This document shows positions 1-64,000 of a DNA stretch of 64,000 bases, piece by piece. This stretch comes from a virus (taxonomy: Duplodnaviria; Caudoviricetes). Below the pieces are notes generated by a model. That model saw only the letters and a list, made by a program, of their open reading frames with translations. It was not told the origin of the DNA and did no database searches. Made by a program: the position numbers and the translations under genes. Numbering within the stretch: the stretch's first letter is position 1; each line of letters begins with the position of its first letter. The stretch is taken from IMG/VR virus record IMGVR_UViG_3300028048_003161, one strand, 5' to 3'.

Positions 1-31
1 ACATTAAACATTATGAAAGGAGCACTAGCAG

Positions 32-598
32 ATGATAGTTTATCATGGTAGTAACAGCAACTTCAGGAAGTTAAAAATAAGCAAGTCCTTGGTTAAGCAT
101 ACTAGTACATTGGGTAATGAGGGGTTAGGAATTTATTTCAGTACAGATCCAAGTGTAGCTAATTCATATGGAAAATACTTATATACATTGGAGATAAATG
201 ACAGAGCCTTTGTTGATATGAGAAAGAAAACAAATTGTACAAAATACATTAGGAAAATAATAGGAGCAGTTTACAAGGAAACAGGTGTCAATATAGGTAT
301 GTATTTTGACTTTCAATCTACTATAGACAGACTCTATTATGGTGGACAAGCAGTGTTTTCAGTAGGGCATGACATAGCTGAAGTGCTAGATAACACAGAT
401 GAATTTTATGATAGTGGTTTAAGTCAAACAAAGAAAAGCAATGTTTATAGAGTATTAAGACATATGGACAAGGAATGTCCTAAAGCTTATATGTTTAATT
501 ATCACATTAAGAACATTGGAGTTATAAAGGATGTCTCTGAAGAATATGTGAGAATCATTAAAAGAGAAAACATAGGCTTTGGAGTAATAAGTGGGTAA
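32..598 (+). CDS. ADP-ribosyltransferase-fold protein (ART-PolyVal/DUF3990-like)
   Basis: N-terminal VYHGS followed by GLGIYFS..A.SYG, the strand-1 His / GxYF pattern of phage and MGE ART domains; RBS aaggag upstream. Confidence 0.6.
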   Translation: MIVYHGSNSNFRKLKISKSLVKHTSTLGNEGLGIYFSTDPSVANSYGKYLYTLEINDRAFVDMRKKTNCTKYIRKIIGAVYKETGVNIGMYFDFQSTIDRLYYGGQAVFSVGHDIAEVLDNTDEFYDSGLSQTKKSNVYRVLRHMDKECPKAYMFNYHIKNIGVIKDVSEEYVRIIKRENIGFGVISG

Positions 599-662
599 CA
601 ATTAGACATGAAAAGAGGCATTTGGAAATCAGAAAGGCACATGTGAGAAAGAGGTATTTGAC

Positions 663-1541
663 ATGAAAATTTTAGTTGTAGTCACTAACATATTTGTGTT
701 TCTCGAGGAAACATCAGTGATTAAACAGTTAGGTTTAGCAAGGAACAGGGTTTATTATACAATCAATCCTAATTATGTTAAGTCAAGAACAACTAAAAAC
801 AACTTAATACATGATATTAACAGACTTGGTCTTGGTTTAGAATATATAACATGGGGCAGAATAAATGAGAGTACCTGGGATGTAATGTTATGTTCATCAT
901 ATGCAGGTGATGGTACATATGAGAAATTGATTAATACAAGAGTAAAAGTGAATGTACTCGTAGAGGATGGTAGCTATGACTACTTCACAGAGAATGTGTC
1001 GCATCCTGATTTTGTAAGGGGAAAGAATTTGTTTTTGTTTAGACCTCAAAACAGTGTGGCTGGTAGCATTTACAGATCAGTAAGACCTATAAAAATTGAT
1101 GCTGATATGCAAAGAAGAATTATGAGTTTGTACAGTGATCAATTGAATGTCTTTAATAGATTACCTAATGGGTCATGTATTTTGTTTACTAGTCCATTGG
1201 AATCAGACTTTGGTATCATGGATCATGAGAAACAGGCAGTTGAGTTTATGGAAAAGAACTTTAGAAATAGAGTAGTAATACTTAAGAAACATCCAAGAGA
1301 CTTAAGTGAGTACAAGTCAAGGCATCTTGACATTGTGGAATGTAGCACTAATGTCCCTGGTCAGATACTTGATATTTTGTTTAATGGACCTAAGGTATTT
1401 ACTTTCCCTTCAACAATATGTTTTATGAGTGGTAAGGTAAATGATATGCTTTTATTAAGAATGAAAACACATAATAAAAATTACAATGACTTCTATGAAA
1501 AAGTAGGTAGACTAAATTGTTTTAGGACAGTCATGATTTAG
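663..1541 (+). CDS. sialyltransferase-like GT-B glycosyltransferase (GT38/GT52-like)
   Basis: VEDG (D/E-D/E-G) motif, KKHPRD (HP) motif and late TFPST, in the order seen in bacterial sialyltransferases. Confidence 0.6.
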   Translation: MKILVVVTNIFVFLEETSVIKQLGLARNRVYYTINPNYVKSRTTKNNLIHDINRLGLGLEYITWGRINESTWDVMLCSSYAGDGTYEKLINTRVKVNVLVEDGSYDYFTENVSHPDFVRGKNLFLFRPQNSVAGSIYRSVRPIKIDADMQRRIMSLYSDQLNVFNRLPNGSCILFTSPLESDFGIMDHEKQAVEFMEKNFRNRVVILKKHPRDLSEYKSRHLDIVECSTNVPGQILDILFNGPKVFTFPSTICFMSGKVNDMLLLRMKTHNKNYNDFYEKVGRLNCFRTVMI

Positions 1542-1567
1542 AAAAAGTAAGCATGGAGGCTTAGACA

Positions 1568-1993
1568 ATGGGCATATTTGAAATGTTTAGTAGCAGAAAA
1601 GATTACAAGAGAGAAGAAGAGATTGAACGTAGTAGGTCTGGAATAATACAAGAGGTTGAGAGAGGAAACCTTAGTATGAAAGACCTAGACAGGAGACAAA
1701 AGTTGTGCAACAAGATTGTTACTGTAGAAAAGACAGGTAAGATTGGTCAATGTCATATAGTTGCAGTAGTGATTAGCATGGCAGATGGTGACGACTACAT
1801 AGTAGAGGATTGTACAGGTAAGAGGTTTATTGTTGATAAGGCATCAACTTTTGAATTAGCAAAGAATAAAAAGATTGAAAACATTAAGTTTGTGAAAGAT
1901 CACATTCAAGGTTATAATGGTTTTAGGTTGGGTTCATTACCTCATGTCTATTATAAAGAGGCATTGGAAATGTTAAAACAACATAAAAAATAA
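1568..1993 (+). CDS. hypothetical protein
   Basis: 141-aa ORF with GGAGG RBS, co-oriented in operon. Confidence 0.7.
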   Translation: MGIFEMFSSRKDYKREEEIERSRSGIIQEVERGNLSMKDLDRRQKLCNKIVTVEKTGKIGQCHIVAVVISMADGDDYIVEDCTGKRFIVDKASTFELAKNKKIENIKFVKDHIQGYNGFRLGSLPHVYYKEALEMLKQHKK

Positions 1994-2029
1994 AAGAAAG
2001 GATAATGAAACAAAAGGAGGAAAGACATA

Positions 2030-3091
2030 GTGAAGAAAAGGCTAGTAATTTTAGGAGTGATTTGTACAATGTTGTTTAGTTGTACAGCTTGTTCAGATTC
2101 AAGTTCAACATTGAATGGAGCAGTTGATGCAAGTGTAAGTAGTGGTTCAAATGCATTTGGTGTTGCTGAGAAAAGTGAAAGCAGTGATAATTACGAATAT
2201 GACAGTGGAGATAGTGATTATGACAGCAATAGTGATGAGAGCGACACAGGTGATAATGAGAACAACAGCAAGACTGAAGAGGCAAACATTGACACAAAGG
2301 CTAAAAACATTAATGATAAACTAGTATACAGTTATGATATTGAGTATACAGTTTATGGAGAAAAGAATAAGAACAAAGCAATTAAGAAAGTAGATGATGC
2401 AATTGAAAATTACAATGGCTTCATTGAAAATTCAACTAGTTCAGAGTATAATTGCAGAGTGACAGTAAGAATCCCTAGTGAATACAGAGATAAGTTTGTT
2501 GAGGCATTAACAAACAAGTTAGATAAAGAGAATTATAGGATAAACAAGCAGGTTGAGAATTTGAAGTCAACATATGCTGATTACAAGAGACAGTATGAGA
2601 TTGCTAAATCAAATTATGAAGCATACAGTAAATTGTTAAAGCAGGCAGATGAATTAAAAGATGTGCTTGAGATAACTAATTATGTGAACACTGCTAAACA
2701 AACAATGGACGATATGGAAAGACAGATGCAGGATATTGATACTGATGTAGCATATTCAACTATTGTGGTAGACATTAACTTTAATAGTGATGACATTAGG
2801 AGGTCAGAAGATGAGCCATTGATAAATCAAGCAATACATGCCTTTAAAGATGGAATAAGATCATTCTTTTTATTGATTGTTAATTTATTGTTATTCATTA
2901 TTGGTAATCTGTTATACTTATTAGTATTTGGTTTAATCATTTGGTTTATTGTGGCTAAACACAAGAAGAAAAAGAGACAGAAACAAGAAAAGAATTCAGC
3001 AGTGGAAAATAAAGAAAGCACAGAGAATGAGAAAGCAAATACATCTGAAGTTGAAACAATTACAGTGGATATGAATGAGAACAGTAAATAA
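2030..3091 (+). CDS. DUF4349-family lipoprotein with C-terminal TM helix
   Basis: lipobox-like CTAC, acidic Ser/Asp linker, VTVRIP..coiled coil..VAYSTI core, hydrophobic C-terminal helix then Lys run. Confidence 0.75.
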   Translation: MKKRLVILGVICTMLFSCTACSDSSSTLNGAVDASVSSGSNAFGVAEKSESSDNYEYDSGDSDYDSNSDESDTGDNENNSKTEEANIDTKAKNINDKLVYSYDIEYTVYGEKNKNKAIKKVDDAIENYNGFIENSTSSEYNCRVTVRIPSEYRDKFVEALTNKLDKENYRINKQVENLKSTYADYKRQYEIAKSNYEAYSKLLKQADELKDVLEITNYVNTAKQTMDDMERQMQDIDTDVAYSTIVVDINFNSDDIRRSEDEPLINQAIHAFKDGIRSFFLLIVNLLLFIIGNLLYLLVFGLIIWFIVAKHKKKKRQKQEKNSAVENKESTENEKANTSEVETITVDMNENSK

Positions 3092-3110
3092 TTAAATACA
3101 ACATATAAGT

Positions 3111-3149
3111 AAAAGACATATACATTTGGTTTAGTGTATATGTCTTTTT
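3111..3149 (+). terminator. rho-independent terminator
   Basis: aaaagacatatac...gtatatgtcttttt inverted repeat with T tail. Confidence 0.75.
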
Positions 3150-3152
3150 ATA

Positions 3153-3181
3153 TTGAAAAATAGGGTAATAAGTGTTATAAT
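3153..3181 (+). promoter_or_regulatory. sigmaA-type promoter
   Basis: TTGAAA-17 bp-TATAAT with extended TG; spacer contains AATAGGGT. Confidence 0.7.
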
Positions 3182-3212
3182 ATAAGTAAAGAGTTAGGAA
3201 AGGAGATAAGAC

Positions 3213-3692
3213 ATGATCAAGTTCAGTCGGGCGCATGGTAAATACGCGTGTTTCAGTAATTTTTATCCTTGTGAGATTTTGTTCGGTGGTATGCACTTCA
3301 AGAACAGTGAAGCAGCTTGGCAGGCATTAAAGACACTTGATGAGAATGAGAGACTTTCATTTCAGAATTTAGGACCTTCTGAAGCAAAGAAAAAGGGAAG
3401 AAGTGTTAAGTTGAGAGAAGATTGGGAACTTGTTAAGTACAAGTTGATGGTTGCAGTCTGCTTGGCTAAGTTTAGGCAAAATCCTGATTTAGGAAAGATT
3501 CTGCTTGAGACAGGCGATGAGGAGATTCAGGAGAACACTACAGGTTGGCATGACAACATCTGGGGTCATTGTGAGTGTCCTAAGTGCAGAGATAAGAGTT
3601 ACACTAACTTACTTGGTAAAGCACTCATGGAGGTCAGAGACTTTCTGAAAACAATGGATGACATGGGAAAAGGTTGGAAAGTAGAAGACTAA
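3213..3692 (+). CDS. NADAR (YbiA-like) family N-glycosidase / ADP-ribosyl hydrolase
   Basis: FSNFY, SEAAWQALK, AKKKGR, W...K..LM, KFRQN..L...LL.TG, DNIWG, NLLGKALMEVR: full NADAR motif series. Confidence 0.9.
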   Translation: MIKFSRAHGKYACFSNFYPCEILFGGMHFKNSEAAWQALKTLDENERLSFQNLGPSEAKKKGRSVKLREDWELVKYKLMVAVCLAKFRQNPDLGKILLETGDEEIQENTTGWHDNIWGHCECPKCRDKSYTNLLGKALMEVRDFLKTMDDMGKGWKVED

Positions 3693-3722
3693 ACAGTAGA
3701 GAAAAGGAATAGGACAGTTAAA

Positions 3723-4379
3723 ATGAAAAACAAGACATGAAGAAAGAACAAACTTGTCATGGTAGTTGCAATTTGTTTAATGATGTGTACACTGGTTGGT
3801 GGTTGCGGTATCCTTGATTCAAAGGTAAATGACATTAAAGGTAAGCTTGTAGGAAATGACTACAACATTTACTTTTATGATAACTTTGGTAACAAGACAG
3901 GGTTTGTGTCAGGTGAAAAAGTAGGTATGACGGGTAATCCGATTAAGGTGCAGAGTGTATCTGATAGCGGAGACATCATTACTACATATCAGCTCTCATC
4001 AATTATTACACTTAACATTGATGGTCATGAACTGGAGACTTGTGGAGATACAATGATCTGTGCTCAGAAAGGACTTGAGCCTGATGTAGATTTTAAGTCA
4101 TCTGATATTATCAGTGAGTCATCAGGAAAATTAACAGACAATGCTGCAATTTCAGGGTTTGTCAATAAGTACAAGAATATGTTTGGCAAGTCACGTGTAA
4201 TTGTGGTTAAGTCACAGTTAGGACAACCTATTACAGCATATTCAGGAGAAAAGGTCTATTGGGAGGCTCCTGAGGACCTTCCTAAAATGACAAAGCTTAT
4301 GATTGATGGTAAGGCTTTATATGTGCATAGAGATAACTTTCAGATTATAGATAAAGGCTTATTGAAAAATGCAGAATAA
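3723..4379 (+). CDS. DUF5052-like lipoprotein; in-frame TGA at 3738 separates the likely signal-peptide n-region (ORF track start 3759)
   Basis: lipobox VGGC, KG.L.GN.Y....YDN.G and KSQLGQPI..YSG..VYW motifs; ATG 3723 is in frame and reads MKNKT*RKNKLVMVVAICL. Confidence 0.6.
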
Positions 4380-4392
4380 GCACTAAGGCAGA

Positions 4393-4430
4393 GCACCCTG
4401 CAGTGAAAACTGTGGGGTGTAATTTTGTTT
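4393..4430 (+). terminator. rho-independent terminator
   Basis: gcaccctgcag-loop-ctgtggggtgt stem then T-rich tail. Confidence 0.6.
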
Positions 4431-4445
4431 ATAGCTGTGGCATTG

Positions 4446-4687
4446 ATAAAAATTGGGTATGCAGTATAAGATGTGCATTGGTAATTTTAGGTATATTGAC
4501 AATTTATTAAATTTGTGATATAATATGGTAAATGAAAGACCTTATGTAAGAAAGAAAGTTGACTAGCCACAAAGTAAGAAAATACATAATTTTTGAGTGA
4601 CATGCATATGTCAAAAAATTAGATATGCAGTGGGGTCAAAATTGGGTACGACATAGGAGTTAAAAAATTAAAAATTTTTAATAGGTT
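4446..4687 (+). repeat. dispersed intergenic repeat, copy A (two sub-units: 4446-4480 and 4622-4687)
   Basis: tatgcagtggggtcaaaattgggtacgacata..aaaaaattaaaaattttt, similar to 36717-36780 and 52737-52782. Confidence 0.65.
4496..4524 (+). promoter_or_regulatory. sigmaA-type promoter
   Basis: perfect TTGACA-17 bp-TATAAT. Confidence 0.8.
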
Positions 4688-4702
4688 GGAGGTACATATG
4701 AT

Positions 4703-5032
4703 ATGCTAGTGGACATTAAGGAAGTGAGGGATGGACTAAGGATAAGAGGGGCAACACCTTGGAAATCTTTTGACTATGGTGTTTGTGATGACTACACTTA
4801 GGTACTGGAGAAATACAAAGAGGAAATTAAGAGTAACAAGAAATATGTGGTTGTGTTACAGGTCATTCATAAACAAGGGAAATCTAGTTTAGATGGGTGG
4901 AAATGGAGTAAGCATGGTCCATATATTGGTAAGCAGAAACAAGAAGCAGAGTACTTGTTTAATGAACCTTTAATCACAGAGGTTTATGAATATAGCATTT
5001 TTGAATTAGGAGGACATGAAAATGAAAAGTAA
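4703..5032 (+). pseudogene. phage-type hypothetical protein interrupted by an in-frame TAG at 4799
   Basis: GGAGG RBS then ATG 4703 reads MLVDIKE...YGVCDDYT*VLEKYKEE...GWKWSKHGPYIG in one frame. Confidence 0.55.
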
Positions 5033-5381
5033 AAGCAATGTAGCAGGAAGAATGAAAAGTAAAAGCAATGTAGCAGGAAGAATGGACAGCAAGATTGTTG
5101 CAATGAACAACAGAAGAAAAGTAACTGACATGAGCGAAGAGAATAAGAGACAGGCATGGAAATGGATTGGTATTTTTGTAGGTGTTATGTTACTTTTGAT
5201 TGTAGGTGGTTACTTTGCAGTTCCTGCAATCAGACAGGCAGAAATAGGTGTTTGGCAGGCATTTATGAGAAAGTCAATTGGAGACAAAGTTGACTGCATC
5301 TTGATTGTTGTTTGTGCATTTGCATTTTTAATTTCAATCAATAGGACATTAAGAAAGGCAAGGCTCAACAGAGGGAAATAA
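5016..5381 (+). CDS. small two-TM membrane protein
   Basis: two hydrophobic segments; AGGAGG RBS. Confidence 0.65.
   Translation: MKMKSKSNVAGRMKSKSNVAGRMDSKIVAMNNRRKVTDMSEENKRQAWKWIGIFVGVMLLLIVGGYFAVPAIRQAEIGVWQAFMRKSIGDKVDCILIVVCAFAFLISINRTLRKARLNRGK
5022..5081 (+). repeat. 30-bp in-frame tandem duplication (MKSKSNVAGR x2)
   Basis: atgaaaagtaaaagcaatgtagcaggaaga occurs twice in tandem. Confidence 0.9.
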
Positions 5382-5440
5382 AGGCAAGCAATAGAAAAAT
5401 AAAGAGATTGCAATTAAAATAAAATAATAACATTATTAAG

Positions 5441-5479
5441 AAACTAGTATACACAGCAATTTGGCGTATACTAGTTTTT
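5441..5479 (+). terminator. rho-independent terminator
   Basis: aaactagtatac...gtatactagttttt. Confidence 0.7.
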
Positions 5480-5635
5480 CAATTTTATTGTAACTATAGG
5501 TGTACATGTGTATAAACTGGGCATACATTATGGTTTATCTAAAGGAATATTAAATATAGGATTGACCCTCCTGTTGGCATAAAGTGGAAACAGAAATAAG
5601 TTTTTATTTATTTTTAATTTATGGGAGGTATCTTT

Positions 5636-6364
5636 ATGTATATACTTGTTGCACGTATATTTGACAAGAGGGAGCTTGTTGGATATAAGATGAAAGACAT
5701 GACAAATGGGGAGGCTCATCTTGTCACAAAAGGGGATGCATGTAGATTAGCAGCTAATGAGCAAATAGTTGATGTCAAGTGCATTCAGTCAAAATTAGGT
5801 TCAGATAGTTTAGTAAGTACTGGCAGTACTAGATTGAGGGATTTGCCTAGGATTGATGCAAAGGACATTAAGAAAAAGTCAGTATCATCTAGTAAGTTCA
5901 AATACAGTGATAGGATAGCGTGTGTGATTAGGGATACCTGTAATAATAGAAAAATGAACACAGTGTATACAGAATCACACATTAAGGAAATTATTAAACA
6001 GGATGTAAATAGGGGAGTCATTGATATAAGTGAAAAGAACTCATTAAGTATGGGTATACTCATTAGAAAATGTGGGAGCAATGAGTATATGGTGCTTAAT
6101 GAAAATGATTATGACCTGCCTTTTCATAGAATAGCAGATGATAAGGATAAAATAAAGCAAGTTGAGACATTGGGTAGCCATGATCAGCAGTTATTAAGTA
6201 AAGGTGAACTTGTATTATTGAGTTCTAATCCTAAAATAAATTGTATATTCAGTAATGCACTTGTGATAGGTCCTACTAAATTTAGTAGATACACAGGTGG
6301 TTTAGAGGATTGGCTGAATCAGTTTAGTATAGTATTTGGAAATAATGACGGACAGGATATATAA
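5636..6364 (+). CDS. hypothetical protein
   Basis: long ORF; GGGAGG RBS favours ATG 5636 over 5621. Confidence 0.65.
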   Translation: MYILVARIFDKRELVGYKMKDMTNGEAHLVTKGDACRLAANEQIVDVKCIQSKLGSDSLVSTGSTRLRDLPRIDAKDIKKKSVSSSKFKYSDRIACVIRDTCNNRKMNTVYTESHIKEIIKQDVNRGVIDISEKNSLSMGILIRKCGSNEYMVLNENDYDLPFHRIADDKDKIKQVETLGSHDQQLLSKGELVLLSSNPKINCIFSNALVIGPTKFSRYTGGLEDWLNQFSIVFGNNDGQDI

Positions 6365-6429
6365 TATTACATAAACTAGACAAGTTATGAAAAGAGTAGT
6401 ACAGTGGAAAATAAAATGAACATTAGATG

Positions 6430-6472
6430 ATTAAGCTTTACTTATAATAATTTAAGTAGGGCTTAATTTTTT
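6430..6472 (+). terminator. rho-independent terminator
   Basis: attaagctttactta...taagtagggcttaattttt. Confidence 0.6.
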
Positions 6473-6490
6473 AGATTTTGGGCATCAGTA

Positions 6491-6519
6491 TTGACAAAAT
6501 AGGGTTTATGTGGTAATAT
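6491..6519 (+). promoter_or_regulatory. sigmaA-type promoter
   Basis: TTGACA-17 bp (aaatagggtttatgtgg)-TAATAT. Confidence 0.65.
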
Positions 6520-6609
6520 AATATTTGTAGTTAAGAAGTAAATATGTAGTACGTAGTCTTAATTACTCTACAAAATTTAGTGCGTGAGAAACGCAAGGAG
6601 GACAGTGCT

Positions 6610-6936
6610 ATGGCATTTGAAAACGAAATCAATGAACAGGTGGCTCAGATCGACAAGAATAATCGTGGAGATTACATGGTAGTTTCTAAGATCACCAACA
6701 AGAACACAGGAACAGTGAGTGCAGACATTAGACAGTTTTACACTGACGAAAATGGAAAGGTAGCTCCTACTCGAAAGGGTACCCGTGTCAACACAGAAAT
6801 CTTACCTGACGTGATTAAAGCATTACTTCAGATTCTGGAGCCTGATGAACTGGAGGACATTGGAGAGTTTGTCGAAAACATGGGTGCTGATGAACTTGAG
6901 GATCCTGAGGACACTACAGAAGAGGAAGAGGCATAA
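6610..6936 (+). CDS. PC4/p15-family single-stranded DNA-binding protein with acidic tail
   Basis: ADIRQFYTDENG...PTRKG is the PC4 signature; Glu/Asp-rich C-terminus typical of SSBs; AGGAGG RBS before ATG 6610. Confidence 0.8.
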   Translation: MAFENEINEQVAQIDKNNRGDYMVVSKITNKNTGTVSADIRQFYTDENGKVAPTRKGTRVNTEILPDVIKALLQILEPDELEDIGEFVENMGADELEDPEDTTEEEEA

Positions 6937-7204
6937 GCCTCAATGTAGAAATAGGAGATGCAGGTCATTAAATCTTAAATTGACATTGTGTATGATTGAA
7001 ATTACATAAAACAAGGTAATCATTTATGGTTGTGATTGTCTTGGTATAAACCGACTAACAACATATGTGATTGAGATTGTAGACATTGGAAATTTTAAGG
7101 TTTATCCTTTAAGAAGAAAAATTGAATATTGTGGACTTCTGACATAACTAGGAAAGCAGAGTTGGTGACTGATTGAACAGTTTAAGCAGAGGTCAAAGCT
7201 GCGG

Positions 7205-7251
7205 AAAAAAGTAAGGGAACAGTACTTAATTGTATTGTTTCCTTATTTTTT
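7205..7251 (+). terminator. rho-independent terminator
   Basis: aaaaaagtaagggaacagtac...gtattgtttccttattttt. Confidence 0.65.
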
Positions 7252-7300
7252 GCATTAAAATAAAAATAAGGAAATTTATTTTAATTAGGAGTGTGGTAAA

Positions 7301-9535
7301 ATGTTAATGAGTAGGACATTGTGTTCAATGGTGATGGCAAGTTTATTATTAACATCTACAAGTACAATAACAGTTAAGGCAGAGAAAATTGAAAATACAG
7401 TAGAGACAAATGGACAAGGCGTACAAGGCGTAGAGAATACACTAATTAACATCAAGAGTTTAGATGATCAGTTGGACGAACTCTACAGTAAGATTGGTGA
7501 GCACTTGGGAGTAGACAAAAGCATAGTTAAACAAATTCATGCACTTTGTGGAAGTAAAGCAGTTTATGCAGATAAGAAGCCTAGCATCTATAACGATTTG
7601 ACAACATATAAGCCAATGGGTATATACAGAGGAAAAGGTGAGCAGGGTATTTTACAGAAAGCAGACTTCATAGAGTGTGGAGATGATAACATAGATAGAC
7701 CTTCAGAGTATTTTTTACCTGATGCACTATATAGTGTGTCTTATGACATAGTATCCTTAATGAGTCAGAGGTTTAATTGTGATAGAGGACCTATGCAAGA
7801 ATACTTTGACAACTTAAAAGAGGATGTTAAGCAGAGGATTGTGTTCTATGAGGCAGTAATGGAATATACAGATTGCAAGGAAGATACAGTTGATGAAATT
7901 TTCAAAGCATATGAAAAGTGTTTATATGACAAGCAGAAAGATGAGAATGTCGTTGAGACAAATAAAGATGGACAGTTAGAAATTAAAAGCAAGTTTAGAA
8001 AGATATTCAATGACATTGGAATTAAGAATGAGACAAGATTAAATTATTTAGCTATCATTTTAAGTTATGATAAGGATTTGGCAGTTAATGATAATACAGA
8101 GAGTACAAAAGATGAGTACATTGTACCATACAAACTCAACTATACAAGTAGAGAGAATATGATGTTAGCAGCGGCTTGTTTAGTTGGAAAAGTCAGGTAT
8201 GTTTGGGCTGGTGGACATAGTGGTGCATCTTACATAGATGGAATAAATCCTGCATGGGAAATGTGGAGTGACTTGTACACAGGAGATAATTATGAGAAAT
8301 GTATACAGCCTCATGGTTCTTGGTGTCCTGAACATGGACAAAGCAGTGGTGAGTGTACACAGGGAGGAATCATAAGAAGTTTAGATGATTACATTAGTAA
8401 AAGGTCAAAGACATTTGGAACAGATGAATTAGATCAGGATAAATACAGAAAGCTTTTAGCAAAAGTTAATTACAGTAATGGAATTAGTACTCATACATTG
8501 GATGGTTTAGATTGCAGTGGATTTGCATCTTGGCTATACAATCAAATTACAGATAAGTACAATGTCAACTCAACAGCTAGATGCTTTACTAAACAGTCAG
8601 GGATTAAAGAAGTTGCATTTGGAAGTAAGATGTTACCTGGAGATGTGTTTTCATGGACATCACATATAGTAGTAATTGTTGGACAGGTAAGAAAAGGAAG
8701 TAAGGCATATGTGACAGTTGAGGAAACACCTCATGTATTGAAATATGGAGTAGTTTATTATGCAGGTGCAAGTTCAGCTGACATAGAATATGGAAAGAAG
8801 ATAGCATCTGAAGCAAACACCTTGATTGGTGGAATACCTTCTGGAAAAGAAACACCTCATGTTTATTGTATGAATAACGTAGGGCACTATACAGAGGAAG
8901 AAGAGGTTGAGGTCACAGATGAAAAAGGAAAGAACAAGCATAAAAAGAAAAAGGCAGGAAAAGGGTCAGGAAAGAAAAAGGTAGACGTGTCAGTTGTAGA
9001 CAATGACTTGAGTTTATTAGCAAGTGCACTTGAAAGTACAGAAGAGAGCACTGAACAAGAAACAGAGACAGAGGAAAGTACAACAGAGGACAATACAGAA
9101 GAAAAAGCTGACAGCAAAAAAGAAAACACAACAGAGAAGTCTGACAGCACTGACAGTGAAAAAGAAAATAAGACAGAGGATAAAGAAAACAAGACAACGG
9201 ATAAAAAGGACAAGGGCAGTTCAGATAAAAAGGACAAGAACAGCAAAAAAGATAAGAAAGACAGGAAGAAAAATAAGAGAGACAAGCACAAAAAGAAAAA
9301 GACAAAGAAAGTTAAGGTTGATAAGCAGTATATTTCAATTGGTAGGTTTGAAGGAACATTCATTGATGAACAATTTGGACATGAGAGTTTTGAGGACTTG
9401 ACAGCACTGGAAATTATAAGACATACAATTAAGAAATTACCTATGAGTTATATAAGTGGTTACAACATTTATAAGGGTAAGCTTTTTGATAAAAAGACAG
9501 TTGCATCAGAATTAGGAGTAAAAGTAAATGAATAA
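7301..9535 (+). CDS. secreted NlpC/P60 cell-wall hydrolase
   Basis: Sec signal ending VKA; YVWAGG...GLDCSGF...PGDV..HIV catalytic motifs; long K/D/E low-complexity segment near C-terminus. Confidence 0.8.
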   Translation: MLMSRTLCSMVMASLLLTSTSTITVKAEKIENTVETNGQGVQGVENTLINIKSLDDQLDELYSKIGEHLGVDKSIVKQIHALCGSKAVYADKKPSIYNDLTTYKPMGIYRGKGEQGILQKADFIECGDDNIDRPSEYFLPDALYSVSYDIVSLMSQRFNCDRGPMQEYFDNLKEDVKQRIVFYEAVMEYTDCKEDTVDEIFKAYEKCLYDKQKDENVVETNKDGQLEIKSKFRKIFNDIGIKNETRLNYLAIILSYDKDLAVNDNTESTKDEYIVPYKLNYTSRENMMLAAACLVGKVRYVWAGGHSGASYIDGINPAWEMWSDLYTGDNYEKCIQPHGSWCPEHGQSSGECTQGGIIRSLDDYISKRSKTFGTDELDQDKYRKLLAKVNYSNGISTHTLDGLDCSGFASWLYNQITDKYNVNSTARCFTKQSGIKEVAFGSKMLPGDVFSWTSHIVVIVGQVRKGSKAYVTVEETPHVLKYGVVYYAGASSADIEYGKKIASEANTLIGGIPSGKETPHVYCMNNVGHYTEEEEVEVTDEKGKNKHKKKKAGKGSGKKKVDVSVVDNDLSLLASALESTEESTEQETETEESTTEDNTEEKADSKKENTTEKSDSTDSEKENKTEDKENKTTDKKDKGSSDKKDKNSKKDKKDRKKNKRDKHKKKKTKKVKVDKQYISIGRFEGTFIDEQFGHESFEDLTALEIIRHTIKKLPMSYISGYNIYKGKLFDKKTVASELGVKVNE

Positions 9536-10487
9536 ATTAGGACAATTAAAAAAGAAAGAGAATACAAAGGAAAAAGAAGCAAAGAACACAGCAAAAGAAA
9601 GGAAAGAGCCTTATGACATAGTTGATACAGCATTTGCAATGTCAATTGGGTTTATAGTGGTCATACTTTTAATGCTTGGTTTGGCATCTGTCTGGAAAGA
9701 TAGCATTGAAGAAAAATATGAAAAGCAATTTAATATAGCTGATGCACAATATACAAAACTAGACATTAAGTTCAATGACTTAATCACAAGCAAAGAAGTT
9801 TATAACAAGTTGAATAAGAGTTGTAAACAGTTTGTGAGTGAAGGAGATAATGAGGATACAGATAAGGTAAGTAATGGTTACACAAAGAGCAATGGAAAAT
9901 ACATTGATACAGAAAAGCAGACAAGTTCAGAAAAAGAAGAGACAAGCAAAGATGGCTTGGATGAAATGAATGAGACAGGTCCTATTTATCTGAATGACAT
10001 GCTAGTAATGAGATACATTAGTGATTCTGGAGAAATGAAAGTAGTTGCAGCTAAAATAAATGAGAGTACAGGAGAAATTAAGACAAGCGCACTTAATGAT
10101 TTAGAGACAGGGGAGGTCAATGATTGGAAAAGCAATAATAGAGATACAAAGATTACAGGTACAATTACAGAGGATGCATACTTACAAGATGTAATGACAA
10201 TATTTGTTAGCTTAGTAACACAGAAAGACATTGATTATACATTGAAAAGAGAAGCATTACAGTTCTTTACAGAGGATGGTTACAATAGTATGATTAAGAA
10301 TCCTAACAGATTGTTGGTAGATAAAAACAGTTTGGAGGTTAAAAACATTGTAGCAGGTAAATCATCATTGGAAAATAAGAATAAAGACAGGGTATTGTTA
10401 CAAATGGTAGTTGGTAAAGACAGTTATGTTAATGTGGTGATCAAGTTAAATAAAAACAATAAAATCTTTGACATTGATATAGTTTAG
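9528..10487 (+). CDS. bitopic membrane protein (possible TcpC/VirB8-like)
   Basis: single N-terminal TM helix and large soluble domain; overlaps stop of hydrolase gene. Confidence 0.5.
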   Translation: MNKLGQLKKKENTKEKEAKNTAKERKEPYDIVDTAFAMSIGFIVVILLMLGLASVWKDSIEEKYEKQFNIADAQYTKLDIKFNDLITSKEVYNKLNKSCKQFVSEGDNEDTDKVSNGYTKSNGKYIDTEKQTSSEKEETSKDGLDEMNETGPIYLNDMLVMRYISDSGEMKVVAAKINESTGEIKTSALNDLETGEVNDWKSNNRDTKITGTITEDAYLQDVMTIFVSLVTQKDIDYTLKREALQFFTEDGYNSMIKNPNRLLVDKNSLEVKNIVAGKSSLENKNKDRVLLQMVVGKDSYVNVVIKLNKNNKIFDIDIV

Positions 10488-10559
10488 TGATGGCATACGA
10501 ATGGGCATATAGTTCATTGAAAAGAAATTAAATTATTTATGAAATGAGGAAAATTAAAA

Positions 10560-12233
10560 GTGGCGATCATATGTAATAATGAGGTAGTGCCTGAAGAAAA
10601 GAATATATTACTTGACAAATGGAAGTTTCCTTCAGTGGATGGAGAGTGTGAACCTGAAAAACCTCCTATGTGCATGTTTTATAATACAGCAAGAGCATTA
10701 CAGTTATTATTTAAGCATATAAAAAATAATAACAAGATAGTTTTAGGAACAGACGTAGACGTTGATGGAATTGGAACAACTTATATATTAAAGAAAGCAC
10801 TCATATATTTAGGTTCTAACAACCATGTGATTTTGATAAATCAGGAGAAAACTCATGGTATACAGGAGAATCAGGTGAGGTTCTTTAATGAGAAATATAA
10901 GGTTGATTTGGTAATCATTACTGATTCAAGTAGTAACGAGTTGGAATTGATAAAAGCACTTAAATGTGATGTATTGGTCATTGACCATCATGATATATTG
11001 CATGAAGAGTATTTTGGTAAATGCAATGATGGAATACATAACTTTGTAATTGTTAACAACAATGTTGATAATTTTCAACAAAGTATTGATATTGAGTGGC
11101 TTAACAAGATTAAACCTGGAGCATTTGATAATATAAGAGAGTACAAAGCAGAACCTGATATGTCTTGTGGTTTGGTAGTATATGAACTTATGAGGGTTTG
11201 TTTTAGGGCAGTAGGTGATGAGCGTACCATTGAAAATTCTCTTTTGTATCAATGGGCTGGTGTGACATTGTTTACTGATGTAATCAATACCTTAAATGAC
11301 AGGAATCAGTATTATTTGAATAAGACAGTGTTTAGTAGAGAAACAGAAAGAGCACTTGGTTCAATACTTAGGGCAATGAATAAATTCAAAGCAACATTGG
11401 ATAAATCATTTATTACATACTCATTAGCACCAATAATAAATAAGGCAATACGTGCTGGAAAGGGTGCAGAAGCAGTTGATATTGTTTTGAATAATCCTGA
11501 TAACATATTGGAACTTAAAAAGTATGCTGAACTACAGGAGATTGCAATTAAGAAAGCAACAACAGTTGAGGTAATAGACAGTGATACTGGGTTAAGGACA
11601 TTAGCACCTAGAGTGTTTACAGGGAAAACAATAGTGATGGATGTAACAAAGATTGGTGTGCATCGTAACTATAATGGAGTAATTGCGGGGCGGTTGTCCG
11701 GAGATACACATAAAGATGCTGCTGTTTACTCTGTTCTTGAGAATGGGATTTGTTCAGGGTCATTCAGAGGAATTTACAAAGACGTGAATTACAGAAAATA
11801 CTTTGCAGATTTTTCAAGTGACATATATGCACAAGGTCATCCTCCTGCATTTGGTTTCAAATGTACAAAAGAGCAGTTGGACGAAATAATGAATACATTG
11901 TATACTATTGAGCCTACAGAGGATCCTAGACCTTGGATTACAGCTGGGAACATTAAACCTGAGGCAAGAGGTATATATCATATAGACAACATGGACGAGT
12001 TTAGGAGGGCAGGATATGTTTGGAGGATAGCAACAGGAAATTCAAAAGTACCATCACAAGATGAAATTAGTATTAGAGTGAGTGCACTTGATGTTACATT
12101 GAGAGAAACAAAAGGAAAATTGTTTATCTATGATGCACTTGGTTTTGAATGTAAAGCATTTAAACCATTGAGTGGCAGTTATTTTGACATTTACCTTGAA
12201 TACACAAATGAAATAACTGCATATATAAGGTAA
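10560..12233 (+). CDS. recJ: RecJ-like DHH-family exonuclease
   Basis: DVDVDG, ITD, IDHH, APIIN..R, GSFRG, GH..AFG motifs of DHH/DHHA1. Confidence 0.8.
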   Translation: MAIICNNEVVPEEKNILLDKWKFPSVDGECEPEKPPMCMFYNTARALQLLFKHIKNNNKIVLGTDVDVDGIGTTYILKKALIYLGSNNHVILINQEKTHGIQENQVRFFNEKYKVDLVIITDSSSNELELIKALKCDVLVIDHHDILHEEYFGKCNDGIHNFVIVNNNVDNFQQSIDIEWLNKIKPGAFDNIREYKAEPDMSCGLVVYELMRVCFRAVGDERTIENSLLYQWAGVTLFTDVINTLNDRNQYYLNKTVFSRETERALGSILRAMNKFKATLDKSFITYSLAPIINKAIRAGKGAEAVDIVLNNPDNILELKKYAELQEIAIKKATTVEVIDSDTGLRTLAPRVFTGKTIVMDVTKIGVHRNYNGVIAGRLSGDTHKDAAVYSVLENGICSGSFRGIYKDVNYRKYFADFSSDIYAQGHPPAFGFKCTKEQLDEIMNTLYTIEPTEDPRPWITAGNIKPEARGIYHIDNMDEFRRAGYVWRIATGNSKVPSQDEISIRVSALDVTLRETKGKLFIYDALGFECKAFKPLSGSYFDIYLEYTNEITAYIR

Positions 12234-12267
12234 AGAAAAGAAGTAGAAAGGAAGGAATTAAAAGGAC

Positions 12268-13113
12268 ATGAAGATTGGAAAGAAAGCACAAAATAAGGAG
12301 TTATCTACAAGACCTGAAAAGAATAACTCCAAGAAGAGTATGGCATTGATCATTGTCATTGCAATAACCGCAGTACTTATTTTATGGGTCTATACCATGG
12401 GTAGAAAAGCAGAAGAGACAGTGGATGTTGTAATGTTATCTGACAATGTTTATAAGAATCAGGTAATTACAGAGAGTGTACTTAAGAAATATCCGATGCT
12501 CAAGGGAGAATTTGAGAAATATGCAACTACTACAGATAGTGGTGAAAAGAAAAGACGTATTTTACTTTGGAGTGAAAAAGATATGATCATTAACTCATTC
12601 GCAGCATATCCATTAAAGTCAGATACAGTTGCAATGTATAATGATTTCATTACTTCTAAAGTAGATAACAGTGATTCAGTATTGTATTCATTCCCTGGTA
12701 AAAACATTGTTTCACTTGATGCAGGTCAGCAGGATTTGGAGTCATTCAAAGCATACCTTCAGCCTGGAGATAGAATCAATGTAACAGCTATTTACAAAAC
12801 AGACGAGGCTGTAAAAGAGGGGGACACAAGTACAACAGTAGAGACATATAAAGAGGAACCTGTGTTTGTAGGAATTATGTTAGCTGACCTATTAAATTCA
12901 CAGGGAGATTCAATTCTTGATCTGTATCAGCAGTATAATGACATGTCAACTTATGAACAGGCAAACTTAGATGCTTCTGAATCATGGATACAGAGCGTTA
13001 CACCTGCAAATATTATGGTAGCATTAACACCTGAAGAAGAGTCAGAGTATTACAAATACTTAAGCAAAGACAGCGTAACATTTAAGATTTCTCTGCCTCA
13101 GAGGTCTAACTAA
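12268..13113 (+). CDS. cpaB: Flp/Tad pilus assembly protein CpaB/RcpC-like
   Basis: N-terminal TM, SAF-like segment, LQPGDRINV and VALTPEE motifs; heads tad operon. Confidence 0.7.
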   Translation: MKIGKKAQNKELSTRPEKNNSKKSMALIIVIAITAVLILWVYTMGRKAEETVDVVMLSDNVYKNQVITESVLKKYPMLKGEFEKYATTTDSGEKKRRILLWSEKDMIINSFAAYPLKSDTVAMYNDFITSKVDNSDSVLYSFPGKNIVSLDAGQQDLESFKAYLQPGDRINVTAIYKTDEAVKEGDTSTTVETYKEEPVFVGIMLADLLNSQGDSILDLYQQYNDMSTYEQANLDASESWIQSVTPANIMVALTPEEESEYYKYLSKDSVTFKISLPQRSN

Positions 13114-13161
13114 TAACAGTTAAAGTTTGAGAAGTTTATGTTTAGAGTTTAGATAGGAGGC

Positions 13162-14085
13162 ATGGAAATGGCATTTGGTTTTTTCAAAGAAAAAGTTAGG
13201 CAGCTTGAAAAAATGGATCCTAACGACACTTCAGGAGTGAATTTAGCAAAGGAAACATCTGATAAAGCAGTTGAGATTATTAAAGAGCTGTCAGGTAGAG
13301 ATATAGACACAAAGGTAAAAGTAATAGACAACTTGATTGTGTTTACTAATGCAGCTGGTGGTGCTGGAGCATCTACAATAGCTACGAATGTAGCATATGA
13401 AGCTATTCAAAAGGGATTGAAAGTTGTGCTTTTAGACTTGAATTTACTTTGTCCTGTACAGCATACATATTTAGGAGTTGAGCAGCAAATGACAAAACCT
13501 GACTTGGTGGGATATTTACTTGGTCAGAACTCATTGAGTGATAGCATTGATACTTCTAATAAGATCAATTTGATTTTTGCAAACAACAGAACAATCAATG
13601 ATTTAATCAATTGTAATGATGCAATTGCAATTGAGAATTACAAAGACATGTTAACAAAGTTGAGGCAGTTTTATGATCTTGTAATTGTTGATTGTCCTAT
13701 GCGAATTGATGATATGCTCTGCAATACAACATTGTATTACGCAGATGCAATCTACATGGTTTGGGATGAGGGTGTTGGTTCTGTAATCAACACAGAGAAA
13801 TTAAGAAGGAACATGGCAGCAACTGGTATTGACAGTTTCACAAAAATGAGAGTCATTTTGAATAAGAGAACATCAATTCATTTTTCTGATTATCCATTGA
13901 CAAAAATGAATATTGAACTTATGGGAGTATTACCTTTCAGTGTTGATATCATTGATAACTCCTTAAGAGAGAGAATCTTCTGTGAAAAGGGTTCAAGTAG
14001 CAATGAGGAATCAAATGAGTTTGCACGTAAAATGATAGGTTTATCAAATAAGATACTTAGTATTGCAGGATATACAGGAAAGTAA
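13162..14085 (+). CDS. cpaE: CpaE/TadZ-like MinD/ParA-family protein with degenerate Walker A
   Basis: AAGGAGASTIA (no Lys), LLDL, YDLVIVDCP, VILNK; directly upstream of TadA. Confidence 0.75.
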   Translation: MEMAFGFFKEKVRQLEKMDPNDTSGVNLAKETSDKAVEIIKELSGRDIDTKVKVIDNLIVFTNAAGGAGASTIATNVAYEAIQKGLKVVLLDLNLLCPVQHTYLGVEQQMTKPDLVGYLLGQNSLSDSIDTSNKINLIFANNRTINDLINCNDAIAIENYKDMLTKLRQFYDLVIVDCPMRIDDMLCNTTLYYADAIYMVWDEGVGSVINTEKLRRNMAATGIDSFTKMRVILNKRTSIHFSDYPLTKMNIELMGVLPFSVDIIDNSLRERIFCEKGSSSNEESNEFARKMIGLSNKILSIAGYTGK

Positions 14086-14106
14086 ATTTAAGGAGGCATA
14101 GGGTTT

Positions 14107-15624
14107 ATGAACACTAAAGAGTTGCTTGAACTCCAGTCAAAAAGAGGAGCAAGACTTACAGCTATTAGTGATGGCTTTACAAAGACACTTGAAAGCGTTA
14201 CTAATGATTGTCGTAAGGCAATAGAGGAACAGTCAGACAAGTACAGAGACTTGGATGCAGTTAACAAGAAAGAAGCAATTAAGAAAATCATCATTGATTT
14301 TGTAATGAATACAAAACCTCTTGTTGAAGGGTACATTGATGGTGAAAATAAGCCTGATACAGTTAAGTTGGTAGATAAGTTAATTGAGGACATTACTAAC
14401 TATGGTATACTTACTCAGGCAATGATGGATGAGAAAGTATATGAGATTCGTTGTAATGGTAAAGAGCTCAAGGTAGAGATTGAAGGTCATGTACAAGACT
14501 TACTGGACAAGGAAGGAAACATCATTTCATTTGAATCACCTGAACAGCAGGAAGTAATTATTCGTAAGCTTTTGGGTGATGTGAGATTGACACCTAAGGA
14601 TTGCTTGGTCAACGCTAGAACAATTGAGGGATACAGAATCGCAGCTATTCACTCATCTGGTTTAAGTCCTGACCCTAATGATCCTACAGGCGAGCATTAT
14701 CATGCTTTTGTATTACGTAAGTTTCGTAAGAGTAAAATGAAACTTGGAGAGATAGTACTTAAGCACACAATGTCAGACAATATGGCAAGATTGTTAGCAT
14801 TATGTACTGCAGGTGGTTTAACATTCTTCACAGTTGGACCTACAGCTTCAGGTAAAACAACAACAAACAATGCTATTTTACAGTCAGTACCAGCAACAAC
14901 GAGAACAGTTCTTATTCAGAACCCTTCAGAGATTGATCTGCGTTTTAAGGACGACTCAGGTCGTGTTTATAATGATGTGCTTCATTTGGAGGCAACAGAG
15001 AAAGAGCATCCGACAGAAAAAGACCCGACAATGACAAACTGTATGGACATGACATTGAGATTGTCTCCTACATTTGTTTGTTTTGGTGAGGTTCGTACAA
15101 ATGGTGAGTTTAAGCAGTGTATGAAAATCATGCAGGCAGGTCACCCAATCAATACTACATTCCATGCAGAGAGTAGTGAGGGTGCAATTAAGCGTTTCCA
15201 GACAGCATATCTTGCAGAGTCAGGCAATGAGCCTTCACACTTAGCATTGAGTACAATTGTTGGTCTTGTAAATATCATAGTTGTACAGAAGATTATGAGA
15301 GATGGTACACGTAAAGTAATTCAAATATCAGAGGTTGTAGGGGTTGATCCTAACAATAATGAAAAAGCATTACTTAATGACCTTTACATATTTGATATCA
15401 ATGGTGAGCCTGAATATGATGAGGCAGGCAATGTTGTTAAAATTAGAGGTCAGCATAGGAGAGTTGGAAAGCTTTCAGAAAGAACAATTAGGAAATTCCA
15501 GCTTGAGGGTGTATCACAGAAAAGATATGACTTCCTGCTTAAGGATGTGAAAGAGGCAGAGAACGAGGTTGAGGTTTATACAGGTAATGACATTGATAGA
15601 TATGGAATGCCTAAAGTAGTATAA
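14107..15624 (+). CDS. tadA: CpaF/TadA pilus assembly ATPase
   Basis: YG.L...M.D..V.EI..NG, LRKF, Walker A GPTASGKTT, LR..P....GEVR, GH....TFHA. Confidence 0.92.
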   Translation: MNTKELLELQSKRGARLTAISDGFTKTLESVTNDCRKAIEEQSDKYRDLDAVNKKEAIKKIIIDFVMNTKPLVEGYIDGENKPDTVKLVDKLIEDITNYGILTQAMMDEKVYEIRCNGKELKVEIEGHVQDLLDKEGNIISFESPEQQEVIIRKLLGDVRLTPKDCLVNARTIEGYRIAAIHSSGLSPDPNDPTGEHYHAFVLRKFRKSKMKLGEIVLKHTMSDNMARLLALCTAGGLTFFTVGPTASGKTTTNNAILQSVPATTRTVLIQNPSEIDLRFKDDSGRVYNDVLHLEATEKEHPTEKDPTMTNCMDMTLRLSPTFVCFGEVRTNGEFKQCMKIMQAGHPINTTFHAESSEGAIKRFQTAYLAESGNEPSHLALSTIVGLVNIIVVQKIMRDGTRKVIQISEVVGVDPNNNEKALLNDLYIFDINGEPEYDEAGNVVKIRGQHRRVGKLSERTIRKFQLEGVSQKRYDFLLKDVKEAENEVEVYTGNDIDRYGMPKVV

Positions 15625-15667
15625 GAATAAGACAGATTAAAGTAAGTGATAGCAGGGAGGAAAGGAA

Positions 15668-16666
15668 ATGAGTTCATCATTATTTGCTAATATAGCAAGT
15701 GGAAACGGTGCAACGCCTATCACAATTATCTTCATCATCCTGTTAGCAATAATGTTGCTTGTGCAGATAACTAATCTGCCTATGATAGCATTGTTGCACA
15801 GAGGTTTAGGTTTACTGAAAACAGGGTTTGGTAAATTCATACATAAGAGAGAAGATAACTACCATAGAGATTTGGAGATAGGCAAGATAAATGAAAAGAG
15901 GACAAAGGTTAAATTGTATAAGTTCCTTAGCGAATTGATTATAGACCTTAACCTTTATTCCACAGGAATCTTACCATATGAGTTGTTGACAATGGTAGTT
16001 ATCATAGTCGCAGTGGTGGTTACAGTTATCTGCAAGATCTTGTTTGGATCAATCGCTATGACTTTTATAATGACACCTATCGCAATTATAGCAACATTCT
16101 GTGTAATGTATACTAAAGCAAATGTAGCTCATGATACTCGTATTGAATCAGTAATTGATGCAGAGAACATTATCTGTAATAACATTAAAATTGGTGTGGT
16201 TGCAGCTGTTAAAGATAGTATTAACGTTATACCTAAGAACATTAGACCTGCTTTTAGAGACTTCATTGACAATGTTGAGCAGAAAAACTATCATATCAAG
16301 ACAGCATTGTTAGAGTTGAATCAGCAGTTAGGAAGTGTAGCAGATGACTTCATAAAGAAATGTATTGTCTTTGAATTGGAGGAAGAGCATGGTATTGCAA
16401 ATATGTTTCAGGATGTTGTAGAGATCAACAACATCAATATGGAGTTTAGAACAGATATGAAACGTAGTTTCGAGGAAGTAAAAACACAGTTCATTACTGG
16501 TGTTAGTATGATACTCGTATTCCTGTTCGGTGTCATTGCTATTTATGATGTAGTCAGAAATTTCTATTTCAAGACAGCAATTGGAAATGCAATACTTGCA
16601 GCTGATGCTTTAATAATTGTTATTGAGTTTATGTACATTACATACTTAAGAGCAAAAGAGCTTTAA
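15668..16666 (+). CDS. tadB: TadB-like pilus platform membrane protein
   Basis: TM / TM pair / soluble T2SSF-like region / TM pair, immediately after tadA. Confidence 0.7.
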   Translation: MSSSLFANIASGNGATPITIIFIILLAIMLLVQITNLPMIALLHRGLGLLKTGFGKFIHKREDNYHRDLEIGKINEKRTKVKLYKFLSELIIDLNLYSTGILPYELLTMVVIIVAVVVTVICKILFGSIAMTFIMTPIAIIATFCVMYTKANVAHDTRIESVIDAENIICNNIKIGVVAAVKDSINVIPKNIRPAFRDFIDNVEQKNYHIKTALLELNQQLGSVADDFIKKCIVFELEEEHGIANMFQDVVEINNINMEFRTDMKRSFEEVKTQFITGVSMILVFLFGVIAIYDVVRNFYFKTAIGNAILAADALIIVIEFMYITYLRAKEL

Positions 16667-16674
16667 TAAAGGAG

Positions 16675-17733
16675 GTGAGAACATTGGATACAAAGAATGG
16701 TACAGCTGGTGGTGGGGAGATACTTCAGTATATTGGGAATAACAATGGTTCTTCATCACAAATGGATGAGGGAGTACTTAAACAATTTGCAATGTTACCT
16801 TGGGTGAGATTGATTGTTATTGCACTCATAATTGTGGCAGCATTTCTAATAATCATTAGGATGTTTAAGGTCAAGAATCCTCTAAGGGGTAAGGCTATCA
16901 CACATGAGTTAGATAACATGGACAAAATCAGAAAGCATGATGAGTCTATTGTTAGAGCAAACAGAATTATTTCAGCAATCACTAACCTTGTTGAGAGAAC
17001 ACCTTTTGCCTTGAGTAAGTCCTATATAGAGTATTGGAACTACAATTTATATAGGGCAAATGTAAGAATACCTGGCAAGGCAAGAGTAATGAAGGCAATA
17101 GAGTTTAATGCATTGGTTAAAGCTACTGAAGCTTTTGTTGTATTACTTGGACTCTTGGTATCAGTATTCTTCAATGGTCCTCTTGGTTTACTACTTATAA
17201 TTTCAGCAATAGTAATGTGCAATACATTTCCTATGATGATTGTAAGACAGACAGTAAAAGCAAAAGACATGGAAATTATTGAGAACTTTGCACAGTTCTA
17301 TTTGATGATACATTATGTATTATTAGCAAGTTCAGGTACTCCTATTAGTGGTACAATGAAGTCTTATGATAAGACAACTGATAGTGAGGAAATGCACAGG
17401 TTTGTTGACACATGTATTCATTATATTGATACATATGGTGAATATGAAGCTACAAACTATATTGCTAAACAATACAGAGAAATTCCTCAAGTTGGCAAGT
17501 TAATGAGATTGATCAGACAGGCTAACGAGGGTGGTGATGTAAGAGCAGAGCTTATTGGTTTTAGAAACGAGCTTCTTGAAGCAAAGAAGTACACACTTCA
17601 AAAACATAAAGAGAAGCTTGTAATGAGAGCACAACTCTCATTCAATATATTGTTGCCTATTTTGATTCAGGCAATCATAAGTGCAACTGCTATATATCTG
17701 CCAGATATTATGGGAGCAGCTAGTGTATTCTAG
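16675..17733 (+). CDS. tadC: TadC-like pilus platform membrane protein
   Basis: same topology, IRQA..GG...L motif and final TM, second platform gene. Confidence 0.7.
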   Translation: MRTLDTKNGTAGGGEILQYIGNNNGSSSQMDEGVLKQFAMLPWVRLIVIALIIVAAFLIIIRMFKVKNPLRGKAITHELDNMDKIRKHDESIVRANRIISAITNLVERTPFALSKSYIEYWNYNLYRANVRIPGKARVMKAIEFNALVKATEAFVVLLGLLVSVFFNGPLGLLLIISAIVMCNTFPMMIVRQTVKAKDMEIIENFAQFYLMIHYVLLASSGTPISGTMKSYDKTTDSEEMHRFVDTCIHYIDTYGEYEATNYIAKQYREIPQVGKLMRLIRQANEGGDVRAELIGFRNELLEAKKYTLQKHKEKLVMRAQLSFNILLPILIQAIISATAIYLPDIMGAASVF

Positions 17734-17802
17734 TAGACCAGAATATAGGCATGAGAATTATAGAAAAGAAAAATTATTTAATTAAAAGTGGAGGTAGAAG
17801 AG

Positions 17803-18075
17803 ATGAAAGTAAGTAAAATTTTCGTTGTCTTAATTACAGTCGTTGTTTGTGTTATTATTGGTGCCTTTGTTATCAATATCTTAATGCCAAACACAGTAAC
17901 ATCAGTGGTTGATACAGTTGAGAATCAGATTCAGCATGCAACTGGTATTTCGCTTGACCTGAATGGTAATGGTGTAGCAGGTGCATCTGGTAACAACATT
18001 GCTAAAATGAAGAGCAGTAACAAGGATAAGTCTAACTCAACTAGCAGTAGTAAGACAGTTGATGGTTTCCAGTAA
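17803..18075 (+). CDS. putative major pilin (Flp-position small protein)
   Basis: ~90 aa with N-terminal hydrophobic helix, strong GGAGG RBS, follows tadC, followed by strong hairpin; no G|xxxxE cleavage motif. Confidence 0.55.
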   Translation: MKVSKIFVVLITVVVCVIIGAFVINILMPNTVTSVVDTVENQIQHATGISLDLNGNGVAGASGNNIAKMKSSNKDKSNSTSSSKTVDGFQ

Positions 18076-18113
18076 ATCATTTAAGGAATGGTAACAATCG
18101 TAAAGTAAAATTA

Positions 18114-18146
18114 GGGGTACCTGGGACAATGGTCCCAGGTGCTTTT
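18114..18146 (+). terminator. GC-rich stem-loop after putative pilin gene
   Basis: ggggtacctgggac-aatg-gtcccaggtgctttt. Confidence 0.75.
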
Positions 18147-18163
18147 AGGTTTGGGAGGCAACA

Positions 18164-19036
18164 ATGGCAGAGAATGTTAAGTTTATATTTAAGTCACTGA
18201 TTAAAGTACCAATCTTTATACTTGTTGCATTCTTCATATTTAACATCTTTACTTTCTTTTTCATTTACTTCAAAATGTTGGGAATATCATATGTGGTTAT
18301 GCAAACAGCAGTAGAGAATAATTACTTGCCTCAACAGGAGTTAACAACACTCAATAAGTACATGAAAAATCTGAATAAGATTTCATATGTAGAGAATGCA
18401 CACGTAGTTGTAGATAATGATACATCAGGAGCAACATTATACAATGGTTCAGGAAATTACCTTGATGAAAATGGTAATGCAAAGGCTCTTAAGTCTGATG
18501 GACATAACTCAGTAACTCGTAGACAGTATGGAAATTATATTGTCACAGGTGTTTATTGTAAATACAGAATAATTTGGCCTCTGCAGTATGTCGAAACAAT
18601 GCATGACACTAATGCAGGTGTAGCTGGTACAAATAGTAATAATAACAATACAGTAGAAACAAGTAACACTACATTGGCAAATAGGAGAAGTGATTCAAAA
18701 CATGCAGTCTTGATACCAATTAAATTGGTTTATACAATACCTGGTTTGAAGTACTATCCTGATTTGGGTGTAGACTATACTAATAATGTATTTGACATAG
18801 ATGAGAATCCAGACATCAACGATGATGATATCAACAATGGCAATTGGGATGACATTGATGATGGATATGACGATGATGATGGAGACTATGTTGATAGGGA
18901 TACATCTGGGGACGAGAACTACAATGGAGATATATCAGATGGACTAGACGACAATTTGGATGGCGACGATGGCGACGACTTTGATAACGGTGATGACGGC
19001 GACTTTGGAGACCTTGACGACAGTGATTTTGAGTAA
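18164..19036 (+). CDS. TadE-like minor pilin with long Asp-rich tail
   Basis: N-terminal hydrophobic helix, position in tad operon, about 80 C-terminal residues dominated by D/G/N. Confidence 0.5.
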   Translation: MAENVKFIFKSLIKVPIFILVAFFIFNIFTFFFIYFKMLGISYVVMQTAVENNYLPQQELTTLNKYMKNLNKISYVENAHVVVDNDTSGATLYNGSGNYLDENGNAKALKSDGHNSVTRRQYGNYIVTGVYCKYRIIWPLQYVETMHDTNAGVAGTNSNNNNTVETSNTTLANRRSDSKHAVLIPIKLVYTIPGLKYYPDLGVDYTNNVFDIDENPDINDDDINNGNWDDIDDGYDDDDGDYVDRDTSGDENYNGDISDGLDDNLDGDDGDDFDNGDDGDFGDLDDSDFE

Positions 19037-19051
19037 TAAGGAGTAAAGAAT

Positions 19052-20299
19052 ATGACAGTAAAAACAATATTTAGGACTCTGATAGGTACAATAATCATTA
19101 TGGTTGTTGGGTCACTGCTTGTTGAGGTATTTAATATCTCTGTAATTTCTTTACAGATCACACAGTTATCAAAAGAGGCAGCCAAGCAAGCTTGTGAGTT
19201 ATTTTCACAGGAGTCATATAGACAGTTATCAAATGAAGACGAGACAGCTGTTTATGGTGGTATGTACAGTATGAATGATGTGAAAGCAGAAGATGGTCAT
19301 ACATACATATCTGGTAAATTTTATGGAGCACTCACAGATGATGCTGACAAGGATGCAAAAACTATATGGGCAAAGATTTATAAGAATAGTGACTTTGATA
19401 GTTTTTGCAGAGGTACCTTATCAACTAACAGTAGAGGAACAAAGTTTAGCATAGACTCAGGTATTCAGGCATTAACAAATTTACAGTTGCTCGATAGAGG
19501 AATATTTGGAGATACAACTCAATCAAGTACAGTAGATGAAGGTTGGGGTCATGATGATTATAGTGACGAGGCTCAGGTAGCTTCTGATAAAGCAAAAGCT
19601 AAGCAGTATGCAAATGAAATGTATACAGCAGTTAACTTGGGTGTGCCTTATATGGATGATGAGATACTCAATAAAATGTATCAGTGGAATTTAGCACAGT
19701 TACTTTCAAATTGTAATCCTGCTAACATTCATAAATCCGATGAGCCAACTGATCCTTCTAGCTATTACGTTGAGTTTAAGGGATTCAAGGTATTTTGTGA
19801 CAAGGCAAGAATAACAGAGTACAGATACAATGTGTTCAGCATTTTACCTAATACACCTTCAGAGTTGACAAATGCATTTAATGTTGGAGATTCACTTGAT
19901 TTGTATAATTTAACACATATTCAATATAATCCTAGCAGTGGTCAACTTGGTAATACAAATTTGAAAGAGCAGTTGGAAAAGAATGGAACTTCATTAGTTC
20001 AAGAGAGTGCTCCTTCATCATTTATAGGAGGTGCAGGTAGATTAAGTAATAGATATGACAATGCACTTGTAACTACAGTTAGTTTAAATTACAATGCACC
20101 TCTTACTTATGCAGGAATCACTCCAATTAAAAATATATTCAATTGGGTAAACAGCTATAGCGTTTCAGGTGTGGATAATGCAAGTAATTCACATTCAGGT
20201 GCAAAGTGGAATACCAGGGTTGCATATTTTGATGCTGATACAGCAGCAAGTGATGGATACTCTTCAACTGGAGAGTATGTATTTACTCTTATTAAGTAA
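19052..20299 (+). CDS. TadG-like minor pilin / tip protein
   Basis: N-terminal TM then LVE...Q..Q....AA..A pattern as in Tad N-terminal domains. Confidence 0.5.
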   Translation: MTVKTIFRTLIGTIIIMVVGSLLVEVFNISVISLQITQLSKEAAKQACELFSQESYRQLSNEDETAVYGGMYSMNDVKAEDGHTYISGKFYGALTDDADKDAKTIWAKIYKNSDFDSFCRGTLSTNSRGTKFSIDSGIQALTNLQLLDRGIFGDTTQSSTVDEGWGHDDYSDEAQVASDKAKAKQYANEMYTAVNLGVPYMDDEILNKMYQWNLAQLLSNCNPANIHKSDEPTDPSSYYVEFKGFKVFCDKARITEYRYNVFSILPNTPSELTNAFNVGDSLDLYNLTHIQYNPSSGQLGNTNLKEQLEKNGTSLVQESAPSSFIGGAGRLSNRYDNALVTTVSLNYNAPLTYAGITPIKNIFNWVNSYSVSGVDNASNSHSGAKWNTRVAYFDADTAASDGYSSTGEYVFTLIK

Positions 20300-20311
20300 A
20301 GGAGACAGTTT

Positions 20312-21178
20312 ATGGGTAATGAGAAAGAATTAGAAAATGAAGCTCTTGACTTTGATGTTGAAGAGAATACACTTGGAGATATGGAAGTTGCAGAGGAAAG
20401 TTTAGATGAGCAGACAGAAGAGGCAACACAGGACTTAGGTAGTACAGTTGATAATTCAGAAGAGACTAATGAAGTAGAAACTGACAGCACTAGTAATAAA
20501 AAAGATAAAAAGAAAAAGGAAAAGAAAGCTAAGGCTAATAAGAAAAAGACAGCTAAGGAAAGTGAAAATGCAGAAGAAAAACCTGTTGAGCAGGTTGAAG
20601 ATGTTGTGCTATACATCATAACTGATAGACATTTACCGAATATGATACAATACTATAGAGAAAGGGGTGTAAACGTATCAAATATTTTTGATAGCATAGA
20701 GGATGCCAGGTCAGCATTGATTTTGAATATTGAGAAATCAAGACTTGTAATTTTAGACACAGGAATGGGTCAGTTCTCAAATATGGGAACACGTAGACAA
20801 ATTATTGACCTCATTGGTATTAGTGATGAGGAAAACAGAATTTCTGTTTATTACACTGATAGTGTAATCAAGTCAGAGGTTGAGTATTCTGACGAGGTTA
20901 TGGGAAGAGAGATCAGTTGGCATAAGTATAGATCTACAGCTGATGTTATAGCACACATTTTGAAACATAAAAATGAGCATTATGTATTGAATTTCAACGC
21001 TGACAAAGATGGTTCAGACTCAAAACCAGTTTATATGGACAGACCTGGATTTAAGGTTGACGTTGAGAAAGTACCTGTAATTGGGACAATGGCTTTCACA
21101 TCTAAAGATGTTATGAGACATTTAGATGAGGAGAGTGCAGAAGTTAATCAATTAGAGGCATATGAAGTTCATATGTAA
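20312..21178 (+). CDS. hypothetical protein, acidic N-terminus plus possible pseudo-receiver domain
   Basis: VLYII...A...L......LVILD alpha/beta pattern. Confidence 0.5.
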   Translation: MGNEKELENEALDFDVEENTLGDMEVAEESLDEQTEEATQDLGSTVDNSEETNEVETDSTSNKKDKKKKEKKAKANKKKTAKESENAEEKPVEQVEDVVLYIITDRHLPNMIQYYRERGVNVSNIFDSIEDARSALILNIEKSRLVILDTGMGQFSNMGTRRQIIDLIGISDEENRISVYYTDSVIKSEVEYSDEVMGREISWHKYRSTADVIAHILKHKNEHYVLNFNADKDGSDSKPVYMDRPGFKVDVEKVPVIGTMAFTSKDVMRHLDEESAEVNQLEAYEVHM

Positions 21179-21207
21179 TAACTCATAATTTTAGGAGGGA
21201 ACAGATT

Positions 21208-21765
21208 ATGAGAAAGAAATTGACAAGTTTAATGTTGGTTCTTGCATTTGTAATTACTTCAATACTTGGAGTAATGGGTGGAACTACAGAGGTACAAGCA
21301 GAGGACTGCATACCTTTTAAGTCAGCTCACTCAATCAAAGTTGATGGAGTAATTTACAGGACAGCACCTTTACCTGATGGAGATGCAGAGAGTGTAGATT
21401 CAGACAAGGTTTATGGAGTTACAGCAATAGGTTGGATGCCTTACTCATGTGCGGATCAGAATGGACTTCTTAAATGTAAATTCTACATTGGTAAAGGAAA
21501 GCAGAGAACAGGATATGTACCTGTAAGCGATGTAGTAACAGACAGTCCTAAAAGATGGGCATTTAAGAGAAAAATAAGTGGCACAACAAATGTAGCAGCA
21601 CAGACATATAAAACAGATTATTCAGCATACAGAAAGTTAAAGGCAGACAAAGTGATAAGCACAGCTGGATTTGCTATGTATAATAGTAAAGCATATGTAG
21701 TATTTAAGGTGAAAAGGATTGGTAATTTACTCATAAACGTAAATGATATTAGCATTACTGGTTAA
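21208..21765 (+). CDS. secreted protein
   Basis: Sec signal ending VQA; possible SH3-like TGYVP segment. Confidence 0.65.
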   Translation: MRKKLTSLMLVLAFVITSILGVMGGTTEVQAEDCIPFKSAHSIKVDGVIYRTAPLPDGDAESVDSDKVYGVTAIGWMPYSCADQNGLLKCKFYIGKGKQRTGYVPVSDVVTDSPKRWAFKRKISGTTNVAAQTYKTDYSAYRKLKADKVISTAGFAMYNSKAYVVFKVKRIGNLLINVNDISITG

Positions 21766-21786
21766 TTATTAACCAGTGAGTAAAGA

Positions 21787-21826
21787 AAATAGACCTAGTA
21801 TTCAGAAATGGGTACTAGGTCTATTT
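21787..21826 (+). terminator. rho-independent terminator ending the tad operon
   Basis: aaatagacctagta...tactaggtctattt. Confidence 0.75.
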
Positions 21827-21985
21827 GCATGTAAATATAATAAGTAGTTATTTATTAAGTTGTTTGAAGTGACACATGAACATGTAATTGAATAAATTAA
21901 AAATGTGTAATTTATTATTGCGTTGTTTCAGACATCTAAATATAATAAATGTAAAAAATTATTTATTTAATGGAGGTAAATTAAA

Positions 21986-23338
21986 ATGAGTTTTGTAGCA
22001 GCTGATTTAGGTGCAAGCAGTACACGATACACTAGTGACAGTGGAAAAATCGATGTGTTGCCTAATAACATGAAAACACTGCCTGATATGAATGTATCAC
22101 TTATCATTCCTGACTCTGGAGACATTGAGAGTTGTTTAGAGGCTCAGATTACAAGAGATGGGCAGGATGCAATGGGATTCTTCCCTACAAATGTACTCAT
22201 GGGAATCATGGCAGAGAAACATCGTGGAATTGACGAAAGACCTTCAGTCAATACACACAAGCATAAGCAGAAAATCAACTATGTTTCAGCTATTATGGCA
22301 TGTGCAGTAAGTAAACTCAAGCATCCTGAGTTAGCTGAGCATGTAGACCTTTACTTAGCTACACCTCCTATTGAGGTTCATGCAGCTAAGGAGGCTTTTG
22401 CACAGGTACTTTGTGGAACTTACACAGTTTATTTTCCAAAGTATAACAATGGAGTAAGCGTGACATTTACTGTTGATTCAGTAAAATGTTATGCAGAGTC
22501 ATATATGGCTTCAGCAGCTTTCTTCTTCAATATGAATGGTACACCTAAGGAGGAGACAAGACAGTACTTAAGTGGTACAGTGCTTCACCTTGATATTGGT
22601 GCATCTACATCAGATCTGTCCATTACAAAGAATGGTAAGTTCCTTGATAAGTCAGGACAGACATATCGTATTGGAGGTAATGTGGCACGTGACAACCTGA
22701 TTGACCAGATCTGTCAGAAATTTGCTATTGATTTACCATTAGCAGATGCTGAAAAGGTCATGGCAGAGGGTAGGATGCAACAGGGTATGGGATTTGTAGA
22801 CGTAAGTGACCTTGTAATGGTTGCTAAGAGAGAATTAGCTCAGCAGTTAAATGAGTATCTTGATACATACTTCAAGAGGATTCAGATCCCTATTCAGATG
22901 GTAAATGCCATTGTTGTTTCTGGTGGTGGATCAATGCAGAGTCAGTATGCAACACCTGAAGGAGAGATGGTTAAGACATCTGAACCTTTAAGTTACTTTG
23001 TAACTCAGGAGTTACAGACATGGTCACCTGGAACAGCAGTAATTCCTTTTGGAGACAATGCTAGGTTTGCAAATGTCACAGGTTTGTTTATTCGCGCAAA
23101 GATTGATGAAATCAAGCGTAAACAGCAGGCAGCAGTTGCATCTCAGCCTGTAACACCTACAGTTCAAAGCGTTGCTCAGGGCATTGGACAGACACAGCAG
23201 GTACAGCAGGTAGTAAATAATGGGGCAGTTGCAGGAGCAGGTCAGACAGTAGGTCAGACAACACCAACATATACTGGAGCACCTGGACAGGTAATGCAGG
23301 ATAGACAGCCTGGACAGGAAGGACAGATTACACAGTAA
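21986..23338 (+). CDS. parM: ParM/StbA-family actin-like protein with Gln-rich tail
   Basis: actin motifs ADLGAS, AES, LDIGASTSD, VSGGG, FANVTGL. Confidence 0.85.
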   Translation: MSFVAADLGASSTRYTSDSGKIDVLPNNMKTLPDMNVSLIIPDSGDIESCLEAQITRDGQDAMGFFPTNVLMGIMAEKHRGIDERPSVNTHKHKQKINYVSAIMACAVSKLKHPELAEHVDLYLATPPIEVHAAKEAFAQVLCGTYTVYFPKYNNGVSVTFTVDSVKCYAESYMASAAFFFNMNGTPKEETRQYLSGTVLHLDIGASTSDLSITKNGKFLDKSGQTYRIGGNVARDNLIDQICQKFAIDLPLADAEKVMAEGRMQQGMGFVDVSDLVMVAKRELAQQLNEYLDTYFKRIQIPIQMVNAIVVSGGGSMQSQYATPEGEMVKTSEPLSYFVTQELQTWSPGTAVIPFGDNARFANVTGLFIRAKIDEIKRKQQAAVASQPVTPTVQSVAQGIGQTQQVQQVVNNGAVAGAGQTVGQTTPTYTGAPGQVMQDRQPGQEGQITQ

Positions 23339-23351
23339 AATGTAAATTAGT

Positions 23352-23390
23352 ACAGAGAACCACTAAGGCAGACATGGTGGTTCTCTGTTT
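23352..23390 (+). terminator. stem-loop after parM
   Basis: acagagaaccac...gtggttctctgttt. Confidence 0.7.
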
Positions 23391-23410
23391 ATGTCAGAGA
23401 GGGAAAGAAA

Positions 23411-26400
23411 ATGACTAATGAATCAATTAGTATAATCATTAAGGTTGGAAAAAAATCTAATATGAAATTTAGTCATAGCAAGGCTTATAGAGCACTAATA
23501 CCTGAAGATTTGGAGATATTGCATAGAAATCATCCTGATTGTCATTTGGCAATTATTGAGAACATTAAGGAAGATGAAGAGGATGCAGTAAGAAAGTTTA
23601 TTCAGTCGTTTGAGAGTGAAAGTGATGACAATAAAGTTTTGTTCTATATACCTGATGAAGATGATTTGGCAACATTAGGTTTAGCAGATGAACTTAATTT
23701 TGATATATACATGACACTTGAAGATATCTATTTTGCTATGAAAGACTTAGGATACAGTTTGGATGTAGCAGCAACACTGGATAGTAGAAGAGAACACTTC
23801 AAGGAAATGTCAAAAACAGATGATTTGGAGGGTGTCACAGATATCTTTGGTGGCATTGGAGAGGGTCAGGACAGCATTGATATAGATGTGGACAATGAGA
23901 CAGAAAATCAACATGAGGACTTTGGTGATTCAGACACTTCAGAGAAGCAAACTAGCAAGGTTAGTTTAGCAAAAGAGACATCAGAAGAAAATGAGACAGA
24001 CTTATTTGATGGTATGGGTTCATTTGAGGATGGACTTGATACAGCTGAAGAAAAAGAAGATAACACACAGGAAACAAAGGATGCGCAGGAAACAAAGAGT
24101 AGTACTTCAGAATTAAGTGAAGTAAACAGTGAAGAAATTGATAAGATTAGAACAGAATTAAGAGATACTAAGTATGATTATGGAGTAGCAGTTAAGGATG
24201 TTCAAGAGGCTAACAAAAGAATTGAGGACCTTGAGAGTGTAATTAAGGCACTTAAGGATGAAAAGAAAGACATTGTAGATAGATTTAATGCAATTAAGGA
24301 CAATGGAGAAGTATTTGATGATGCAGACTACAGTGAGTTAAAGAGAAAATTACAGCAGAGTGAAAGCAGTATTGAAGAATTAACTGCTGAATTAAATAAA
24401 GAGAAGTCAGAGGTTGAAAAACTTACTACAGACCTTAATGATAAGGTTGAACAGCTAAACGAGTTAAATAGTAAGGTTAAATCTGGTGAAATACATGCAG
24501 AAATAGTTGCAGACTATGAGAAGAAATTAAGTGAACTTTCAAATAAATACAAAGATACATTAGAGAAATTTGAGAATGAGCAGGGTAAGGTAAGTGAGAT
24601 TAGTGATAGTTCAAGTAAAGAACTTGAGGTAATGAGTTTAGACCTTACAAATGTAAAAAATGAGCGTGACAGGTTTAAGGGAGACATTGATAGACTTAAC
24701 AAACAGCTAACGAACAGTGAAGAAAAAGTAGAAAGCATTACAAAAGAAAGAGATGATCTTAAGAAAAAGGTTGAGTCACTTGAGAAAGAGAAGAGTGACG
24801 TAACAAAAGAAAGAGATGATCTTAAAGTTGAATGTGATGGACTTAAGAGTGAGAGAGATACACTCAAGATAAATGCAGGAGACCTTGAGACAGCTAAGGA
24901 AAACTTAACAGAAAGAGTGGAGTCACTTGAGAAAGAAAAGAGTGACCTTGAGAAAAAGAAGTCAGACATTGAGGGAAAACAAGCAGGTTTAAGAAGCGAG
25001 AAAGAAAAGCTTATAAATGAAAAGAGAGAACTTGCTAATGATAAGATCAGACTTACAAATGAAAAAATTACACTTGAGGATGAGATAAAAGAACTTAAGG
25101 ATAGACAGAAGAGCCTTGAAGCAGAGAAGAAAGACCTTGAGAATAAGAAAAACAGCCTTGCAGAAAAAGTAAATCAACTTGAGAGTTTGGAGGGTACCTC
25201 TGAAAAGAATGAAGAGTCACTCAATGAGAAAATTGAAACCTTGGAAAAAGAAAAGAGTGACCTTGAAGAAAAGATTAAGACATTTGAAAGTGAAAAGGAA
25301 CAGTTAAATAAAAAAGTAAGTACAGCTGAAGATAAAGCAGATGCAGCTGAATTTGCTAAATTTGAGGTTGAGGAAACAGCAACAGCACTTAAAAAGAGTG
25401 TTGAGACACTTGACAAAAAATTAAATGACAAGCAGAGTGAAATTGGACAGCTGAAAGCAACAATAACTAATTTGAACTTACAGTTAGATGAGTGTAGGGC
25501 AGACTTAAGTTTAGCAACTGAAGCAAACAGTAAGATTCTGGAGCAGCAGGGAGATGCAGATAGCCAGTATAAAAGTGAGATTGACAGTCTTAAACAGCAG
25601 ATCAGTGGTTTAGAGACTAAACTTAAATTAACAAATGAGCAGTTGGAACAGAAGGAACAGCAGTACAGCGTGCTTGTTGCACAGCAGGCAGATAAATCAG
25701 CAGGAGCAAATGCATTAGCTAGCACAAATCAGACACTGGAAATTGTCAATAAAACATTGTCAGAACAGTTAAGCGTAGCAAATAAAGAAATAAATGCACT
25801 TAAAAACAGTAAGACTAAACTCACAAGTGAAGTTAAGACTTATAGGGATAGATGTAATCAGTTAGATAGTGCATTGAAAAATACAGTTAAGGCACTTGGG
25901 AGTGGGGCAAGCAACACAGAGAAAAAAGAGCAGACAAGTGATAGTGGTAGCAGTAGCATGGGAGGTCAATATCTGACAGTTAAACCTATCAACTATACAG
26001 GGTCAGCTAAGATCATACCAGTATTTGGTTGTGGAGGTACAGGTATAACAACAGCAGCTGTGTCATTGGCAAGTAAAATCTGCTTAACATCAAATGTACT
26101 ATACATTGATATGGACATTACACAAGCATCAGCTGATGCATGGTTTAGTCAGACACCTTTATGTGGTGGTCTCAGTGGTCTTGGTTTAATGGACATTGAG
26201 TGTACAGGACTGGGTATCTTCTATGAAAAAGGGTTTAACATTTTCAATAATAATTTGGACAAGATTATTAAGAATGTTGAACATACAAAAGGTGGAGGAA
26301 CAGACTATTTAAGTGGATTGATACATAGAGTGGATGATGAAAGAATTGCGAATGCAGACTATACGTCTTTGTTTAATAGACTTGGAGAGAAATATACATA

Positions 26401-26761
26401 CATTGTTATTGACCTTGGTAGAGTGGGAAATAGCAGAGTCAATGATAGTTTGATCAAAGCAATTTTTGATATATCAGCTACAAATATGGCAGTTGTACCT
26501 CAGAATTATTTTAGTATACGTAATTTTATTCTTAAAGTCAGTGAGGCTAAATTAGATATGCGTAAGTTAAAGTTGATAATCAATATGTGTACAGCGACTG
26601 CACTTGACAGGAGAACTAAACAGGCATTAACAAGTAAATCAATTTCAAAGTATGCCATGATTTTGTTAGATCAGAACATGGTGTGTATAAAAGATACATT
26701 CATACATAACAAATTGAACAGAGATAAATTTGCAGCTTTTGTAAATTCAGACCTGTTTTAG
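23411..26761 (+). CDS. 1116-aa protein: N-terminal globular domain, acidic linker, ~600-aa coiled coil, C-terminal MinD/ParA-like domain
   Basis: heptad K/E/L region with internal repeats (VESLEKEKSD, KERDDLK); C-terminal FGCGGTGITTAA, VLYIDMD, YIVIDLG, LIIN. Confidence 0.8.
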   Translation: MTNESISIIIKVGKKSNMKFSHSKAYRALIPEDLEILHRNHPDCHLAIIENIKEDEEDAVRKFIQSFESESDDNKVLFYIPDEDDLATLGLADELNFDIYMTLEDIYFAMKDLGYSLDVAATLDSRREHFKEMSKTDDLEGVTDIFGGIGEGQDSIDIDVDNETENQHEDFGDSDTSEKQTSKVSLAKETSEENETDLFDGMGSFEDGLDTAEEKEDNTQETKDAQETKSSTSELSEVNSEEIDKIRTELRDTKYDYGVAVKDVQEANKRIEDLESVIKALKDEKKDIVDRFNAIKDNGEVFDDADYSELKRKLQQSESSIEELTAELNKEKSEVEKLTTDLNDKVEQLNELNSKVKSGEIHAEIVADYEKKLSELSNKYKDTLEKFENEQGKVSEISDSSSKELEVMSLDLTNVKNERDRFKGDIDRLNKQLTNSEEKVESITKERDDLKKKVESLEKEKSDVTKERDDLKVECDGLKSERDTLKINAGDLETAKENLTERVESLEKEKSDLEKKKSDIEGKQAGLRSEKEKLINEKRELANDKIRLTNEKITLEDEIKELKDRQKSLEAEKKDLENKKNSLAEKVNQLESLEGTSEKNEESLNEKIETLEKEKSDLEEKIKTFESEKEQLNKKVSTAEDKADAAEFAKFEVEETATALKKSVETLDKKLNDKQSEIGQLKATITNLNLQLDECRADLSLATEANSKILEQQGDADSQYKSEIDSLKQQISGLETKLKLTNEQLEQKEQQYSVLVAQQADKSAGANALASTNQTLEIVNKTLSEQLSVANKEINALKNSKTKLTSEVKTYRDRCNQLDSALKNTVKALGSGASNTEKKEQTSDSGSSSMGGQYLTVKPINYTGSAKIIPVFGCGGTGITTAAVSLASKICLTSNVLYIDMDITQASADAWFSQTPLCGGLSGLGLMDIECTGLGIFYEKGFNIFNNNLDKIIKNVEHTKGGGTDYLSGLIHRVDDERIANADYTSLFNRLGEKYTYIVIDLGRVGNSRVNDSLIKAIFDISATNMAVVPQNYFSIRNFILKVSEAKLDMRKLKLIINMCTATALDRRTKQALTSKSISKYAMILLDQNMVCIKDTFIHNKLNRDKFAAFVNSDLF

Positions 26762-26784
26762 TTTAGGAAGGAGATAACAGAGAA

Positions 26785-27621
26785 ATGGGTACACGTAGTA
26801 TTAGATTTGGTTCACAGCTGACATTTGATGAGGACAAAGAGAAAGATATTATTGACACTATTGATACATTGAATTCATCTCATAAAATGGGTCAGTTCAT
26901 GTCTAATTTGATTAGACTTGCATTTGATAATCCTGAAATACTTAGGGTTGGTGCAGATGGTTTAGAGAAGCAGGCAATGCTTCAGCAGGTGGAAAGCAGC
27001 GGTATGTCAGTTAACAGACAGCGGTTTATGTCTGAAGTTACATCAGAGATTTCTGATATGAAAAAGAAAGTTGATGAGGTGTACAATATGGTGTTTAAGT
27101 TGTATACATTGGCTTTAATGAATAAGCATTTGGAAATTGAAAATAAATCAGACAATTCATTAAGGGCAACATTTGTATTAGAAAGACAGCTTAGACAATT
27201 ACAAGATTCACTTGGTGTAAATATAAGTGATGCAGTGTATGAGTCTGATAAGGTCGCTGACGTTCATGTAAGAGCAGAGGATTGTTTAGAGTATATCATT
27301 GAGACATACGATGGAATCATTGATGAAATGAAACAGGCAATTGCAGTAGGACAGCAGCCACAGGTAGTTGTTCAGCAGGCAGTAGGAAATACAGGAGTTG
27401 CTGGAAACAATATGGTAGTTGGCAGTACAGAGGCAATTAGATCAGTAGAAACTGTAGGAAATACAGGGGCAGTTGAGACACAAGCAGTTGTGAATGATGC
27501 AAGCACAGCAAATACAAGTACAAGCACAGCAGTTCAAACCGAAACACCACCTGAAGAGGAAATAATTGACTTTGGGGATACAGATGATATCTTGGATGCA
27601 ATGAACTTCTTTGATGATTAA
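26785..27621 (+). CDS. ParR-like ribbon-helix-helix adaptor with coiled coil and acidic tail
   Basis: N-terminal QLTFDE.KEKDII..I......MGQFMSNLIR.A fits RHH; near parM. Confidence 0.5.
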   Translation: MGTRSIRFGSQLTFDEDKEKDIIDTIDTLNSSHKMGQFMSNLIRLAFDNPEILRVGADGLEKQAMLQQVESSGMSVNRQRFMSEVTSEISDMKKKVDEVYNMVFKLYTLALMNKHLEIENKSDNSLRATFVLERQLRQLQDSLGVNISDAVYESDKVADVHVRAEDCLEYIIETYDGIIDEMKQAIAVGQQPQVVVQQAVGNTGVAGNNMVVGSTEAIRSVETVGNTGAVETQAVVNDASTANTSTSTAVQTETPPEEEIIDFGDTDDILDAMNFFDD

Positions 27622-27648
27622 AGGATGAGACATGGAGGATTTAGGGAA

Positions 27649-28839
27649 ATGACATTTGATAAGTTATTAGGTTTATTGGAGGAAAATGAATTACATGAGT
27701 TGGTTGACTTTATGAAGTCAATGATACGTCTTGATGAGTATTCAGAGACACCTTATCTGATAAATCAGACATTGAAATTATTGTCAGATGACAGTCCTTT
27801 GTATAACCTTGTCACTGATGGAAATAAAAGAGCACTATGTATAATGTTACAGAGATACTATGAGAATTGTTTCGACTACTCACTTGGAGATGATGAGATG
27901 GAGGACAAGTTGAAATATGGAAAGATCATGGTATATAAGATTTGTGCAGCAAATGGTTTGAGATATGCAACTGAAAAAGAGGTTGAACTTGGTGTCAAGG
28001 GTTTACAAGAAGAGCCTATTTATCCCGCTACACAGGAAACATATGAAATGCTTTGTTTATTACAGTGGACTTTAACAGGTTCTGCTTATTATTTCAGACA
28101 GGCTGGCTACAAATTAGAGTATGGAGATAATAGAGAAGTTAAGAATACATTTTATGAAATGGTTCAAATGTGTGCAGAAAAACTAAACAACTTGTTTGAG
28201 TGGATTAAGGACTCTGGTAGAGTGGAAAAAGCACTTCGTATCATGGCTAAAATGAAAAGGAACAAGGGATATAAATATGCTAGCTATGAAAAAGATGAAG
28301 TGACAGAGGATATTCCAATCAAACAAATTGTTTATAATATTTGCAAGACATTTCCTAGAGGGAGTGAGAATCCTGAATACAGGAGGGCTTTAGCGATAGC
28401 ACTTAATAACTACAATAATAAAAAGAGAATGACCGTTATGGAAGTTTCTTTTCTACGTACTGTTTATGAGAAATTTGCAGTAGATAGGACAGCACATAAG
28501 GAGATGGCAGAGAAAGAGGCACAGGCTCAAGTAGATGTGCAGTTGAAAGAGGAATGTCAGGCACTGTTAGATGCTAGAAATACACGAGATATTGATTCTC
28601 AACACTTTTGTTATAAGATAATTGACACATTAAAAAGAAATGGTTACACTAGATGTTCTGCAAAACAACGAAAAATTATTGAGTCGGCCTTGCAAGACAT
28701 TGGATATGACAAGGATAAAAAGAAGACTAACATTGTGGAACCTAAGGTTGAAATCTTATCTGATGATATGATAGACGCTTCACTTGGTACATTGGCAAGT
28801 GCAGTGAACATGGGATTGTTTGATGACTTGGATGAATAA
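27649..28839 (+). CDS. hypothetical protein
   Basis: long ORF in operon, GGAGG RBS. Confidence 0.7.
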   Translation: MTFDKLLGLLEENELHELVDFMKSMIRLDEYSETPYLINQTLKLLSDDSPLYNLVTDGNKRALCIMLQRYYENCFDYSLGDDEMEDKLKYGKIMVYKICAANGLRYATEKEVELGVKGLQEEPIYPATQETYEMLCLLQWTLTGSAYYFRQAGYKLEYGDNREVKNTFYEMVQMCAEKLNNLFEWIKDSGRVEKALRIMAKMKRNKGYKYASYEKDEVTEDIPIKQIVYNICKTFPRGSENPEYRRALAIALNNYNNKKRMTVMEVSFLRTVYEKFAVDRTAHKEMAEKEAQAQVDVQLKEECQALLDARNTRDIDSQHFCYKIIDTLKRNGYTRCSAKQRKIIESALQDIGYDKDKKKTNIVEPKVEILSDDMIDASLGTLASAVNMGLFDDLDE

Positions 28840-28890
28840 CATTTTGATATATTAAGTATAAGATTTTTGAGAGATTGAGAGGTAAGTCTA

Positions 28891-29526
28891 ATGAGCAGTC
28901 TTTGTATAAGTTCAGACTTCTTTGATTTCTACGACTACTTGAACAATAAGTCTTCTCCGATAAGATATGACAGACAATTAAGTAGATGTAGACAACGAGG
29001 AGTGGCATTGAAGTTTCTAAGGGCTCTTGGTATTAAGACAATAGACATTCAACCTGTAAGTCAGTACATAGAAAGTGATGGACCTTTGGTGGTTTATACT
29101 GATATACGGGGTCATAGTGGCAATGGCAAGAGAATAGAGACAGTTGCAGAAGCAAGGTTTTTGCATGAGAATTGTATAGCAAGCAAGTTATTAACTTTGG
29201 ATGAACTTCTAACAATGAAGTTTATACAGATAGGTAAAAGAAGATACACTTTATACTTTAAGAAAAGTAAAGAAGATCATCCATTAAATGTTGGTACACT
29301 GGTGGATATTAAGAGAGCACCTGATGAATACAATAGAGTCATAGGATTGCCTATATTTTCAATAGATTACATTTCTCATAATAATGATGTTTTAGCAACT
29401 GACTTTAATGAGGTAGAGTGTCTTGAGAGATATAAAATGGATAACTATATAAGTGCAGAAGAGACAGTAACTGAAATTATTGATGCACTTATAGCTTATA
29501 ATAAAGTGAATGTTAAGGAGAATTAA
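28891..29526 (+). CDS. hypothetical protein, possible degenerate ATP-grasp fold
   Basis: C-terminal FSIDYI....LATDFN resembles ATP-grasp metal-binding strands. Confidence 0.45.
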   Translation: MSSLCISSDFFDFYDYLNNKSSPIRYDRQLSRCRQRGVALKFLRALGIKTIDIQPVSQYIESDGPLVVYTDIRGHSGNGKRIETVAEARFLHENCIASKLLTLDELLTMKFIQIGKRRYTLYFKKSKEDHPLNVGTLVDIKRAPDEYNRVIGLPIFSIDYISHNNDVLATDFNEVECLERYKMDNYISAEETVTEIIDALIAYNKVNVKEN

Positions 29527-29530
29527 AAGG

Positions 29531-30430
29531 ATGGGTAATACATTAGAAACAAAGGGAGCTTATACAGAGGAGCATACAGCATTAGCATTAGCAAAGTACA
29601 TTTCTGGCATTGATACAGTAAAAACTCGCATAGGGGAGTTTGGAAGTAGTCATTATGACAGTGGCGTGAAGGACCTGGTTGTATCAGGACATCAGATCTT
29701 TGACATGGGAGAAAATCCTGTTTACGTTTACACCTCAATGGATACAGTGATTGATGCACGAGTTAAGTTTGGTAGGGTTAATGGAAAGAGTACTACACAG
29801 CTTATCAATTTATTGGTTAAGCAAGGAGTAATTACTGGCGAGACAGGTGATGAAATCATTGAGAAAATCAAGGACATCAATACAAATAAGCAGGTCATTG
29901 TTCCTTTTAAACCTCATACAGACTGTAGAGTTACTTATGAGATAGGAAATACAGTCAAGAAAGATTGTGGTGCAACTATTAAGTTTGTTAAGTGGTTTAG
30001 TAACAAAGAAACTATGCAGTTAGATTGTAAGCTGGGTTTTGAACTTAAGGAGACAGCAACAGAAAAAACAATTACACATGATATTACAGACTATATGCAT
30101 GGATTCAAAGCAAATGCAGTAATGTTGCATGCAAATGACAGTAAGAAAAATGATGAGATGATTAAGGTTACTAATCAATGTATCATTGAACCTGTCGAGG
30201 TTACAGATGGAAGAACAACAGCAGCCATTGATGGAACTTTCATGTACTTAAAAACTGGAGATGCAATGGAGATTGTAGGGCATTGGAATCCTAACAACGA
30301 ATTTGTATTTACAGAGAAAAAGAGTACAAAGACAGTGAAGTTCTTGAAAGACAATATCAACATTATTGCAGTACATAGGAAGTATATTGCACCTTACATG
30401 TTGTATGAAGCTAATCACTTTGAAATTTAG
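29531..30430 (+). CDS. hypothetical protein
   Basis: long ORF in operon. Confidence 0.7.
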   Translation: MGNTLETKGAYTEEHTALALAKYISGIDTVKTRIGEFGSSHYDSGVKDLVVSGHQIFDMGENPVYVYTSMDTVIDARVKFGRVNGKSTTQLINLLVKQGVITGETGDEIIEKIKDINTNKQVIVPFKPHTDCRVTYEIGNTVKKDCGATIKFVKWFSNKETMQLDCKLGFELKETATEKTITHDITDYMHGFKANAVMLHANDSKKNDEMIKVTNQCIIEPVEVTDGRTTAAIDGTFMYLKTGDAMEIVGHWNPNNEFVFTEKKSTKTVKFLKDNINIIAVHRKYIAPYMLYEANHFEI

Positions 30431-30463
30431 TTAGACAGGTTATAAATTTGGTTGGAGGATACT

Positions 30464-31381
30464 ATGAAAATACATTTGATTTTTGATTTTATGCATATCT
30501 ATTACAAGTACTTTTTCAGAAAGGGTTTAAAGAGACTTTCTGCTCCGATTGATTGGAATGGTACTGTAATTGAGAAAGACACTACTTTGATTTTTCATCC
30601 TTTGAGTGATATTGAATCACAGAGAAGAAGTTTTGAGTCACAAGGCAATGATGTGACAGTATCAGTTTGTTTTGATAGTAAGTCACACAGAAATGATAGT
30701 GAGGACTCTGATTATAAGTCAGGTAGAGAACACAGACTTTCTGAAGAGGATATTAAAAACATTGATTATATTAAAGAGAGATTGGCGATTGCTGGACATA
30801 ATACATACAAGTTAGATGGATTTGAGGCAGATGATTTAGTAAATTACATTTGTAATAAATACAAAGATCAGTATGATTATACAGTCATCTTTACAAATGA
30901 TAAAGACTTGATTGTGAATGTGTGTGACAATGTGATTGTTATGAGATACAAGAGCGTTGATGGTGGTTATAATCCTGTAAGACGTGACAATTATGAGTCA
31001 TACTTGGAGCCAGAGTTCAAGGTGTTCATTCCTTACAATGCATTAGGTTTATACCTTGCAACAGTGGGAGATAAGTCAGATCACATTAAGGGCATTAACA
31101 AGTTTGGACCTGTAGCGTTTAAGAAATTGATTACAAAAGTTGCAGCAAAGAATGACGTTAACTGGTCAGAATGCGGAGATTATCACAAGGCATTTGAAGT
31201 AGCTCAAATGTGCAAGGAGTTTTTAACTGATGAACAGTATCAGGATATGATGGACAGCTTTGCATTAGTTGCTAACCTTAAAGTAGAGGATGGGTGGTTA
31301 GAGGCACCTGAAAGAAAATCTACAAGGGAAATGAGAGAAGATGCTTATGGTGGATTAAGGATGATGACTTTAATTCCTTAA
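30464..31381 (+). CDS. stand-alone 5'-3' exonuclease / flap endonuclease (Pol I N-terminal-like)
   Basis: FD, YKSGR, EADD, NDKD, GDKSDHIKGI..FGP (H3TH) motifs. Confidence 0.9.
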   Translation: MKIHLIFDFMHIYYKYFFRKGLKRLSAPIDWNGTVIEKDTTLIFHPLSDIESQRRSFESQGNDVTVSVCFDSKSHRNDSEDSDYKSGREHRLSEEDIKNIDYIKERLAIAGHNTYKLDGFEADDLVNYICNKYKDQYDYTVIFTNDKDLIVNVCDNVIVMRYKSVDGGYNPVRRDNYESYLEPEFKVFIPYNALGLYLATVGDKSDHIKGINKFGPVAFKKLITKVAAKNDVNWSECGDYHKAFEVAQMCKEFLTDEQYQDMMDSFALVANLKVEDGWLEAPERKSTREMREDAYGGLRMMTLIP

Positions 31382-31554
31382 GTTGAGCAGTGACAATAAA
31401 GGACTTGCAGGTAGGATAACTAGTGATGGGCATTTGAGCTGGTTATCCTATTTTCTTGCAGATATGGCATATTTGCTGACTAGTTTACATATATTTGGAC
31501 ATATGACTCAATATAAATAATAATTTATATTATAAATTAAGGGGTGAATGAGGC

Positions 31555-32529
31555 ATGGAAGCAAATATCAACAGTCAGTTACTAAATATGGGGTTCACAC
31601 AGAATGAAATTAATTACTATGAATATGTTGTAAGCAACAATGGCAAAATTACGCCTCAAGCTTTACAGAGTTACGGTTTATCATTTGGTGAGGCAAAAAG
31701 ACTTACCTATATGAAAAAGATACTTACAGGTGCAGTTAGTATACAGTCAGAAAGTGACATGATCACTCATGTTAAAAATATGACAGGTACAAGCAGACAG
31801 AATGCAAAAGATTATGTTTATCAGCAAAACTTAATGAATGGTTATGCACAGAATCATTATAGTAAGGATGAACTTATTAAGCACCTGAAAGAGACTAATG
31901 GGCGTAAGAGAAAAATTCGTATACAGGACTTAAAAGTGAGTACAGTCACTACAGTACCTAATGTTGCAGTGGTTGCAGGCATCAATATTGAACCTTTTAC
32001 AATTTGGAATAGTAAGCAGTACAGTGGAAAAGATATGTTATATCCTGTAGCAAAAGTAAGTGGACAGAATATAACAATAGAGACAAGTAAGAAACCTAAG
32101 TTGGAATATGGACAAAATAAAGAGATACCTGGAATGCTGAAAATACTTGGTGTGAGAAATAATGGGCATGTAGTAGTAACATTCAATAGGAAATATTGTG
32201 CATTATGTAACAGATACATCATTGTTGCATCTTTGAGAAATCCTCAATTTCATTTAGGTAAGCATGAGATTGTATGCTTTGAAGGCACTAAGATCTATGT
32301 TTATGCAGTAAACATGGGAACTAGAGACAAAGTAGGATATGCAGGTGGCAATAAGAGAATTTATGCATATGGAATTTTCCCTGGTGACATAAGATCAAAA
32401 TTGGACAACGTAGCAAAGAGAATATATGGACAACTTGGTGGAGTTTGTTCAGCATATTACGAGGCTAATTCAGGCTATAATATTATAGATAAGGAGAAGA
32501 AAGAGGATATACCTAACGTAGAGGTATAA
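31555..32529 (+). CDS. hypothetical protein
   Basis: 324-aa ORF after AT-rich leader. Confidence 0.7.
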   Translation: MEANINSQLLNMGFTQNEINYYEYVVSNNGKITPQALQSYGLSFGEAKRLTYMKKILTGAVSIQSESDMITHVKNMTGTSRQNAKDYVYQQNLMNGYAQNHYSKDELIKHLKETNGRKRKIRIQDLKVSTVTTVPNVAVVAGINIEPFTIWNSKQYSGKDMLYPVAKVSGQNITIETSKKPKLEYGQNKEIPGMLKILGVRNNGHVVVTFNRKYCALCNRYIIVASLRNPQFHLGKHEIVCFEGTKIYVYAVNMGTRDKVGYAGGNKRIYAYGIFPGDIRSKLDNVAKRIYGQLGGVCSAYYEANSGYNIIDKEKKEDIPNVEV

Positions 32530-32539
32530 GGATAGACAA

Positions 32540-33259
32540 ATGAGAAGGATAGTTACTCTTAAGTATAATAATGATGATACAATAAATATAATAGGAGATG
32601 CAAGTGCAGATGTACTGATTGCACAGGCTATTAAGTTGTCACCAAGGTTACTAGGAGATAGGGCATTGTATATTACAGAGGATCTTGAGTTTGTGAAAGA
32701 ACAAGATCTGGATAGTAGCATTAGGATTGCAAGTAAACCTAAGAGAAAATTCATGGTATCATTTATAATGGATAATGTGGTGCAAGTGGTTAAGGTTTGT
32801 AGCGATAGTCCTGTTGGAGCATGTCATAAGGTCAGAATCAAGTACAGTGTAGAAATACCTGGCATAGCAATTGTTTATGAGTTTGATCAAGAGAAAAATA
32901 AAATCTCCGTTGATAGTATAACAAAGAAGCTTATGTCTGGAGAGATGAGGATTGACAGAGTTTTGAATAAAGCATATAAGCTATTAGGAGAGACACCTGA
33001 ACTTGAGGATTTCAGAGAAGATATAGTGACTATGCTTAACATGATTAGAGACTGTTCAATGGGGATGTACAGTGGTGTTGATAATTACACAATGTTCAAT
33101 ATGATCAGTGCAGTGGTTTATTTTGTAGATCCTGTGAATGTACATAACTATAAAATACTTGGCAGTAAGGAAAACTTAAAATACATTGTTTTAACTTATG
33201 TTACAGTAATTAGGAGATATGATACATTGAGGAAACAGGCAATGATGCATAAGAGTTAA
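32540..33259 (+). CDS. hypothetical protein with degenerate YkvA/DUF1232-like C-terminus
   Basis: MIRD...G.Y......MISAVVYFVDP resembles YkvA motif. Confidence 0.5.
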   Translation: MRRIVTLKYNNDDTINIIGDASADVLIAQAIKLSPRLLGDRALYITEDLEFVKEQDLDSSIRIASKPKRKFMVSFIMDNVVQVVKVCSDSPVGACHKVRIKYSVEIPGIAIVYEFDQEKNKISVDSITKKLMSGEMRIDRVLNKAYKLLGETPELEDFREDIVTMLNMIRDCSMGMYSGVDNYTMFNMISAVVYFVDPVNVHNYKILGSKENLKYIVLTYVTVIRRYDTLRKQAMMHKS

Positions 33260-33365
33260 AGAGTAAGAGAAAAAATTAAAAATAATTTAGTCATTAGGTA
33301 TAAAATGATGCAAGATTATCTACATTTATGTATATAGATGTAGATAATTTAATTTTAGAGAGAAA

Positions 33366-33695
33366 ATGAGGGCGGCGATTAAAATGGTGGACATGGGAGT
33401 AAAGGTACTAAACATTGGAGATAAAATATGGATCAGTGATACTTTTGAGAATGTCACTGGCATGAATAAATATAAGCAGTATGGTTTATTGAATGAGCCT
33501 CAGGAAAGAGTAATAAGGACAATTGACATAAATAAGCATGGCATTGTAATTTATGGAACAGGCAAGGAATCATTCAACAACAGCTTCATTGGACTCAAGA
33601 ATGTGTTCACTAGCAAGACATTAGCAAAGATAGACAATATGCAAAGGAGGATTAAACATGAGAAAATGGTTGCTGGGCAAACTTGGAGTATTTAA
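33366..33695 (+). CDS. hypothetical protein (phage-like)
   Basis: IGDKIW...VF.SK..A pattern common in small phage proteins. Confidence 0.6.
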   Translation: MRAAIKMVDMGVKVLNIGDKIWISDTFENVTGMNKYKQYGLLNEPQERVIRTIDINKHGIVIYGTGKESFNNSFIGLKNVFTSKTLAKIDNMQRRIKHEKMVAGQTWSI

Positions 33696-33696
33696 G

Positions 33697-33816
33697 TTGC
33701 GTAACAAAGCAGAGATGCAGGTACTTACAGAGTTAGAGAGCTGTGGTAAGTTTAGTATTGAGCAGCTTGATTATATTGCAAGCAGTGTAAAGAAAGGATT
33801 TGGACAGATAAAATGA
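33697..33816 (+). CDS. 39-aa small ORF (below ORF-track cutoff)
   Basis: GGAG RBS, TTG start, MRNKAEMQVL...GQIK, stop overlaps next ATG (ATGA). Confidence 0.45.
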   Translation: MRNKAEMQVLTELESCGKFSIEQLDYIASSVKKGFGQIK

Positions 33817-34145
33817 GAAGATCAGACATATTGATAGAGGGGTTTGATAACATTGAGAAGTTGTGTCAGTACCTTTATATGAGTGAAGATCATAAGATCA
33901 ATGTTAAAAACAGCATTGGAGTTCCTTTAGAAGTCAGAATGGATGAAAATATGAGATTCAAGGTAAAAAACCTGAACTTTCCTGATTGTCCAGAGACATA
34001 TAATGATTTAACATTTGAGTCATTATTAGGGATTGTTGATCAGTTAAAAGAGCAGGATGCAGTTGAATACCCTGACAGGTTTGATAACAGATGGCAGGAG
34101 ATTAGTGAAATGACAGCAATGAATTTATCACTTAACATTCATTAG
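33813..34145 (+). CDS. hypothetical protein
   Basis: 110-aa ORF in operon. Confidence 0.65.
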   Translation: MRRSDILIEGFDNIEKLCQYLYMSEDHKINVKNSIGVPLEVRMDENMRFKVKNLNFPDCPETYNDLTFESLLGIVDQLKEQDAVEYPDRFDNRWQEISEMTAMNLSLNIH

Positions 34146-34232
34146 AGAAAGAATTAGCATTGGTAGAAAGTTGAATAAGCAGGACAAATAAAGAGTTGGA
34201 CAGGACAAATAAAGAAAGGACATATAAAGAAA

Positions 34233-34682
34233 ATGAAGAGACCTAGCAAAGACAAATATTACTTAGGAATTGCAGAAGCAACACTGGAGAGAAGCACTTG
34301 TTTAAGGAGACATTATGGTGCAGTGATTGTCAAGAATGATCAGATTGTTAGCACTGGTTATAATGGATCACCTCGTGGAGAGGATAACTGCTGTGACATT
34401 GGTTATTGTGAAAGAGAGGCACAGGGAGTAGCAAAGGGTGAGCGCTATGAGTTGTGTGTAGCCATTCATGCAGAGGACAATGCAATTATGAATGGTGGTA
34501 GAGAGCATGTCAAAGGTGGTACAATGTACATTGTTGGTAAGGAATGCAGTGATGGTTCATATGCTAATCCTTGTCCTTGTATGATGTGTCGTAGAAAGAT
34601 TGTAAATGCAGGCATTTCTAGGGTAGTAGGTTTATTTCAGGATGGAAGCATCAAGGAAATCGACTTCAGCACTCATGGTTAA
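34233..34682 (+). CDS. dCMP deaminase (ComEB-like)
   Basis: RSTC.RR..GAVIV, GYNG.P, HAE, PCMMC zinc motifs. Confidence 0.92.
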   Translation: MKRPSKDKYYLGIAEATLERSTCLRRHYGAVIVKNDQIVSTGYNGSPRGEDNCCDIGYCEREAQGVAKGERYELCVAIHAEDNAIMNGGREHVKGGTMYIVGKECSDGSYANPCPCMMCRRKIVNAGISRVVGLFQDGSIKEIDFSTHG

Positions 34683-34742
34683 AGAGATTAACATAGAATA
34701 ATTAAGTGGTTTAGCAAATAGAAATTAGTGGAGGACATAAAA

Positions 34743-36059
34743 ATGGCAGAGTTAAACGTTGAAGATAAGATGGTGCGTACAACAGTTAAGCTTAGATTAA
34801 AGATTAGTTCATTCTATTCTGCAATCTACAGTTCACTTAGTCATAACGAAAGTGACATGGTTGAGAAAATGGAGTTCTGTGGTAAAAATATGTATTACAA
34901 TCCTAAATATATTGAGGCACTTGAATCTGATGAGGTTACATTTGAGGCAATGCATTTAGCAGTTCATATTGGTTTATTGCACGTAGTCAGACTTGCAAGA
35001 AAGAAGCAAACACGTAAGTCTGTAAACTACAAACTGTTTAATATCGCATGTGATCTTATTGCGAATTCCTTACTCTATGAGGAATTTGGGGTTGGACCTG
35101 AAAGACCTGTAACATACATTAAGATGCCTAAGGGCGAGTTCTTCTGTTCTACAGTAAGTGTTGATACAGACACTGTAGAGGACTTATATGAGTATATGTT
35201 GTCACAAATGGACAATGATAAGGACTTTATTACTGTTAGAGGTAAAAAGCAACTTTCTGATTATGACAATATGCAGAATTATGCTGAACTTAAGATTGAT
35301 AAAAAAGACATTGAAAATTATACACCTGACATCAATACTACAGAGATGTCTGATGGAGTTGCAGATGCAGACGCTGTTGAGAGACAGTCACGACAGATGT
35401 TAAATGCAGCTTACATGAAGAGTAAGATGATGGGCGATGGTGCTCAGGCAGGAGTTGGTGGAGTTGGTTTAGCACGAGAAGTTGGTAAGATCATGTCAAG
35501 TCATATGGATTGGCGTAAGTATCTTAAGAGATTCTGTATCAAAATGAAAGAATCAGAGGCTTCATTTGCTACACCTGACAAAAGAATGTATTACCAGAGT
35601 TTAATCTATCCTGGACATAGTAAGAAATTAAGTAATGAGATTGACAACGTTAAGATTTGTTTTGATACCAGTGGTTCTATTTCAGAGGACGATCTGGGAA
35701 GATTTCTTGGACAGGTACTAAAGCTGACTACACAGTATAAAGTAGATGCTGATCTTATTTGTTGGGATGGGGATGTTGAGTCAGTAACAAACCTTAACAA
35801 GAAATCAACATTGAAAAACAATAAGATGTACGGTGGTGGAGGTACGGATCCTTCATGTATCTTTAGATACTTCGACTCACCTGCTTGTAAGCGTAAACCT
35901 TATGTGACAATCATCTTCACAGATGGTTATATCCTTGAAGAAGGACTGAATAACCCTTCTTGGGGTCGTAAGTACAAGGATACACTTTGGGTATTAACAA
36001 AAGATTACAATAGAGATTTTCGACCTCCATTTGGAAAAGTGACAGAGGTTGAGCAGTAG
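34743..36059 (+). CDS. DUF2201-like metallopeptidase-vWA protein (HExxH altered to HLAVH)
   Basis: YNP..., HLAVH...H..R, NIACD...N, DW...L, vWA DTSGS, GGGTD, IFTDG. Confidence 0.8.
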   Translation: MAELNVEDKMVRTTVKLRLKISSFYSAIYSSLSHNESDMVEKMEFCGKNMYYNPKYIEALESDEVTFEAMHLAVHIGLLHVVRLARKKQTRKSVNYKLFNIACDLIANSLLYEEFGVGPERPVTYIKMPKGEFFCSTVSVDTDTVEDLYEYMLSQMDNDKDFITVRGKKQLSDYDNMQNYAELKIDKKDIENYTPDINTTEMSDGVADADAVERQSRQMLNAAYMKSKMMGDGAQAGVGGVGLAREVGKIMSSHMDWRKYLKRFCIKMKESEASFATPDKRMYYQSLIYPGHSKKLSNEIDNVKICFDTSGSISEDDLGRFLGQVLKLTTQYKVDADLICWDGDVESVTNLNKKSTLKNNKMYGGGGTDPSCIFRYFDSPACKRKPYVTIIFTDGYILEEGLNNPSWGRKYKDTLWVLTKDYNRDFRPPFGKVTEVEQ

Positions 36060-36075
36060 AAAGGATAAACAGTTG

Positions 36076-36121
36076 AAATGAGAGTTTGACAAATAGAAAA
36101 ATGAGTTAAACTCTCATTTTT
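36076..36121 (+). terminator. rho-independent terminator
   Basis: aaatgagagttt...aaactctcattttt. Confidence 0.7.
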
Positions 36122-36128
36122 AATTTTA

Positions 36129-36533
36129 ATGAAAGAGGCAGACAATATGAGTAATGTTAGGATCAAGAGAGATAAATTAGTTTATACAGTTGAAAAAGTA
36201 ATTGACAATAAAGAAATTAAAAGAGCAGATGAAGTAGAGGAAGTACACAGTAAGTTTAATGATACAGTGATAAAGATCTATTATTTTCGTGCAAAGACAG
36301 GGGAGAATGGAGATTATGCAGTGATTCACAATACACATACAGGTAAAATATTAAGGGTGTACAATTGTACTAAGGTATATGTGCAGGAAGAGTATATCAA
36401 TTGGACATTAACTAAAATGTCAGACAATAGTATTTGGTACTTCAACTCTAAAAATTTCAGAAAGCGTTGGTTTGCTAATTTAGTAGAAAGTAGGAATTGG
36501 CATAGAAAAATGAAGAACAGACATAGTAACTAG
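36129..36533 (+). CDS. hypothetical protein
   Basis: ORF with GAGG RBS before internal ATG. Confidence 0.6.
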   Translation: MKEADNMSNVRIKRDKLVYTVEKVIDNKEIKRADEVEEVHSKFNDTVIKIYYFRAKTGENGDYAVIHNTHTGKILRVYNCTKVYVQEEYINWTLTKMSDNSIWYFNSKNFRKRWFANLVESRNWHRKMKNRHSN

Positions 36534-36716
36534 ACAGTGGTGAAAAATTGTGGTATGCATTGTAGGTTCTAACATATTTTAATAATTTGGTTTGTTGATG
36601 ACAAATGAAAGGTTAGGTGTCATAAATTGAATAAACTAACGAAAATTGGCAATAATAACAGTGATAGTGTAATCTACATAGATTTACTATTAAGGAATGC
36701 AGTCGTACAATCGTGG

Positions 36717-36780
36717 GGTATGCATTAGCGAAAAATTGGGTTCGACATATGGTTTCAAAAAATTAAAATTTTTCGAGGTT
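36717..36780 (+). repeat. dispersed intergenic repeat, copy B
   Basis: ggtatgcattagcgaaaaattgggttcgacatatggtttcaaaaaattaaaatttttcgaggtt aligns to 4622-4687. Confidence 0.7.
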
Positions 36781-36889
36781 TTAATAAGCATTGGAAAATT
36801 AAACGACATTCGATATGCATTCAAAATTGAAATAGAGTTTCAGAAATGAAAAAGTACATAGTAAAGTGTATGATGGAGGCATAGAGAAT

Positions 36890-37162
36890 ATGGTAAAGCA
36901 GAGTAAAAGTAATGAGGCATATGATAGAGCATTGGATCTAATTAGTAAGTTCATGACTAATAGAGAGTACTGCACTGATATTGACTATGAAGCATTAGTG
37001 GTATTATTAGATGGTTTAACGGACATTATGTCTGAAAACAATAAGGCACTAATAAAAGAGCTATTGCAGTTGAGTGGTTTGGACAAGGATGTAAGTTTGG
37101 CAGCTGACAGAATAATTAAGCATGGAGGAAAATTAAATGGGCAATACAATAAGCATGAATAA
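36890..37162 (+). CDS. hypothetical protein
   Basis: GGAGG RBS before ATG 36890. Confidence 0.6.
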   Translation: MVKQSKSNEAYDRALDLISKFMTNREYCTDIDYEALVVLLDGLTDIMSENNKALIKELLQLSGLDKDVSLAADRIIKHGGKLNGQYNKHE

Positions 37163-37649
37163 CATAGGAATGAAGTTAATTGCACCTGATGGTACTTATG
37201 ATATCATTAAAGTAATTGCAGATACAGATGAATTATGGGAAGAGGTCAGGTCTAGAAATTCAGGAGAGAATAAGTATAATTACAGATACATACTTGACAA
37301 TAGAATTACTTCTAATATAGAAGTTGTGACAGAAGAGACTGGGGATTGTGCAAGGGTTGTTTATGATTATGCATTTACAGGAATGGAAGGTTACCTTGTA
37401 CAACTTGTGGAGGTACTAGATAATAGTGAGAGTGACAGTGTAGTTGAAGGAGTTGCATTGACAGATGCATTTCTTATAGGAGCATGCATTGAGGAATTAA
37501 AGAAATGCAGTGGCGTAAAAGAGTCAGAAAATGGTAGAATGAAGATTGAGCATGGAGATTGGAGTGTTACATTTTTCAGGCATAAGTTAATTAAGATTGG
37601 TGCAGCTGCTAAATCAATAGTACATATTGAATTTGAAGCAATGCAGTAG
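37137..37649 (+). CDS. hypothetical protein
   Basis: GGAGG RBS, overlaps previous gene. Confidence 0.65.
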   Translation: MGNTISMNNIGMKLIAPDGTYDIIKVIADTDELWEEVRSRNSGENKYNYRYILDNRITSNIEVVTEETGDCARVVYDYAFTGMEGYLVQLVEVLDNSESDSVVEGVALTDAFLIGACIEELKKCSGVKESENGRMKIEHGDWSVTFFRHKLIKIGAAAKSIVHIEFEAMQ

Positions 37650-37734
37650 AAAGTTAAACAATGGACATGGTTATAGTCATTGAAAATATAATAAATAAAT
37701 TTTTATTATTTTATTATTTTTTAGGGGTGTAAAC

Positions 37735-37989
37735 ATGAGCATTGGTTTATCAGAGATAATACTTATTGGTTTAATAGTATTAGCATTGTTCAAACCTGAG
37801 AAACTTAAAGAATATGCAAGAGCATTAGGAAAAGCACTTAGGTACTTAAAGGATGAAAAAGAGAAGATTGATGATAGTGTTATAACACCTGTAAAAGAAG
37901 CAATGGAGCCTGTAACTGATATCAAGAAAGACATTGATGAGACAGTTGGAAGCATTAAGGATACATTGACAGCAGATAATAAAAAATGA
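37735..37989 (+). CDS. tatB: TatA/TatB-family protein (TatB-like)
   Basis: IG.SEI..I....L.LF.PEKL...AR.LGK..R..K: short TM plus amphipathic helix; hinge Gly replaced by Lys. Confidence 0.8.
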   Translation: MSIGLSEIILIGLIVLALFKPEKLKEYARALGKALRYLKDEKEKIDDSVITPVKEAMEPVTDIKKDIDETVGSIKDTLTADNKK

Positions 37990-38023
37990 AAAGAACAAAT
38001 GATTATAGGAGGATAACATTATC

Positions 38024-38212
38024 ATGGGTACAGGAATTTTTGAGATTTTTCTGGTTGTTTTGGTAATATTTCTGTTTGTGGGACCTAAGCAGTTGCCAAA
38101 GTTGACAAGAGCAGTGAAAGATTCAATTCACGAGATCAAAGACGAAGTAGGCAAGGATAAAGAAAAGTCAGACAGTGAAGATGAGGAAGAGGACAGTAAG
38201 AAAGAGGCATAG
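38024..38212 (+). CDS. tatA: TatA-family protein
   Basis: G..EI..V......F.GPKQLPKL.R....SI.E.K then charged tail. Confidence 0.85.
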   Translation: MGTGIFEIFLVVLVIFLFVGPKQLPKLTRAVKDSIHEIKDEVGKDKEKSDSEDEEEDSKKEA

Positions 38213-38226
38213 GAGCGGTTGGAGCC

Positions 38227-38973
38227 GTGAAGAGACACAAGAAAAATAAAGATCCTAACAGCTTAACTTTAGGTGAGCATTTAAGAGAACTGAAGAAACG
38301 TGTATTTAGCATATTACTAGCATTTGTTGTAGTATTTATACTAGCCTATGTGAAAAGTGAAAACATATTAGCATTTGTGATGTCTTTAGGTAAAAGGGCA
38401 GGATACACATTTGTATATATTTCACCTCAAGAAGTAATTCTACAGCAGTTAAGAATTGCAGGAGTGTTTTCAATAATTGTGGTATTGCCTTTGATAATTT
38501 ATCACATTGCAAGGTTTGTTTCACCTGTATTTACAAGTAAGCATGCTTTTAGAAAGTTGATACTTATAGGAATTGGAGCAATCCTGTTCTTTGTAGCTGG
38601 TACACTATTCGCTTATAAGGTGTTACTTCCTTTTGTATATCAGTTCTTTTATGGGCTAGGAAATGACTTAGGGATTCAAGCCAATGTATCATTGGATGAA
38701 TATTTGTCATTGTTCTTAACAATTGAAATTTGTTTGGGGGTTGTGACAGAAATGCCTTTAGCTTGTTTGGTTTTAACAAGGGCAGGAGTAATAAATTCAA
38801 CCTTGTTGAAAAAGGGAAGGGTAGTAGCAACAGTGATAATATTCATTGTTGGAGCAATTATAACACCTCCTGATGTGGTTTCACAGTGTATGGTTGCAAT
38901 ACCTATGGTTGGTTTATATCAGTTAAGCATTTGGGTAAGCACTTTAGCAGAAAAGAAAAAGAGAGGTAAGTAA
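38227..38973 (+). CDS. tatC: TatC twin-arginine translocase core subunit with divergent first cytoplasmic loop
   Basis: LGEHLRELKKR, six TM segments, EMP, AIITPPDVVSQ...P...LY. Confidence 0.92.
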   Translation: MKRHKKNKDPNSLTLGEHLRELKKRVFSILLAFVVVFILAYVKSENILAFVMSLGKRAGYTFVYISPQEVILQQLRIAGVFSIIVVLPLIIYHIARFVSPVFTSKHAFRKLILIGIGAILFFVAGTLFAYKVLLPFVYQFFYGLGNDLGIQANVSLDEYLSLFLTIEICLGVVTEMPLACLVLTRAGVINSTLLKKGRVVATVIIFIVGAIITPPDVVSQCMVAIPMVGLYQLSIWVSTLAEKKKRGK

Positions 38974-38976
38974 GAA

Positions 38977-39102
38977 ATGAGTGACAGCACAAAGAAAATT
39001 ACAATTATTGGCACTGGTGCCATAGTTATAGCTGTTATTATTGGTGTAGTTCATACAGTTGCAAAGATTGTTCCTGCTATGGTTGATGATTATGAGGACT
39101 AG
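38977..39102 (+). CDS. 41-aa single-TM protein (below ORF-track cutoff)
   Basis: MSDSTKKITIIGTGAIVIAVIIGVVHTVAKIVPAMVDDYED; GAGG RBS inside tatC end. Confidence 0.6.
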   Translation: MSDSTKKITIIGTGAIVIAVIIGVVHTVAKIVPAMVDDYED

Positions 39103-39150
39103 GAATTATAAAAAGTGAGACAAGTAGTTTATTTTAGGAGGCAGTCAGAA

Positions 39151-39420
39151 ATGAAAGAGGATACAGAGAGTAAAATAACTAGAGCAGAGTTCTTAAAGAA
39201 ATCTGCATTAGGAATGGCTGCTGTAGCACTTGCAGCAAAGTTTGGAACAGGTATTGTTTCAACACCTAGTCCTACACAAAGTAAGAGTAGTGGAGGTACT
39301 TGTGTGAGTGCAGTAGCACCGAGTGATAAGACAGTTGTTTGGATTGACACAGCTCATGGGGGTATTACAAAATATTGGGATGGACATGAGTGGAAACCTA
39401 CAGTTGCTACTTGGGGTTAA
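39151..39420 (+). CDS. small protein with Tat-type signal peptide (single-Arg variant)
   Basis: AGGAGG RBS; ITRAEFLKK then hydrophobic h-region; mature part AP.D..VWID......KYWDG..W....TWG. Confidence 0.75.
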   Translation: MKEDTESKITRAEFLKKSALGMAAVALAAKFGTGIVSTPSPTQSKSSGGTCVSAVAPSDKTVVWIDTAHGGITKYWDGHEWKPTVATWG

Positions 39421-39448
39421 ATAGGAGCATAAGAGTAGAGGTTTTAAC

Positions 39449-40027
39449 ATGAAGGCAAAAAAGGTAAAAGAGTTAAAAAGGAAACTCAAAAATGAACTGC
39501 GTAGAAGAAATGGTTATGGTTCAGTTGCTCATTTAGCTGCTAACAGGTACAACTTTGATGAGCAACCAGAAGATGGTAAGCCAATTAAAGCAGAGCATGG
39601 AGAAAAAACAGTTAATCTATTACTTCAAATAGAGGACATTGAAGGTCTGACAGCAGTCAGGAAAGGTGATCCGATACCTGAAGCTTTTAACGAAAAGCTT
39701 ATTGAAGTTGTAGAAAAGCTTGCAGGAGAAGAAATGAATGGTGAGTCAGAGTTCACTGCAAGAGTGATACATACAAACAAAAAGGCAGAGAGGTCATCTT
39801 GTAGAGCAGAATGTACAGGTTTATGTGTAGGAAGTTGCATAGGGTTTTGCAATGGATGCCATGGTTGTACAGGATGTAGCGGTACTTGTGAGGGTGAACG
39901 TGCAATTACAGGTGCTGAACAGAGAAGAGTGAATAGATGCGTTAGGACAATGAGAACATCAGTTGATAATTCTAATTGGGCAGGAATTAAGGCAGGTATT
40001 TATAATGAAGTAATTAAAAATAAATAA
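39449..40027 (+). CDS. Cys-rich CXXX-repeat protein, putative radical SAM substrate
   Basis: CRAECTGLCVGSCIGFCNGCHGCTGCSGTC (9 Cys, 39800-39889) upstream of a radical SAM gene. Confidence 0.75.
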   Translation: MKAKKVKELKRKLKNELRRRNGYGSVAHLAANRYNFDEQPEDGKPIKAEHGEKTVNLLLQIEDIEGLTAVRKGDPIPEAFNEKLIEVVEKLAGEEMNGESEFTARVIHTNKKAERSSCRAECTGLCVGSCIGFCNGCHGCTGCSGTCEGERAITGAEQRRVNRCVRTMRTSVDNSNWAGIKAGIYNEVIKNK

Positions 40028-40042
40028 TTTTGGAGAAAAATA

Positions 40043-40360
40043 ATGGAGAAACTAGACATTAAAGACAATGGATTGCATGTTTATGATGTACCTGAACGTT
40101 ATCAATATGTAATTAACAGAGGTACATTTGAATTGAGTAAGGCAGCAAGCAATATTGCTTTTATGCTTGACAAACATTTGGATGATCCTGATTGGTTGGA
40201 CAGTGAGTTGTATCAGCAGCTCGAGCATAGGTTGATTGAGACATCAATTAACAACTGGGTTTATACAAATGGTGCATTACTTGCTATGGGAATTGACCCT
40301 GCAAAGTATGCTTGGAAAATAAGCAGAGACTATACAGAAATAGCAGTTCAAAGGAGATAA
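40043..40360 (+). CDS. CXXX-repeat modification system associated protein
   Basis: helical hairpin ending W.I....TEI; similar to each half of 41935-42606. Confidence 0.55.
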   Translation: MEKLDIKDNGLHVYDVPERYQYVINRGTFELSKAASNIAFMLDKHLDDPDWLDSELYQQLEHRLIETSINNWVYTNGALLAMGIDPAKYAWKISRDYTEIAVQRR

Positions 40361-40362
40361 AC

Positions 40363-41871
40363 ATGGAAAAGCAACGTAGGAAAAGAAAGAAATTCCTTCA
40401 ATTTAACGAATGGATTTCTAATATGTACCCTGAATATGTGAGACAGGCTCAGGAAAGAGCAGGTGGGGTATCACTTACAGACCTGGAGAAAGAAAATCAT
40501 AGGGCAATTCCTTTATCAAAGGAATTTACATTTCAGGTTACAGACAAATGTAATTTAGCATGTACATATTGTTATCAGATCAACAAGTCAACAAGGAGGA
40601 TGCCATTTGAAACTGCAAAGATTGCAGTTGATAAGTTATTAAGCGGCGCAGATGGGTTTGGTGATTACGTCAATCCTGAAACATCACCAGCTATTGTACT
40701 TGACTTCATTGGTGGTGAGCCTTTCTTGGAGGTTGAACTCATTGATCAGATTGTGGATTACTTTAGAGAACAAGCTATTAAGCTTAGACACCCTTGGGCA
40801 GAGAAATTTGCAATCAGCATTTGTACAAATGGAGTACTTTACAAGGATCCTAAGGTACAAAAGTTTTTGCAGAAGAATACAGCTAATTTGAGTTTGTCTG
40901 TCACAGTTGATGGAATTAAGGAACTTCATGATGCTTGTAGAATATTCCCTGATGGCAGACCTTCATATGATTTAGCTCATGGAGCAGCACTTGATTGGAT
41001 GGCTCGTGGTTATGACATGGGAAGTAAGATCACAATCGCACCTAACAACATTAAGTTTTTATCAAAGAGTCTTAAGCAAATGGTTGAGGATGGTTACTAT
41101 GACATCAATGCTAACTGTGTATACGAGGATGTTTGGAAACCTGAACATGCAACAGAACTTTACTATCAGTGTAAAGATTTCACAGACTTTATCAAAGATA
41201 AGATTGATCTGTTTGATTATAGTTTCTCACTTTTACAAGAAAGATGTGGTAACCCTCTGTTAGAGAGTGATAACAATAACTGGTGTGGTGGTACAGGAGA
41301 CATGTTAGCAGTAGATCCTGATGGAAGAATCTTCCCTTGCATCAGATATATGGAGAGTAGCCTTGGCACACAGCAGAAGCCTATTGTTATTGGTGATGTG
41401 TGGAGAGGTATTGCACAGAAACCTTGTGAGAAAGAATGTTTAGAGTGCATGGGAAAAATCACTAGACGTTCACAGTCAACAGATGAGTGCTTCTATTGTC
41501 CAATTGGACAGGGTTGTGGCTGGTGTTCAGGGTTTAATTACCAGACATTTGGTACAGTCAACAAGAGAGCAACATTTACATGTGAGATGCATAAGTCACA
41601 GGCTTTAGCATCCTGCTATTTCAATAACAGTTTTGCTTTATTAAGCGAGAGATACAAAGATTTTGCAATGGACTTATGGGTTCCTGAGCAGTGGGCAGTT
41701 CCTATGATTGGTCAGGAAGAATATGACAAGCTTGTAGGAATGTGTAGACAGCTTGGTAGGTATGTAAATGATCAGAATGCTACAATGGTTAAGATACATG
41801 CAGATGAGGGCAGCGGTGAAATTTCTGATTACATTCATAATCAGGATAAGATTGAGGTGCTGGCACGATAA
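40363..41871 (+). CDS. radical SAM/SPASM peptide maturase, CXXX-repeat target type
   Basis: TFQVTDKCNLACTYCY, FIGGEP, TNG, DG...HD..R, SPASM WCGG...G.IFPC...C..C..C...C..C...C; AGGAGA RBS before ATG 40363. Confidence 0.9.
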   Translation: MEKQRRKRKKFLQFNEWISNMYPEYVRQAQERAGGVSLTDLEKENHRAIPLSKEFTFQVTDKCNLACTYCYQINKSTRRMPFETAKIAVDKLLSGADGFGDYVNPETSPAIVLDFIGGEPFLEVELIDQIVDYFREQAIKLRHPWAEKFAISICTNGVLYKDPKVQKFLQKNTANLSLSVTVDGIKELHDACRIFPDGRPSYDLAHGAALDWMARGYDMGSKITIAPNNIKFLSKSLKQMVEDGYYDINANCVYEDVWKPEHATELYYQCKDFTDFIKDKIDLFDYSFSLLQERCGNPLLESDNNNWCGGTGDMLAVDPDGRIFPCIRYMESSLGTQQKPIVIGDVWRGIAQKPCEKECLECMGKITRRSQSTDECFYCPIGQGCGWCSGFNYQTFGTVNKRATFTCEMHKSQALASCYFNNSFALLSERYKDFAMDLWVPEQWAVPMIGQEEYDKLVGMCRQLGRYVNDQNATMVKIHADEGSGEISDYIHNQDKIEVLAR

Positions 41872-41934
41872 TAATAGGTATTAACTATTTGTTTAATAGT
41901 TAAGATATAAATAATTAAAAAGGAGATATTAAAA

Positions 41935-42606
41935 ATGAAGATTACAGAAAAGATTATCAAAGTAAGCACGGAGGATACCAATAATGTGCAGACTTTAGAC
42001 TTGAGACAGCAGGCTTTGGAGAACACAATTGTTTCGTTTGTAGAGATGCATGCACTTGATGAGACACCTGCAGTACAGGAGAGTCCTATGATGCAGAGAT
42101 ACGAAGAGCGTTATGAAGATGCTCTGATGGCGTTTGATTCAGCTAAGTCAGCAATCGCTGATAAGTACATCGACGAAGAAATGCAGAAGATCTGTTCTAA
42201 GTGGTCACTTGAGTACAACACTTGTGAGTTAAAGTGTGAGGTTTCAGAGGGATTCAAGAATGACGATGCAGCTATTAAGGATGTGATCATCACAGTTTCA
42301 GAGGAAGATGCAAAGAAGATTCATAAGCTGGACATTAAACAGCAGGCACTTCAGAATATCGTTGCTTCATTTGCAGAGATGCATGCACTTGACAGTACAT
42401 ATGCTGCTCAGGAGAGTACTATGATGCAGAGATATGAGGAAAGATATGCAGAGGCTTTAACAGCATTTGATACTGCTAAGTCAGAATTAGCAGACAAGTA
42501 TATTAGTAAAGAGATGCAGGAAGTTGTAGCTAAATGGTCATTAGAGTATGACAGCTGCGAACTTAAGTGCAAGGTACCTGCTGATTATGAGTATAAAGCA
42601 GAGTAA
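41935..42606 (+). CDS. two-domain tandem-repeat protein, CXXX-system associated
   Basis: two near-identical ~110-aa halves (QQAL.N...SF.EMHALD...MMQRYEERY...KWSLEY..CELKC). Confidence 0.75.
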   Translation: MKITEKIIKVSTEDTNNVQTLDLRQQALENTIVSFVEMHALDETPAVQESPMMQRYEERYEDALMAFDSAKSAIADKYIDEEMQKICSKWSLEYNTCELKCEVSEGFKNDDAAIKDVIITVSEEDAKKIHKLDIKQQALQNIVASFAEMHALDSTYAAQESTMMQRYEERYAEALTAFDTAKSELADKYISKEMQEVVAKWSLEYDSCELKCKVPADYEYKAE

Positions 42607-42731
42607 TAAAAGAGAGATAGACAGGACAGCTTAAATTGGTGCACATGTTGGTTTAATACTGACATGTGCATTGATTGATGTTTATAGAGAAGAGACATTA
42701 AAGGTAGACATAAGAGAGGGAGGATAAAGCA

Positions 42732-43514
42732 GTGAAAAACAAGGTATTAGCTTTATTTTTAACATTAACAATTACATCTGCAACGTTTACAGGTTGTGGA
42801 GAGGCTAAAACAGTAGTTGCACCTGTACCTAGCACTCAATCAGAAGTGCAGACAAATAATACAGAAGTTGCAGAGGTAGTCAATGAAGAGACAGAGGGTA
42901 CAGAGGTTGCTGATGAAGCACCAGTAGAAGTAAACAAAGAGTACAGGTCAATACCTGGTGGTAATCTTGTAGAAGAGGCAACTGATACATCTTCAAAATA
43001 CAAGATTCATTGGAAGTATGGCAGTTCAGACAGCAAGATTGAGTTTGAGTCAGTTTATGGAAATATTGGATCATTCAAAAATGAAGAGCAGCCAGATGAT
43101 GATGGAGTAGTTAGACTTTGTACACAGACAGACTGGGTTTCAGTTGTAGACTGGGGTGGTTCTGATGACTACACAGCTAAGGCACAGGCAAAAGATCTGA
43201 AAGCAAAAGATGCATTGAAAGCATTTGACAGTCTTAAGCCTGATTATGATAAAGCAGTGACAGATGACAGTAACAGTGACGAATTAAAGGTTTATACAGC
43301 ATTTGGTAATGCAGACAGTGCTGATGGCATTCATGGTTATGTGGTTAACATCAGGAACTTCAAACTTCACAAGTCAGCTAATGTCATTGTTGAGGGTAGA
43401 GAGGGACTTAACTACAATGATGAGTACCTGAAACAAATTGTTGATACAATGCACATTGGTACATTCGATGACACTGAGGTCGTTGAGAGTAAGAGTGATA
43501 AAAGCAGTAAATAA
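42732..43514 (+). CDS. lipoprotein
   Basis: signal with FTGC lipobox, acidic linker. Confidence 0.75.
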   Translation: MKNKVLALFLTLTITSATFTGCGEAKTVVAPVPSTQSEVQTNNTEVAEVVNEETEGTEVADEAPVEVNKEYRSIPGGNLVEEATDTSSKYKIHWKYGSSDSKIEFESVYGNIGSFKNEEQPDDDGVVRLCTQTDWVSVVDWGGSDDYTAKAQAKDLKAKDALKAFDSLKPDYDKAVTDDSNSDELKVYTAFGNADSADGIHGYVVNIRNFKLHKSANVIVEGREGLNYNDEYLKQIVDTMHIGTFDDTEVVESKSDKSSK

Positions 43515-43552
43515 TGGATTAGCAGGTAATTAAAGAGACTTGCTTAAAATAG

Positions 43553-43590
43553 AAAATGCTCAACATTTAGAATAGGTGTTGGGCATTTTT
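43553..43590 (+). terminator. rho-independent terminator
   Basis: aaaatgctcaaca...tgttgggcattttt. Confidence 0.7.
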
Positions 43591-43625
43591 GATTAAAGAG
43601 AGAAAGAAAAAGGAGGGAGGAAAAT

Positions 43626-44669
43626 ATGAAGAAGTCAAGAGTAATTAGTTTATTAACAGCTATTGTAATTGGGGCAAGCTTAACAGGTTGTGGTATGGAC
43701 TTGCACTATACAGTAGATACACAGGGTAAGACACATGAAGAGAATACAATCTACGTAACAGATGAAGAAGATAAACAGCTTGGTTTTGCTGAAAGTGCTA
43801 AGGATAAAGATAATGGCATAACCTACATGGGCACTCAAGAAGTCAATGGTAAGCAGTATAGAGTTTATCATGCAGTAGAGACAGAGAAAAACAAGGATAA
43901 GGACGCCATTAAAATTGGCGGACCTCAATTGTTTGACAAGACAGAGTTTGTAATGAGTTACAATAACTCAGGTAAGTCAGACAATGCCACAGAGTGGCAA
44001 AACGTGTATGTTAGTATGAATGATCCTGTATTGTTTACAAATGGCGAACTTTCAACTAATGGAAAGAACGTTGAGTTTAAGAATGTGCAGGATAAAAAAG
44101 GTACTGGTCTGCTTTATGTTTATACGAAGTCAGCTAAAAATGGTGTAATGCTTTCTAGTAAAAATATGAATACAGTTACATCTGAGAAGATGAAGCAGGG
44201 TGGAACAATGAATGTTACAGAGAAAAATGCAATGGTTACATCTAAAGTAGGTTATGGACTTACAAAAGATGGAACAATCAACATTGTAACTCCTGATAAG
44301 GTACAGAAGGTAACAGTGAATGGCAAGGCAGTTTCATTTAAGGGCAATAAGATTAAGCTTAGTAAGAGTGGAACATACACAGTAAAAGTAAAGACAAGGT
44401 ACTTTAATAATAAATTCAAGCTTGTGGTTGATAAAACTAGACCTACAATTACAGGTAGGATGTCAGATAAAAAGATGGATGTATCAGTGACAGATAATGA
44501 CAAAAACATGAGTGTTTATGTGGATGACAAAGCATCATTTGCAACTGCAAAGAAATTAAAGGGTGGTAAATATAATATGACAATGAAAGTCACTGGAAAT
44601 GGGAAACATACAGTAAAAGCAGTAGATTCAGCAGGAAATGTACATAAAGTTACATTTACAATTAGATAA
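43626..44669 (+). CDS. lipoprotein with C-terminal Ig-like domains
   Basis: LTGC lipobox; SGTYTV.V, DKTRPTI and G.HTV.AVD.AGN Ig-like motifs. Confidence 0.75.
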   Translation: MKKSRVISLLTAIVIGASLTGCGMDLHYTVDTQGKTHEENTIYVTDEEDKQLGFAESAKDKDNGITYMGTQEVNGKQYRVYHAVETEKNKDKDAIKIGGPQLFDKTEFVMSYNNSGKSDNATEWQNVYVSMNDPVLFTNGELSTNGKNVEFKNVQDKKGTGLLYVYTKSAKNGVMLSSKNMNTVTSEKMKQGGTMNVTEKNAMVTSKVGYGLTKDGTINIVTPDKVQKVTVNGKAVSFKGNKIKLSKSGTYTVKVKTRYFNNKFKLVVDKTRPTITGRMSDKKMDVSVTDNDKNMSVYVDDKASFATAKKLKGGKYNMTMKVTGNGKHTVKAVDSAGNVHKVTFTIR

Positions 44670-44682
44670 TGGAGAAAAGATT

Positions 44683-45687
44683 ATGAGTGATATAAAAAAT
44701 AATGGTTTAGCAGAGGATGAGGTCATTGAGGACTTCTCCTCTTCTGTAATACCAGAGGAAAATTCAAAAAAGAGCAATAAAAAGAAAGACAACAGTAAGT
44801 ATTTTAAGAAAATACTTCTGGGGATAATCATGGCACTTGTGTTGATTGGTATTGGCATATATGCAAAGAGCAATAGTGAACAAGATAAGCATATCAATGT
44901 AAGTGACAATACAGAAAGTAAAAATGGTTTGGCAGTTACAAATAATGGTGATACAGAAGTAGTTGGTGATGCTAGCACAGAAATTGTGAGTAGTACAGAG
45001 GCTACAGGCAGTGAGGACATTGATAAAATTGTAAGAAGCAACATTGTAAAAAGCAATGTACCTAAGAAAACAGTGAAAGGTACAAAGAGTAAACCTGCTA
45101 AGGCAGGTGAATGGGTAAAAGTACCTGTAACAATTAACACTAAATTAAATGATAAAGCATCATTTGATAATTACAAGTCATATGTTTATGTGAAAATGAA
45201 CAAGGTAGTTTCTGGGTATGATCAAGTTGTTGAATATATTAACAACTATAATGCTTTAAGCAACATAGTTGTAAATGTAGATAACAATGATAAAAAAGAT
45301 GTCAAGATTGCAATGTATGAGTTCGAGCTTGTGTATAATGATGAGTACCCTACTTACATGTCAAGGGATAAGATTTATGCAATGCCTGATTTGAAGTTAT
45401 CACTTAAGGGAACAGTGGATCAGCTTGATAATAGAAAACTTGACAAGAAGAAATCAAGTGATTACATTGTAGTTGGTTCTAAAATTTATAATGTGGCTGA
45501 TGCAACAAGTATTACAGATAAGCAGGTGGATGAAACAAATGGTACATCAATAAATAACAAGATAGTTTATAGGTTTGTGGTTTATGTACCTAAGGGTGCA
45601 AATAGTGACAACTATGTTGAAAAGGTTAACATTAAGATTGATAAAAACAAGCAGGATGCTTATTTTATAGGGCAAGCAATAAAGTAA
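44683..45687 (+). CDS. single-TM membrane protein with extracellular beta-rich domain
   Basis: TM at residues ~30-50, linker, PAK.GEWV start of beta domain. Confidence 0.7.
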   Translation: MSDIKNNGLAEDEVIEDFSSSVIPEENSKKSNKKKDNSKYFKKILLGIIMALVLIGIGIYAKSNSEQDKHINVSDNTESKNGLAVTNNGDTEVVGDASTEIVSSTEATGSEDIDKIVRSNIVKSNVPKKTVKGTKSKPAKAGEWVKVPVTINTKLNDKASFDNYKSYVYVKMNKVVSGYDQVVEYINNYNALSNIVVNVDNNDKKDVKIAMYEFELVYNDEYPTYMSRDKIYAMPDLKLSLKGTVDQLDNRKLDKKKSSDYIVVGSKIYNVADATSITDKQVDETNGTSINNKIVYRFVVYVPKGANSDNYVEKVNIKIDKNKQDAYFIGQAIK

Positions 45688-45711
45688 CAAGTTACGGGTG
45701 GAAATAAAGAG

Positions 45712-46476
45712 ATGTTACATTGGGATGAAAAAGATGCATTAAAAGCGTTAGGGGTTGATCAAGAAACAGAATTAAAGCAGAGGTATTTAGATTATAATGC
45801 AAATGATAGAGAGGAAATTACATCTGAATTATATTCTTTGCTTAAGAAGAATAGAGCAAAGCAGATGAGGAATAACCTGTTATACATTGCTGCAATAACT
45901 GCTATCTTTCTTTCTTGTTTTCTGGTCATCAGATATGTAAATGACTTCAGTGAATCATTACTGGCTACACAGAATATTTCAATCAGTTTCCCTTCTAGTT
46001 TGATATATGACAATGAGAGAGATAGCGGGTATCAAGCAAATTTCATTAAGGATCATAACTTAAATGATATAAGCACAGGTGCTGATGGGGCATTAGTATT
46101 AAGTCTTAATAGGGAAGATAGGGATGCATTAAGGAATTACTACAAGCAGTTAATGAATGACTATAAAGACACTTTAATTAAGGATGATAGTAATGATATT
46201 GTTAAGGTCAATATAAGTAAGGACTATAAGAAAATAACCATTACAGTGGATAGTGATGAGGTTAGCAAGCTTGATTACTTGCACAGCAGTATAGTTTATG
46301 CTCAAGTTCAGAAATATATGATTGTCAGCGGTAAAGAAATAAGTGATTACAGTGATGTTATGATTAAGAGCAGTGAGAATGGAAAAGTACTTGGAACATT
46401 GAACGATTACAGAGTAAAATTCGACGATGTAATTAGTGATTACAGCGTTGAAATTAAAAAAATTACTAAAAAATAA
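45712..46476 (+). CDS. single-TM membrane protein
   Basis: hydrophobic helix LLYIAAITAIFLSCFLVI. Confidence 0.7.
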   Translation: MLHWDEKDALKALGVDQETELKQRYLDYNANDREEITSELYSLLKKNRAKQMRNNLLYIAAITAIFLSCFLVIRYVNDFSESLLATQNISISFPSSLIYDNERDSGYQANFIKDHNLNDISTGADGALVLSLNREDRDALRNYYKQLMNDYKDTLIKDDSNDIVKVNISKDYKKITITVDSDEVSKLDYLHSSIVYAQVQKYMIVSGKEISDYSDVMIKSSENGKVLGTLNDYRVKFDDVISDYSVEIKKITKK

Positions 46477-46485
46477 TAACATTGA

Positions 46486-46517
46486 AATGTCTCACAGACC
46501 TGTTGTGAGACATTTTT
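46486..46517 (+). terminator. rho-independent terminator
   Basis: aaatgtctcaca...tgtgagacattttt. Confidence 0.8.
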
Positions 46518-46577
46518 ATATTGTAAGTATATTTAATAAATAATTTGTTTAATATAAGAAAGCGAGGATTTTTAATT

Positions 46578-47726
46578 ATGGCAAACTTAAGCATTCCAGC
46601 AGTTAGTGTAGGACAGTTCAATCAGATCGTGGAGCAGCAGATCAGAGAAGAGAACTACAGACCTATTATTGGTTTAGGCAAGGGTGGTATTGGTAAGTCT
46701 GAATCACTGGGAGACCTGGCAAAGAGACTTGGTATTGGATATATTGACTTAAGACTTCTGTTATATACAGAGACAGACTTAAAGGGTATTCCTTATCCTA
46801 GCGTTGATCATAAGAAAACAGTCTGGCTGACAAATGATATTTTACCTCAGTTTGATGCAGAGCATCCTGAAAACAGCAGAGATCCTGAAAGAGGAATTCT
46901 TGTACTTGATGAAGTTACATCAGCAAGTAAGAGTGTAAGAACAGCAGCTTATCAGCTCCTGCAGGAAAGAAAGTTAAATGACTATGTACTTCCTGAGAAA
47001 TGGCTTGTAGTATGTATTGGAAATGGTGAGGACGATGGCGGTGAGTACAATGGTATCGAGCCTAACTTTGCTAACAGGTGCTCTGTTTATGAGGTAGTTG
47101 CAAAGTTTGATGAGTGGAAAACATGGGCGGTTGCACATGGGGTAAATCCTATGGTCATTGCTTATCTGAATACTAACAATCAGGATTTTCACAACTTCAA
47201 CCCTGATTCTGATACAGACCTTGTGTTTGCATCGCCTCGTTCATGGAAGGCAGTAAGCGACATTCTGAATATGAATGAGTTCAATCCTGAAAATGAAGTG
47301 TTACTTGCAAGAATGGAAGCTAACGTAGGTAGTGGTCCAGTTGTAGCATTTAAAACTTTCATGGAGTACAAAAATCAGATGCTGAATACAGATGCTATTT
47401 TGGCAGGAGATTTTCCTGAGGTTGATAACATTCCTAATGAGGTTCTGTACATTACCTTAACAAACTTAAGCAGTAAGATGGCAGAGATTTTTGAGAGATG
47501 CCAGAAGAAGGGTGGCTTTGATGATGTGGCTCTGCATCAGGTAGGAAATGCAGTACGTTGGGTACTTGATCCTGATAGACCTAAGGAGTTCAGTGCTATG
47601 GCAGTAAATGACCTTATCAGATCAAATAAGGATGCATTTACAAGTTTATTAGGAAGTCAGCAGTTTAAGAATATCTGTCCTGAACTTAGTAACTTTGCAT
47701 GTACTAACAGAAACATCTACAGATAA
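46578..47726 (+). CDS. MoxR/AAA_5-like ATPase (usual partner of DUF2201-vWA proteins)
   Basis: GKGGIGKS, DL.G.PYP, LVLDE, GN, ANR, SPRSW. Confidence 0.88.
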   Translation: MANLSIPAVSVGQFNQIVEQQIREENYRPIIGLGKGGIGKSESLGDLAKRLGIGYIDLRLLLYTETDLKGIPYPSVDHKKTVWLTNDILPQFDAEHPENSRDPERGILVLDEVTSASKSVRTAAYQLLQERKLNDYVLPEKWLVVCIGNGEDDGGEYNGIEPNFANRCSVYEVVAKFDEWKTWAVAHGVNPMVIAYLNTNNQDFHNFNPDSDTDLVFASPRSWKAVSDILNMNEFNPENEVLLARMEANVGSGPVVAFKTFMEYKNQMLNTDAILAGDFPEVDNIPNEVLYITLTNLSSKMAEIFERCQKKGGFDDVALHQVGNAVRWVLDPDRPKEFSAMAVNDLIRSNKDAFTSLLGSQQFKNICPELSNFACTNRNIYR

Positions 47727-47743
47727 GATCAACAGGTGAGAGC

Positions 47744-48721
47744 ATGAGACTTAGGGTTCATAGCAGTAAGAAAGTAAAAACTACAGAGAAACAAAAGAAG
47801 ATCAACAGTGAGAAAAAGGCTAAAGGGCCTAAGATTTCTAAGAACTACAGGGATATTTCAATCCCTGTGGCATCTGGAAATGGAGAGGTCAAGGCTGATT
47901 TAACACAGCTAACATATGGAATGATTGATAACTGCGACTTGATTTCTGTTTATACAGAGGATGGAACAGTTGAACTTACAGGAAGTTGGATTGAACTTAT
48001 TATTTCAATGATGGACACTATAATTAGTGATAATCCTGATAAGTTTAGAGAGATCTTCATGGAAAACGAAGTAACAAGTCCAGAAATGAATGTAGACAGC
48101 ACTTATGGAAAGTACACATTTGACTCAAGAGAGCAGTACAAAGTTTATAGTATCTACAACTCGGGTTATTATTTAGAAGCAATATTTAATAATTCGAATA
48201 TCTTTTCAGCAATTGTAGGTCTCACTAAGGCTTTGAGGATACCACTTAATTTAATTAAGTTCAACATGGTATTAAAGGGAGCAGATTTGAGTAAACTTGG
48301 TACTGACATTATTGAAGATAATAGCAGACAGGTGGATGTAGATGATATAAACATTGTTGCTAGAAATGGTGTATTTTTGAGAAAGGTATCAATACTTGGT
48401 ATTGTTGTTGATGTTCGTAGGTTAGATGTTGCACTCCTTATTGTTTTGAAAATAATCAGTAAGGTTTATGGAGATACATTATTTGATGATTTGCAGACAG
48501 TAGGAAATACAGGAATATGCAAGGAAAGTGATTGTATTGAGGATAAATATGAAAAGATAGACAATACAGATTATGTGGTTTATACAGATGGAAACGTGAA
48601 TGACATAACCGATATGCTCATACAGATAAGAAATGCACTGGCACTAGACAGTGACCTGTTTAATTTCACAATAAGGACACTTAAGAAAAAGAGTGAACTT
48701 AAGGAATATGAAGTAGACTAA
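47744..48721 (+). CDS. hypothetical protein with two internal repeats, possibly SeqA C-terminal-like
   Basis: IYNSGYYLEA...I...I..L and IDNTDYVVYT...I...L..I repeats. Confidence 0.5.
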   Translation: MRLRVHSSKKVKTTEKQKKINSEKKAKGPKISKNYRDISIPVASGNGEVKADLTQLTYGMIDNCDLISVYTEDGTVELTGSWIELIISMMDTIISDNPDKFREIFMENEVTSPEMNVDSTYGKYTFDSREQYKVYSIYNSGYYLEAIFNNSNIFSAIVGLTKALRIPLNLIKFNMVLKGADLSKLGTDIIEDNSRQVDVDDINIVARNGVFLRKVSILGIVVDVRRLDVALLIVLKIISKVYGDTLFDDLQTVGNTGICKESDCIEDKYEKIDNTDYVVYTDGNVNDITDMLIQIRNALALDSDLFNFTIRTLKKKSELKEYEVD

Positions 48722-48760
48722 AGAGAGGCAGTTAGAAAGAAGAGGAGGCATTGATAGAAA

Positions 48761-50362
48761 ATGTATAAGATCAATTCAAAAGTTGACAAGCCTGACATTG
48801 GTAACATGTCCATTACAATTGATAAGATGATGCGTCGTGGAGTAAGAATCAACATTAACAAATGTCAGAATCTTCGTGACTATTATCTGAACTTGATGAA
48901 TGTGTTAAAAGAGGACTTTGCTACAAAATATGGTGTATCAAATCCTAATAGTAGTAATCAGTTGGTTGCTTATTTGAGCAGTAAGGCAGATGAGGTAAGC
49001 CTTGGTGTCAAGAATGACATTCTGAATATATGTTATGACGGCGAGACAGGTAAGTGGACAACTAACAAGGAGGCAATGCATAAGTTGTCAGACTTGGGGT
49101 ATGCTTTCGCTCAGGATTTATTGGATTACAGGGCAGCTAAAAAATATGCAGAGACACTTAATATGTTGTGTGCATTCTCTGATGAAGGTGGTTTAGTGCA
49201 TCCTAGAATCACATTGGGCAAGACAAATAGAGTAAACTACTCTGATCCTGCACTTATGACAATTCCAAAGACATTGTTATGGGATGTAATTACATCTTAT
49301 GAGGATGGAAATACATTGTACAGTGTTGATATCAAGAATCAGGAGCCTAGCATTCTGATTAACCTGACAGGGGCAGAGGAGTTATATTATGCATTGGAAA
49401 GTCCTGATGGACTTTATGAAACAATGTTTAAGCAGTGTTTCAGTCCAACTACGAAAGCAACAATTCTGGTAGATACATTGCCTGAAAATAGAGTATACAG
49501 TATTGAAGAGTTGAGAAAGCTTGGAACAGTTTCACCTGCAACATATTCAGCAATTAGACCTAATTGTGAGAATATGACAATCAATGGTAAAAAGATTGAT
49601 GCAATTGAGGTTGTTTGTGCAGGCAGTGAGAAAGGTTTAAGACCTGTATTACCTGATACAGTGAAAGTAATTCTTGAGGACAGTGAGGTTTGTGATGTAC
49701 CTGTAACTTGGGAGAGCTGTGACAAGAAGTATAAGAAGAGTGCAGACTATGCACTTGTTGGACACCTTGGTGGGGTTGATATGACAGTATCAAAGGCTGA
49801 ACGCAATGAGTTTAAGACAGCATACTTAGCATTGTCTTACGGGGCATCTAAATTTGGAATTAAGAAAATTTGTAAAATTATTGATGGCGCTAGAGTGTAT
49901 GATTACATTACAAAAATTGAGGCGATCAAGAAGTACAGGAGCATGATTACTAAGTACAGTAAAGAAGGAAATACTTGCATTGGTACAACATTTGGTACAA
50001 TGCTGGATGTTGGTGAGATTGATAATGAGAGAGCAAAGATTAGAACAATGCTGGACTTACCTATTCAGGGTACAGGCGCTGATATTTTAAGCCTACTCAT
50101 TAAGAGGTTTGAAACATACACTCAGGAGCATGGACTTGCAGAGTATATGAGTTTATACTTCACTAGACATGATGAGTTAGTCATTGAGGTTAAGAAAGAG
50201 TATTGTGATAAGACATCAGAGGATGAAATCAGTAACATCTTAACAGATATGATTGCATATCAGATTGATGATTGGGTACCTGCAAAAGTAGAGGTTAAGA
50301 AGCTGAATAACAATGAGAGCATTGATGTTCAGAGAGGATTTGCATCTGAAGATGAGGACTAA
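48761..50362 (+). CDS. family A DNA polymerase, polymerase domain only, with ~115-aa insertion
   Basis: NPNS..QL, KTNR, motif A DIKNQEP, motif B RNEFKTAYLALSYG, IQGTGAD, motif C HDEL. Confidence 0.88.
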   Translation: MYKINSKVDKPDIGNMSITIDKMMRRGVRININKCQNLRDYYLNLMNVLKEDFATKYGVSNPNSSNQLVAYLSSKADEVSLGVKNDILNICYDGETGKWTTNKEAMHKLSDLGYAFAQDLLDYRAAKKYAETLNMLCAFSDEGGLVHPRITLGKTNRVNYSDPALMTIPKTLLWDVITSYEDGNTLYSVDIKNQEPSILINLTGAEELYYALESPDGLYETMFKQCFSPTTKATILVDTLPENRVYSIEELRKLGTVSPATYSAIRPNCENMTINGKKIDAIEVVCAGSEKGLRPVLPDTVKVILEDSEVCDVPVTWESCDKKYKKSADYALVGHLGGVDMTVSKAERNEFKTAYLALSYGASKFGIKKICKIIDGARVYDYITKIEAIKKYRSMITKYSKEGNTCIGTTFGTMLDVGEIDNERAKIRTMLDLPIQGTGADILSLLIKRFETYTQEHGLAEYMSLYFTRHDELVIEVKKEYCDKTSEDEISNILTDMIAYQIDDWVPAKVEVKKLNNNESIDVQRGFASEDED

Positions 50363-50396
50363 ACACAGGGTAGAGTAGGTGTAAAATAGTGGAGTA

Positions 50397-50435
50397 ACAA
50401 AAGGACATGATTTTTATGAAAACATGTCCTTTTGT
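50397..50435 (+). terminator. rho-independent terminator
   Basis: acaaaaggacatg...catgtccttttgtt. Confidence 0.75.
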
Positions 50436-50560
50436 TATACAGATTGAACACTTGGAGAAACCGGATAGACTAGTTTGCGTTTGGAATTGAGCAAAAGTAT
50501 GAACTTATAAAATATAAAAAGTATATTAAATTTTATTTATTTTGGACAGGAGATACTTAA

Positions 50561-52204
50561 ATGAAAGAGCATGGGATAAAGAAAGGAACAGCATTAGTAA
50601 TTAGTCTTGGGCTTATGATTGTAATGGTAATTAGCAGTTTAGCAGGATGCAGTACACTCAAGAATGAGATGTTAGACGCAATGAATAAGAAAGAGAACAT
50701 TCACATGTCTGTTGCTAACGTTGGAGAGGACAAGGACACAGAAGATGTGCAGTGGATTGAATTAGATCAGCTTACAAGTTATCCAGATATCAGAAATAAG
50801 TTTGATGATGCATTCAATACAACAAGATTTGACAAGAGTTCAAAGAATGGTTGCATTTATGTTGATACAGATGGTAACTGGTGTGGAAACAGCACATTAT
50901 ATAATGCTTTTATGAACAAGGTATTTGTTGAAGATCATTGGAAAGATAGCAATAATCAACATGAGATTGCAGAGGTTGCTAAGAAAGAATTCAGTGATAT
51001 CAATAGTGATTACACAGGATTTATGGCAGCAACAAATGTTTATTTTAACTTGATGCCTGTGAATGAAGATGGTACATCAGGAATGAATAACAACATCAGT
51101 AGAAAAGTTGCAATGTCAGTGTTATATAAAGCTGATAACAGTGTAATGTTAAAAGATACAGATAGCAAGTTTAGTGAAGCAGTTGGAAATAGGGCAGAGG
51201 CAGTTGAAAATAGCGCAGAGGCAGTTGGAAATAATGAGAGTGGTACAGAGATTGCAGAGAATGGCACAGAAAAAGAGGTAGATGCAGTAGAAAGTACAGA
51301 GAGTGTCATAGAAAGTAATGTGAATGATGTAGGAGTAAATGAATATGACAATACAGCACAAGAGAGTGAGCAGTATTGTTATTTGCAGACAGATGATGGT
51401 TCATTAAATAGCATTACTTATAATGAGACAATGTCAAAAGCTGAATTGATATATGCATTGGTTAATAAATATTACAGTGATGAATTAAAGAATTACAGTG
51501 GAAATGAGGAATTTACAGATTGTAAAAATGCAGGTAACTTAATTGATAAGTTAGGTTTCAGTGGTAAATATGGTTGTAAGTCATTTACTTTAGAATATGC
51601 ATTACAAAATAAAGACAGTGGACTTCCTAGTGATATGTTTAATGCAATGTGTATTGCAAAGGAACATGGGATTGTTGATGAAGAGACAGGTTGGAATGAG
51701 GGTGTTACAGGAGAGTACTTGATTGACAAGATTACAAAGACATATATGAGTTTATGTGAAAAGAAGTATTTAGTCAGTGCAAACGCTGGAGCAAACACAG
51801 GAGTTAATCTGATAGACAAGGAACTTGAGGAAGAGAAAAAGAAAGATCCAGAGGAACTTGGAGCAGTAACAGTTAAGAAAGAGAGTGATATTGATACAAT
51901 TGATGGACTGCTTGATAAGTATGGAGATGAAATTGATGTTTCTGACAAGGAACTTGAGGAGGATAAGAAAGCAGCTAAGGGTGTAGACCTTGATAGTGTT
52001 GATAAGTACATGTGGGTTGATAATTGTTACTATTTGAATATTAGAGTAGGTCCTGGAACAGAGTACAGAATAGTTAAGTCAGTACCTAAAGGAACAAAGG
52101 TACACGTGGTTGGCAAATGTAAAGACAGTGATTGGTATAGAATGATCTGTGATGGAAAGATTTGTTATCAGTATGGAATTTACCTGTCAAACAAGAAAAG
52201 TTGA
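50561..52204 (+). CDS. surface lipoprotein with degenerate SLH-like repeats and C-terminal SH3b; paralog of 58271-59962
   Basis: LAGC lipobox; ISRK.A / MSKAELIY; LNIRVGPGTEY....V.KGTKV.V....DWY SH3b. Confidence 0.75.
   Translation: MKEHGIKKGTALVISLGLMIVMVISSLAGCSTLKNEMLDAMNKKENIHMSVANVGEDKDTEDVQWIELDQLTSYPDIRNKFDDAFNTTRFDKSSKNGCIYVDTDGNWCGNSTLYNAFMNKVFVEDHWKDSNNQHEIAEVAKKEFSDINSDYTGFMAATNVYFNLMPVNEDGTSGMNNNISRKVAMSVLYKADNSVMLKDTDSKFSEAVGNRAEAVENSAEAVGNNESGTEIAENGTEKEVDAVESTESVIESNVNDVGVNEYDNTAQESEQYCYLQTDDGSLNSITYNETMSKAELIYALVNKYYSDELKNYSGNEEFTDCKNAGNLIDKLGFSGKYGCKSFTLEYALQNKDSGLPSDMFNAMCIAKEHGIVDEETGWNEGVTGEYLIDKITKTYMSLCEKKYLVSANAGANTGVNLIDKELEEEKKKDPEELGAVTVKKESDIDTIDGLLDKYGDEIDVSDKELEEDKKAAKGVDLDSVDKYMWVDNCYYLNIRVGPGTEYRIVKSVPKGTKVHVVGKCKDSDWYRMICDGKICYQYGIYLSNKKS
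51176..51235 (+). repeat. 21-bp in-frame tandem repeat (EAVGNRA/EAVENSA/EAVGNNE)
   Basis: ga(a/g)gcagttg(g/a)aaata three times at 21-bp period. Confidence 0.8.
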
Positions 52205-52281
52205 GAGACAGTGAGTAGTTTAGATGCTAGCAGGTAAGAATAAGTGATGAACTTGGAAATATTAAAGAGATCATTACAAGT

Positions 52282-52653
52282 TTGGTTGATAAGTTTACAG
52301 AATGTACAAGTTGCATTGGTAAAGTAGTTGAAAGCAATGATTCAAATACAGAAAACATTGATGAAGTGATGAAAGCATTTGAGACATTGGATAAGGGCAT
52401 TTCAAATACATCAGACATTGCAAATGAGATCAACACAGTAATTGGAAAATCTGTACATGAGATTGAGAGTATCAACAGTCAGATTGAAGAGATTCAACGT
52501 GGGGCAGAAAGTTCAGCAGCTGCAAGCGAAGAGGTCACTGCTAGTTCAGAGGAATTGACAAGTTTAATGACTGGGGTTGGCAGTGATATGAAATTGCTCA
52601 ACAGTAAAGCACAAGCATTAGTTGAGAAATTAAACAAATTCAAAGTAAATTAA
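52282..52653 (+). pseudogene. C-terminal fragment of a methyl-accepting chemotaxis protein
   Basis: AESSAAASEEVTASSEEL...A..L...L.KFK tail; no signalling hairpin, no RBS, in-frame stops upstream. Confidence 0.6.
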
Positions 52654-52669
52654 GGTAAAAGAAAAACTT

Positions 52670-52722
52670 AAAAACAACATTCATACAAGACATGATGGGC
52701 TGTGGTATGAATGTTGTTTTTT
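52670..52722 (+). terminator. rho-independent terminator
   Basis: aaaaacaacattcatac...gtatgaatgttgtttttt. Confidence 0.8.
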
Positions 52723-52736
52723 ATTGGTAAAATGTA

Positions 52737-52782
52737 GTATGCAGTGGGGTAAAAATTGATACGCAGTATATGAAGGGCATTG
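52737..52782 (+). repeat. dispersed intergenic repeat, copy C
   Basis: gtatgcagtggggtaaaaattgatacgcagtatatgaagggcattg matches both sub-units of copy A. Confidence 0.6.
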
Positions 52783-52972
52783 TTTTTTATTCAATAAAAA
52801 TTTTAATGAAAATTATGGGCATTAAGTGATAGGATTAACATAGATGGGTGGTTGGAATAACAGTGGGTAATTGTGGCATACATTGAAAGATAGATCATAT
52901 ACATTTTGGCATACATAGTATACTTTATGCAGCACATTGGGTTTTGGGCACAGGATTAGTAATGCATTGAAG

Positions 52973-53001
52973 TTGACAGTGGGAGGTTTATTTGGTATAA
53001 T
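52973..53001 (+). promoter_or_regulatory. sigmaA-type promoter
   Basis: TTGACA-17 bp-TATAAT with extended TG. Confidence 0.8.
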
Positions 53002-53041
53002 GTTAGTATAAGGTTGAGAGATAAGAAAGGAAGGAAATGAC

Positions 53042-53647
53042 ATGGAATTATTTAGTACTGACATTGTACTTAACAGAGAAGAGACAATGAAAATTGTGAA
53101 GGACTTTATTAAGAAGGAACACGAATATGCAAGGGATGGTTTAGGATCATATACTTTAATGATGGACAGAAGTAAGAATCAGACCATCTACAATGAGAGT
53201 CCAGGAAGTACTTTGGAAAATTATGTAGGATACTCATTAGAAAACGTAAAGACATTTGATGTGTCTGGACAACGTGAACATGAACTCTGGGCATATGAAT
53301 GGGCGACATTTAAGTCAGTCATGCAAAAGTTATACAGACTTCATAGTAATCAGATGTTAGCTCTGTGTTTTAACTTCATATGTAGTACTACAGGACAGTT
53401 AGATACTGATGACAGCTTCCAGGTTGGTAAGTTTGACACTAAGTTGATGTTTCCGAGCTGGACACTGGTATACCTGACAATTAGTAGAGTAGATGATGAT
53501 CATTTCAGATACGGAATTGTTTACGAGGATATGAATGCTGTCATGACAGGGTCATTCGGAGAGAAACAGGACATCCTGATGTATAGAGTGATTGAGAGAT
53601 ACATTGAGAAAACTACAGGGGTACATCTTCATAAGGAGATTGCCTAG
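53042..53647 (+). CDS. hypothetical protein
   Basis: 201-aa ORF with own promoter and RBS. Confidence 0.7.
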   Translation: MELFSTDIVLNREETMKIVKDFIKKEHEYARDGLGSYTLMMDRSKNQTIYNESPGSTLENYVGYSLENVKTFDVSGQREHELWAYEWATFKSVMQKLYRLHSNQMLALCFNFICSTTGQLDTDDSFQVGKFDTKLMFPSWTLVYLTISRVDDDHFRYGIVYEDMNAVMTGSFGEKQDILMYRVIERYIEKTTGVHLHKEIA

Positions 53648-53765
53648 TGGTTTGGGAAAAATGACAGTGGAATAAGATAGGATAACAGCTTACATAGACA
53701 CTTAACATGATTATGTGTATATGTAAGCATTGTTTAGGTTACAGAATAAGAGAGGGGAACAGGGC

Positions 53766-53984
53766 ATGGGTAAATATGCAAGCGAGCAGGAGATTAAAGA
53801 GAGACAGACATTCACTGAAAAAGCAAAAGCATTAGGAATTGATATTCATAGCATAGATGATTCAAGTGAGTGGGAGAATCCTTACAGAGCAGAAGCATTG
53901 TACCTATTGACAGCAGGGAAAGAGGTACCTGCAGATGTAATAAAGGAGATGCACAAGCTTGATAAGCAACATAGACATGGATAA
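53766..53984 (+). CDS. hypothetical protein
   Basis: GAGGGG RBS before ATG 53766. Confidence 0.6.
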   Translation: MGKYASEQEIKERQTFTEKAKALGIDIHSIDDSSEWENPYRAEALYLLTAGKEVPADVIKEMHKLDKQHRHG

Positions 53985-54026
53985 AAAGAAGGATAAGCAG
54001 TGTATAAACTTTGTTTAGTCATGCAG

Positions 54027-54055
54027 TTGTAAAAATAGGTATTTTGTGGTATAAT
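54027..54055 (+). promoter_or_regulatory. sigmaA-type promoter
   Basis: TTGTAA-17 bp (aaataggtattttgtgg)-TATAAT. Confidence 0.7.
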
Positions 54056-54082
54056 ATAGATAGGAAAGCAGGAGGGTATACT

Positions 54083-54520
54083 ATGTTAAAGATATACTTT
54101 GGAGAAATGAAAAATACAGTGTATGATACATCACTGTACTTTGATAATGTTTATGAGGACAGCTGGCTGACCTCCGATATATCTAAGAAAATGATAAAAG
54201 ACATTGATAAATCAGACGTTCTTGGATCAAACTGCATTCAAAGTCCTGTGCTTGGGCAGATAGCACCTTCTATATTATCAGGTGGTGTAAAAACTCTAAT
54301 CTTAATGGAGTATGACGACAGCTTTGTTTATAATGCATCTATGTGCGGAGATAATTGTGCTAAATGGATTTTAGACATTGCAAAACATAAGGATTTAACA
54401 ATTAATCTGTTTCATACAATGGATTTTGGAGATGGACCATTTGAAATAGAGATATTGAACACTGGAAGAGTAGTTCATAGCAGAAGTGAGTACTTAGATG
54501 AGGCATTCAAGTATGTGTAG
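54083..54520 (+). CDS. DUF4869-family protein
   Basis: MLKIYFG, YFDN.Y...W, MIKDIDKS, SPVLG.I....LSGGVKTLIL, NAS.CGDNCA.W. Confidence 0.8.
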   Translation: MLKIYFGEMKNTVYDTSLYFDNVYEDSWLTSDISKKMIKDIDKSDVLGSNCIQSPVLGQIAPSILSGGVKTLILMEYDDSFVYNASMCGDNCAKWILDIAKHKDLTINLFHTMDFGDGPFEIEILNTGRVVHSRSEYLDEAFKYV

Positions 54521-54532
54521 GAGGTCATAACA

Positions 54533-55030
54533 TTGAAAGGTGAGTACACTATAGAGGTTTGGAATAAGAAAGTTAGGTATGCACTAAGAATTAGAAGAAA
54601 CATTACAGTTATTACAGGAGACAGTGGTACAGGAAAAACAACACTGGTAAAAATGATAGATGCATATGATAATAATGGTATAAGCAGTGGTGTACATTTG
54701 AAATGTGATGTTAGGTGTACTACTTTGCATGGAAAAAATTGGAGAGATACATTAGATAAGATTAGCAACTCAATTGTGTTTATAGATGAGCAGAGTCATT
54801 TCATAACAACAAAAGAATTTGCAGTTGCAATACAGGGTACAGACAATTACTATGTATTGATTACCCGTAACAATTTAGAAGCACTTCCGTATAGTATACA
54901 TGAAATATATGGGTTAAGAGCATATAGCAATAAGGAAACACAAAATGATATGTTTCAGACATTTAATGAGCAGTATGAATTATATGGTGCTAATATTACA
55001 CAGTCAGGCATACAGTCATTAGTGGGGTAA
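54533..55030 (+). CDS. small P-loop ATPase, DUF4869 partner
   Basis: RNITVITGDSGTGKTT, IVFIDE, VLITR, LPYSI.EIY. Confidence 0.75.
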   Translation: MKGEYTIEVWNKKVRYALRIRRNITVITGDSGTGKTTLVKMIDAYDNNGISSGVHLKCDVRCTTLHGKNWRDTLDKISNSIVFIDEQSHFITTKEFAVAIQGTDNYYVLITRNNLEALPYSIHEIYGLRAYSNKETQNDMFQTFNEQYELYGANITQSGIQSLVG

Positions 55031-55035
55031 GACAT

Positions 55036-55842
55036 ATGAAATTAGTAGATTTAACTCACCTTAATTGGACAACTACACATAATGGTGGAGTGTCATATGG
55101 GTGTTATTATAAAGCAACAGAAATTAAAAATGGCAAGAAGTATTATTACAAATGCTCTAATTTCTATTCAAACAACAAGTATTTTGGTGATGAGTCAGCT
55201 AATGAGGTTATTTGTAGCAGGTTATTAAGAATACTTGGCTTTGATTGTGTAAAATACACATTAGTATATGCACTGGTTAAAATAAAGGGAAATGTTTATA
55301 GGACATATGTGTGTAAGTCAGAAAATTTCTTTGTGAGATATGATTCACGTATGACATTGGAGGATATGCATGATTTACATGACAATTTAAGTGTAGATGC
55401 TTTGGTAGCAAGACTTGGCATACAGAGAGCAGTTAAGCATATGATAATTGCTGACTTCATTACACTCCAGAGGGATAGACATGGTGGAAATATAGAGTTG
55501 CTGTGTAAAAACAATAAATGGACAATGAGTCATTTATTTGACAATGGATTAGGGTTACTAGCACCTTTTCCTAGTAAATCAGGTATGAGCATTGAAGCAT
55601 ATGATATATTGGCAGATATACCTGTTAATAACTATATAGGCACTAGAAGTTTGTATCAAAATTTGAGATATATTGATAGACCTATAAAAATTACTAGACT
55701 TACAAAGGCAGATAAGTCAAGGATATTTTATGGATTGCATGATGCATTACCAAAAGAGTATATAGACAAGATATGGAAGTTGATAACATATAGGTATATG
55801 TTTTTGAGGCAGCGAGGTTTTATAGATGATCAGAAAGTTTAA
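55036..55842 (+). CDS. HipA/CtkA-like Ser/Thr kinase toxin
   Basis: G...K, Y.K, E.I.S.L..ILG, D......DRHGGN, FDNG. Confidence 0.8.
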   Translation: MKLVDLTHLNWTTTHNGGVSYGCYYKATEIKNGKKYYYKCSNFYSNNKYFGDESANEVICSRLLRILGFDCVKYTLVYALVKIKGNVYRTYVCKSENFFVRYDSRMTLEDMHDLHDNLSVDALVARLGIQRAVKHMIIADFITLQRDRHGGNIELLCKNNKWTMSHLFDNGLGLLAPFPSKSGMSIEAYDILADIPVNNYIGTRSLYQNLRYIDRPIKITRLTKADKSRIFYGLHDALPKEYIDKIWKLITYRYMFLRQRGFIDDQKV

Positions 55843-56185
55843 GATATACAATAAGAAATTTAAGGAAGTGCAAGCTTATGTTCAGTACAACACTGATACA
55901 AAACAGTTTAGCATGCAGTTGTTAGAGAGTTATGAGGGCATGCATCCTGATTGCATATTTGCAGAACTTCATAAGATGGGTTACATTGAGGTTCCACAGA
56001 GATACGTTGATATGTGGGTTAAAAGCAGGGTAATAACACCTGATAGGCAGGGAATGTCAGGCATTTTAAAAGAACTTGGACTTAAAGAGTATGATAGATT
56101 TCAGTTCTTTTTACTTGGACATGGAGAAAGTCAAATGGACTTTAGTTGTGCAATAGAAATCACTGATGAGGAAAAAAATGAGTAG
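55826..56185 (+). CDS. HipA N-terminal-like (HipS-like) putative antitoxin
   Basis: W..SRV..PDRQ....ILKELGL..YD.F pattern; overlaps kinase stop. Confidence 0.55.
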   Translation: MIRKFKIYNKKFKEVQAYVQYNTDTKQFSMQLLESYEGMHPDCIFAELHKMGYIEVPQRYVDMWVKSRVITPDRQGMSGILKELGLKEYDRFQFFLLGHGESQMDFSCAIEITDEEKNE

Positions 56186-56465
56186 GAATAAGGAAGTAAG
56201 CATGAATATTATAGGGCAGACATTATCAAAAATACCAGTAGACAGAATAAATGGGGCAATGGAGGCAGTGAATAACTCTGTCATACAGTATTTACAGAAA
56301 ACAAGGCATATTAGTAAGCAGGAGGCAATTAAAATGTTTAGTACAACATTAACATGTGAAGCATTAAACGATAAGAATACATTGCTATTTTGCGAATCAA
56401 CAGCATATGTACAAAATATGCTTGAACAGGAACTTTCAGGCAATTGGGATAAATGGATGGTATAG
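56178..56465 (+). CDS. DUF3791-like helical protein
   Basis: IS..EA...F..T.T...L.D..T.L..ES..YV...L..EL. Confidence 0.55.
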   Translation: MSRNKEVSMNIIGQTLSKIPVDRINGAMEAVNNSVIQYLQKTRHISKQEAIKMFSTTLTCEALNDKNTLLFCESTAYVQNMLEQELSGNWDKWMV

Positions 56466-56475
56466 GAGGTTCTAC

Positions 56476-56691
56476 ATGGTAGATTTTGATAACATTGAGG
56501 TCATAGATGGGTACATTGAGGCAGATGCATACGTTGAAACAGAAGGTATTAGAGAGCACATAAGAGCAAAAATAGATGGCACATATCACTCATCACAGAC
56601 CCGTGTAATAATTGCAGGTACAGCTAATTTAATAAGTATGTACAATAGAGAAGGTAAATTACCAAAGAAAACGACAATAGCTTGGTATTAA
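56476..56691 (+). CDS. small putative immunity protein, paralog of 56991-57206
   Basis: MV.F.NI.V.DGYI.A.A....I.AKIDG.YHSS...KLPKK.T..W; AGGAGG RBS. Confidence 0.65.
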   Translation: MVDFDNIEVIDGYIEADAYVETEGIREHIRAKIDGTYHSSQTRVIIAGTANLISMYNREGKLPKKTTIAWY

Positions 56692-56721
56692 ATTACTTAT
56701 TAAGAAAGGAGATGAGACAAT

Positions 56722-56967
56722 ATGAAGAAATACAACTCAAATGAAATACATGTAGGCATGCACATTGATGATCCTGATCAGTTAAGCAAAATTTATGATA
56801 CATGGATAATTATGACAAAAGACATAGATAAAGAAGGGTACACAATTGGGTTTATAGGGGCTGAGCCTACAGAAGAGTCTGATAAACTTTTCAAACATCC
56901 AGCAGGCGTATGTCCTGTATACAACAGCAGTGAAGAATTAGATGAGGACGTAGAATTTATAGATTAA
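56722..56967 (+). CDS. hypothetical protein
   Basis: AAGGAG RBS, 81 aa. Confidence 0.65.
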   Translation: MKKYNSNEIHVGMHIDDPDQLSKIYDTWIIMTKDIDKEGYTIGFIGAEPTEESDKLFKHPAGVCPVYNSSEELDEDVEFID

Positions 56968-56990
56968 GCAATCAAAAGGAGGATGGCAGT

Positions 56991-57206
56991 ATGGTAACTT
57001 TTACAAACATTAGAGTGGTAGACGGTTATATTTATGCAAATGCTTGGAATGAAATGAATGGCATTAAAGAAAGTATAAAAGCAAAGATAGATGGATCTTA
57101 TCACTCATCTAACGATAACGGCATAATTAAAGCTACATGGAATTTAGTAATAGAATATGAGGATAAACATAAGTTACCTAAGAAAATGACAGTTACATGG
57201 GGGTAA
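56991..57206 (+). CDS. small putative immunity protein, paralog of 56476-56691
   Basis: same motif series; AGGAGG RBS; directly precedes toxin-like ORF. Confidence 0.65.
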   Translation: MVTFTNIRVVDGYIYANAWNEMNGIKESIKAKIDGSYHSSNDNGIIKATWNLVIEYEDKHKLPKKMTVTWG

Positions 57207-57213
57207 AGATACT

Positions 57214-57639
57214 ATGATACACATAAGCGGAGCACAAAATCCTAATTTACTAAGCAGCCAGAAAAAAGCTAAGCAGATGTATGAAGAGATAGGAAATAGA
57301 AAGAGAGATGTAATTAATGTATCTAGACATACAGGATTTTCCATAGAACAGTGTCAAATAATAAAGAACTATGCATTCATAGATCGACACATATTAAGTA
57401 GTGGATATAAACCATTTTTCCCTGACTTTGCAATGGCATCATCTTGGTATAGGCTTGCAGAAAGAGATGGTAATAACATAAAAGCACATGATGTATTGAT
57501 GTTGTACCATGAGTTGTATGAGATACAGTTACTAATAAGTGACCCTAATATGACACAAGCAACAGCACATAAATTAGCTGAGGCAAAATATAACTATGCA
57601 GCGGCATGTGATGCTTATTATGAGCACAGTATGAAATAG
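57214..57639 (+). CDS. stand-alone polymorphic-toxin-like domain (HExxE...H)
   Basis: IKNY.F...H, F.PD..MA.SW.RL, HD..ML.HEL.E, AH..A..KYNY. Confidence 0.55.
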   Translation: MIHISGAQNPNLLSSQKKAKQMYEEIGNRKRDVINVSRHTGFSIEQCQIIKNYAFIDRHILSSGYKPFFPDFAMASSWYRLAERDGNNIKAHDVLMLYHELYEIQLLISDPNMTQATAHKLAEAKYNYAAACDAYYEHSMK

Positions 57640-57686
57640 ATGCACAAGTATTTCAACCAGAACAGTAATAGAAAGGAATAATACAT

Positions 57687-58088
57687 ATGGATAAATTATC
57701 AGTATCATATAAATTTAACACAATCAACATTAACGTAAATTTTGATGCAGGAGTGAATGTTTTAAGTAGCTATTCAGGCACAGGAAAAACATTGCTAATT
57801 TCTGCATTAGATACATATTGTATGTTGAGTGAATATAAGCACACACTGCTTAATTACAATGATGCACGAAAGACAACTGATCAGCTTGTCAGTCTTTGCG
57901 AGGACTCTGACATAATTCTAATTAACAATGGAGACTTATTTGACATCAATAGTTTATTGGAGCAGATCAAAGATCCAGATAAAATTATCATTGTTGAGTT
58001 GAAAAATACATACAAAATTGATATGACAACAGTGAGAGAGTATCTTGTGCATTATGAAAATTTGCATGTTACAATAGAAGAAGTTTAG
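57687..58088 (+). CDS. small degenerate P-loop ATPase, paralog of 54533-55030
   Basis: VNVLSSYSGTGKT; Walker B altered to IILINNGD. Confidence 0.6.
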   Translation: MDKLSVSYKFNTININVNFDAGVNVLSSYSGTGKTLLISALDTYCMLSEYKHTLLNYNDARKTTDQLVSLCEDSDIILINNGDLFDINSLLEQIKDPDKIIIVELKNTYKIDMTTVREYLVHYENLHVTIEEV

Positions 58089-58270
58089 ATACACAAGATA
58101 TAAGTTTAATTACATATTTCAAATAAAGTATGCACACTCTAATTAAAGGGTGTGTTATTTTTATGTATAAAAATGGGTATGATTGGAAATAATGTCTAGG
58201 TAGGAGGCACTATATTGAAATTATAGTGTTTTAATTTTATATTAAAATAATACAAATGGAGGTAAAAGGC

Positions 58271-59962
58271 ATGTCAGGTAAATTTATGAATGTGAAGCGT
58301 ATTGTAATACCTGTAATGACACTAGTAATTATTGCTAGTCAATTGTGTACCGTTTCAGCAGCAACTAGAAATGAGATGGCTAGTATGTTGGGAAATAGTC
58401 AGCAGGTAGAAATTGAGGTGGCAATGCCATCTGAACAGTCTTCACTGAAAGGACAGAGTATAGGGAACGAAGGAGAAATGGATTGGGTACCTTTAGCAGA
58501 GGTAGTAGGACATGATGATATAAGAAACAGCATTGAGAATCACTTTGGTATTAAGAGCAAACAGGGTTCTCTTTATACGAACATCAAAGGTAAGAATGAT
58601 TACAATAATGTGTTTAGTGTTGCAATGAACAACAGCGCAGTCGAGAAAGCCCTGAACACGAATAAGAATTTCATAGCAAATGCAGCCTGCAACAGCTATA
58701 CCGATCTGGATATAGACGATGAGGAAAAGTGTGTGAACATGGCATTGAATGCATACTTCAATCTGTTGCCTGATGGTACAGAGGCAAATGCAGATGCATC
58801 ATTGACAAGGGCACAGTTCATGGCTATGGTCATGAGGGCAGATACCCCTGTGACAGAGATTAAGACAGACACTGCATTTGAGAAATCAGTTGGACAGTCA
58901 GAGTATAACAAGTATGCGCAGAGTGTGAACAAGGACAGCTATCTTACTTTGAATAACCAGTTGTACAATAGCAGTATGACACGGGCAGAAGCTGTTTATA
59001 CCATAGTAAGTAGATATTATGCAGACAGCTTAAAAAATGCAAGCAGTTCAGCAAGTTGTTATACAGATGCAAAGGATGGTGGAGCTGTAGCGAAATCAGA
59101 TCGTGCATCAGCCTTGAATAACAGTATTTCAAATCCAGACAGTGGGATGGACAGGGAGCTCTATAAGAGTTTATGTGTTGCAAAGGAAAAGAATCTGCTG
59201 ACAAGTGCAAGGAGCAGGTGGGATGAAGCGATCACTAAGAATGAAGCGATTGCATTGTTAAGATCAGTTTATACCCATAAGTTAGTAGAGTGTAATGCGA
59301 AAGGTACACTTCTAACCTCATCCTCAACATCAACAAATGAAACCACAACAGTTAAAAAAGCCACAGCAACAAAGAAAAAATATATCACAGTAAAGAAATA
59401 TAAAAAGAGCAAGAAATTGTATGTGAAGGTAAGTTCAGCGAAAGCATATAAGAATCCTGACACTACAAAGGGAAAGCTGGTAGTTACAAAGAAGTATAAG
59501 AAAGCTACAAAGTTAACAGTTACAGGTACAACAAAATACAAAGGAAAGTCATATTATGTTGTGAAATCAGGTAAAAATGTTTATTTAGTACAGCAGAGTT
59601 TATTAAGCAAGACCAAACCAAAGACAGCAAAGCCAAGCAGCAACAAGCCTTCAACAAAACCGAGCAGCAACAGCAGCAGTAGCAAACCGAGCAATACAGA
59701 TAGTGGTAATAGTACGGCTACTTTTGATCCTAATGGAGGTTGGGATGATTTTATCAGATGCAAAATGCCTGGAGTAAAACCTCATCATGGAGACAAATGC
59801 GTTGGTTATAAAATGGTCAATGGTAAAAAGAAGAACATCTATTATAATAAAAAAGATAATCACTGCTATTACATTGATGTAAATGGAACAGAGAGTATAG
59901 TAATGCATAAGGATGCATTTAAGTACATTGATCTCGATGATGATGGACCTGATTTTAAGTAA
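58271..59962 (+). CDS. secreted surface protein with SLH-like repeats and SH3-like C-terminal region; paralog of 50561-52204
   Basis: Sec signal ending VSA; LTRAQFMAMV, MTRAEAVYTIV, ITKNEAIALL; Lys-rich beta region; Ser/Pro linker. Confidence 0.75.
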   Translation: MSGKFMNVKRIVIPVMTLVIIASQLCTVSAATRNEMASMLGNSQQVEIEVAMPSEQSSLKGQSIGNEGEMDWVPLAEVVGHDDIRNSIENHFGIKSKQGSLYTNIKGKNDYNNVFSVAMNNSAVEKALNTNKNFIANAACNSYTDLDIDDEEKCVNMALNAYFNLLPDGTEANADASLTRAQFMAMVMRADTPVTEIKTDTAFEKSVGQSEYNKYAQSVNKDSYLTLNNQLYNSSMTRAEAVYTIVSRYYADSLKNASSSASCYTDAKDGGAVAKSDRASALNNSISNPDSGMDRELYKSLCVAKEKNLLTSARSRWDEAITKNEAIALLRSVYTHKLVECNAKGTLLTSSSTSTNETTTVKKATATKKKYITVKKYKKSKKLYVKVSSAKAYKNPDTTKGKLVVTKKYKKATKLTVTGTTKYKGKSYYVVKSGKNVYLVQQSLLSKTKPKTAKPSSNKPSTKPSSNSSSSKPSNTDSGNSTATFDPNGGWDDFIRCKMPGVKPHHGDKCVGYKMVNGKKKNIYYNKKDNHCYYIDVNGTESIVMHKDAFKYIDLDDDGPDFK

Positions 59963-60033
59963 ATAGCAGCATTGAGCTGGTGGCTACTATTACCCTGTAG
60001 CATACCAATGCACTAAATTTAATTATCAAGCAA

Positions 60034-60070
60034 AGAATCCAGTTGTATAAGCAGCTGGATTCTTGTTTTT
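60034..60070 (+). terminator. rho-independent terminator
   Basis: agaatccagttg...cagctggattcttgttttt. Confidence 0.75.
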
Positions 60071-60124
60071 ACATAAAGCACTTACATTTCAGTATATAAA
60101 ATAAAAAATATTTTTTATTAGATG

Positions 60125-60182
60125 AGCATTAGTTTGTAAAATAAGGGTTCACGCGTTATAATATAGATAGAGAAAGATTGAA
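60125..60182 (+). promoter_or_regulatory. 58-bp promoter block, copy 1 (TTGTAA-17-TATAAT)
   Basis: agcattagtttgtaaaataagggttcacgcgttataatatagatagagaaagattgaa, identical to 61111-61168. Confidence 0.85.
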
Positions 60183-60201
60183 TGGAAAGGAGCAGATATT
60201 T

Positions 60202-60438
60202 ATGTTAGAAATGAATAAAATCTATAAGTGGAATGAAGTAGTAAAAGCATATCCTGATTTATGGGTTATCATTACAAATGTAAAGGAGCATGATGGAGAA
60301 ATTGAATCATGTAAATTATTGGATGTTTGTTCTAAAGAAAATAAAAGTGACTATATAAGAAAATATATGGCATCAAATATAGAATTTGAATGCCGGCGAA
60401 CAACATTTAATGCTCCGAATATAGGTATGTTAGCATGA
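60202..60438 (+). CDS. small hypothetical protein, partner of aspartyl protease
   Basis: W.EV...YPD.WV pattern; ATGA-coupled to next gene. Confidence 0.65.
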   Translation: MLEMNKIYKWNEVVKAYPDLWVIITNVKEHDGEIESCKLLDVCSKENKSDYIRKYMASNIEFECRRTTFNAPNIGMLA

Positions 60439-60989
60439 TAAATTTGAAATTTAATTTACAGAGATTAAAAAATACATATGGATTAACGATAATCAGCAAC
60501 AGACACAAGAATACAAAAATTGGATGCTTGTTGGATACTGGAGCAAACGTGCCAGTATGGTGTGCAGGAGAGGAAAGCTTAAAATCATACTATCATAACT
60601 GTCATAAGCAAGACGCAGTATTCTTGCTCAGAGGGTTTGGTAGAGGGTATGAGATCGCGAAAGTGTATATAATTCCAGATTTCATCTTGTCAGATGGTAA
60701 AGAGGAAATACATTATAATAACTTAATAGTAGCAGTGGTAGAGAGAGATTTTTCATTTAACATGATATTAAGCTACACAATGTTTAATAAAATGAATATA
60801 AGTATTGATACATTTACAAATAGAAATGGGACACATAATGTAGCACCAAATTTGAGGATATCATCAGTAAAAGATACATATATGGTCAGATATAAATTAG
60901 CAGACCTATCAAATTTTAATAAACAAACAATTTGTCAAAAGTGTGGGACAGAGAGGATACTAGATAGCATTTATGTATTCAATCAATAG
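60435..60989 (+). CDS. retropepsin-like aspartyl protease
   Basis: LLDTGA catalytic motif, L.GFG flap, MILS. Confidence 0.7.
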   Translation: MINLKFNLQRLKNTYGLTIISNRHKNTKIGCLLDTGANVPVWCAGEESLKSYYHNCHKQDAVFLLRGFGRGYEIAKVYIIPDFILSDGKEEIHYNNLIVAVVERDFSFNMILSYTMFNKMNISIDTFTNRNGTHNVAPNLRISSVKDTYMVRYKLADLSNFNKQTICQKCGTERILDSIYVFNQ

Positions 60990-61017
60990 TAGAGGGAGAA
61001 TAAAATGCATCAAAGGT

Positions 61018-61055
61018 ATAAAAGTCAGCATCAGTAAAAAGGTGCTGGCTTTTAT
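61018..61055 (+). terminator. rho-independent terminator
   Basis: ataaaagtcagcatc...ggtgctggcttttat. Confidence 0.75.
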
Positions 61056-61110
61056 AATTTCCAATCATGCATAAAAATAATAGGAATGTTAATTTATTTT
61101 AAATCAGATA

Positions 61111-61168
61111 AGCATTAGTTTGTAAAATAAGGGTTCACGCGTTATAATATAGATAGAGAAAGATTGAA
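61111..61168 (+). promoter_or_regulatory. 58-bp promoter block, copy 2
   Basis: identical to 60125-60182. Confidence 0.85.
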
Positions 61169-61181
61169 ATAAGGGGTAAGA

Positions 61182-61682
61182 GTGATGTTAAAAATATACA
61201 CCATTAAAAATAAGATAGAACATAAAGAAATTCTTGAAACACCTTGGGATAGCTATTTTGAAGATAAGAGAATTACAAAGTATTTTGATGATACAGATAT
61301 AAAAATAATAAAAAACGTAGAAGAGACATCACTTCTAAATAATGAGACAATATATGGCAAGTTTTATGACATGCCAATTGGAATAGGATGCTTATCAGAA
61401 GGATGCAAGACATTATTATGCATTAACCATGCAATAAAAACAAATACAGTTGGACGATATGTGTTTAACATAACTTCTTGTGGTGGAAATGCAATAGCAT
61501 ATTTAGCAGAAAAAATGGCATTAGATACAGATGTATACGTATATGTTAATCATAGTGATTTTGGAATGAGTAATAACGTGCGAATACAGATAAATGACGG
61601 GGAAGAGTTAAATGATACATTGACAGCAAGCGAAGAACATATAAGGGAGTTGAGGGTAAATGGGTCAGACATTAGCGTGTAA
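61182..61682 (+). CDS. DUF4869-like protein (divergent paralog)
   Basis: MLKIY, D.YF, II..VE, LSEGCKTLL, FNITSCGGNA. Confidence 0.7.
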   Translation: MMLKIYTIKNKIEHKEILETPWDSYFEDKRITKYFDDTDIKIIKNVEETSLLNNETIYGKFYDMPIGIGCLSEGCKTLLCINHAIKTNTVGRYVFNITSCGGNAIAYLAEKMALDTDVYVYVNHSDFGMSNNVRIQINDGEELNDTLTASEEHIRELRVNGSDISV

Positions 61683-62094
61683 ATCAAGGGGCTTTAATAT
61701 ACAGTTGCAGTTACGAAGTAGTAAAACCATTGTTTGTGGAGACAGTGCTACAGGAAAAACATTTCTTTTTGAATTGTTGATGAACGCAGCAAGGGACATA
61801 GATAACCTGTACTTTATAAATTATGCTTCAGTTAAAAGTAAGGCAAATTGTAAAGTTGTAATAGAGCACATTAAACAGGCTTATGGGCAGTACATTATTA
61901 TGGATCAGGCAGATGATGTGCAAGAGGTTGACGATAGGATCATGAAGGCAATCAATGAAAATCTAAAGAATACTTATATAATTATAGGTAGAGCACCTAA
62001 ACTAAACTATTGCTTTACTGATGTGGCAGAGGTCAGCATAAAGAATAATCTAATCACATTAGAATATTTAGAACCACCTGTATTGGAGGTGTAG
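61660..62094 (+). CDS. small P-loop ATPase, DUF4869 partner
   Basis: TIVCGDSATGKT, YIIMDQAD, IIIGR. Confidence 0.7.
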   Translation: MGQTLACKSRGFNIQLQLRSSKTIVCGDSATGKTFLFELLMNAARDIDNLYFINYASVKSKANCKVVIEHIKQAYGQYIIMDQADDVQEVDDRIMKAINENLKNTYIIIGRAPKLNYCFTDVAEVSIKNNLITLEYLEPPVLEV

Positions 62095-62124
62095 GCATGG
62101 TTTATGTTTATATGGAGGATAAAA

Positions 62125-62352
62125 ATGGGAGATAATAGTAGGTTTGAGTCACAGAGTAGTACAATTATTAAGCGTCTTATGGAAAAGGATGGCATGAGTA
62201 GAGAAGAAGCAACAAATTTTTGGTTCCATTCAGCTACTTATAAAGAAATTATAAAAAGAAAATTAACATACATTTCAGCAATGAGAGCCTATTCAGAATT
62301 GAGGTTGGAACATAAAAAAAGTCCAGATTGGATGCAGAAATCTTTTGAATAA
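62125..62352 (+). CDS. DUF3791-like small helical protein
   Basis: LME..GMS.EEA...W..S.TY..I; GGAGG RBS. Confidence 0.5.
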   Translation: MGDNSRFESQSSTIIKRLMEKDGMSREEATNFWFHSATYKEIIKRKLTYISAMRAYSELRLEHKKSPDWMQKSFE

Positions 62353-62369
62353 TCACTATTGAACTAACA

Positions 62370-62402
62370 GAGCACACCGATAAAAAGGTGTGCTTTTATT
62401 TT
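62370..62402 (+). terminator. rho-independent terminator
   Basis: agagcacacc...ggtgtgcttttatttt. Confidence 0.75.
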
Positions 62403-62537
62403 ATACACTAAAATGTTTAATCACCATATCTCAATCAATTCAATACATTTAATAAAAATAATAAACATCTATAATTTTCAATGCTGCATAAAAAGCTACA
62501 TTTCCATATAGTAAGTATAATTTTTATTTTTTAATTA

Positions 62538-64000
62538 GTGTCTGCTGATTAAGCAGATATCTGTAGTTTCCAACTCTTACATCTGCTCCGGTCATGCCAA
62601 AATCGGAACAGATGAAAAAGAGCACAAAGTATTCGCCTCTGAATCCTGAACAGATTCGTCACGAATACAGATAATGCGATAGATGTCAACTGCGTTTCTT
62701 CCAGTTTTGTGGTAATGCAGCTCATACCATAGCAGCGTTTGCTCAAGCTGAAGGTGCGCTCCACTTCGATTCTATCGGTATTATCCTGATACTCTTGTTT
62801 TTTGAAGGCTTTTGCTGTGGCACTTGGTCTGCCCAGCTTTGGACCTGATAACCGGATCCCATGCTCCTTGCAATAACTCCTGTTTTCCCTGGTCCGGTAT
62901 ATCTGATCTGCCAGGACACGTTCCGGATAATAACCGGTACGTTCTTTGAAGCGTTCTACCGCTTCAATCAGGCAGCCACTCTCGTTGTATGCCTCGAAAG
63001 ATATTTTTTCGATACGCCCATAACCTTCGCTGTCAAGACTGAGATCAAATTTTGCGCCAAATTCAACAGGTGCTTTGACCTTACCTCTGACAATCGGTCG
63101 AAGCCATGGCTGCGAAATGCTTACAATGCGATGTTCCACAGAATGGACTCTGTTATCATACATATACTGTTGCTGTTCATGCAGCCTGATGATGGTAAGA
63201 TACAAGTCGATATCCTTACCTGTCATGGCGTATCCATCACTCATGAACTGTTCCAGATAGCCGAGGTCTCTTTTCACGTAGCCAAGTTGTCTGCGGATTG
63301 CGCTGCGGATTTTCTTTGCCGTGTGCTTTCTGCTCTTGGCAAATGCAAGGTACTCTTTTCTGGCACGTTTGCGGTATCTTCTTGGCAGCTTAAGACCATA
63401 ACATTTACAAAAACGGTAAATCATGTTTTCCAGCTTTTCTCTTGCTTCGTTCAAAAGCGAGAGGTCCTGCGGATAACGGATGTTTGCAGGTGCGCAGGTT
63501 GCATCAAGGGTCAGCGTTCCTTTGTTTGTATCTTCTTTTGCAGTACCATCATCACCGGATTTTCCTCCGGATGGAGGAGTATGGTCATCTTTGTCATCAT
63601 CCTTGTGAGCAAGAAGATACTCGTTTACTTCCATCAGCATATCTGCTGAAATGCGTTTACGGAAAAGAACCAGTGTACTTGCATCAAACGGGGCTTCTTC
63701 CCGAAAACCGGGAAGCCCGATAAAGTATTGCAGATACGGATTCTCTGCAATCTGTTCTACAAGCTCACGGTCGGAAAACTGGAACTTGGTCTGGATGATC
63801 AGGGCTCCTAACGCCATGCGAAGAGGCTTGGCAACATTACCCGTATCACTTGGAAACAGCTTGGCATATTTTGCTTCAAATTCATCCCATGGGATGCGGT
63901 CAGCCAGTTTGATCCAACGGTTATCCGGATTCATATGGAGCCCCATAGGCTGGTTGAAATCGAGGAATGAATGCTGTAGCTTGTCGATCGGTTTGTACAT
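62538..64000 (-). mobile_element. IS5-family insertion sequence (other end lies beyond the window)
   Basis: sharp rise in GC and CpG at ~62540; putative terminal IR gtgtctgctgattaa overlapping the transposase stop; single DDE ORF. Confidence 0.85.
62549..64000 (-). CDS. IS5-family DDE transposase
   Basis: SDRELVEQI.ENPY.QYF.G, FD.STLV.FRKR, LDAT, RPIVRGK....EFG.K, AD.IY, R..VE..F...KR. Confidence 0.93.
   Translation of the reverse strand: MYKPIDKLQHSFLDFNQPMGLHMNPDNRWIKLADRIPWDEFEAKYAKLFPSDTGNVAKPLRMALGALIIQTKFQFSDRELVEQIAENPYLQYFIGLPGFREEAPFDASTLVLFRKRISADMLMEVNEYLLAHKDDDKDDHTPPSGGKSGDDGTAKEDTNKGTLTLDATCAPANIRYPQDLSLLNEAREKLENMIYRFCKCYGLKLPRRYRKRARKEYLAFAKSRKHTAKKIRSAIRRQLGYVKRDLGYLEQFMSDGYAMTGKDIDLYLTIIRLHEQQQYMYDNRVHSVEHRIVSISQPWLRPIVRGKVKAPVEFGAKFDLSLDSEGYGRIEKISFEAYNESGCLIEAVERFKERTGYYPERVLADQIYRTRENRSYCKEHGIRLSGPKLGRPSATAKAFKKQEYQDNTDRIEVERTFSLSKRCYGMSCITTKLEETQLTSIALSVFVTNLFRIQRRILCALFHLFRFWHDRSRCKSWKLQISA

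Follow-up and report, generated by a model that had tools for sequence, protein, structure and literature searches.

The window analyzed here, a stretch of 64,000 nt, comes from a giant (~450–500 kb) gut bacterial element that is plasmid-like and carries an actin-type DNA-segregation pair. This parent element is coded on one strand, is rich in orphans and paralogues and is most likely extrachromosomal and derived from gut Bacillota. It belongs to a family of uncultured giant gut, rumen-type and bioreactor elements, which is tied to the pXO16 type of one-strand-coding plasmid. Three genes and a hairpin were found exactly where a preliminary description of the sequence had placed them (Table 1). 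The genes encode an actin-like ATPase (ALP), a large protein of 1116 aa, referred to below as the rod, and an adaptor-like protein of 278 aa. Intergenic gaps are short and, judging from the ORF list, the genes located 3′ of the large gene are coupled.

Table 1. Features of the three-gene module and its surroundings, with positions in the window.
Feature	Position	Strand	Evidence or remark
RecJ/DHH gene	upstream of module		
Perfect 14-bp inverted repeat, terminator-like	21787..21826	+	after upstream 185-aa gene
Candidate sigma-70-type promoter of ALP gene	21918..21946	+	TTGCGT, 17 nt spacer, TATAAT; read by eye
Actin-like ATPase (ALP, ParM/StbA-type), 450 aa	21986..23338	+	Pfam, phrog, motifs, hhalign
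Hairpin, 12-bp perfect stem, then TTTAT	23352..23388	+	repeat search, folding
Rod gene, 1116 aa	23411..26761	+	
Rod: N-terminal conserved domain, aa 1–130	23411..23800	+	alignment
Rod: acidic linker, aa 131–240	23801..24130	+	composition, motif reading
Rod: continuous heptad coiled coil, aa ~241–850	24131..25960	+	periodicity, family matches
Rod: C-terminal MinD/ParA-fold domain, P-loop without Lys	26006..26758	+	structure prediction, fold comparison
Adaptor-like protein, 278 aa	26785..27621	+	AF2 model, alignment, docking
Helical protein, 404 aa	27625..28839	+	starts 3 nt after adaptor stop
Three co-oriented conserved genes: 211 aa, 306 aa, 5′-3′ exonuclease/FEN 309 aa	28891..31381	+	

The inverted repeat located after the 185-aa gene parts the module from the upstream genes. 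The CATnTAAATATAATAA box of the candidate ALP promoter has a second copy 105 bp upstream, at 21828–21843. For the hairpin that separates the ALP gene from the large gene, the folding energy is −22.7 kcal/mol (z −5.1). A hairpin was present at the equivalent position in all eight related loci; the sequences of these hairpins are unrelated and a run of U comes next in most, not all, of them. This hairpin reads as an attenuator of the intrinsic-terminator type set between the two genes; the stretch from it to the large gene is too short to hold a promoter. Its conserved position suggests that it probably keeps the levels of rod and adaptor below that of the filament subunit. We did not detect any iteron or parC-like repeat array at 21766–21985 or elsewhere in the operon, nor any repeat array ahead of the ALP gene in seven related loci; a centromere may lie farther away.

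The first gene had been described as parM-like, and our searches agree with this assignment. The protein matches Pfam ALP_N above the cutoff (27.5 vs. 26.3 bits) and phrog_691, a “partition protein” (E = 1.8e-16). We scored the nucleotide motifs of the actin fold as phosphate 1 (DxGxxxxR/K), phosphate 2 (DxGxxTxD) and adenosine (GGG), and all were intact: residues D7-G9-R14, D203-G205-T208-D210 and S312-G313-G314-G315, respectively, were invariant across 11 homologues. The ParM/StbA protein of pXO16 aligns with the ALP over 338 columns (hhalign, 99.4%), and, among annotated relatives, gp506 of the 497-kb Bacillus phage G comes next. The core of the protein (residues 1–380) is followed by a Gln/Val/Thr-rich tail. 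The Gln-rich tail noted in the preliminary description is thus present but it is not a constant feature, since it is variable and missing in several homologues.

The 278-aa protein had been described as an RHH protein. Its first 50 residues were modelled as a β-α-α unit (strand, helix and helix at residues 2–48; AF2 monomer, pLDDT 50), an RHH-like arrangement, but no match to an RHH family was found by Pfam or PDB profile searches. Residues 60–187 form long helices and residues 188–257 a disordered Q/V/T-rich linker. The protein ends in a conserved acidic helix (residues 258–278) in which D262, F263, F275 and F276 are invariant. In complex predictions, this tail docked on the ALP with a median ipSAE of 0.62 against 0.00 for the best control. 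Among solved complexes, 58 of 80 attained this mark, as did 2 of the 110 mismatched pairs; the calibration left out three-chain jobs and user-supplied alignments. The docking runs share at least 45% of their contacts and the pLDDT of the partner is at least 46. When the ALP was swapped out and the ParA-like domain of the rod was kept, the score fell to 0.00, which indicates that the tail goes to the ALP and not to the ParA-like domain. The predicted contacts involve tail residues 261–277 and ALP residues 177–187, 214–219 and 369–380. Based on the topology of the actin fold, the latter would correspond to the connect-1 helix, the IIA hairpin and the C-terminal helix, i.e., the IA/IIA cleft. The predictor's familiarity with solved complexes of the ParM–ParR type may account for part of this docking signal. 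As predicted, the docking of the tail is a relation of the ParM/ParR type, and it supports the proposal that the two outer genes form a ParM/ParR-like pair.

The architecture reported for the large protein (N-terminal domain, acidic linker, coiled coil of ~600 aa and C-terminal domain) was recovered from composition, periodicity and predicted fold. The alignment of the N-terminal domain shows five invariant residues (K11, G13, R27, A28 and E50) and suggests alternating strands and helices. No family match was obtained for this domain with Pfam, PDB profiles or hhalign. The acidic linker, which is probably disordered, contains 32% D+E over residues ~130–240 and presents D-I/L-F-G/D motifs at residues 144 and 197. 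Residues 235–850 show one coherent periodicity peak at 3.51 residues and not a single proline; at ~0.15 nm per residue, we estimate that the rod would measure ~90 nm if extended. The coiled-coil families that match the rod all scored below their curated cutoffs, with the exception of CENP-F_leu_zip (37.7 vs. 34.5 bits). We rejected an SMC/Rad50 identity: the NCBIfam matches cover the coiled coil only (e.g., 68.7 bits vs. a cutoff of 567), the end domains are not ABC halves and there is no hinge or proline break.

The C-terminal 267 aa were predicted to fold with a mean pLDDT of 95.5 and, as the preliminary description had proposed, the fold is that of MinD/ParA. The best comparisons were to FlhG (4rz3; Z = 21.0, rmsd 2.6, 221 residues), ParA (3ea0; Z = 20.7) and MinD (3q9l; Z = 19.8), giving overall Z ~20–21 over ~220 residues with rmsd 2.6–3.0. 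The Walker A position reads GCGGTGITT, without Lys (family consensus GSGSxGxTT), and the deviant Walker A motif KGGxGK[ST] is absent from the domain. Because both the signature Lys and the P-loop Lys are missing, the domain is best kept out of the class of active ParA/MinD ATPases. Other positions are retained (numbered within the 267-aa segment): D51 and D53 of a switch-I-like DxD are invariant in the closer set of homologues, the Walker B residue D152 is invariant in 47 sequences, and N209 is conserved. An alignment with Borrelia PF-32 places D51/D53 and D152 at the DMD and IVID positions.

The synteny of the three genes, a prediction of the preliminary description, was found to be conserved. 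The triplet is kept in 17 of 19 metagenomic loci, all on giant contigs (200–505 kb), with the large gene located between the ALP and adaptor genes and identities of 30–96% for its C-terminal domain. The two divergent loci (L023 and L024) kept the rod gene with no detectable ALP or adaptor within 6 kb. The family defined by the rod C-terminal domain comprises 239 representative clusters at 50% identity; among the 150 members listed, most are 600–1300 aa long with the domain at the C-terminus and the shorter ones look fragmentary. The triplet is embedded in a larger colinear block, and at least ten neighboring genes hold their order in the same loci. The 404-aa protein is conserved at the equivalent position in 17 loci; profile searches yielded no family match for it, and its acidic C-terminal tail, ending in GLFDD, resembles the tail of the adaptor. 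The three co-oriented genes ending with the 5′-3′ exonuclease form the end of the conserved block. Because the whole ten-gene neighborhood is colinear, conserved adjacency alone is no proof that the rod works with the ALP.

A counterpart of the module is found on pXO16 (pBTHD789-1, NC_018516) of Bacillus thuringiensis, a low-copy 350-kb conjugative plasmid present at about one copy per chromosome, coded on one strand, rich in orphans and suggested to be phage-like in nature (PMC6199540). The ALP gene (BTF1_RS29905) is followed by RS29900 and RS29895. RS29900 encodes 583 aa, with an N-terminal domain, an acidic linker with a DLF motif, a coiled coil and an eroded ParA-like C-terminal domain, and RS29895 encodes 269 aa, with a β-α-α start and an acidic C-terminal tail. 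The two loci share the order ALP, rod and ~270-aa adaptor, a DHH/RecJ-like gene upstream and the type of replicon. In contrast, the rod of pXO16 is half as long, the glycine-rich P-loop of its C-terminal domain is entirely lost, and none of the genes within 20 kb, most of them for unnamed hypothetical proteins, bears an annotation as Tad, pilus or T2SSE ATPase. Sequence similarity of rod and adaptor to their pXO16 counterparts is marginal, and their homology is based on architecture and weak profile matches (91% over 48 columns; 14%, E = 0.0019).

These results suggest that the locus is a type II-like (actin-driven) module for DNA partition or positioning made of three conserved proteins, the third being a rod-shaped anchor or regulator; we assign this reading a probability of roughly 0.55. 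It builds directly on gene order, folds, motif states, conservation and the in silico docking of the tail, from which we infer DNA binding, filament formation and everything that concerns the binding partners of the rod. The ALP would form an ATP-dependent filament. The 278-aa protein would be a ParR-like adaptor: its N-terminal β-α-α region would bind the DNA of the element as a dimer, and its acidic amphipathic C-terminal helix would slot into the cleft that separates ALP subdomains IA and IIA. The 1116-aa protein would act as an accessory component shaped like a rod, with ~90 nm of heptad coiled coil in dimeric form, the N-terminal α/β domain and acidic linker at one end and a catalytically dead ParA/MinD-fold domain at the other. 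Its role would be to anchor, space or regulate the ALP–adaptor–DNA complex; filament ends or cargo might, for instance, be fastened to the nucleoid, to the pole or to a second copy. More tentatively, such modules might represent a novel class of partition machines, actin-driven and with three components, on very large replicons of Bacillota. In that case, the 90-nm coiled coil would keep the dead ParA/MinD domain permanently dimeric, and this domain would anchor the ALP spindle on, or space it along, the nucleoid, the pole or a sister copy. The acidic D-I/L-F motifs of the rod linker and of the 404-aa protein would vie with the adaptor tail for binding to the ALP cleft, and the resulting system would mix the partition logic of type I with that of type II.

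Alternatively, the ALP system could be phage-like or linked to replication instead of partition, moving replicating DNA to a membrane site or organizing an intracellular compartment, with the rod as a scaffold. The AlpC/AlpA pair of prophage CGP3 reportedly moves the DNA of the replicating element to a membrane site. The relationship of the ALP to a protein of phage G is consistent with this possibility, as are the 5′-3′ exonuclease located downstream in the operon, the RecJ/DHH gene found upstream both here and on pXO16, and a one-strand-coding, orphan- and paralogue-rich content like that of pXO16, with its suggested phage-like nature (PMC6199540). However, annotation searches revealed no virion genes within the window, and searches of a phage collection and of IMG/VR returned no match. 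Moreover, experiments show pXO16 to be a conjugative plasmid kept at about one copy per chromosome (PMC6199540), which fits a need for partition. We consider a phage-like or replication-linked role unlikely.

It is also improbable that the rod is functionally unrelated to the ALP pair and is simply a backbone gene in a family of strictly colinear elements. The colinearity of at least ten neighboring genes and the two loci with a rod gene but no ALP nearby speak for this reading. The three genes nevertheless occur in this order on pXO16 too, amid different flanking genes, and here they share a single transcription unit whose attenuator is conserved in position. The D-I/L-F-G/D motif of the rod linker also resembles the ALP-docking tail, although this is suggestive only.

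The preliminary description had further reported a Tad pilus operon next to the module. We verified a T2SSE/CpaF-like ATPase gene and a MinD-like (CpaE-like) gene in a Tad-like locus ~6–10 kb upstream, and a CpaF/TadA-like ATPase and a MinD-like gene are also found upstream in related loci, but the match to CpaB is weak (E = 0.086) and TadB and TadC lack Pfam support, leaving this locus only partly verifiable. CpaE/TadZ proteins combine an atypical receiver domain with an atypical MinD/ParA domain. The large protein shares with them a MinD/ParA fold in which the P-loop Lys is replaced, a separate N-terminal domain and a Tad-like ATPase in the vicinity, and it had been proposed to be a stretched second TadZ that tethers actin-moved DNA to a Tad-like pilus or DNA-transfer site. 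In line with this, the C-terminal domain aligns with TadZ (3fkq; Z = 18.7) and its profile matches a Response_reg+MinD protein (hhalign, 93%). TadZ, however, falls slightly below FlhG, MinD and ParA in the same comparison, and no pairwise similarity was found to the element's own CpaE-like protein, a separate gene that already adjoins the ATPase. Relative to the Walker A-like consensus of TadZ, K/RGGxGxS/T (bioRxiv 10.64898/2026.07.08.737194), the domain retains GGxGxT and has lost the leading K/R (Cys here, Ser in the family consensus). Linker and coiled coil also insert ~700 residues between the two domains, and the N-terminal domain is not recognizable as a receiver: it scored 0.7% against a true receiver (hhalign), and its weak atlas leads to CheY-like folds (0.79–0.81) are at chance level. 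The Tad-like genes of the gut elements are simply part of the long colinear block, and with no Tad, pilus or T2SSE gene annotated near the triplet of pXO16, we found no evidence for a tether to a pilus or transfer site and regard this reading as very doubtful. Overall, the gene layout, the hairpin and the architecture of the large protein held up, as did the ParM/ParR-like outer pair, the MinD/ParA C-terminal domain and the conserved triplet, whereas the RHH fold and the full Tad operon were not confirmed and the TadZ/pilus tether found no support.

Type II ParMRC systems consist of two adjacent genes, as in ParM/ParR/parC of plasmid R1, pSK41 and Alp7A/Alp7R of pLS20, and the prevailing view of plasmid segregation of the actin type is that of a minimal machine with two proteins. 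Read as a partition module, the locus resembles these systems in its actin-like ATPase with intact nucleotide motifs, its β-α-α adaptor with a C-terminal peptide predicted into the IA/IIA cleft of the ATPase, and its large, probably low-copy replicon. It differs from them by the conserved 1116-aa coiled-coil/pseudo-ParA gene between the pair, by a much longer adaptor (278 aa), whose middle part is helical and whose disordered linker is long, and by a terminator-like hairpin after the ALP gene. It also differs in that no centromere repeat array was found next to the genes. We found no description in the literature of a coiled-coil third component for actin-type systems. Precedents for a three-protein partition system are TubY of type III TubZRC (PMC7762940) and KfrA of IncP-1/IncU plasmids (PMC7821693), plasmid coiled-coil proteins that accompany an NTPase and a centromere-binding protein; unlike the rod, both bear DNA-binding heads (HTH) and no fusion to a ParA/MinD fold. 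The presence of a conserved third protein between the pair on replicons of 350–500 kb suggests that very large low-copy elements need an additional anchoring or regulating part. An equivalent layout is present on pXO16, a plasmid amenable to culture and manipulation in Bacillus thuringiensis, which makes the idea of a third component directly testable.

Nearly all coding in the window lies on the + strand, and G>C skew is strong. The three open reading frames named in the preliminary description proved exact in their boundaries (see table). The first product scores 27.5 bits against Pfam ALP_N (cutoff 26.3), falls slightly under the cutoff for MreB-like_C, and matches phrog_691 'partition protein' (E = 1.8e-16). 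Eleven homologues from related loci show no variation in its phosphate-1, phosphate-2 and adenosine motifs. Judged by its sequence, this 450-aa product is an actin-like ATPase (ALP). The glutamine-rich tail that had been noticed is present in the window and in some homologues but is missing from others. The hairpin reported after this gene was found, with a folding energy of -22.7 kcal/mol (z = -5.1). Each of the eight loci examined has a hairpin in this position; the sequences are unrelated and a run of U follows most of them. Between the hairpin and the start codon of the next gene there is only a ribosome-binding site, so the genes downstream must rely on read-through from the ALP promoter region, where a candidate promoter can be read from the sequence.

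Coordinates of the features discussed
Sequence	Feature	Position	Strand	Remarks
Window	RecJ-like DHH nuclease	10560-12233
Window	cpaB candidate	12268-13113
Window	MinD/CpaE-like protein	13162-14085
Window	tadB/tadC candidates	15668-17733
Window	Terminator-like repeat	21787-21826	+	Precedes candidate ALP promoter
Window	Candidate promoter	21918-21946	+	TTGCGT-17-TATAAT; 5' of ALP gene
Window	ALP gene	21986-23338	+	450 aa
Window	Hairpin	23352-23388	+	Perfect 12-bp stem, then TTTAT; between ALP and rod genes
Window	Rod gene	23411-26761	+	1116 aa
Window	First D-I/L-F-G/D motif	23834-23851	+	Rod aa 142-147
Window	Second D-I/L-F-G/D motif	23993-24010	+	Rod aa 195-200
Window	Adaptor gene	26785-27621	+	278 aa
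Window	404-aa protein gene	27625-28839	+
Window	5'-3' exonuclease	30452-31381
Window	DNA polymerase fragment-like protein	48761-50362		phrog_17
L023	Divergent rod-family gene	4048-6756
L024	Divergent rod-family gene	4108-6756
L028 (pXO16)	Gene run, single direction	17936-25530		DHH/RecJ-like, ParM/StbA, 583-aa rod-like, 269-aa adaptor-like, 691-aa
L029 (B. subtilis 136-kb plasmid NZ_CP061871)	ALP-to-ATPase run	4647-10389		Related ALP, four small unknown genes, T2SS/T4P/T4SS-family ATPase

The second gene encodes the large protein, which we call the rod protein. Its last 267 residues (the C-domain), folded with a 47-row alignment, modelled as a MinD/ParA fold (mean pLDDT 95.5, pTM 0.93), in agreement with the earlier proposal of a MinD/ParA-like domain whose loop, GCGGTGITT, has no P-loop lysine. 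The model matched FlhG (4rz3; Z = 21.0, rmsd 2.6, 221 residues), ParA (3ea0; Z = 20.7), MinD (3q9l; Z = 19.8) and also FleN. The best solved sequence relative was the Borrelia PF-32 ParA (E = 5.7e-4), and in this alignment GCGGTGITT falls on the KGGVGKST position. The family consensus is GSGSxGxTT, which indicates that both Walker A lysines are gone throughout the rod family. A switch-I-like DxD, the Walker B aspartate D152 (invariant in 47 sequences) and N209 are retained. We infer that the C-domain may be a ParA/MinD-fold pseudo-ATPase, possibly still holding nucleotide.

Members of the family share a conserved N-domain (residues 1-130 of the rod protein), in which K11, G13, R27, A28 and E50 are invariant in the alignment. 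Neither Pfam nor a PDB profile search gave a match for it, nor did hhalign against a genuine receiver domain; its look-alikes in the structure atlas were CheY-like folds with scores of 0.79-0.81, which is chance level. Asp and Glu make up 32% of the linker that follows (residues 131-240). Two D-I/L-F-G/D motifs lie in this linker, and in many family members the first comes directly after the N-domain. From about residue 241 to 850, the protein shows a single coherent hydrophobic periodicity of 3.51 residues, whose power is 8.0 across 615 residues versus 1.3-3.1 (mostly about 2-3) per 150-residue segment, indicating that the register is nearly unbroken. This proline-free region is, from its periodicity, a canonical heptad coiled coil, and its length would be about 90 nm if extended, estimated at about 0.15 nm per residue.

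The third product, the adaptor, has no family match. Its homologues share a conserved N-terminus, a helical middle, a variable Q/V/T-rich linker and a conserved acidic C-terminal peptide in which D262, F263, F275 and F276 are invariant. A poor AF2 monomer model (pLDDT 50) places strands at residues 2-6 and 10-14 and helices at 20-32 and 34-48, then long helices up to residue 187; a disordered stretch follows, and residues 266-275 form a terminal helix. This predicted N-terminus fits an RHH-type adaptor without proving one. The earlier assignment to RHH proteins is not confirmed: PDB and Pfam profile searches returned no RHH family.

Docking of the adaptor was predicted with three chains. Adaptor residues 230-278 were the scored partner; the other two chains were ALP residues 1-385 and the ParA-like domain. 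The complex scored 0.59, 0.62 and 0.64, with contact agreement of at least 45% and partner pLDDT of at least 46, whereas three controls all scored 0.00. The score mark was reached in 58 of 80 solved complexes and in 2 of 110 mismatched pairs, a calibration set from which a three-chain job differs. Because the control that swapped the ALP alone fell to 0.00, the tail is predicted to dock on the ALP and not on the ParA-like domain. The predicted contacts join tail residues 261-277 to ALP residues 177-187 (the conserved FFFNMNG stretch), 214-219 and 369-380; read from the standard motif order of the actin fold, this site would be the cleft between subdomains IA and IIA. The same cleft is the site of ParR on ParM and of arcadin-2 on crenactin. 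The prediction supports binding of the adaptor tail to the ALP, although it does not show it, and part of the docking result may reflect model memory of structures like these two. The proposal that the outer genes are ParM- and ParR-like is therefore supported in silico.

The C-domain served as query for an exhaustive HMMER search, which recovered 239 representative clusters; for 117 of these, E was 1e-30 or lower. Among the 150 members listed, most are 600-1300 aa long and have the domain at their extreme C-terminus; shorter members appear fragment-like. Close relatives are carried on contigs of 450-505 kb. Loci for synteny came from a single scan each of genomes and metagenomes, which together returned one Lachnospiraceae MAG contig and 19 metagenome loci. 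These include a 464,735-bp human-gut contig at 96% identity and contigs of 204-400 kb from various sources, bioreactor metagenomes among them. The gene order ALP-rod-adaptor, suggested earlier as a point to check, is kept in 17 of the 19 metagenome loci, with C-domain identities of 30-96%. Conserved order extends to at least ten neighbouring genes, including three upstream and those for the 404-aa, 211-aa and 306-aa proteins and the 5'-3' exonuclease. With colinearity this wide, adjacency of the triplet inside the gut family is weak evidence by itself. In the two most divergent members (882-902 aa, on 204-263-kb contigs L023 and L024), the rod gene sits between FtsH-like protease and family A DNA polymerase (PolA-like) genes, and neither ALP nor adaptor was detected within 6 kb. 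Two Acidobacteria loci (L006 and L025) were rejected as members, being ordinary receiver+MinD proteins. The locus had no blastn match in phage and plasmid collections, and a peptide-pattern scan of IMG/VR yielded no relative. Inocle elements (32% GC, about 350 kb, oral; PMC12340149) and Hodor megaplasmids (44-47% GC, 211-389 kb, Rep_3/ParAB/T4SS; PMC12934698) were both rejected on size, GC and gene content.

The preliminary description had read the rod protein as a second, stretched TadZ-like molecule that tethers DNA to a pilus. The P-loop lysine is likewise lost in the TadZ Walker A-like consensus, K/RGGxGxS/T (bioRxiv 10.64898/2026.07.08.737194), and the C-domain profile aligns with a Response_reg+MinD protein (hhalign 93%). 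However, the C-domain has also lost the leading K/R of the TadZ motif, TadZ itself (3fkq; Z = 18.7) ranks behind FlhG, ParA and MinD as a structural match, the C-domain has no similarity to the CpaE-like protein that the element itself encodes, and the N-domain is not recognisable as a receiver. The upstream Tad operon could be verified only in part: the T2SSE ATPase (FlaI, VirB11 and TadA-type matches; 26-29% tblastn identity to CpaF) and the MinD-like protein stand, but the cpaB candidate matches RcpC/CpaB weakly (E = 0.086) and the tadB/tadC candidates have neither Pfam support nor a T2SSF match. The TadZ reading thus lacks support. The MinD/CpaE-like protein, which adjoins the ATPase, has lost both Walker A lysines (loop N-A-A-G-G-A-G-A-S-T); because its MinD match begins at residue 57, it has no N-terminal receiver domain.

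As an observation, the preliminary description is largely right. The best explanation, to which we assign a probability of about 0.55, is that the triplet would form a partition or positioning module of the actin type, in which a rod-shaped pseudo-ParA protein is accessory. The large protein is conserved as a third component. A repeat array that could represent a centromere is absent from the 220 bp upstream of the ALP gene, from the rest of the operon and from the region upstream of the ALP in seven related loci; a centromere may lie in repeats farther away. The 404-aa, 211-aa and 306-aa neighbours have no family match. The 404-aa protein, translationally coupled to the adaptor, bears a conserved acidic tail (SD-DID-SL...GLFDD), and some related loci encode a 595-667-aa protein in its place; comparison with the fused 595-691-aa forms and with a 691-aa protein of plasmid pXO16 did not show homology. 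Both this tail and the D-I/L-F-G/D motif of the rod resemble the ALP-docking tail of the adaptor, and by this resemblance they may compete for the same ALP cleft; the 404-aa protein is thus a possible second cargo or regulator. Elsewhere in the window, the exonuclease, the RecJ-like DHH nuclease and the polymerase-like protein may be parts of an autonomous replication/repair set.

Annotated relatives of the ALP were sought by tblastn against annotated collections, and two came up, in Bacillus phage G and on B. thuringiensis plasmids. In Bacillus phage G (497 kb), gene 506, annotated 'partition protein', is followed by a 129-aa gene; the arrangement is the plain two-gene one. On a B. subtilis plasmid (L029), a related ALP is separated by small genes from a secretion-family ATPase; this enzyme is only remotely like that of the window (E = 5e-4) and is not evidence for a conserved ALP-Tad link. 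The other tblastn relative is the ParM/StbA gene on 349.6-kb B. thuringiensis plasmids, among them NC_018516 (pBTHD789-1), which is pXO16 (PMC6199540). The ALP family aligns with the pXO16 ParM/StbA protein at 99.4% probability over 338 columns (hhalign). The product of the next pXO16 gene, 583 aa long, has a small N-domain, then an acidic linker in which the first D-I/L-F-G/D motif of the rod recurs as G-D-L-F-E-E-F, and after this a coiled coil and a C-domain. This C-domain aligns with the rod family over its Walker B region (hhalign 91%, 48 columns), its own P-loop being wholly eroded. The 269-aa protein that follows starts with a strand-helix-helix ending in N-P-E, as in the adaptor (hhalign E = 0.0019, low probability), and its C-terminal tail is acidic and amphipathic. 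As in the window, a DHH/RecJ-like gene lies upstream. No gene within 20 kb of this triplet is annotated as Tad, pilus or T2SSE ATPase, most neighbours being unnamed hypothetical genes, which leaves the proposed pilus tether unsupported. The layout indicates that the triplet recurs beyond the colinear gut family, without annotated Tad neighbours, and pXO16 makes the module approachable by experiment. This plasmid is described as a 350-kb, low-copy conjugative element with all CDS in one orientation, few homologues and many paralogues (PMC6199540). The element of the window has the same global traits, and pXO16-type plasmids may have a distant Clostridia counterpart in its gut family.

Follow-up and report, generated by a model that had tools for sequence, protein, structure and literature searches.

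Tat export systems can function without a perfect pair of arginines in the signal. Among natural substrates, TtrB and Rieske proteins carry KR and penicillin amidase carries RNR, and E. coli TatB/TatC suppressors accept altered motifs, e.g., KQ signals; changes in the N terminus and the first cytoplasmic loop of TatC retune recognition. These are, however, isolated substrates of canonical systems or laboratory mutants (altered-motif recognition is treated further in PMC3383694).

In the 2026 structures of TatBC with substrate, each twin-arginine residue has its own TatC pocket. The cryo-EM contacts link the first Arg (R1) to E15 and F94, the second (R2) to E103 and Y100, and the Phe of the motif to F94, L9, H12, and L13, and the E103A exchange in E. 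coli TatC abolishes substrate binding (PMC13323110). In nature, the E103 equivalent is missing from haloarchaeal TatCt, a fused TatC with 14 transmembrane (TM) segments; TatCt lacks F94 as well, its sites are considered inactive, and it is partnered by TatCo, whose site is intact (PMC13673990). Tat also exports hitchhikers, as in HybOC, DmsAB, and PaoABC (PMC4273604).

The window analyzed here, i.e., the whole stretch of 64,000 nucleotides, encodes proteins of the same families as canonical TatABC and Gram-positive TatAC (compared with E. coli TatABC and with structures 9dzz, 9e01, 9r91, and 4b4a), including a full-length TatC preceded by two TatA-family genes. An earlier note on this DNA had read the gene order as tatB-like, tatA, tatC, a 41-aa TM gene, and a gene with a T-R-A-E-F-L-K signal, and the open reading frames (ORFs) together with matches to PF02416, PF00902, and TIGR00945 bear out this order.

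A Tat gene set with an altered second-arginine site

37680..37709, + strand: candidate sigma-70-like promoter (TTGAAA, 18 nt, TATTAT) before the first tat gene; consensus scan only, 10/12 matches
37735..37989, + strand: TatA/B-family paralog 1, 84 aa; PF02416, 39.6 bits, cut-off 21
38024..38212, + strand: TatA/B-family paralog 2, 62 aa; PF02416, 32.3 bits, cut-off 21
38227..38973, + strand: TatC, 248 aa, variant clade; PF00902, TIGR00945, alignments to E. coli and Aquifex TatC
38500..38547, + strand: cytoplasmic loop of TatC between TM2 and TM3, YHIARFVSPVFTSKHAF; acidic residue absent in alignments
38977..39102, + strand: 41-aa single-TM peptide; ORF known only from the window's own close lineage

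TatC is matched by the whole PF00902 model (1 to 208 of 208; 170.4 bits), scores 167.4 bits with TIGR00945, above the cut-off of 132.7, and is matched by the Aquifex TatC structure 4b4a with an E value of 4.5e-31 in HMMER. MAFFT aligns H18, E21, and F97 with H12, E15, and F94 of E. coli K-12 TatC, so that the pocket that holds the first Arg together with the Phe is retained. R19 and P97 (E. coli numbering), the TM4 Glu (E175, equivalent to E. coli E170), and T-P-P-D (T213 to D216) are intact too. Unlike in canonical TatC, T103 and H106 stand in the Y100 and E103 columns, so that the second-Arg contacts are exchanged, and three further positions differ (Q90>H, W92>A, and L99>F); the loop is also without an acid in the HMMER alignment to Aquifex TatC. 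The by-eye reading in the earlier note (Q90>H, W92>A, L99>F, and E103>H, with the E15 box, TM4 Glu, and TPPD intact) is thus reproduced residue for residue. Set against the cryo-EM contact map (PMC13323110), these residue states mean that the contacts missing in the element TatC are exactly those of R2.

Both TatA-family proteins stay under the cut-off of all NCBIfam equivalogs. Paralog 1 has Glu at the TatB-E8 position and an F-K-P hinge where F-G-P is usual; paralog 2 has the usual G-P hinge and Ile in the E. coli TatA F39 column (alignment A5), and the hinge Lys and the Ile are the residues that the earlier note had listed. The Lys hinge is common to relatives L001, L005, and L006 (A5) and is therefore a feature of the clade rather than a sign of decay. 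The 41-aa peptide found no family match in profile searches of Pfam and NCBIfam. Its ORF is still open in a rumen variant despite 21 substitutions, and 12 of 12 amino-acid changes are hydrophobic to hydrophobic.

A presumed cargo with a single arginine

39151..39420, + strand: Sig90, 89 aa, presumed cargo; ORF, likely ATG start at 39151 with AGGAGG upstream
39178..39198, + strand: single-Arg motif T-R-A-E-F-L-K (context ITRAEFLKK); from the translation

Sig90 consists of an n-region, the T-R-A-E-F-L-K motif, an Ala/Gly-rich h-region, a Lys in the c-region, and one beta module of ∼40 aa with the pattern WIDT...KYW.G..W, of which a fold model was made. Two consecutive arginines are absent from the signal, but everything else expected of a canonical Tat signal is present: S/T, the first R, F, L, and K, weak h-region hydrophobicity, and a basic c-region (alignments A2 and A4). 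TIGR02811 (formate_TAT) matches Sig90 weakly. A motif scan of the 64-kb window found this Tat-like signal alone; unlike canonical Tat with its substrate pool, the element Tat seems to have a single dedicated cargo family. With Foldseek, the fold model matched nothing in the PDB at E ≤ 0.001; a 38-residue crAss001 capsid chain came first, at E 0.05, and is no more than a lead.

Word-based searches recovered Sig90 homologues from the window's own lineage only, and an exhaustive profile search was required. The first R and the F are invariant in 52 Sig90 cluster representatives with a signal, and the residue that follows the R is K in 32, A in 6, R in 6, E in 2, L in 2, S in 2, M in 1, and T in 1. 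Most Sig90 signals have A-x-A-like cleavage sites past the h-region.

Could Sig90 be a Sec substrate whose position beside tatC is coincidental or regulatory? Its signal does not contain the RR pair demanded by Tat predictors, and its passenger is so tiny that folding before export is unnecessary. Yet S/T-R-x-D/E-F-L-K-K, kept over the 52 clusters, is the canonical Clostridial Tat motif minus one Arg, the Ala/Gly-rich h-region with a basic residue behind it argues against Sec, and Sig90 follows TatC in lineage after lineage and was never found beside canonical TatCs (see below). We therefore consider the Sec route very unlikely. Judging from signal and neighborhood, Sig90 would be exported by the adjacent Tat translocase, with Tat dependence and cleavage of the signal.

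Sig90 is paired with one clade of variant TatCs

The variant TatCs form a single clade of 32 tips (support 0.973). An acid in the E103 column is absent from 30 of these 32 TatCs, versus ∼4 genuine cases among 167 TatCs outside the clade; among the 80 best GTDB TatCs, 76 have Glu in this column, and in a 77th, Glu is displaced by one residue. Whereas the equivalents of Y100 and E103 are exchanged throughout the clade, those of H12, E15, and F94 are invariant or almost so. In relative L092, Gln takes the place of the TM4 Glu.

Sig90 lies directly 3′ of a variant TatC in 13 lineages (the window, L001, L003, L004, L005, L006, L008, L090, L091, L092, L122, G051, and G312), and all Sig90 genes with sufficient upstream DNA sit right behind a variant TatC; L089, an RR-type Sig90 relative, has no TatC within 4.7 kb of upstream DNA. 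In a metagenome scan, Sig90-neighbored TatCs were variant in 9 of 9 cases, and none of 71 canonical TatCs had a Sig90 neighbor. Canonical TatC loci had RR-type neighbors (27 cases), and the usual motif in Clostridial TatC neighbors is SRRDFLK.

The earlier note had proposed that receptor and signal drifted together. At the level of the whole clade, this joint change stands: the R2 pocket is missing from the receptors and a fixed R2 from their cargo family. Outside the clade, one TatC that also lacks the Glu (L013) has a neighbor of the RK type. Specific compensatory co-drift is not borne out, because tabulating the E103 state against the RR or RA state of the cargo breaks one-to-one covariation in both directions. 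G051 combines a TRRDFLK cargo with the acid-free loop PAVKRANVAK, and L090 combines SRREFLK with a loop that has Glu at +3 and +5, not +6; conversely, G001/L092 combine a TRADFLK cargo with the loop PVFATKE, in which Glu is kept at the E103 column. A charge swap, in which the conserved D/E after the variable position would pair with the Lys, Arg, or His replacing E103, was considered and dropped, because D/E is already normal in canonical Clostridial RR signals (SRRDFLK) and because canonical TatCs too have basic residues beside the loop.

Several canonical positions are changed together (E103, Y100, W92, TatA F39, and the hinge Gly), as would be the case in a degenerating Tat remnant beside a protein whose N terminus merely resembles a Tat signal. 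The supposed defects are themselves conserved in the clade, however, and all of the genes are open and syntenic in lineages down to about 35 to 40% identity. NG86 dN/dS ratios are 0.19 to 0.43, with saturated dS, and the 19 tatC substitutions listed for the rumen variant comprise 12 synonymous and 7 conservative ones. Ratios well below 1 indicate purifying selection, whereas the earlier note had associated decay with a value near 1; simple decay is thereby ruled out for practical purposes, and we give it next to no credence.

A subtler alternative is a receptor that is dead or repurposed, and it has to be weighed because E103A is binding negative in E. coli (PMC13323110) and because the TatCt sites, which are judged inactive, set a precedent (PMC13673990). 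Here, TatC without E103 would bind no signal alone, and either an extra receptor element would be needed (the large membrane-anchored coiled-coil protein found in relatives, the 41-aa peptide, or the TatA paralog with the Lys hinge) or the system would have a nonclassical role, e.g., the insertion of Sig90 as an N-terminally anchored membrane protein. The peculiar Lys hinge conserved in one TatA paralog of the clade fits such a reading, as does an extra membrane-anchored coiled-coil protein of 574 to 948 aa that many relatives encode between tatC and Sig90. But these extra components vary across the clade, with L001 and L003 having neither a 41-aa peptide-type nor a large membrane-anchored component, and the A-x-A-like cleavage sites of most Sig90 signals also speak against this reading. 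In contrast to TatCt, moreover, which likewise naturally lacks the E103 equivalent, F94, H12, and E15 are kept, and a partner TatC with an intact site is missing from the host genomes described below. We regard a dead or repurposed receptor as unlikely.

Giant elements carry the variant Tat into hosts that seem to lack one

The variant Tat clade occurs in Clostridia of the gut and rumen, on giant extrachromosomal-type elements (260 to 465 kb) and on mobile islands; the relatives' loci lie on contigs of 260 to 465 kb. The replicon also encodes a ParM-like actin, a Tad-type ATPase, and PolA, and none of 10 large ORFs gave a PHROG structural hit. The stretch recurs in bovine gut data from 13 studies, three metatranscriptome assemblies among them; this is a weak sign of expression, as RNA-library contigs may come from contaminating DNA. 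One carrier, G001, stems from the NCBI assembly GCA_041223785.1 of Lachnospiraceae bacterium 47-T17, a strain-type name.

Is a Tat set on a mobile replicon unusual, as the earlier note had held? Only in part: TatC is on 122 PLSDB plasmid records, all with <36% identity to the element TatC. No credible phage record with TatC was found: a tblastn search against phages gave host-contaminated or mislabeled records and two short fecal contigs (24 to 27% identity) and nothing else, blastn of the stretch against phage records gave no match at the DNA level, and a scan of IMG/VR with the TatC alignment gave no relative.

The G001, G051, and G312 genomes have one TatC each, on the Sig90 contig, and no second TatC was found in these three host genomes. 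Among the sampled Lachnospiraceae, 19 of 401 have TatC and 3 of 401 have Sig90. Extrapolating from three relatives and draft genomes, the window's host seems to be otherwise Tat-less.

These findings bear on the claim of the earlier note that the element encodes a channel orthogonal to host RR substrates, i.e., that receptor and signal coevolved by compensation to pass single-Arg signals only, to reject RR, and to insulate the cargo from host traffic. The clade-level coincidence of the two losses and the L013 case favor it. On the other hand, pairwise covariation is absent, RR persists in 6 of 52 cargo clusters, which argues that RR is tolerated, and with only one TatC per examined genome, the hosts probably have neither a Tat of their own, to which this one might be orthogonal, nor traffic that would call for insulation. 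The claim is not supported in its original form, and we judge a truly orthogonal channel to be quite unlikely.

A CXXX-repeat/radical SAM system downstream

39449..40027, + strand: CXXX-repeat protein, 192 aa, without signal peptide; weak TIGR04117 match, 18.8 bits
40043..40360, + strand: 105-aa accessory protein, conserved in the module; syntenic homologues in L001, L003, L008, L090, and L092
40312..41871, + strand: radical SAM/SPASM peptide maturase of the CXXX-repeat target family; TIGR04115, 441.9 bits, cut-off 350
41935..42606, + strand: 223-aa protein with a ∼100-aa unit present twice; internal duplication seen in the sequence
42634..42676, + strand: terminator-like hairpin at the end of the apparent operon; consensus scan, 19-pair stem

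The genes behind Sig90 resemble described CXXX-repeat systems (TIGR04115/TIGR04117): the maturase scores 442 bits against a cut-off of 350, and the target has a conserved N-terminal domain followed by a C-x3-C ladder, whose Cys columns are invariant in 8 syntenic relatives (alignment A3). No family match was found for the 105-aa accessory protein. In L001 and L003, the radical SAM gene is followed by a homologue of the gene for the 223-aa protein that encodes the ∼100-aa unit only once. A full-text literature search found nothing that ties CXXX-repeat radical SAM systems to TatC, to a private Tat, or to Tat-signal proteins; this linkage sets the present module apart.

The tat genes, Sig90, the CXXX-repeat protein, and the radical SAM maturase probably form one operon, and this apparent sharing of an operon suggests that the exported product is probably part of the CXXX-repeat/radical SAM system. 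The first position of a metatranscriptome contig, 37715, was dropped as a transcription start and gives only a weak hint of the promoter, because another contig, from a library of unknown type, begins at 37718. As in hitchhiker export, the gene of a small protein with a signal adjoins that of a partner without one, which undergoes cytoplasmic maturation, in this case by a radical SAM enzyme. We mention hitchhiking of the CXXX-repeat protein on Sig90 as a lead only.

A probable dedicated Tat with a relaxed second-arginine requirement

The reading that we favor, and hold to be reasonably probable, is a working, element-borne TatA/TatA/TatC translocase dedicated to a single cargo, in which the requirement for the second Arg is relaxed. 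The minimal translocase would comprise two TatA-family proteins and one TatC of the distinct clade and would serve essentially one cargo family, Sig90, encoded just downstream. The half of the site responsible for the first Arg and the Phe would have been kept in receptor (H12, E15, and F94) and signal (S/T-R and F-L-K), while the half that reads the second Arg (Y100 and E103) would have degenerated, which would free the second position of the cargo motif to be mostly Lys, often Ala, Gly, or Leu, and at times still Arg. The cause was likely a relaxation of constraint rather than engineered specificity: where a single dedicated cargo is served and neither resident Tat substrates nor a host Tat exist, the second salt bridge may simply have gone unmaintained. 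What distinguishes the present case from the known non-RR ones is that the second Arg has been abandoned across an entire natural clade of receptors and in their cargo family, with nonbasic A, G, L, M, S, T, and E among the residues in its place.

A more far-reaching scenario strikes us as doubtful: a single-arginine Tat pathway whose receptor clade was rebuilt for S/T-R-x-D/E-F-L-K, and which giant elements bring to Tat-less gut Clostridia, where it would export a cytoplasmically matured Sig90 carrier with a radical-SAM-cross-linked CXXX-repeat hitchhiker.

Under the favored reading of a dedicated, relaxed Tat, the variant clade would represent a natural deletion of one pocket plus its ligand in a system that has a single identifiable cargo and is subject to purifying selection. 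This compact three-gene system could thus serve to ask which parts of the RR motif are truly required and what is possible with just the first Arg and the Phe, and it may bear on relaxed or orthogonal Tat systems for folded-protein secretion; a bench test is feasible if the carrier strain 47-T17 is in culture. For the biology of gut Clostridia, the locus suggests that giant mobile elements can carry a whole export pathway into hosts without one and that an uncharacterized radical SAM/CXXX-repeat system may be tied to the export of folded proteins.

Organization of the tat locus

Five closely packed plus-strand genes span 37735-39420, and further genes follow downstream.

37735-37989, +, TatA/B-family protein, 84 aa, first of the five (TatA paralog 1; PF02416, 39.6 bits)
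38024-38212, +, second TatA/B-family protein, 62 aa (TatA paralog 2; PF02416, 32.3 bits)
38227-38973, +, TatC, 248 aa (Pfam TatC, 170 bits, entire model; NCBIfam equivalog model TIGR00945, 167.4 against a cutoff of 132.7)
38977-39102, +, single-TM ORF, 41 aa
39151-39420, +, Sig90, small protein, presumed cargo (likely start ATG 39151, AGGAGG 5' of it)
downstream of Sig90, CXXX-repeat protein without a signal
after the CXXX-repeat protein, 105-aa protein
downstream, radical SAM/SPASM maturase, CXXX-repeat target family (TIGR04115, 442 bits against a cutoff of 350)
41935-42606, 223-aa protein, after the radical SAM gene
37680-37709, promoter-like site (consensus scan)
42634-42676, terminator-like hairpin (consensus scan)

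The stretch from the tat genes through the 223-aa gene looks like one operon, bracketed by a promoter-like site and a hairpin that come from consensus scans only. One metatranscriptome contig (5,821 nt, identical to the window) starts at 37715, ∼6 nt past a -10-like TATTAT; since another contig, its library type unrecorded, starts at 37718, the end at 37715 may reflect a break in assembly and not the start of transcription. The 223-aa protein is an internally duplicated ∼100-aa unit, which is a single gene (103 to 104 aa) in the related loci L001 and L003. Upstream of the module, 34728-36059 encodes a DUF2201 metallopeptidase plus VWA-like protein with a strong match to phrog_1314, annotated as an HNH endonuclease.

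Signal-binding site of the variant TatC

We aligned the window TatC with E. coli K-12 TatC from NC_000913.3, whose numbering is used here. The first cytoplasmic loop reads YQVWAFIAPALYKHER in the window versus YHIARFVSPVFTSKHAF in E. coli; the alignment reproduced the Q90>H, W92>A, L99>F, and E103>H changes claimed in an earlier note and revealed Y100>T. H12, E15, R19, F94, and P97 are unchanged, and the E15 box, the TM4 Glu, and T-P-P-D are retained, as the note had read them. Its other by-eye observations also held: Ile occupies the column of E. coli TatA F39, Lys replaces the hinge Gly of the TatB-like 84-aa paralog, and the Sig90 signal (T-R-A-E-F-L-K; N terminus, MKEDTESKITRAEFLKKSALGMAAVALAAKFG) lacks the second Arg.

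A 2026 cryo-EM study of substrate-bound E. coli TatBC reports that a water molecule links the signal's first Arg, stacked beneath F94, to E15; that E103 is salt-bridged to the second Arg, which packs against Y100; and that F94, L9, H12, and L13 make up the pocket of the consensus Phe (PMC13323110). By this contact map, the window TatC retains the residues for the first Arg and the Phe and has lost exactly both second-Arg contacts. The loss in Sig90 mirrors that in TatC: exactly the second Arg is missing, and S/T-R, F, L, and K are present.

A clade of variant TatCs

Among 120 TatC homologues collected for comparison, the closest, down to ∼35 to 40% identity, all lack P-G-L-x-x-x-E-K/R, and more distant ones have it. 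The variants form a single clade of 32 tips (support, 0.973) in a FastTree phylogeny of 199 TatCs. The E103 column is nonacidic in 30 of the 32 and, among TatCs outside the clade, in 7/167, three of which are one-residue alignment shifts. Glu occupies the column in 76 of the best 80 TatCs from GTDB species genomes and is shifted by one in another. In the alignment, clade members also share a Lys hinge in TatA paralog 1. The clade-wide Lys hinge and missing E103 show that these “defects” are conserved characters; the altered loop and hinge are clade traits, not an accident. Thus, an altered TatC loop beside a single-Arg signal, as the earlier note observed, is real and more general than one locus.

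Contigs with variant TatCs share a gene order: two tatA-family genes, tatC, an optional 574- to 948-aa membrane-anchored coiled-coil protein, and a Sig90 homologue. The CXXX-repeat protein is usually directly 3' of Sig90 (two small genes intervene in locus L008), and a radical SAM enzyme lies further downstream in most of these loci. The coiled-coil protein has an N-terminal membrane anchor and Apolipoprotein-like Pfam hints; it separates tatC from Sig90 in L004 (6731-9274), L005 (6842-9109), L006 (2812-5658), L090 (1941-3665), L091 (5748-7988), and L092 (7496-9988) and is absent there from L001, L003, and the window, where the 41-aa TM ORF might be a remnant of its anchor. Some relatives have extra, very long Cys-x2-3-Cys repeat proteins adjoining the module (L093:10261-10806, L006:6587-7441, and L091:15629-16075), one of which bears a hydrophobic N-terminal segment itself.

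By exhaustive profile search, the Sig90 C-terminal module occurs in 701 proteins (E ≤ 0.001), many of them giant multirepeat proteins; within these, a subfamily of ∼85- to 100-aa proteins carries a Sig90-type signal. Arg is invariant in the 52 cluster representatives having the signal, and the second position is K in 32, A in 6, R in 6, E, L, and S in 2 each, and M and T in 1 each. The next position is D or E in ∼88% of 58 listed sequences, six of which are close duplicates added to the 52. The motif is simply SRRDFLK, as is common in Clostridia, with its second Arg no longer fixed. Beside canonical TatCs, the same motif scan gave 27 RR signals and one genuine exception. In a public metagenome scan, TatCs with a Sig90 neighbor were variant in 9/9 cases, and Sig90 lay beside canonical TatCs in 0/71.

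Pairing of signal and receptor

Second position of the signal and TatC loop read from the conserved Pro (L and G handles are relatives' loci or genomes)
Window: RA, PVFTSKH
L001: RG, PVFSSKK
L003: RG, PAIDNKK
L004: RK, PIFNTRF
L005: RL, PAIPSQR
L006: RK, PAFEIKY
L008: RK, PIFSDYK
L122: RL, PIFSSKK
L091: RE, PNEKKIK
G312 (Lachnospiraceae genome): RK, loop very divergent, not alignable
L090: RR, PALEREV, Glu at +3 and +5
G051 (Lachnospiraceae genome): RR, PAVKRAN, no acid
G001/L092 (Lachnospiraceae bacterium 47-T17): RA, PVFATKE, Glu retained

The earlier note had proposed that receptor and signal co-drifted into an element-specific channel that ignores host RR substrates. Loop and signal changes do correlate between clades, which favors a specifically coevolved orthogonal channel, but the correlation fails pair by pair: G051 and L090 combine RR with an acid-free or shifted loop, and G001/L092 combines RA with Glu, so the exceptions that the note itself had set as a refutation occur in both directions. 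Receptor and signal have therefore changed together at the clade level only. Pairing outside the clade is mixed. The E103-equivalent Glu was lost independently in the otherwise canonical Clostridial TatCs of L013 (an Erysipelotrichaceae MAG), L023, L028, and L145; the substrate next to L013 is SRKDFLK, and the neighbors of L023 and L145 retain SRRDFLK. The TatC of 47-T17 (L092:6766-7557), with Glu at the E103 column, has Gln at the TM4 Glu (MFQIPVV), and its TatA paralogs match Pfam weakly.

Selection

Simple decay, with dN/dS near 1, is contradicted: all genes of the module are open in every lineage, and dN/dS is 0.19 to 0.43 for tatC, both tatA paralogs, and Sig90 (Nei-Gojobori); dS is saturated or nearly so, which means that the true values are lower. 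A rumen variant of the window (∼3 to 5% DNA divergence) retains K-H-A-F-R in the TatC loop; its 19 listed substitutions in the 747-nt tatC are 12 synonymous and 7 conservative (F>L, I>V, S>G, K>R, and V>A). The 41-aa ORF is a divergence hot spot, with 21 substitutions in 126 nt; it is open in the variant, and 12/12 amino acid changes are hydrophobic to hydrophobic. The stretch was found in bovine gut data from 13 studies and in three metatranscriptome assemblies (93 to 99% of sampled words), although RNA-library contigs are no proof of transcription.

Host and replicon

One Sig90 member lies in the draft assembly of Lachnospiraceae bacterium 47-T17, whose single TatC match is beside it; in two further Lachnospiraceae draft genomes with Sig90, the linked TatC is also the only one. 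Among 401 sampled Lachnospiraceae genomes, 19 have a TatC above the cutoff and 3 have Sig90. Judging from these draft genomes of relatives, not from the window's host, the element appears to bring Tat into otherwise Tat-less cells. Hosts without another Tat remove the rationale for orthogonality to host RR substrates, and together with the failed pairwise correlation this makes a coevolved orthogonal channel unlikely.

The window is co-oriented with strong GC skew and encodes a ParM-like actin, a Tad-type ATPase, and a family A polymerase; none of its ORFs tested matched virion genes. The element may be a megaplasmid, a giant phage, or another kind of replicon. Relatives of the tat module lie on contigs of 260 to 465 kb: L120 (464,735 bp; TatC 93% identical to the window's), L001 (396,244 bp), L005 and L127 (∼264 kb), and L144 (261 kb). 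These very large contigs come from gut and rumen metagenomes, and the element family probably measures 0.26 to 0.47 Mb or more. That a full Tat set is unusual on a mobile replicon is only partly true: 122 PLSDB plasmid records have a TatC, all <36% identical to the window's, and no credible TatC was found in phage records.

The Sig90 passenger

In an AlphaFold2 model of Sig90, a disordered linker joins a signal helix (residues 11 to 31) to a four-stranded beta module that is modeled with confidence (pLDDT, ∼90). Its best PDB match, a 38-residue chain of the crAss001 capsid reconstruction (7qof_l; TM, 0.75 by target; E, 0.05), may serve as a lead only. The ∼40-aa module (AP..K..WIDT..GG..KYW.G..W; 39300-39420 in the window) is repeated up to 16 times in giant proteins of 1,000 to 3,600 aa and is also C-terminal in many mid-size proteins (module proteins P0123 to P0271). 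Why so small a domain would need Tat is not obvious, unless it is exported folded, oligomerized, or with a partner. The CXXX-repeat protein, matured by radical SAM and without a signal of its own, may be that partner and is a natural candidate, since its gene is the constant one close downstream.

Relation to known Tat systems

By sequence the window system belongs to the Tat families, but neither the second-Arg contacts nor the RR pair, both defining for Tat function, is present. Non-RR substrates are known as isolated cases in canonical Tat systems, and laboratory suppressor mutants also exist; such single substrates and mutants differ in kind from the window clade. In our limited literature search, no natural TatC clade turned up that combines a degenerate second-Arg pocket with a dedicated single-Arg cargo family. 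Haloarchaeal TatCt sites without F94 and E103 are considered inactive and occur beside an intact TatCo (PMC13673990); the window TatC, in contrast, retains F94.

On balance, we favor a private, single-cargo Tat whose second-arginine requirement has relaxed clade-wide. A single cargo, without a pool of substrates or a receptor to compete with, would give a simple reason for that relaxation across the clade.

What the first reader, a model, noticed from the sequence alone, without database searches (positions are those of the whole stretch)
39151..42606. Radical-SAM-modified Cys-repeat protein apparently exported by hitchhiking on a tiny Tat-signal carrier
Seen: one operon of Tat-signal 89-aa protein, 192-aa protein with C-x3-C-x3-C-x3-C-x3-C-x2-C-x2-C-x2-C-x3-C, a helical accessory protein, a radical SAM/SPASM enzyme and a second accessory protein, directly after tatC. 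The Cys-rich protein has no signal peptide, and I see no ABC exporter or peptidase in the locus. Established: CXXX-repeat-target radical SAM families exist but their products are uncharacterised to my knowledge, and Tat can co-export folded partner proteins. Inference: the cross-linked or metal-loaded folded protein binds the short WID..KYWDG..W module (reminiscent of phage fibre repeats) and exits through the dedicated Tat. This would be a RiPP-like protein secretion system on a mobile element.
Basis: partly seen in the sequence, partly recalled or inferred. Interest (0 to 1): 0.82.

Follow-up and report, generated by a model that had tools for sequence, protein, structure and literature searches.

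The report
Private Tat exporter tied to radical-SAM system
A giant mobile element of gut Firmicutes carries its own altered Tat export machine, always next to a tiny exported piece of phage tail fibre and a radical-SAM system that modifies a cysteine-ladder protein, which suggests (but does not prove) that the modified protein is carried out of the cell.

Summary
The genes are real and sit as described: tatA, a second tatA/B-like gene, tatC, a 41-aa membrane ORF, the 89-aa signal protein, the 192-aa Cys-ladder protein, a helper, a TIGR04115 radical SAM/SPASM maturase (442 bits, cutoff 350) and a duplicated helper.

Three results change the picture.
1. The passenger of the 89-aa protein is the C-terminal "LWIDT..KYYNG..W..WG" module of phage tail fibres. 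In ordinary phages this module ends the fibre gene directly upstream of the Cys-ladder gene.
2. The signal has one arginine (TRAEFLKK). None of 18 signal-bearing relatives has RR.
3. The TatC belongs to a clade that lacks Glu103, a key residue for binding the RR motif. Every clade member with enough flanking DNA (six lineages; a seventh has tat and the W gene on a short contig) is followed by a single-Arg W-protein, a Cys-ladder gene and the maturase. No ordinary TatC locus has them (0 of 31 metagenome, 0 of 80 genome loci).

So this is a dedicated Tat variant coupled to a CXXX radical-SAM system. Hitchhiking of the Cys protein is plausible but untested. First readers noted the same stretch on this genome only. 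I found no paper describing it.

The parts
37680..37709 (+). promoter-like site ahead of tatA
   Evidence: Consensus scan only, 10 of 12 matches. Not evidence of function.
37735..37989 (+). TatA-family subunit, 84 aa
   Evidence: PF02416 39.6 bits, cutoff 21. Best NCBIfam models are TatA/E, all below cutoff. Glu at position 7 of the TM segment.
38024..38212 (+). second TatA/B-family subunit, 62 aa, TatB-like G-P-x-x-L-P hinge
   Evidence: PF02416 32.3 bits. Best NCBIfam model is TatB TIGR01410, E 8.7e-9, below cutoff.
38227..38973 (+). TatC of a clade that lacks Glu103 (E. coli numbering)
   Evidence: TIGR00945 167 bits, cutoff 132.7. Matches A. aeolicus TatC 4b4a at E 4.5e-31. Aligned with E. 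coli TatC it keeps E15, F94, E170 and the TPPD motif, and Glu103 is lost (Ala in the four-sequence alignment; His in the 121-sequence one, because of a one-residue insertion).
38977..39102 (+). 41-aa single-TM ORF
   Evidence: ORF. Called as a 41-aa gene at the same place in L001 and L004. Absent in lineage L006.
39151..39420 (+). 89-aa W-protein: single-Arg Tat-type signal (residues about 1-40: TRAEFLKK, Ala/Gly-rich h-region, Lys in the c-region) plus a tail-fibre C-terminal W-module (residues 48-89, ending WG)
   Evidence: It is the only W-module and the only Tat-like signal in the 64-kb window.
39449..40027 (+). 192-aa Cys-ladder protein: conserved N-domain (residues 1-115), Cys core (residues 118-147, bases 39800-39889), lineage-specific 45-aa tail
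   Evidence: Cys pattern. N-domain family found in 82 of 87 rSAM-anchored loci. Alignments A2 and A6. AF2 model has pLDDT about 64-90 over residues 1-100.
40043..40360 (+). 105-aa helper A, TIGR04116-superfamily
   Evidence: An iterated search from helper A and one from helper B retrieve nearly the same ORFs (91 shared of 92 and 94). AF2 model pLDDT 89: strand, two 27-residue helices, beta-hairpin.
40363..41871 (+). radical SAM/SPASM maturase, CXXX-repeat target family
   Evidence: TIGR04115 441.9 bits, cutoff 350, model positions 2-359 of 359. CNLACTYC cluster motif and SPASM Cys motifs read directly.
41935..42606 (+). 223-aa helper B, tandem duplication of a TIGR04116-like domain
   Evidence: TIGR04116 E 9.6e-5, 22.5 bits, below the cutoff of 50. 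Halves 61% identical. Single-domain homologues follow the rSAM gene in L005, L006, L088 and L090.
42634..42676 (+). terminator-like hairpin after the last gene
   Evidence: The only terminator-like site in 37500-42800.

Best explanation
The stretch 37735-42606 is one conserved module of a giant mobile element of gut Firmicutes. It has three functional parts.

1. A self-contained Tat translocase: TatA, a TatB-like paralogue, and a TatC that has lost Glu103.
2. Its cognate passenger: an 89-aa protein whose single-Arg signal, (S/T)-R-x-(E/D)-F-L-K-K, leads a 42-aa module. Elsewhere that module is the extreme C-terminus of phage tail fibres.
3. A CXXX-repeat radical SAM system.

Proposed mechanism:
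- In the cytoplasm the SPASM maturase, helped by the two TIGR04116-like proteins, cross-links the CxxxC ladder of the 192-aa protein. By analogy with PapB, SCIFF and QhpD the links are probably thioethers.
- The cross-linked protein cannot use Sec, so it docks on the fibre-tip W-module, its conserved genomic partner.
- The pair is exported through the element's own Tat by the hitchhiker route to the surface of the monoderm host.
- A plausible role there is masking a receptor or decorating the wall, since the pair derives from a fibre end and its tip protein.

Shown here:
- The gene families.
- The strict Tat-W-CysN-rSAM linkage.
- The joint change of the single-Arg signal and the Glu103-less TatC.
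- The fibre origin of the W-module.

Inferred: the chemistry, the W-CysN binding, the co-export and the role.
For: Family assignments:
-.

Survey from the TatC side:
- About 30 of the 120 listed TatC relatives (40-96% identical to the window's TatC) lack Glu103. Nearly all of the remaining hits keep it.
- Every such TatC whose context could be read is followed by a signal-bearing W-protein, a CysN gene and the rSAM. These are the window, L004, L006, L088, L090, L092 and L094/L095 and L180, L182, L185 and L187.
- L329 has the W gene beside tatA-tatA-tatC, but the contig ends before an rSAM could appear.
- In the metagenome sample, 5 of 5 Glu103-less loci with at least 3 kb downstream carry the W-protein. 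None of 31 loci that keep Glu103 does.
- None of 80 TatC loci from species genomes has W, CysN or rSAM.

Signals:
- Eighteen signal-bearing W-proteins have K, A, G, S, E, L or M after the Arg, and never R.
- A 2026 review names F94 and E103 as the key RR-binding residues (PMC13673990).

W-CysN partnership:
- In rSAM-anchored IMG/VR loci, every locus with a W-module ORF has one within 130 bp upstream of the CysN gene (674 bp in one case). This covers 43 of 87 loci.
- The carriers give PHROG tail-fibre, tail or virion-structural hits.
- In a W-anchored sample, 52 of 60 loci with a C-terminal W-module have CysN within 6 kb.
- A stand-alone W-protein without a signal occurs where tat is absent (L003).

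Cargo size:
- Tat-linked CysN proteins are small, 146-199 aa with 8-20 Cys. Elsewhere the medians are 362 aa and 62 Cys.
Against: - Nothing measures binding, export or modification.
- The CysN N-domain is equally conserved in phages whose fibre lacks a W-module (L002, L005, L008). It may therefore serve the maturase rather than docking.
- No natural W-CysN fusion was found among 150 W-module representatives.
- A carrier of about 5 kDa would be far smaller than known hitchhiker carriers.
- With one Arg and no Glu103, the route could be inefficient, or the signal could act as an anchor.
- Many surveyed loci are close relatives. The independent support is six or seven lineages, not dozens.
- The W-anchored sample is biased, because its search pattern came from rSAM-linked modules.
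Confidence: 0.4

Rival explanations
1. Only the W-module is exported. The dedicated Tat secretes or displays the small fibre-tip module alone, for example as a decoy that occupies the fibre's receptor or wall ligand. The Cys-ladder protein stays inside, as a virion or cytoplasmic component that meets W-modules only on fibres.
For: - The W-protein is the only protein in the window's module with a signal.
- The CysN N-domain is conserved without any W-module in L002, L005 and L008.
Against: - It does not explain why this TatC clade is never seen without the rSAM cluster.
- It does not explain why a 50-aa unmodified passenger should need a private three-gene Tat rather than Sec.
- It does not explain why the Tat-linked CysN proteins are uniformly the smallest.
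Confidence: 0.3
2. The Cys-rich products are exported on their own, and the W-protein is a parallel cargo. In several Tat-linked lineages, extra Cys-rich precursors carry signal-like leaders (basic n-region with L-K-K, a 15-17 residue h-region, then AxA). The same Tat could take them directly after cross-linking. The window's N-domain protein would then be a helper or a different product.
For: - Leaders of this type occur in L092 6587-7441, L094 12500-12985 and 13015-13542, L095 10440-11057 and 11979-12581, and L180 6317-6907.
Against: - The window's module has no such precursor.
- These leaders lack the S/T-R motif.
- Similar though weaker leaders exist in phages without tat (L003), so they may be maturase leaders only.
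Confidence: 0.15
3. The translocase is degenerate or repurposed. Loss of Glu103 and of the second Arg means there is no Tat transport. The TatA/C proteins would serve another membrane function, such as lysis timing or membrane remodelling, and the W-protein would be a membrane-anchored protein inserted by other means.
For: - The review reads the absence of F94 and E103 in haloarchaeal TatCt as an inactive RR site.
Against: - F94, E15, E170 and TPPD are kept in the window's TatC, and the polar Glu is kept in both TatA-type subunits.
- The clade is under purifying selection across lineages 38-55% identical to the window's TatC.
- The passenger keeps every other Tat signal feature (x-F-L-K, weak h-region, basic c-region, AxA) in 18 relatives.
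Confidence: 0.1

Closest known systems
CXXX-repeat peptide modification system (NCBIfam TIGR04115 maturase, TIGR04116 helper, TIGR04117 target)
   Same: The maturase scores 442 bits against a cutoff of 350, end to end. A CxxxC-repeat protein and small helper genes flank it.
   Different: - The family is defined only by genome comparison. I found no paper on its chemistry.
- The target and helper here score below their cutoffs.
- The target has a 115-aa folded N-domain.
- The system sits in phage tail modules or, as here, behind a private Tat.
PapB ranthipeptide, SCIFF (CteB) and QhpD thioether-forming rSAM/SPASM maturases
   Same: They are the next-best models: PapB 158 bits, SCIFF 102 bits, QhpD 91 bits. 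They have the same rSAM plus SPASM architecture. From my own knowledge, QhpD cross-links a small protein subunit that is then exported.
   Different: - All score far below their cutoffs (340, 425, 453), so this is not a member.
- The chemistry here is unknown.
- From my own knowledge, QhpC leaves by a dedicated exporter after leader cleavage, not by Tat.
Tat hitchhiker export (hydrogenase small/large subunits, Rodrigue et al. 1999, cited in PMC13673990)
   Same: A signal-less, cytoplasmically matured partner would leave with a signal-bearing subunit through Tat.
   Different: - The carrier would be only about 50 aa.
- The signal has one Arg.
- The translocase is encoded by the mobile element itself.
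- Binding is unproven.
Haloarchaeal TatCt with mutated F94/E103 sites (PMC13673990)
   Same: A natural TatC without Glu103.
   Different: - TatCt lacks both F94 and E103, is a fused 14-TM protein, and is read as inactive in RR binding.
- Here F94 is kept, the protein is an ordinary 6-TM TatC, and a matching single-Arg substrate is encoded next to it.
T-even phage long-fibre tip pair gp37/gp38 (from my own knowledge)
   Same: - The gene order is fibre, then tip protein.
- The tip protein has a conserved N-terminal part and a Gly-rich repetitive part of variable length.
   Different: - No sequence or fold relation was shown.
- The repeats here are Cys-based and come with a radical SAM enzyme.
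- A virion location has not been tested.

Membership tests
TIGR04115 radical SAM peptide maturase, CXXX-repeat target family | Full-length HMM score above the curated cutoff | tested here: met
   441.9 bits against a cutoff of 350, model positions 2-359 of 359.
TIGR04115 radical SAM peptide maturase, CXXX-repeat target family | CxxxCxxC radical SAM cluster motif and C-terminal SPASM Cys motifs | tested here: met
   Read from the translation: CNLACTYC; C-x12-G-x4-C (CGGTGDMLAVDPDGRIFPC); C-x2-C-x5-C-x2-C (CFYCPIGQGCGWC), then a further Cys.
TIGR04115 radical SAM peptide maturase, CXXX-repeat target family | Adjacent CXXX-repeat target (TIGR04117) and helper (TIGR04116) | tested here: inconclusive
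   - The target scores 18.8 bits (cutoff 50) and the helper 22.5 bits (cutoff 50).
- The CxxxC ladder is present.
- Iterated searches from helper A and helper B converge on nearly the same ORFs.
Twin-arginine translocase | TatC and TatA-family subunits above family thresholds | tested here: met
   TatC TIGR00945 167.4 bits (cutoff 132.7). PF02416 39.6 and 32.3 bits (cutoff 21).
Twin-arginine translocase | RR-binding residues F94 and E103 of TatC | tested here: not met
   - F94 is kept and E103 is lost in the window's TatC. About 30 of the 120 listed TatC relatives share the loss.
- These two are named as the key residues in PMC13673990.
Twin-arginine translocase | Consecutive Arg-Arg in the substrate signal | tested here: not met
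   The window has TRAEFLKK. None of 18 signal-bearing relatives has RR.
Tat hitchhiker pair | The signal-less partner binds the signal-bearing subunit before transport | not testable with these tools
   Only conserved gene adjacency speaks to it. It needs a binding or export experiment.
RiPP | Leader removed by a cluster peptidase and product exported by a cluster transporter | tested here: not met
   No peptidase or ABC transporter gene lies between 37.7 and 42.7 kb or in the next genes. The 115-aa N-domain models as a folded domain.
Phage tail-fibre C-terminal W-module (unnamed; nearest Pfam family is DUF2510) | Match to a profile built from fibre C-termini, ending in W-G at the C-terminus | tested here: met
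   - E 7.4e-24 to the profile built here.
- Alignment A5 has invariant P, W-I, G, W, W.
- The profile finds 1339 representative clusters.
- DUF2510 scores 23.8 bits against a cutoff of 24, and only in a multi-copy relative.

The most novel reading that the evidence does not exclude
Giant mobile elements of gut Firmicutes carry an orthogonal Tat pathway. Its signal code has shifted from RR to a single Arg, together with loss of TatC Glu103. Its sole job would be to secrete radical-SAM cross-linked Cys-ladder proteins that ride on a module borrowed from phage tail-fibre tips. That would be a secretion system for post-translationally cross-linked proteins. In ordinary phages the same maturation system would build cross-linked fibre-tip proteins.
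Probability: 0.3. Interest if true: 0.9.

Novelty: new variant of a known kind. Interest (0 to 1): 0.8.

Why it matters
- It would be a natural case of a re-coded Tat signal and receptor pair (single Arg, no Glu103). That bears directly on how TatC reads the RR motif, and it offers an orthogonal export channel for engineering.
- It gives the uncharacterised CXXX-repeat radical SAM family a biological setting. The family has 487 relatives in IMG/VR alone, at the ends of phage tail fibres and, in giant elements, behind a private exporter.
- It yields concrete substrates for working out the chemistry.
- It suggests that phages cross-link virion or surface proteins by radical SAM enzymes. I found no paper on this.

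Tried and rejected
Searches that found nothing useful:
- DNA search of the locus against INPHARED phages: no match.
- Window rSAM and TatC as single queries in IMG/VR: no distinct locus.
- No whole genome is held for the window. Records behind L088, L094 and L185 are not held, so I could not test whether the Tat-linked elements encode capsids.
- Word-index search with the 89-aa protein: only near-identical hits.

Complex and fold work:
- Complex prediction of CysN(1-150) with the W-module, using my own alignments: score 0.24 against a mark of 0.32. The tool gives no verdict, so I count this neither for nor against binding.
- Fold searches for the CysN N-domain: Foldseek on the PDB found nothing at E up to 0.001. 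VIA-wide gave a best Z of 5.3, to a Lon N-domain, which is not meaningful for a helical model. BFVD returned only uncharacterised phage homologues.
- Fold searches for helper A returned only generic helical hairpins, Z up to 9.1.

Other checks:
- No natural W-CysN fusion among 150 representatives.
- Literature searches for the CXXX system, rSAM with tail fibres, and phage-encoded Tat found nothing relevant.

Ideas considered and dropped:
- A lipoprotein signal for the W-protein: there is no lipobox, and the Cys is not conserved.
- The upstream GTG start at 39115: relatives call the 41-aa ORF there instead.
Full report
**1. What is there**

The window is 33-41% G+C, has a strong positive GC skew over its first 62 kb, and nearly all credible genes lie on the + strand. 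Replication and partition genes are present: RecJ-like, ParB-like, SbcC-like and family-A polymerase. It matches no known phage by DNA, and no genome is held for it.

Between 37735 and 42606 lie nine closely spaced genes:
- Two TatA-family genes and tatC.
- A 41-aa single-TM ORF.
- An 89-aa signal protein.
- A 192-aa Cys protein.
- A 105-aa helper.
- A 502-aa radical SAM/SPASM enzyme.
- A 223-aa duplicated helper.

Family scores:
- TatC (167 bits, cutoff 132.7) and the maturase (TIGR04115, 441.9 bits, cutoff 350) pass their curated cutoffs.
- The TatA genes pass Pfam's cutoff.
- The Cys target and the helpers hit TIGR04117 and TIGR04116 only weakly.

One promoter-like site precedes tatA, and the only terminator-like hairpin follows the last gene.

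**2. The small passenger is a tail-fibre end**

The maturase has thousands of relatives (4197 at E up to 1e-20), and 487 of them are in IMG/VR. I took 80 IMG/VR loci plus six contigs found by identity look-up, and called ORFs in them.

- The last 42 residues of the 89-aa protein match the extreme C-terminus of proteins of 319-800 aa.
- Three of the five carriers tested hit PHROG tail-fibre or tail families strongly, and one is collagen-like. The roughly 800-aa type hits families labelled head or virion structural protein, and one carrier hits only families of unknown function.
- The module reads ..AP.....LWIDT..GG..KYYNG..W.P..A.WG, followed by the stop codon.
- Every locus with such an ORF (43 of 87) has one directly upstream of the Cys-protein gene. 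The gap is at most 130 bp, or 674 bp in one case.
- The cluster sits at the end of the tail module, before the lysis genes.
- The other loci have fibres with a different, Peptidase_G2-like end.
- A profile of the module finds 1339 representative clusters, with up to 12 copies in giant proteins.
- No Pfam family reaches threshold. DUF2510 comes closest, at 23.8 bits against a cutoff of 24, in a multi-copy relative.
- In a W-anchored IMG/VR sample, 52 of 60 loci with a C-terminal module have the Cys-protein gene within 6 kb. That sample is biased, because its search pattern came from rSAM-linked modules, and about 40 of the loci belong to one phage family.

**3. The Cys proteins**

- All share a conserved N-domain of about 115 aa, followed by the near-invariant motif SSCRGACTGLCVGSC.G.CNGC.
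- After that comes a Cys/Gly/Ser/Thr ladder of very variable length, up to 574 aa and up to 86 Cys.
- The N-domain models as a compact, mostly helical domain with block-mean pLDDT of about 64-90 over residues 1-100.
- It has no informative match among solved structures.
- No peptidase is present, so the N-domain is probably kept in the product.

**4. The Tat side**

*TatC.* Aligned with E. coli TatC, the window's TatC keeps E15, F94, E170 and the TPPD motif but has lost E103. The aligned residue is Ala in the four-sequence alignment and His in the 121-sequence one, because the loop has a one-residue insertion. Lineage L006 has Ser or Lys there. A 2026 review names F94 and E103 as the key RR-binding residues.
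- Among the 120 best TatC relatives, about 30 lack E103. These are 40-96% identical to the window's TatC and come from unnamed metagenome contigs.
- Nearly all of the remaining hits, which include every hit that a source names, read P-G-L-x-x-x-E.

*Contexts.* Every E103-less TatC whose context I could read has the same layout: tatA, tatA, tatC, sometimes a large membrane-anchored protein, then a signal-bearing W-protein, the Cys protein(s), helper, maturase, helper.
- This covers the window, L004, L006, L088, L090, L092, L094/L095, L180, L182, L185 and L187.
- L329 has the W gene beside the three tat genes on a short contig.
- These make six lineages with the full set, and a seventh with tat and W only. 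The contigs reach 396 kb.

*Controls.*
- In the metagenome sample, 5 of 5 E103-less loci with at least 3 kb downstream have the W-protein, against 0 of 31 loci that keep E103.
- In species genomes the nearest TatCs are at most 40% identical. They come from Erysipelotrichaceae, Lachnospiraceae and Oscillospiraceae, have the ordinary loop wherever the loop could be read, and none of 80 is near W, CysN or the maturase.

*The signal.* It is a standard Tat signal in every respect except the second Arg.
- It has S/T-R-x-(E/D)-F-L-K-(K/R), an Ala/Gly-rich h-region, a Lys in the c-region and usually an AxA site.
- After the Arg, 18 relatives have K (8), A, G, S, E, L or M, and never R.
- Where tat is absent, the stand-alone W-protein has no signal (L003).

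The passenger, the shift in the signal code and the change in TatC therefore travel together.

**5. Reading**

The Tat genes, the W-protein and the rSAM system are one functional unit, and the W-protein is the cognate cargo of a Tat variant.

What links a Tat machine to a radical SAM system? The simplest answer is export of the enzyme's product. A protein cross-linked in the cytoplasm by an Fe-S enzyme is the kind of substrate that needs Tat.
- The Cys protein has no signal in any lineage.
- Its conserved neighbour, the W-module, has one.
- Tat-linked Cys proteins are uniformly the smallest, 146-199 aa with 8-20 Cys, against medians of 362 aa and 62 Cys.

I therefore rank hitchhiking first, but only at about 0.4, because nothing measures binding or export.

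Points against:
- The N-domain is conserved in phages without W-modules.
- No natural fusion was found.

Rivals:
- The W-module is exported alone, for example as a receptor or wall-ligand decoy.
- Leader-bearing Cys precursors are exported directly in some lineages.
- The Tat is repurposed or inactive.

The chemistry is inferred only from the nearest characterised relatives, PapB, SCIFF and QhpD, all of which score far below their cutoffs.

**6.

'Homologous rSAM clusters rarely carry tat genes' is literally true: none of the 80 IMG/VR loci carries tat. Those clusters serve fibre modules that assemble in the cytoplasm. The informative direction is from TatC, and there the association is complete.

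**7. Novelty**

I found no paper on the CXXX family's chemistry, on radical SAM enzymes in tail-fibre modules, or on Tat systems encoded by phages or other mobile elements. The 2026 Tat review does not mention phage-encoded Tat translocases.

First readers of this scan noted the same stretch, the single Arg and the TatC loop on this genome. I tested the last two: E103 is lost, and E15 is kept.

Whether the element is a huge phage or a megaplasmid stays open. First readers of this and neighbouring windows noted no virion genes (unchecked). The closest maturases, 60-65% identical, sit between tail-fibre genes; two of those contigs (L003, L005) are 158-220 kb.

Noticed in passing
window 38977-39102: A 41-aa single-TM ORF lies between tatC and the W gene. 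It is called as a gene in the two close relatives L001 and L004 and is absent in lineage L006. Possibly an extra translocase or anchor subunit.
   Followed up: partly
L092 6587-7441; L094 12500-12985 and 13015-13542; L095 10440-11057 and 11979-12581; L180 6317-6907: A second type of Cys-ladder precursor, without the 115-aa N-domain. Its leader looks like a signal peptide: L-K-K, a 15-17 residue h-region, then AxA. Leaders in phages without tat (L003, L005) are weaker.
   Followed up: partly
P0030, P0037; L180 7846-10566: Some maturase homologues carry inteins (LAGLIDADG_3 plus Hint_2 domains, 810 aa). L180 has a 907-aa ORF that spans helper plus maturase.
   Followed up: no
L092 2812-5658; L094 7842-10109; L180 2905-5526; L329 2297-3547: In four Tat-linked lineages a large N-terminally anchored protein directly follows tatC. 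It is coiled-coil or collagen-like, 755-948 aa where complete. The window has no equivalent at that place.
   Followed up: no
window 42732-43514 and 43626-44669: Two lipoprotein-like genes with lipoboxes (FTGC, LTGC) follow the module directly, and two membrane-anchored proteins come after them (44638-45687, 45712-46476). This looks like a block of surface proteins.
   Followed up: no
window 34728-36059 and 46545-47726: A DUF2201 putative metallopeptidase/VWA protein and a MoxR-like AAA ATPase flank the region, about 10 kb apart. Such genes usually work as a pair.
   Followed up: no
L006 14467-14658; L088 14195-14380 and 11100-11987: Tat-linked relatives carry a small acid-soluble spore protein gene (PF00269) and an ATLF-like metalloprotease-domain gene. 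The spore protein gene points to a spore-forming Firmicute host.
   Followed up: no
L005 1-1552 and 10489-12066: The 158-kb phage-like contig with two CXXX maturases also encodes a protein with a major-vault-protein shoulder domain and a flotillin/Band_7 protein.
   Followed up: no
P0250, P0304, P0384 (3098-3614 aa): Giant proteins with 6-12 copies of the W-module. The module family has 1339 representative clusters and no Pfam model that reaches threshold (nearest is DUF2510).
   Followed up: partly
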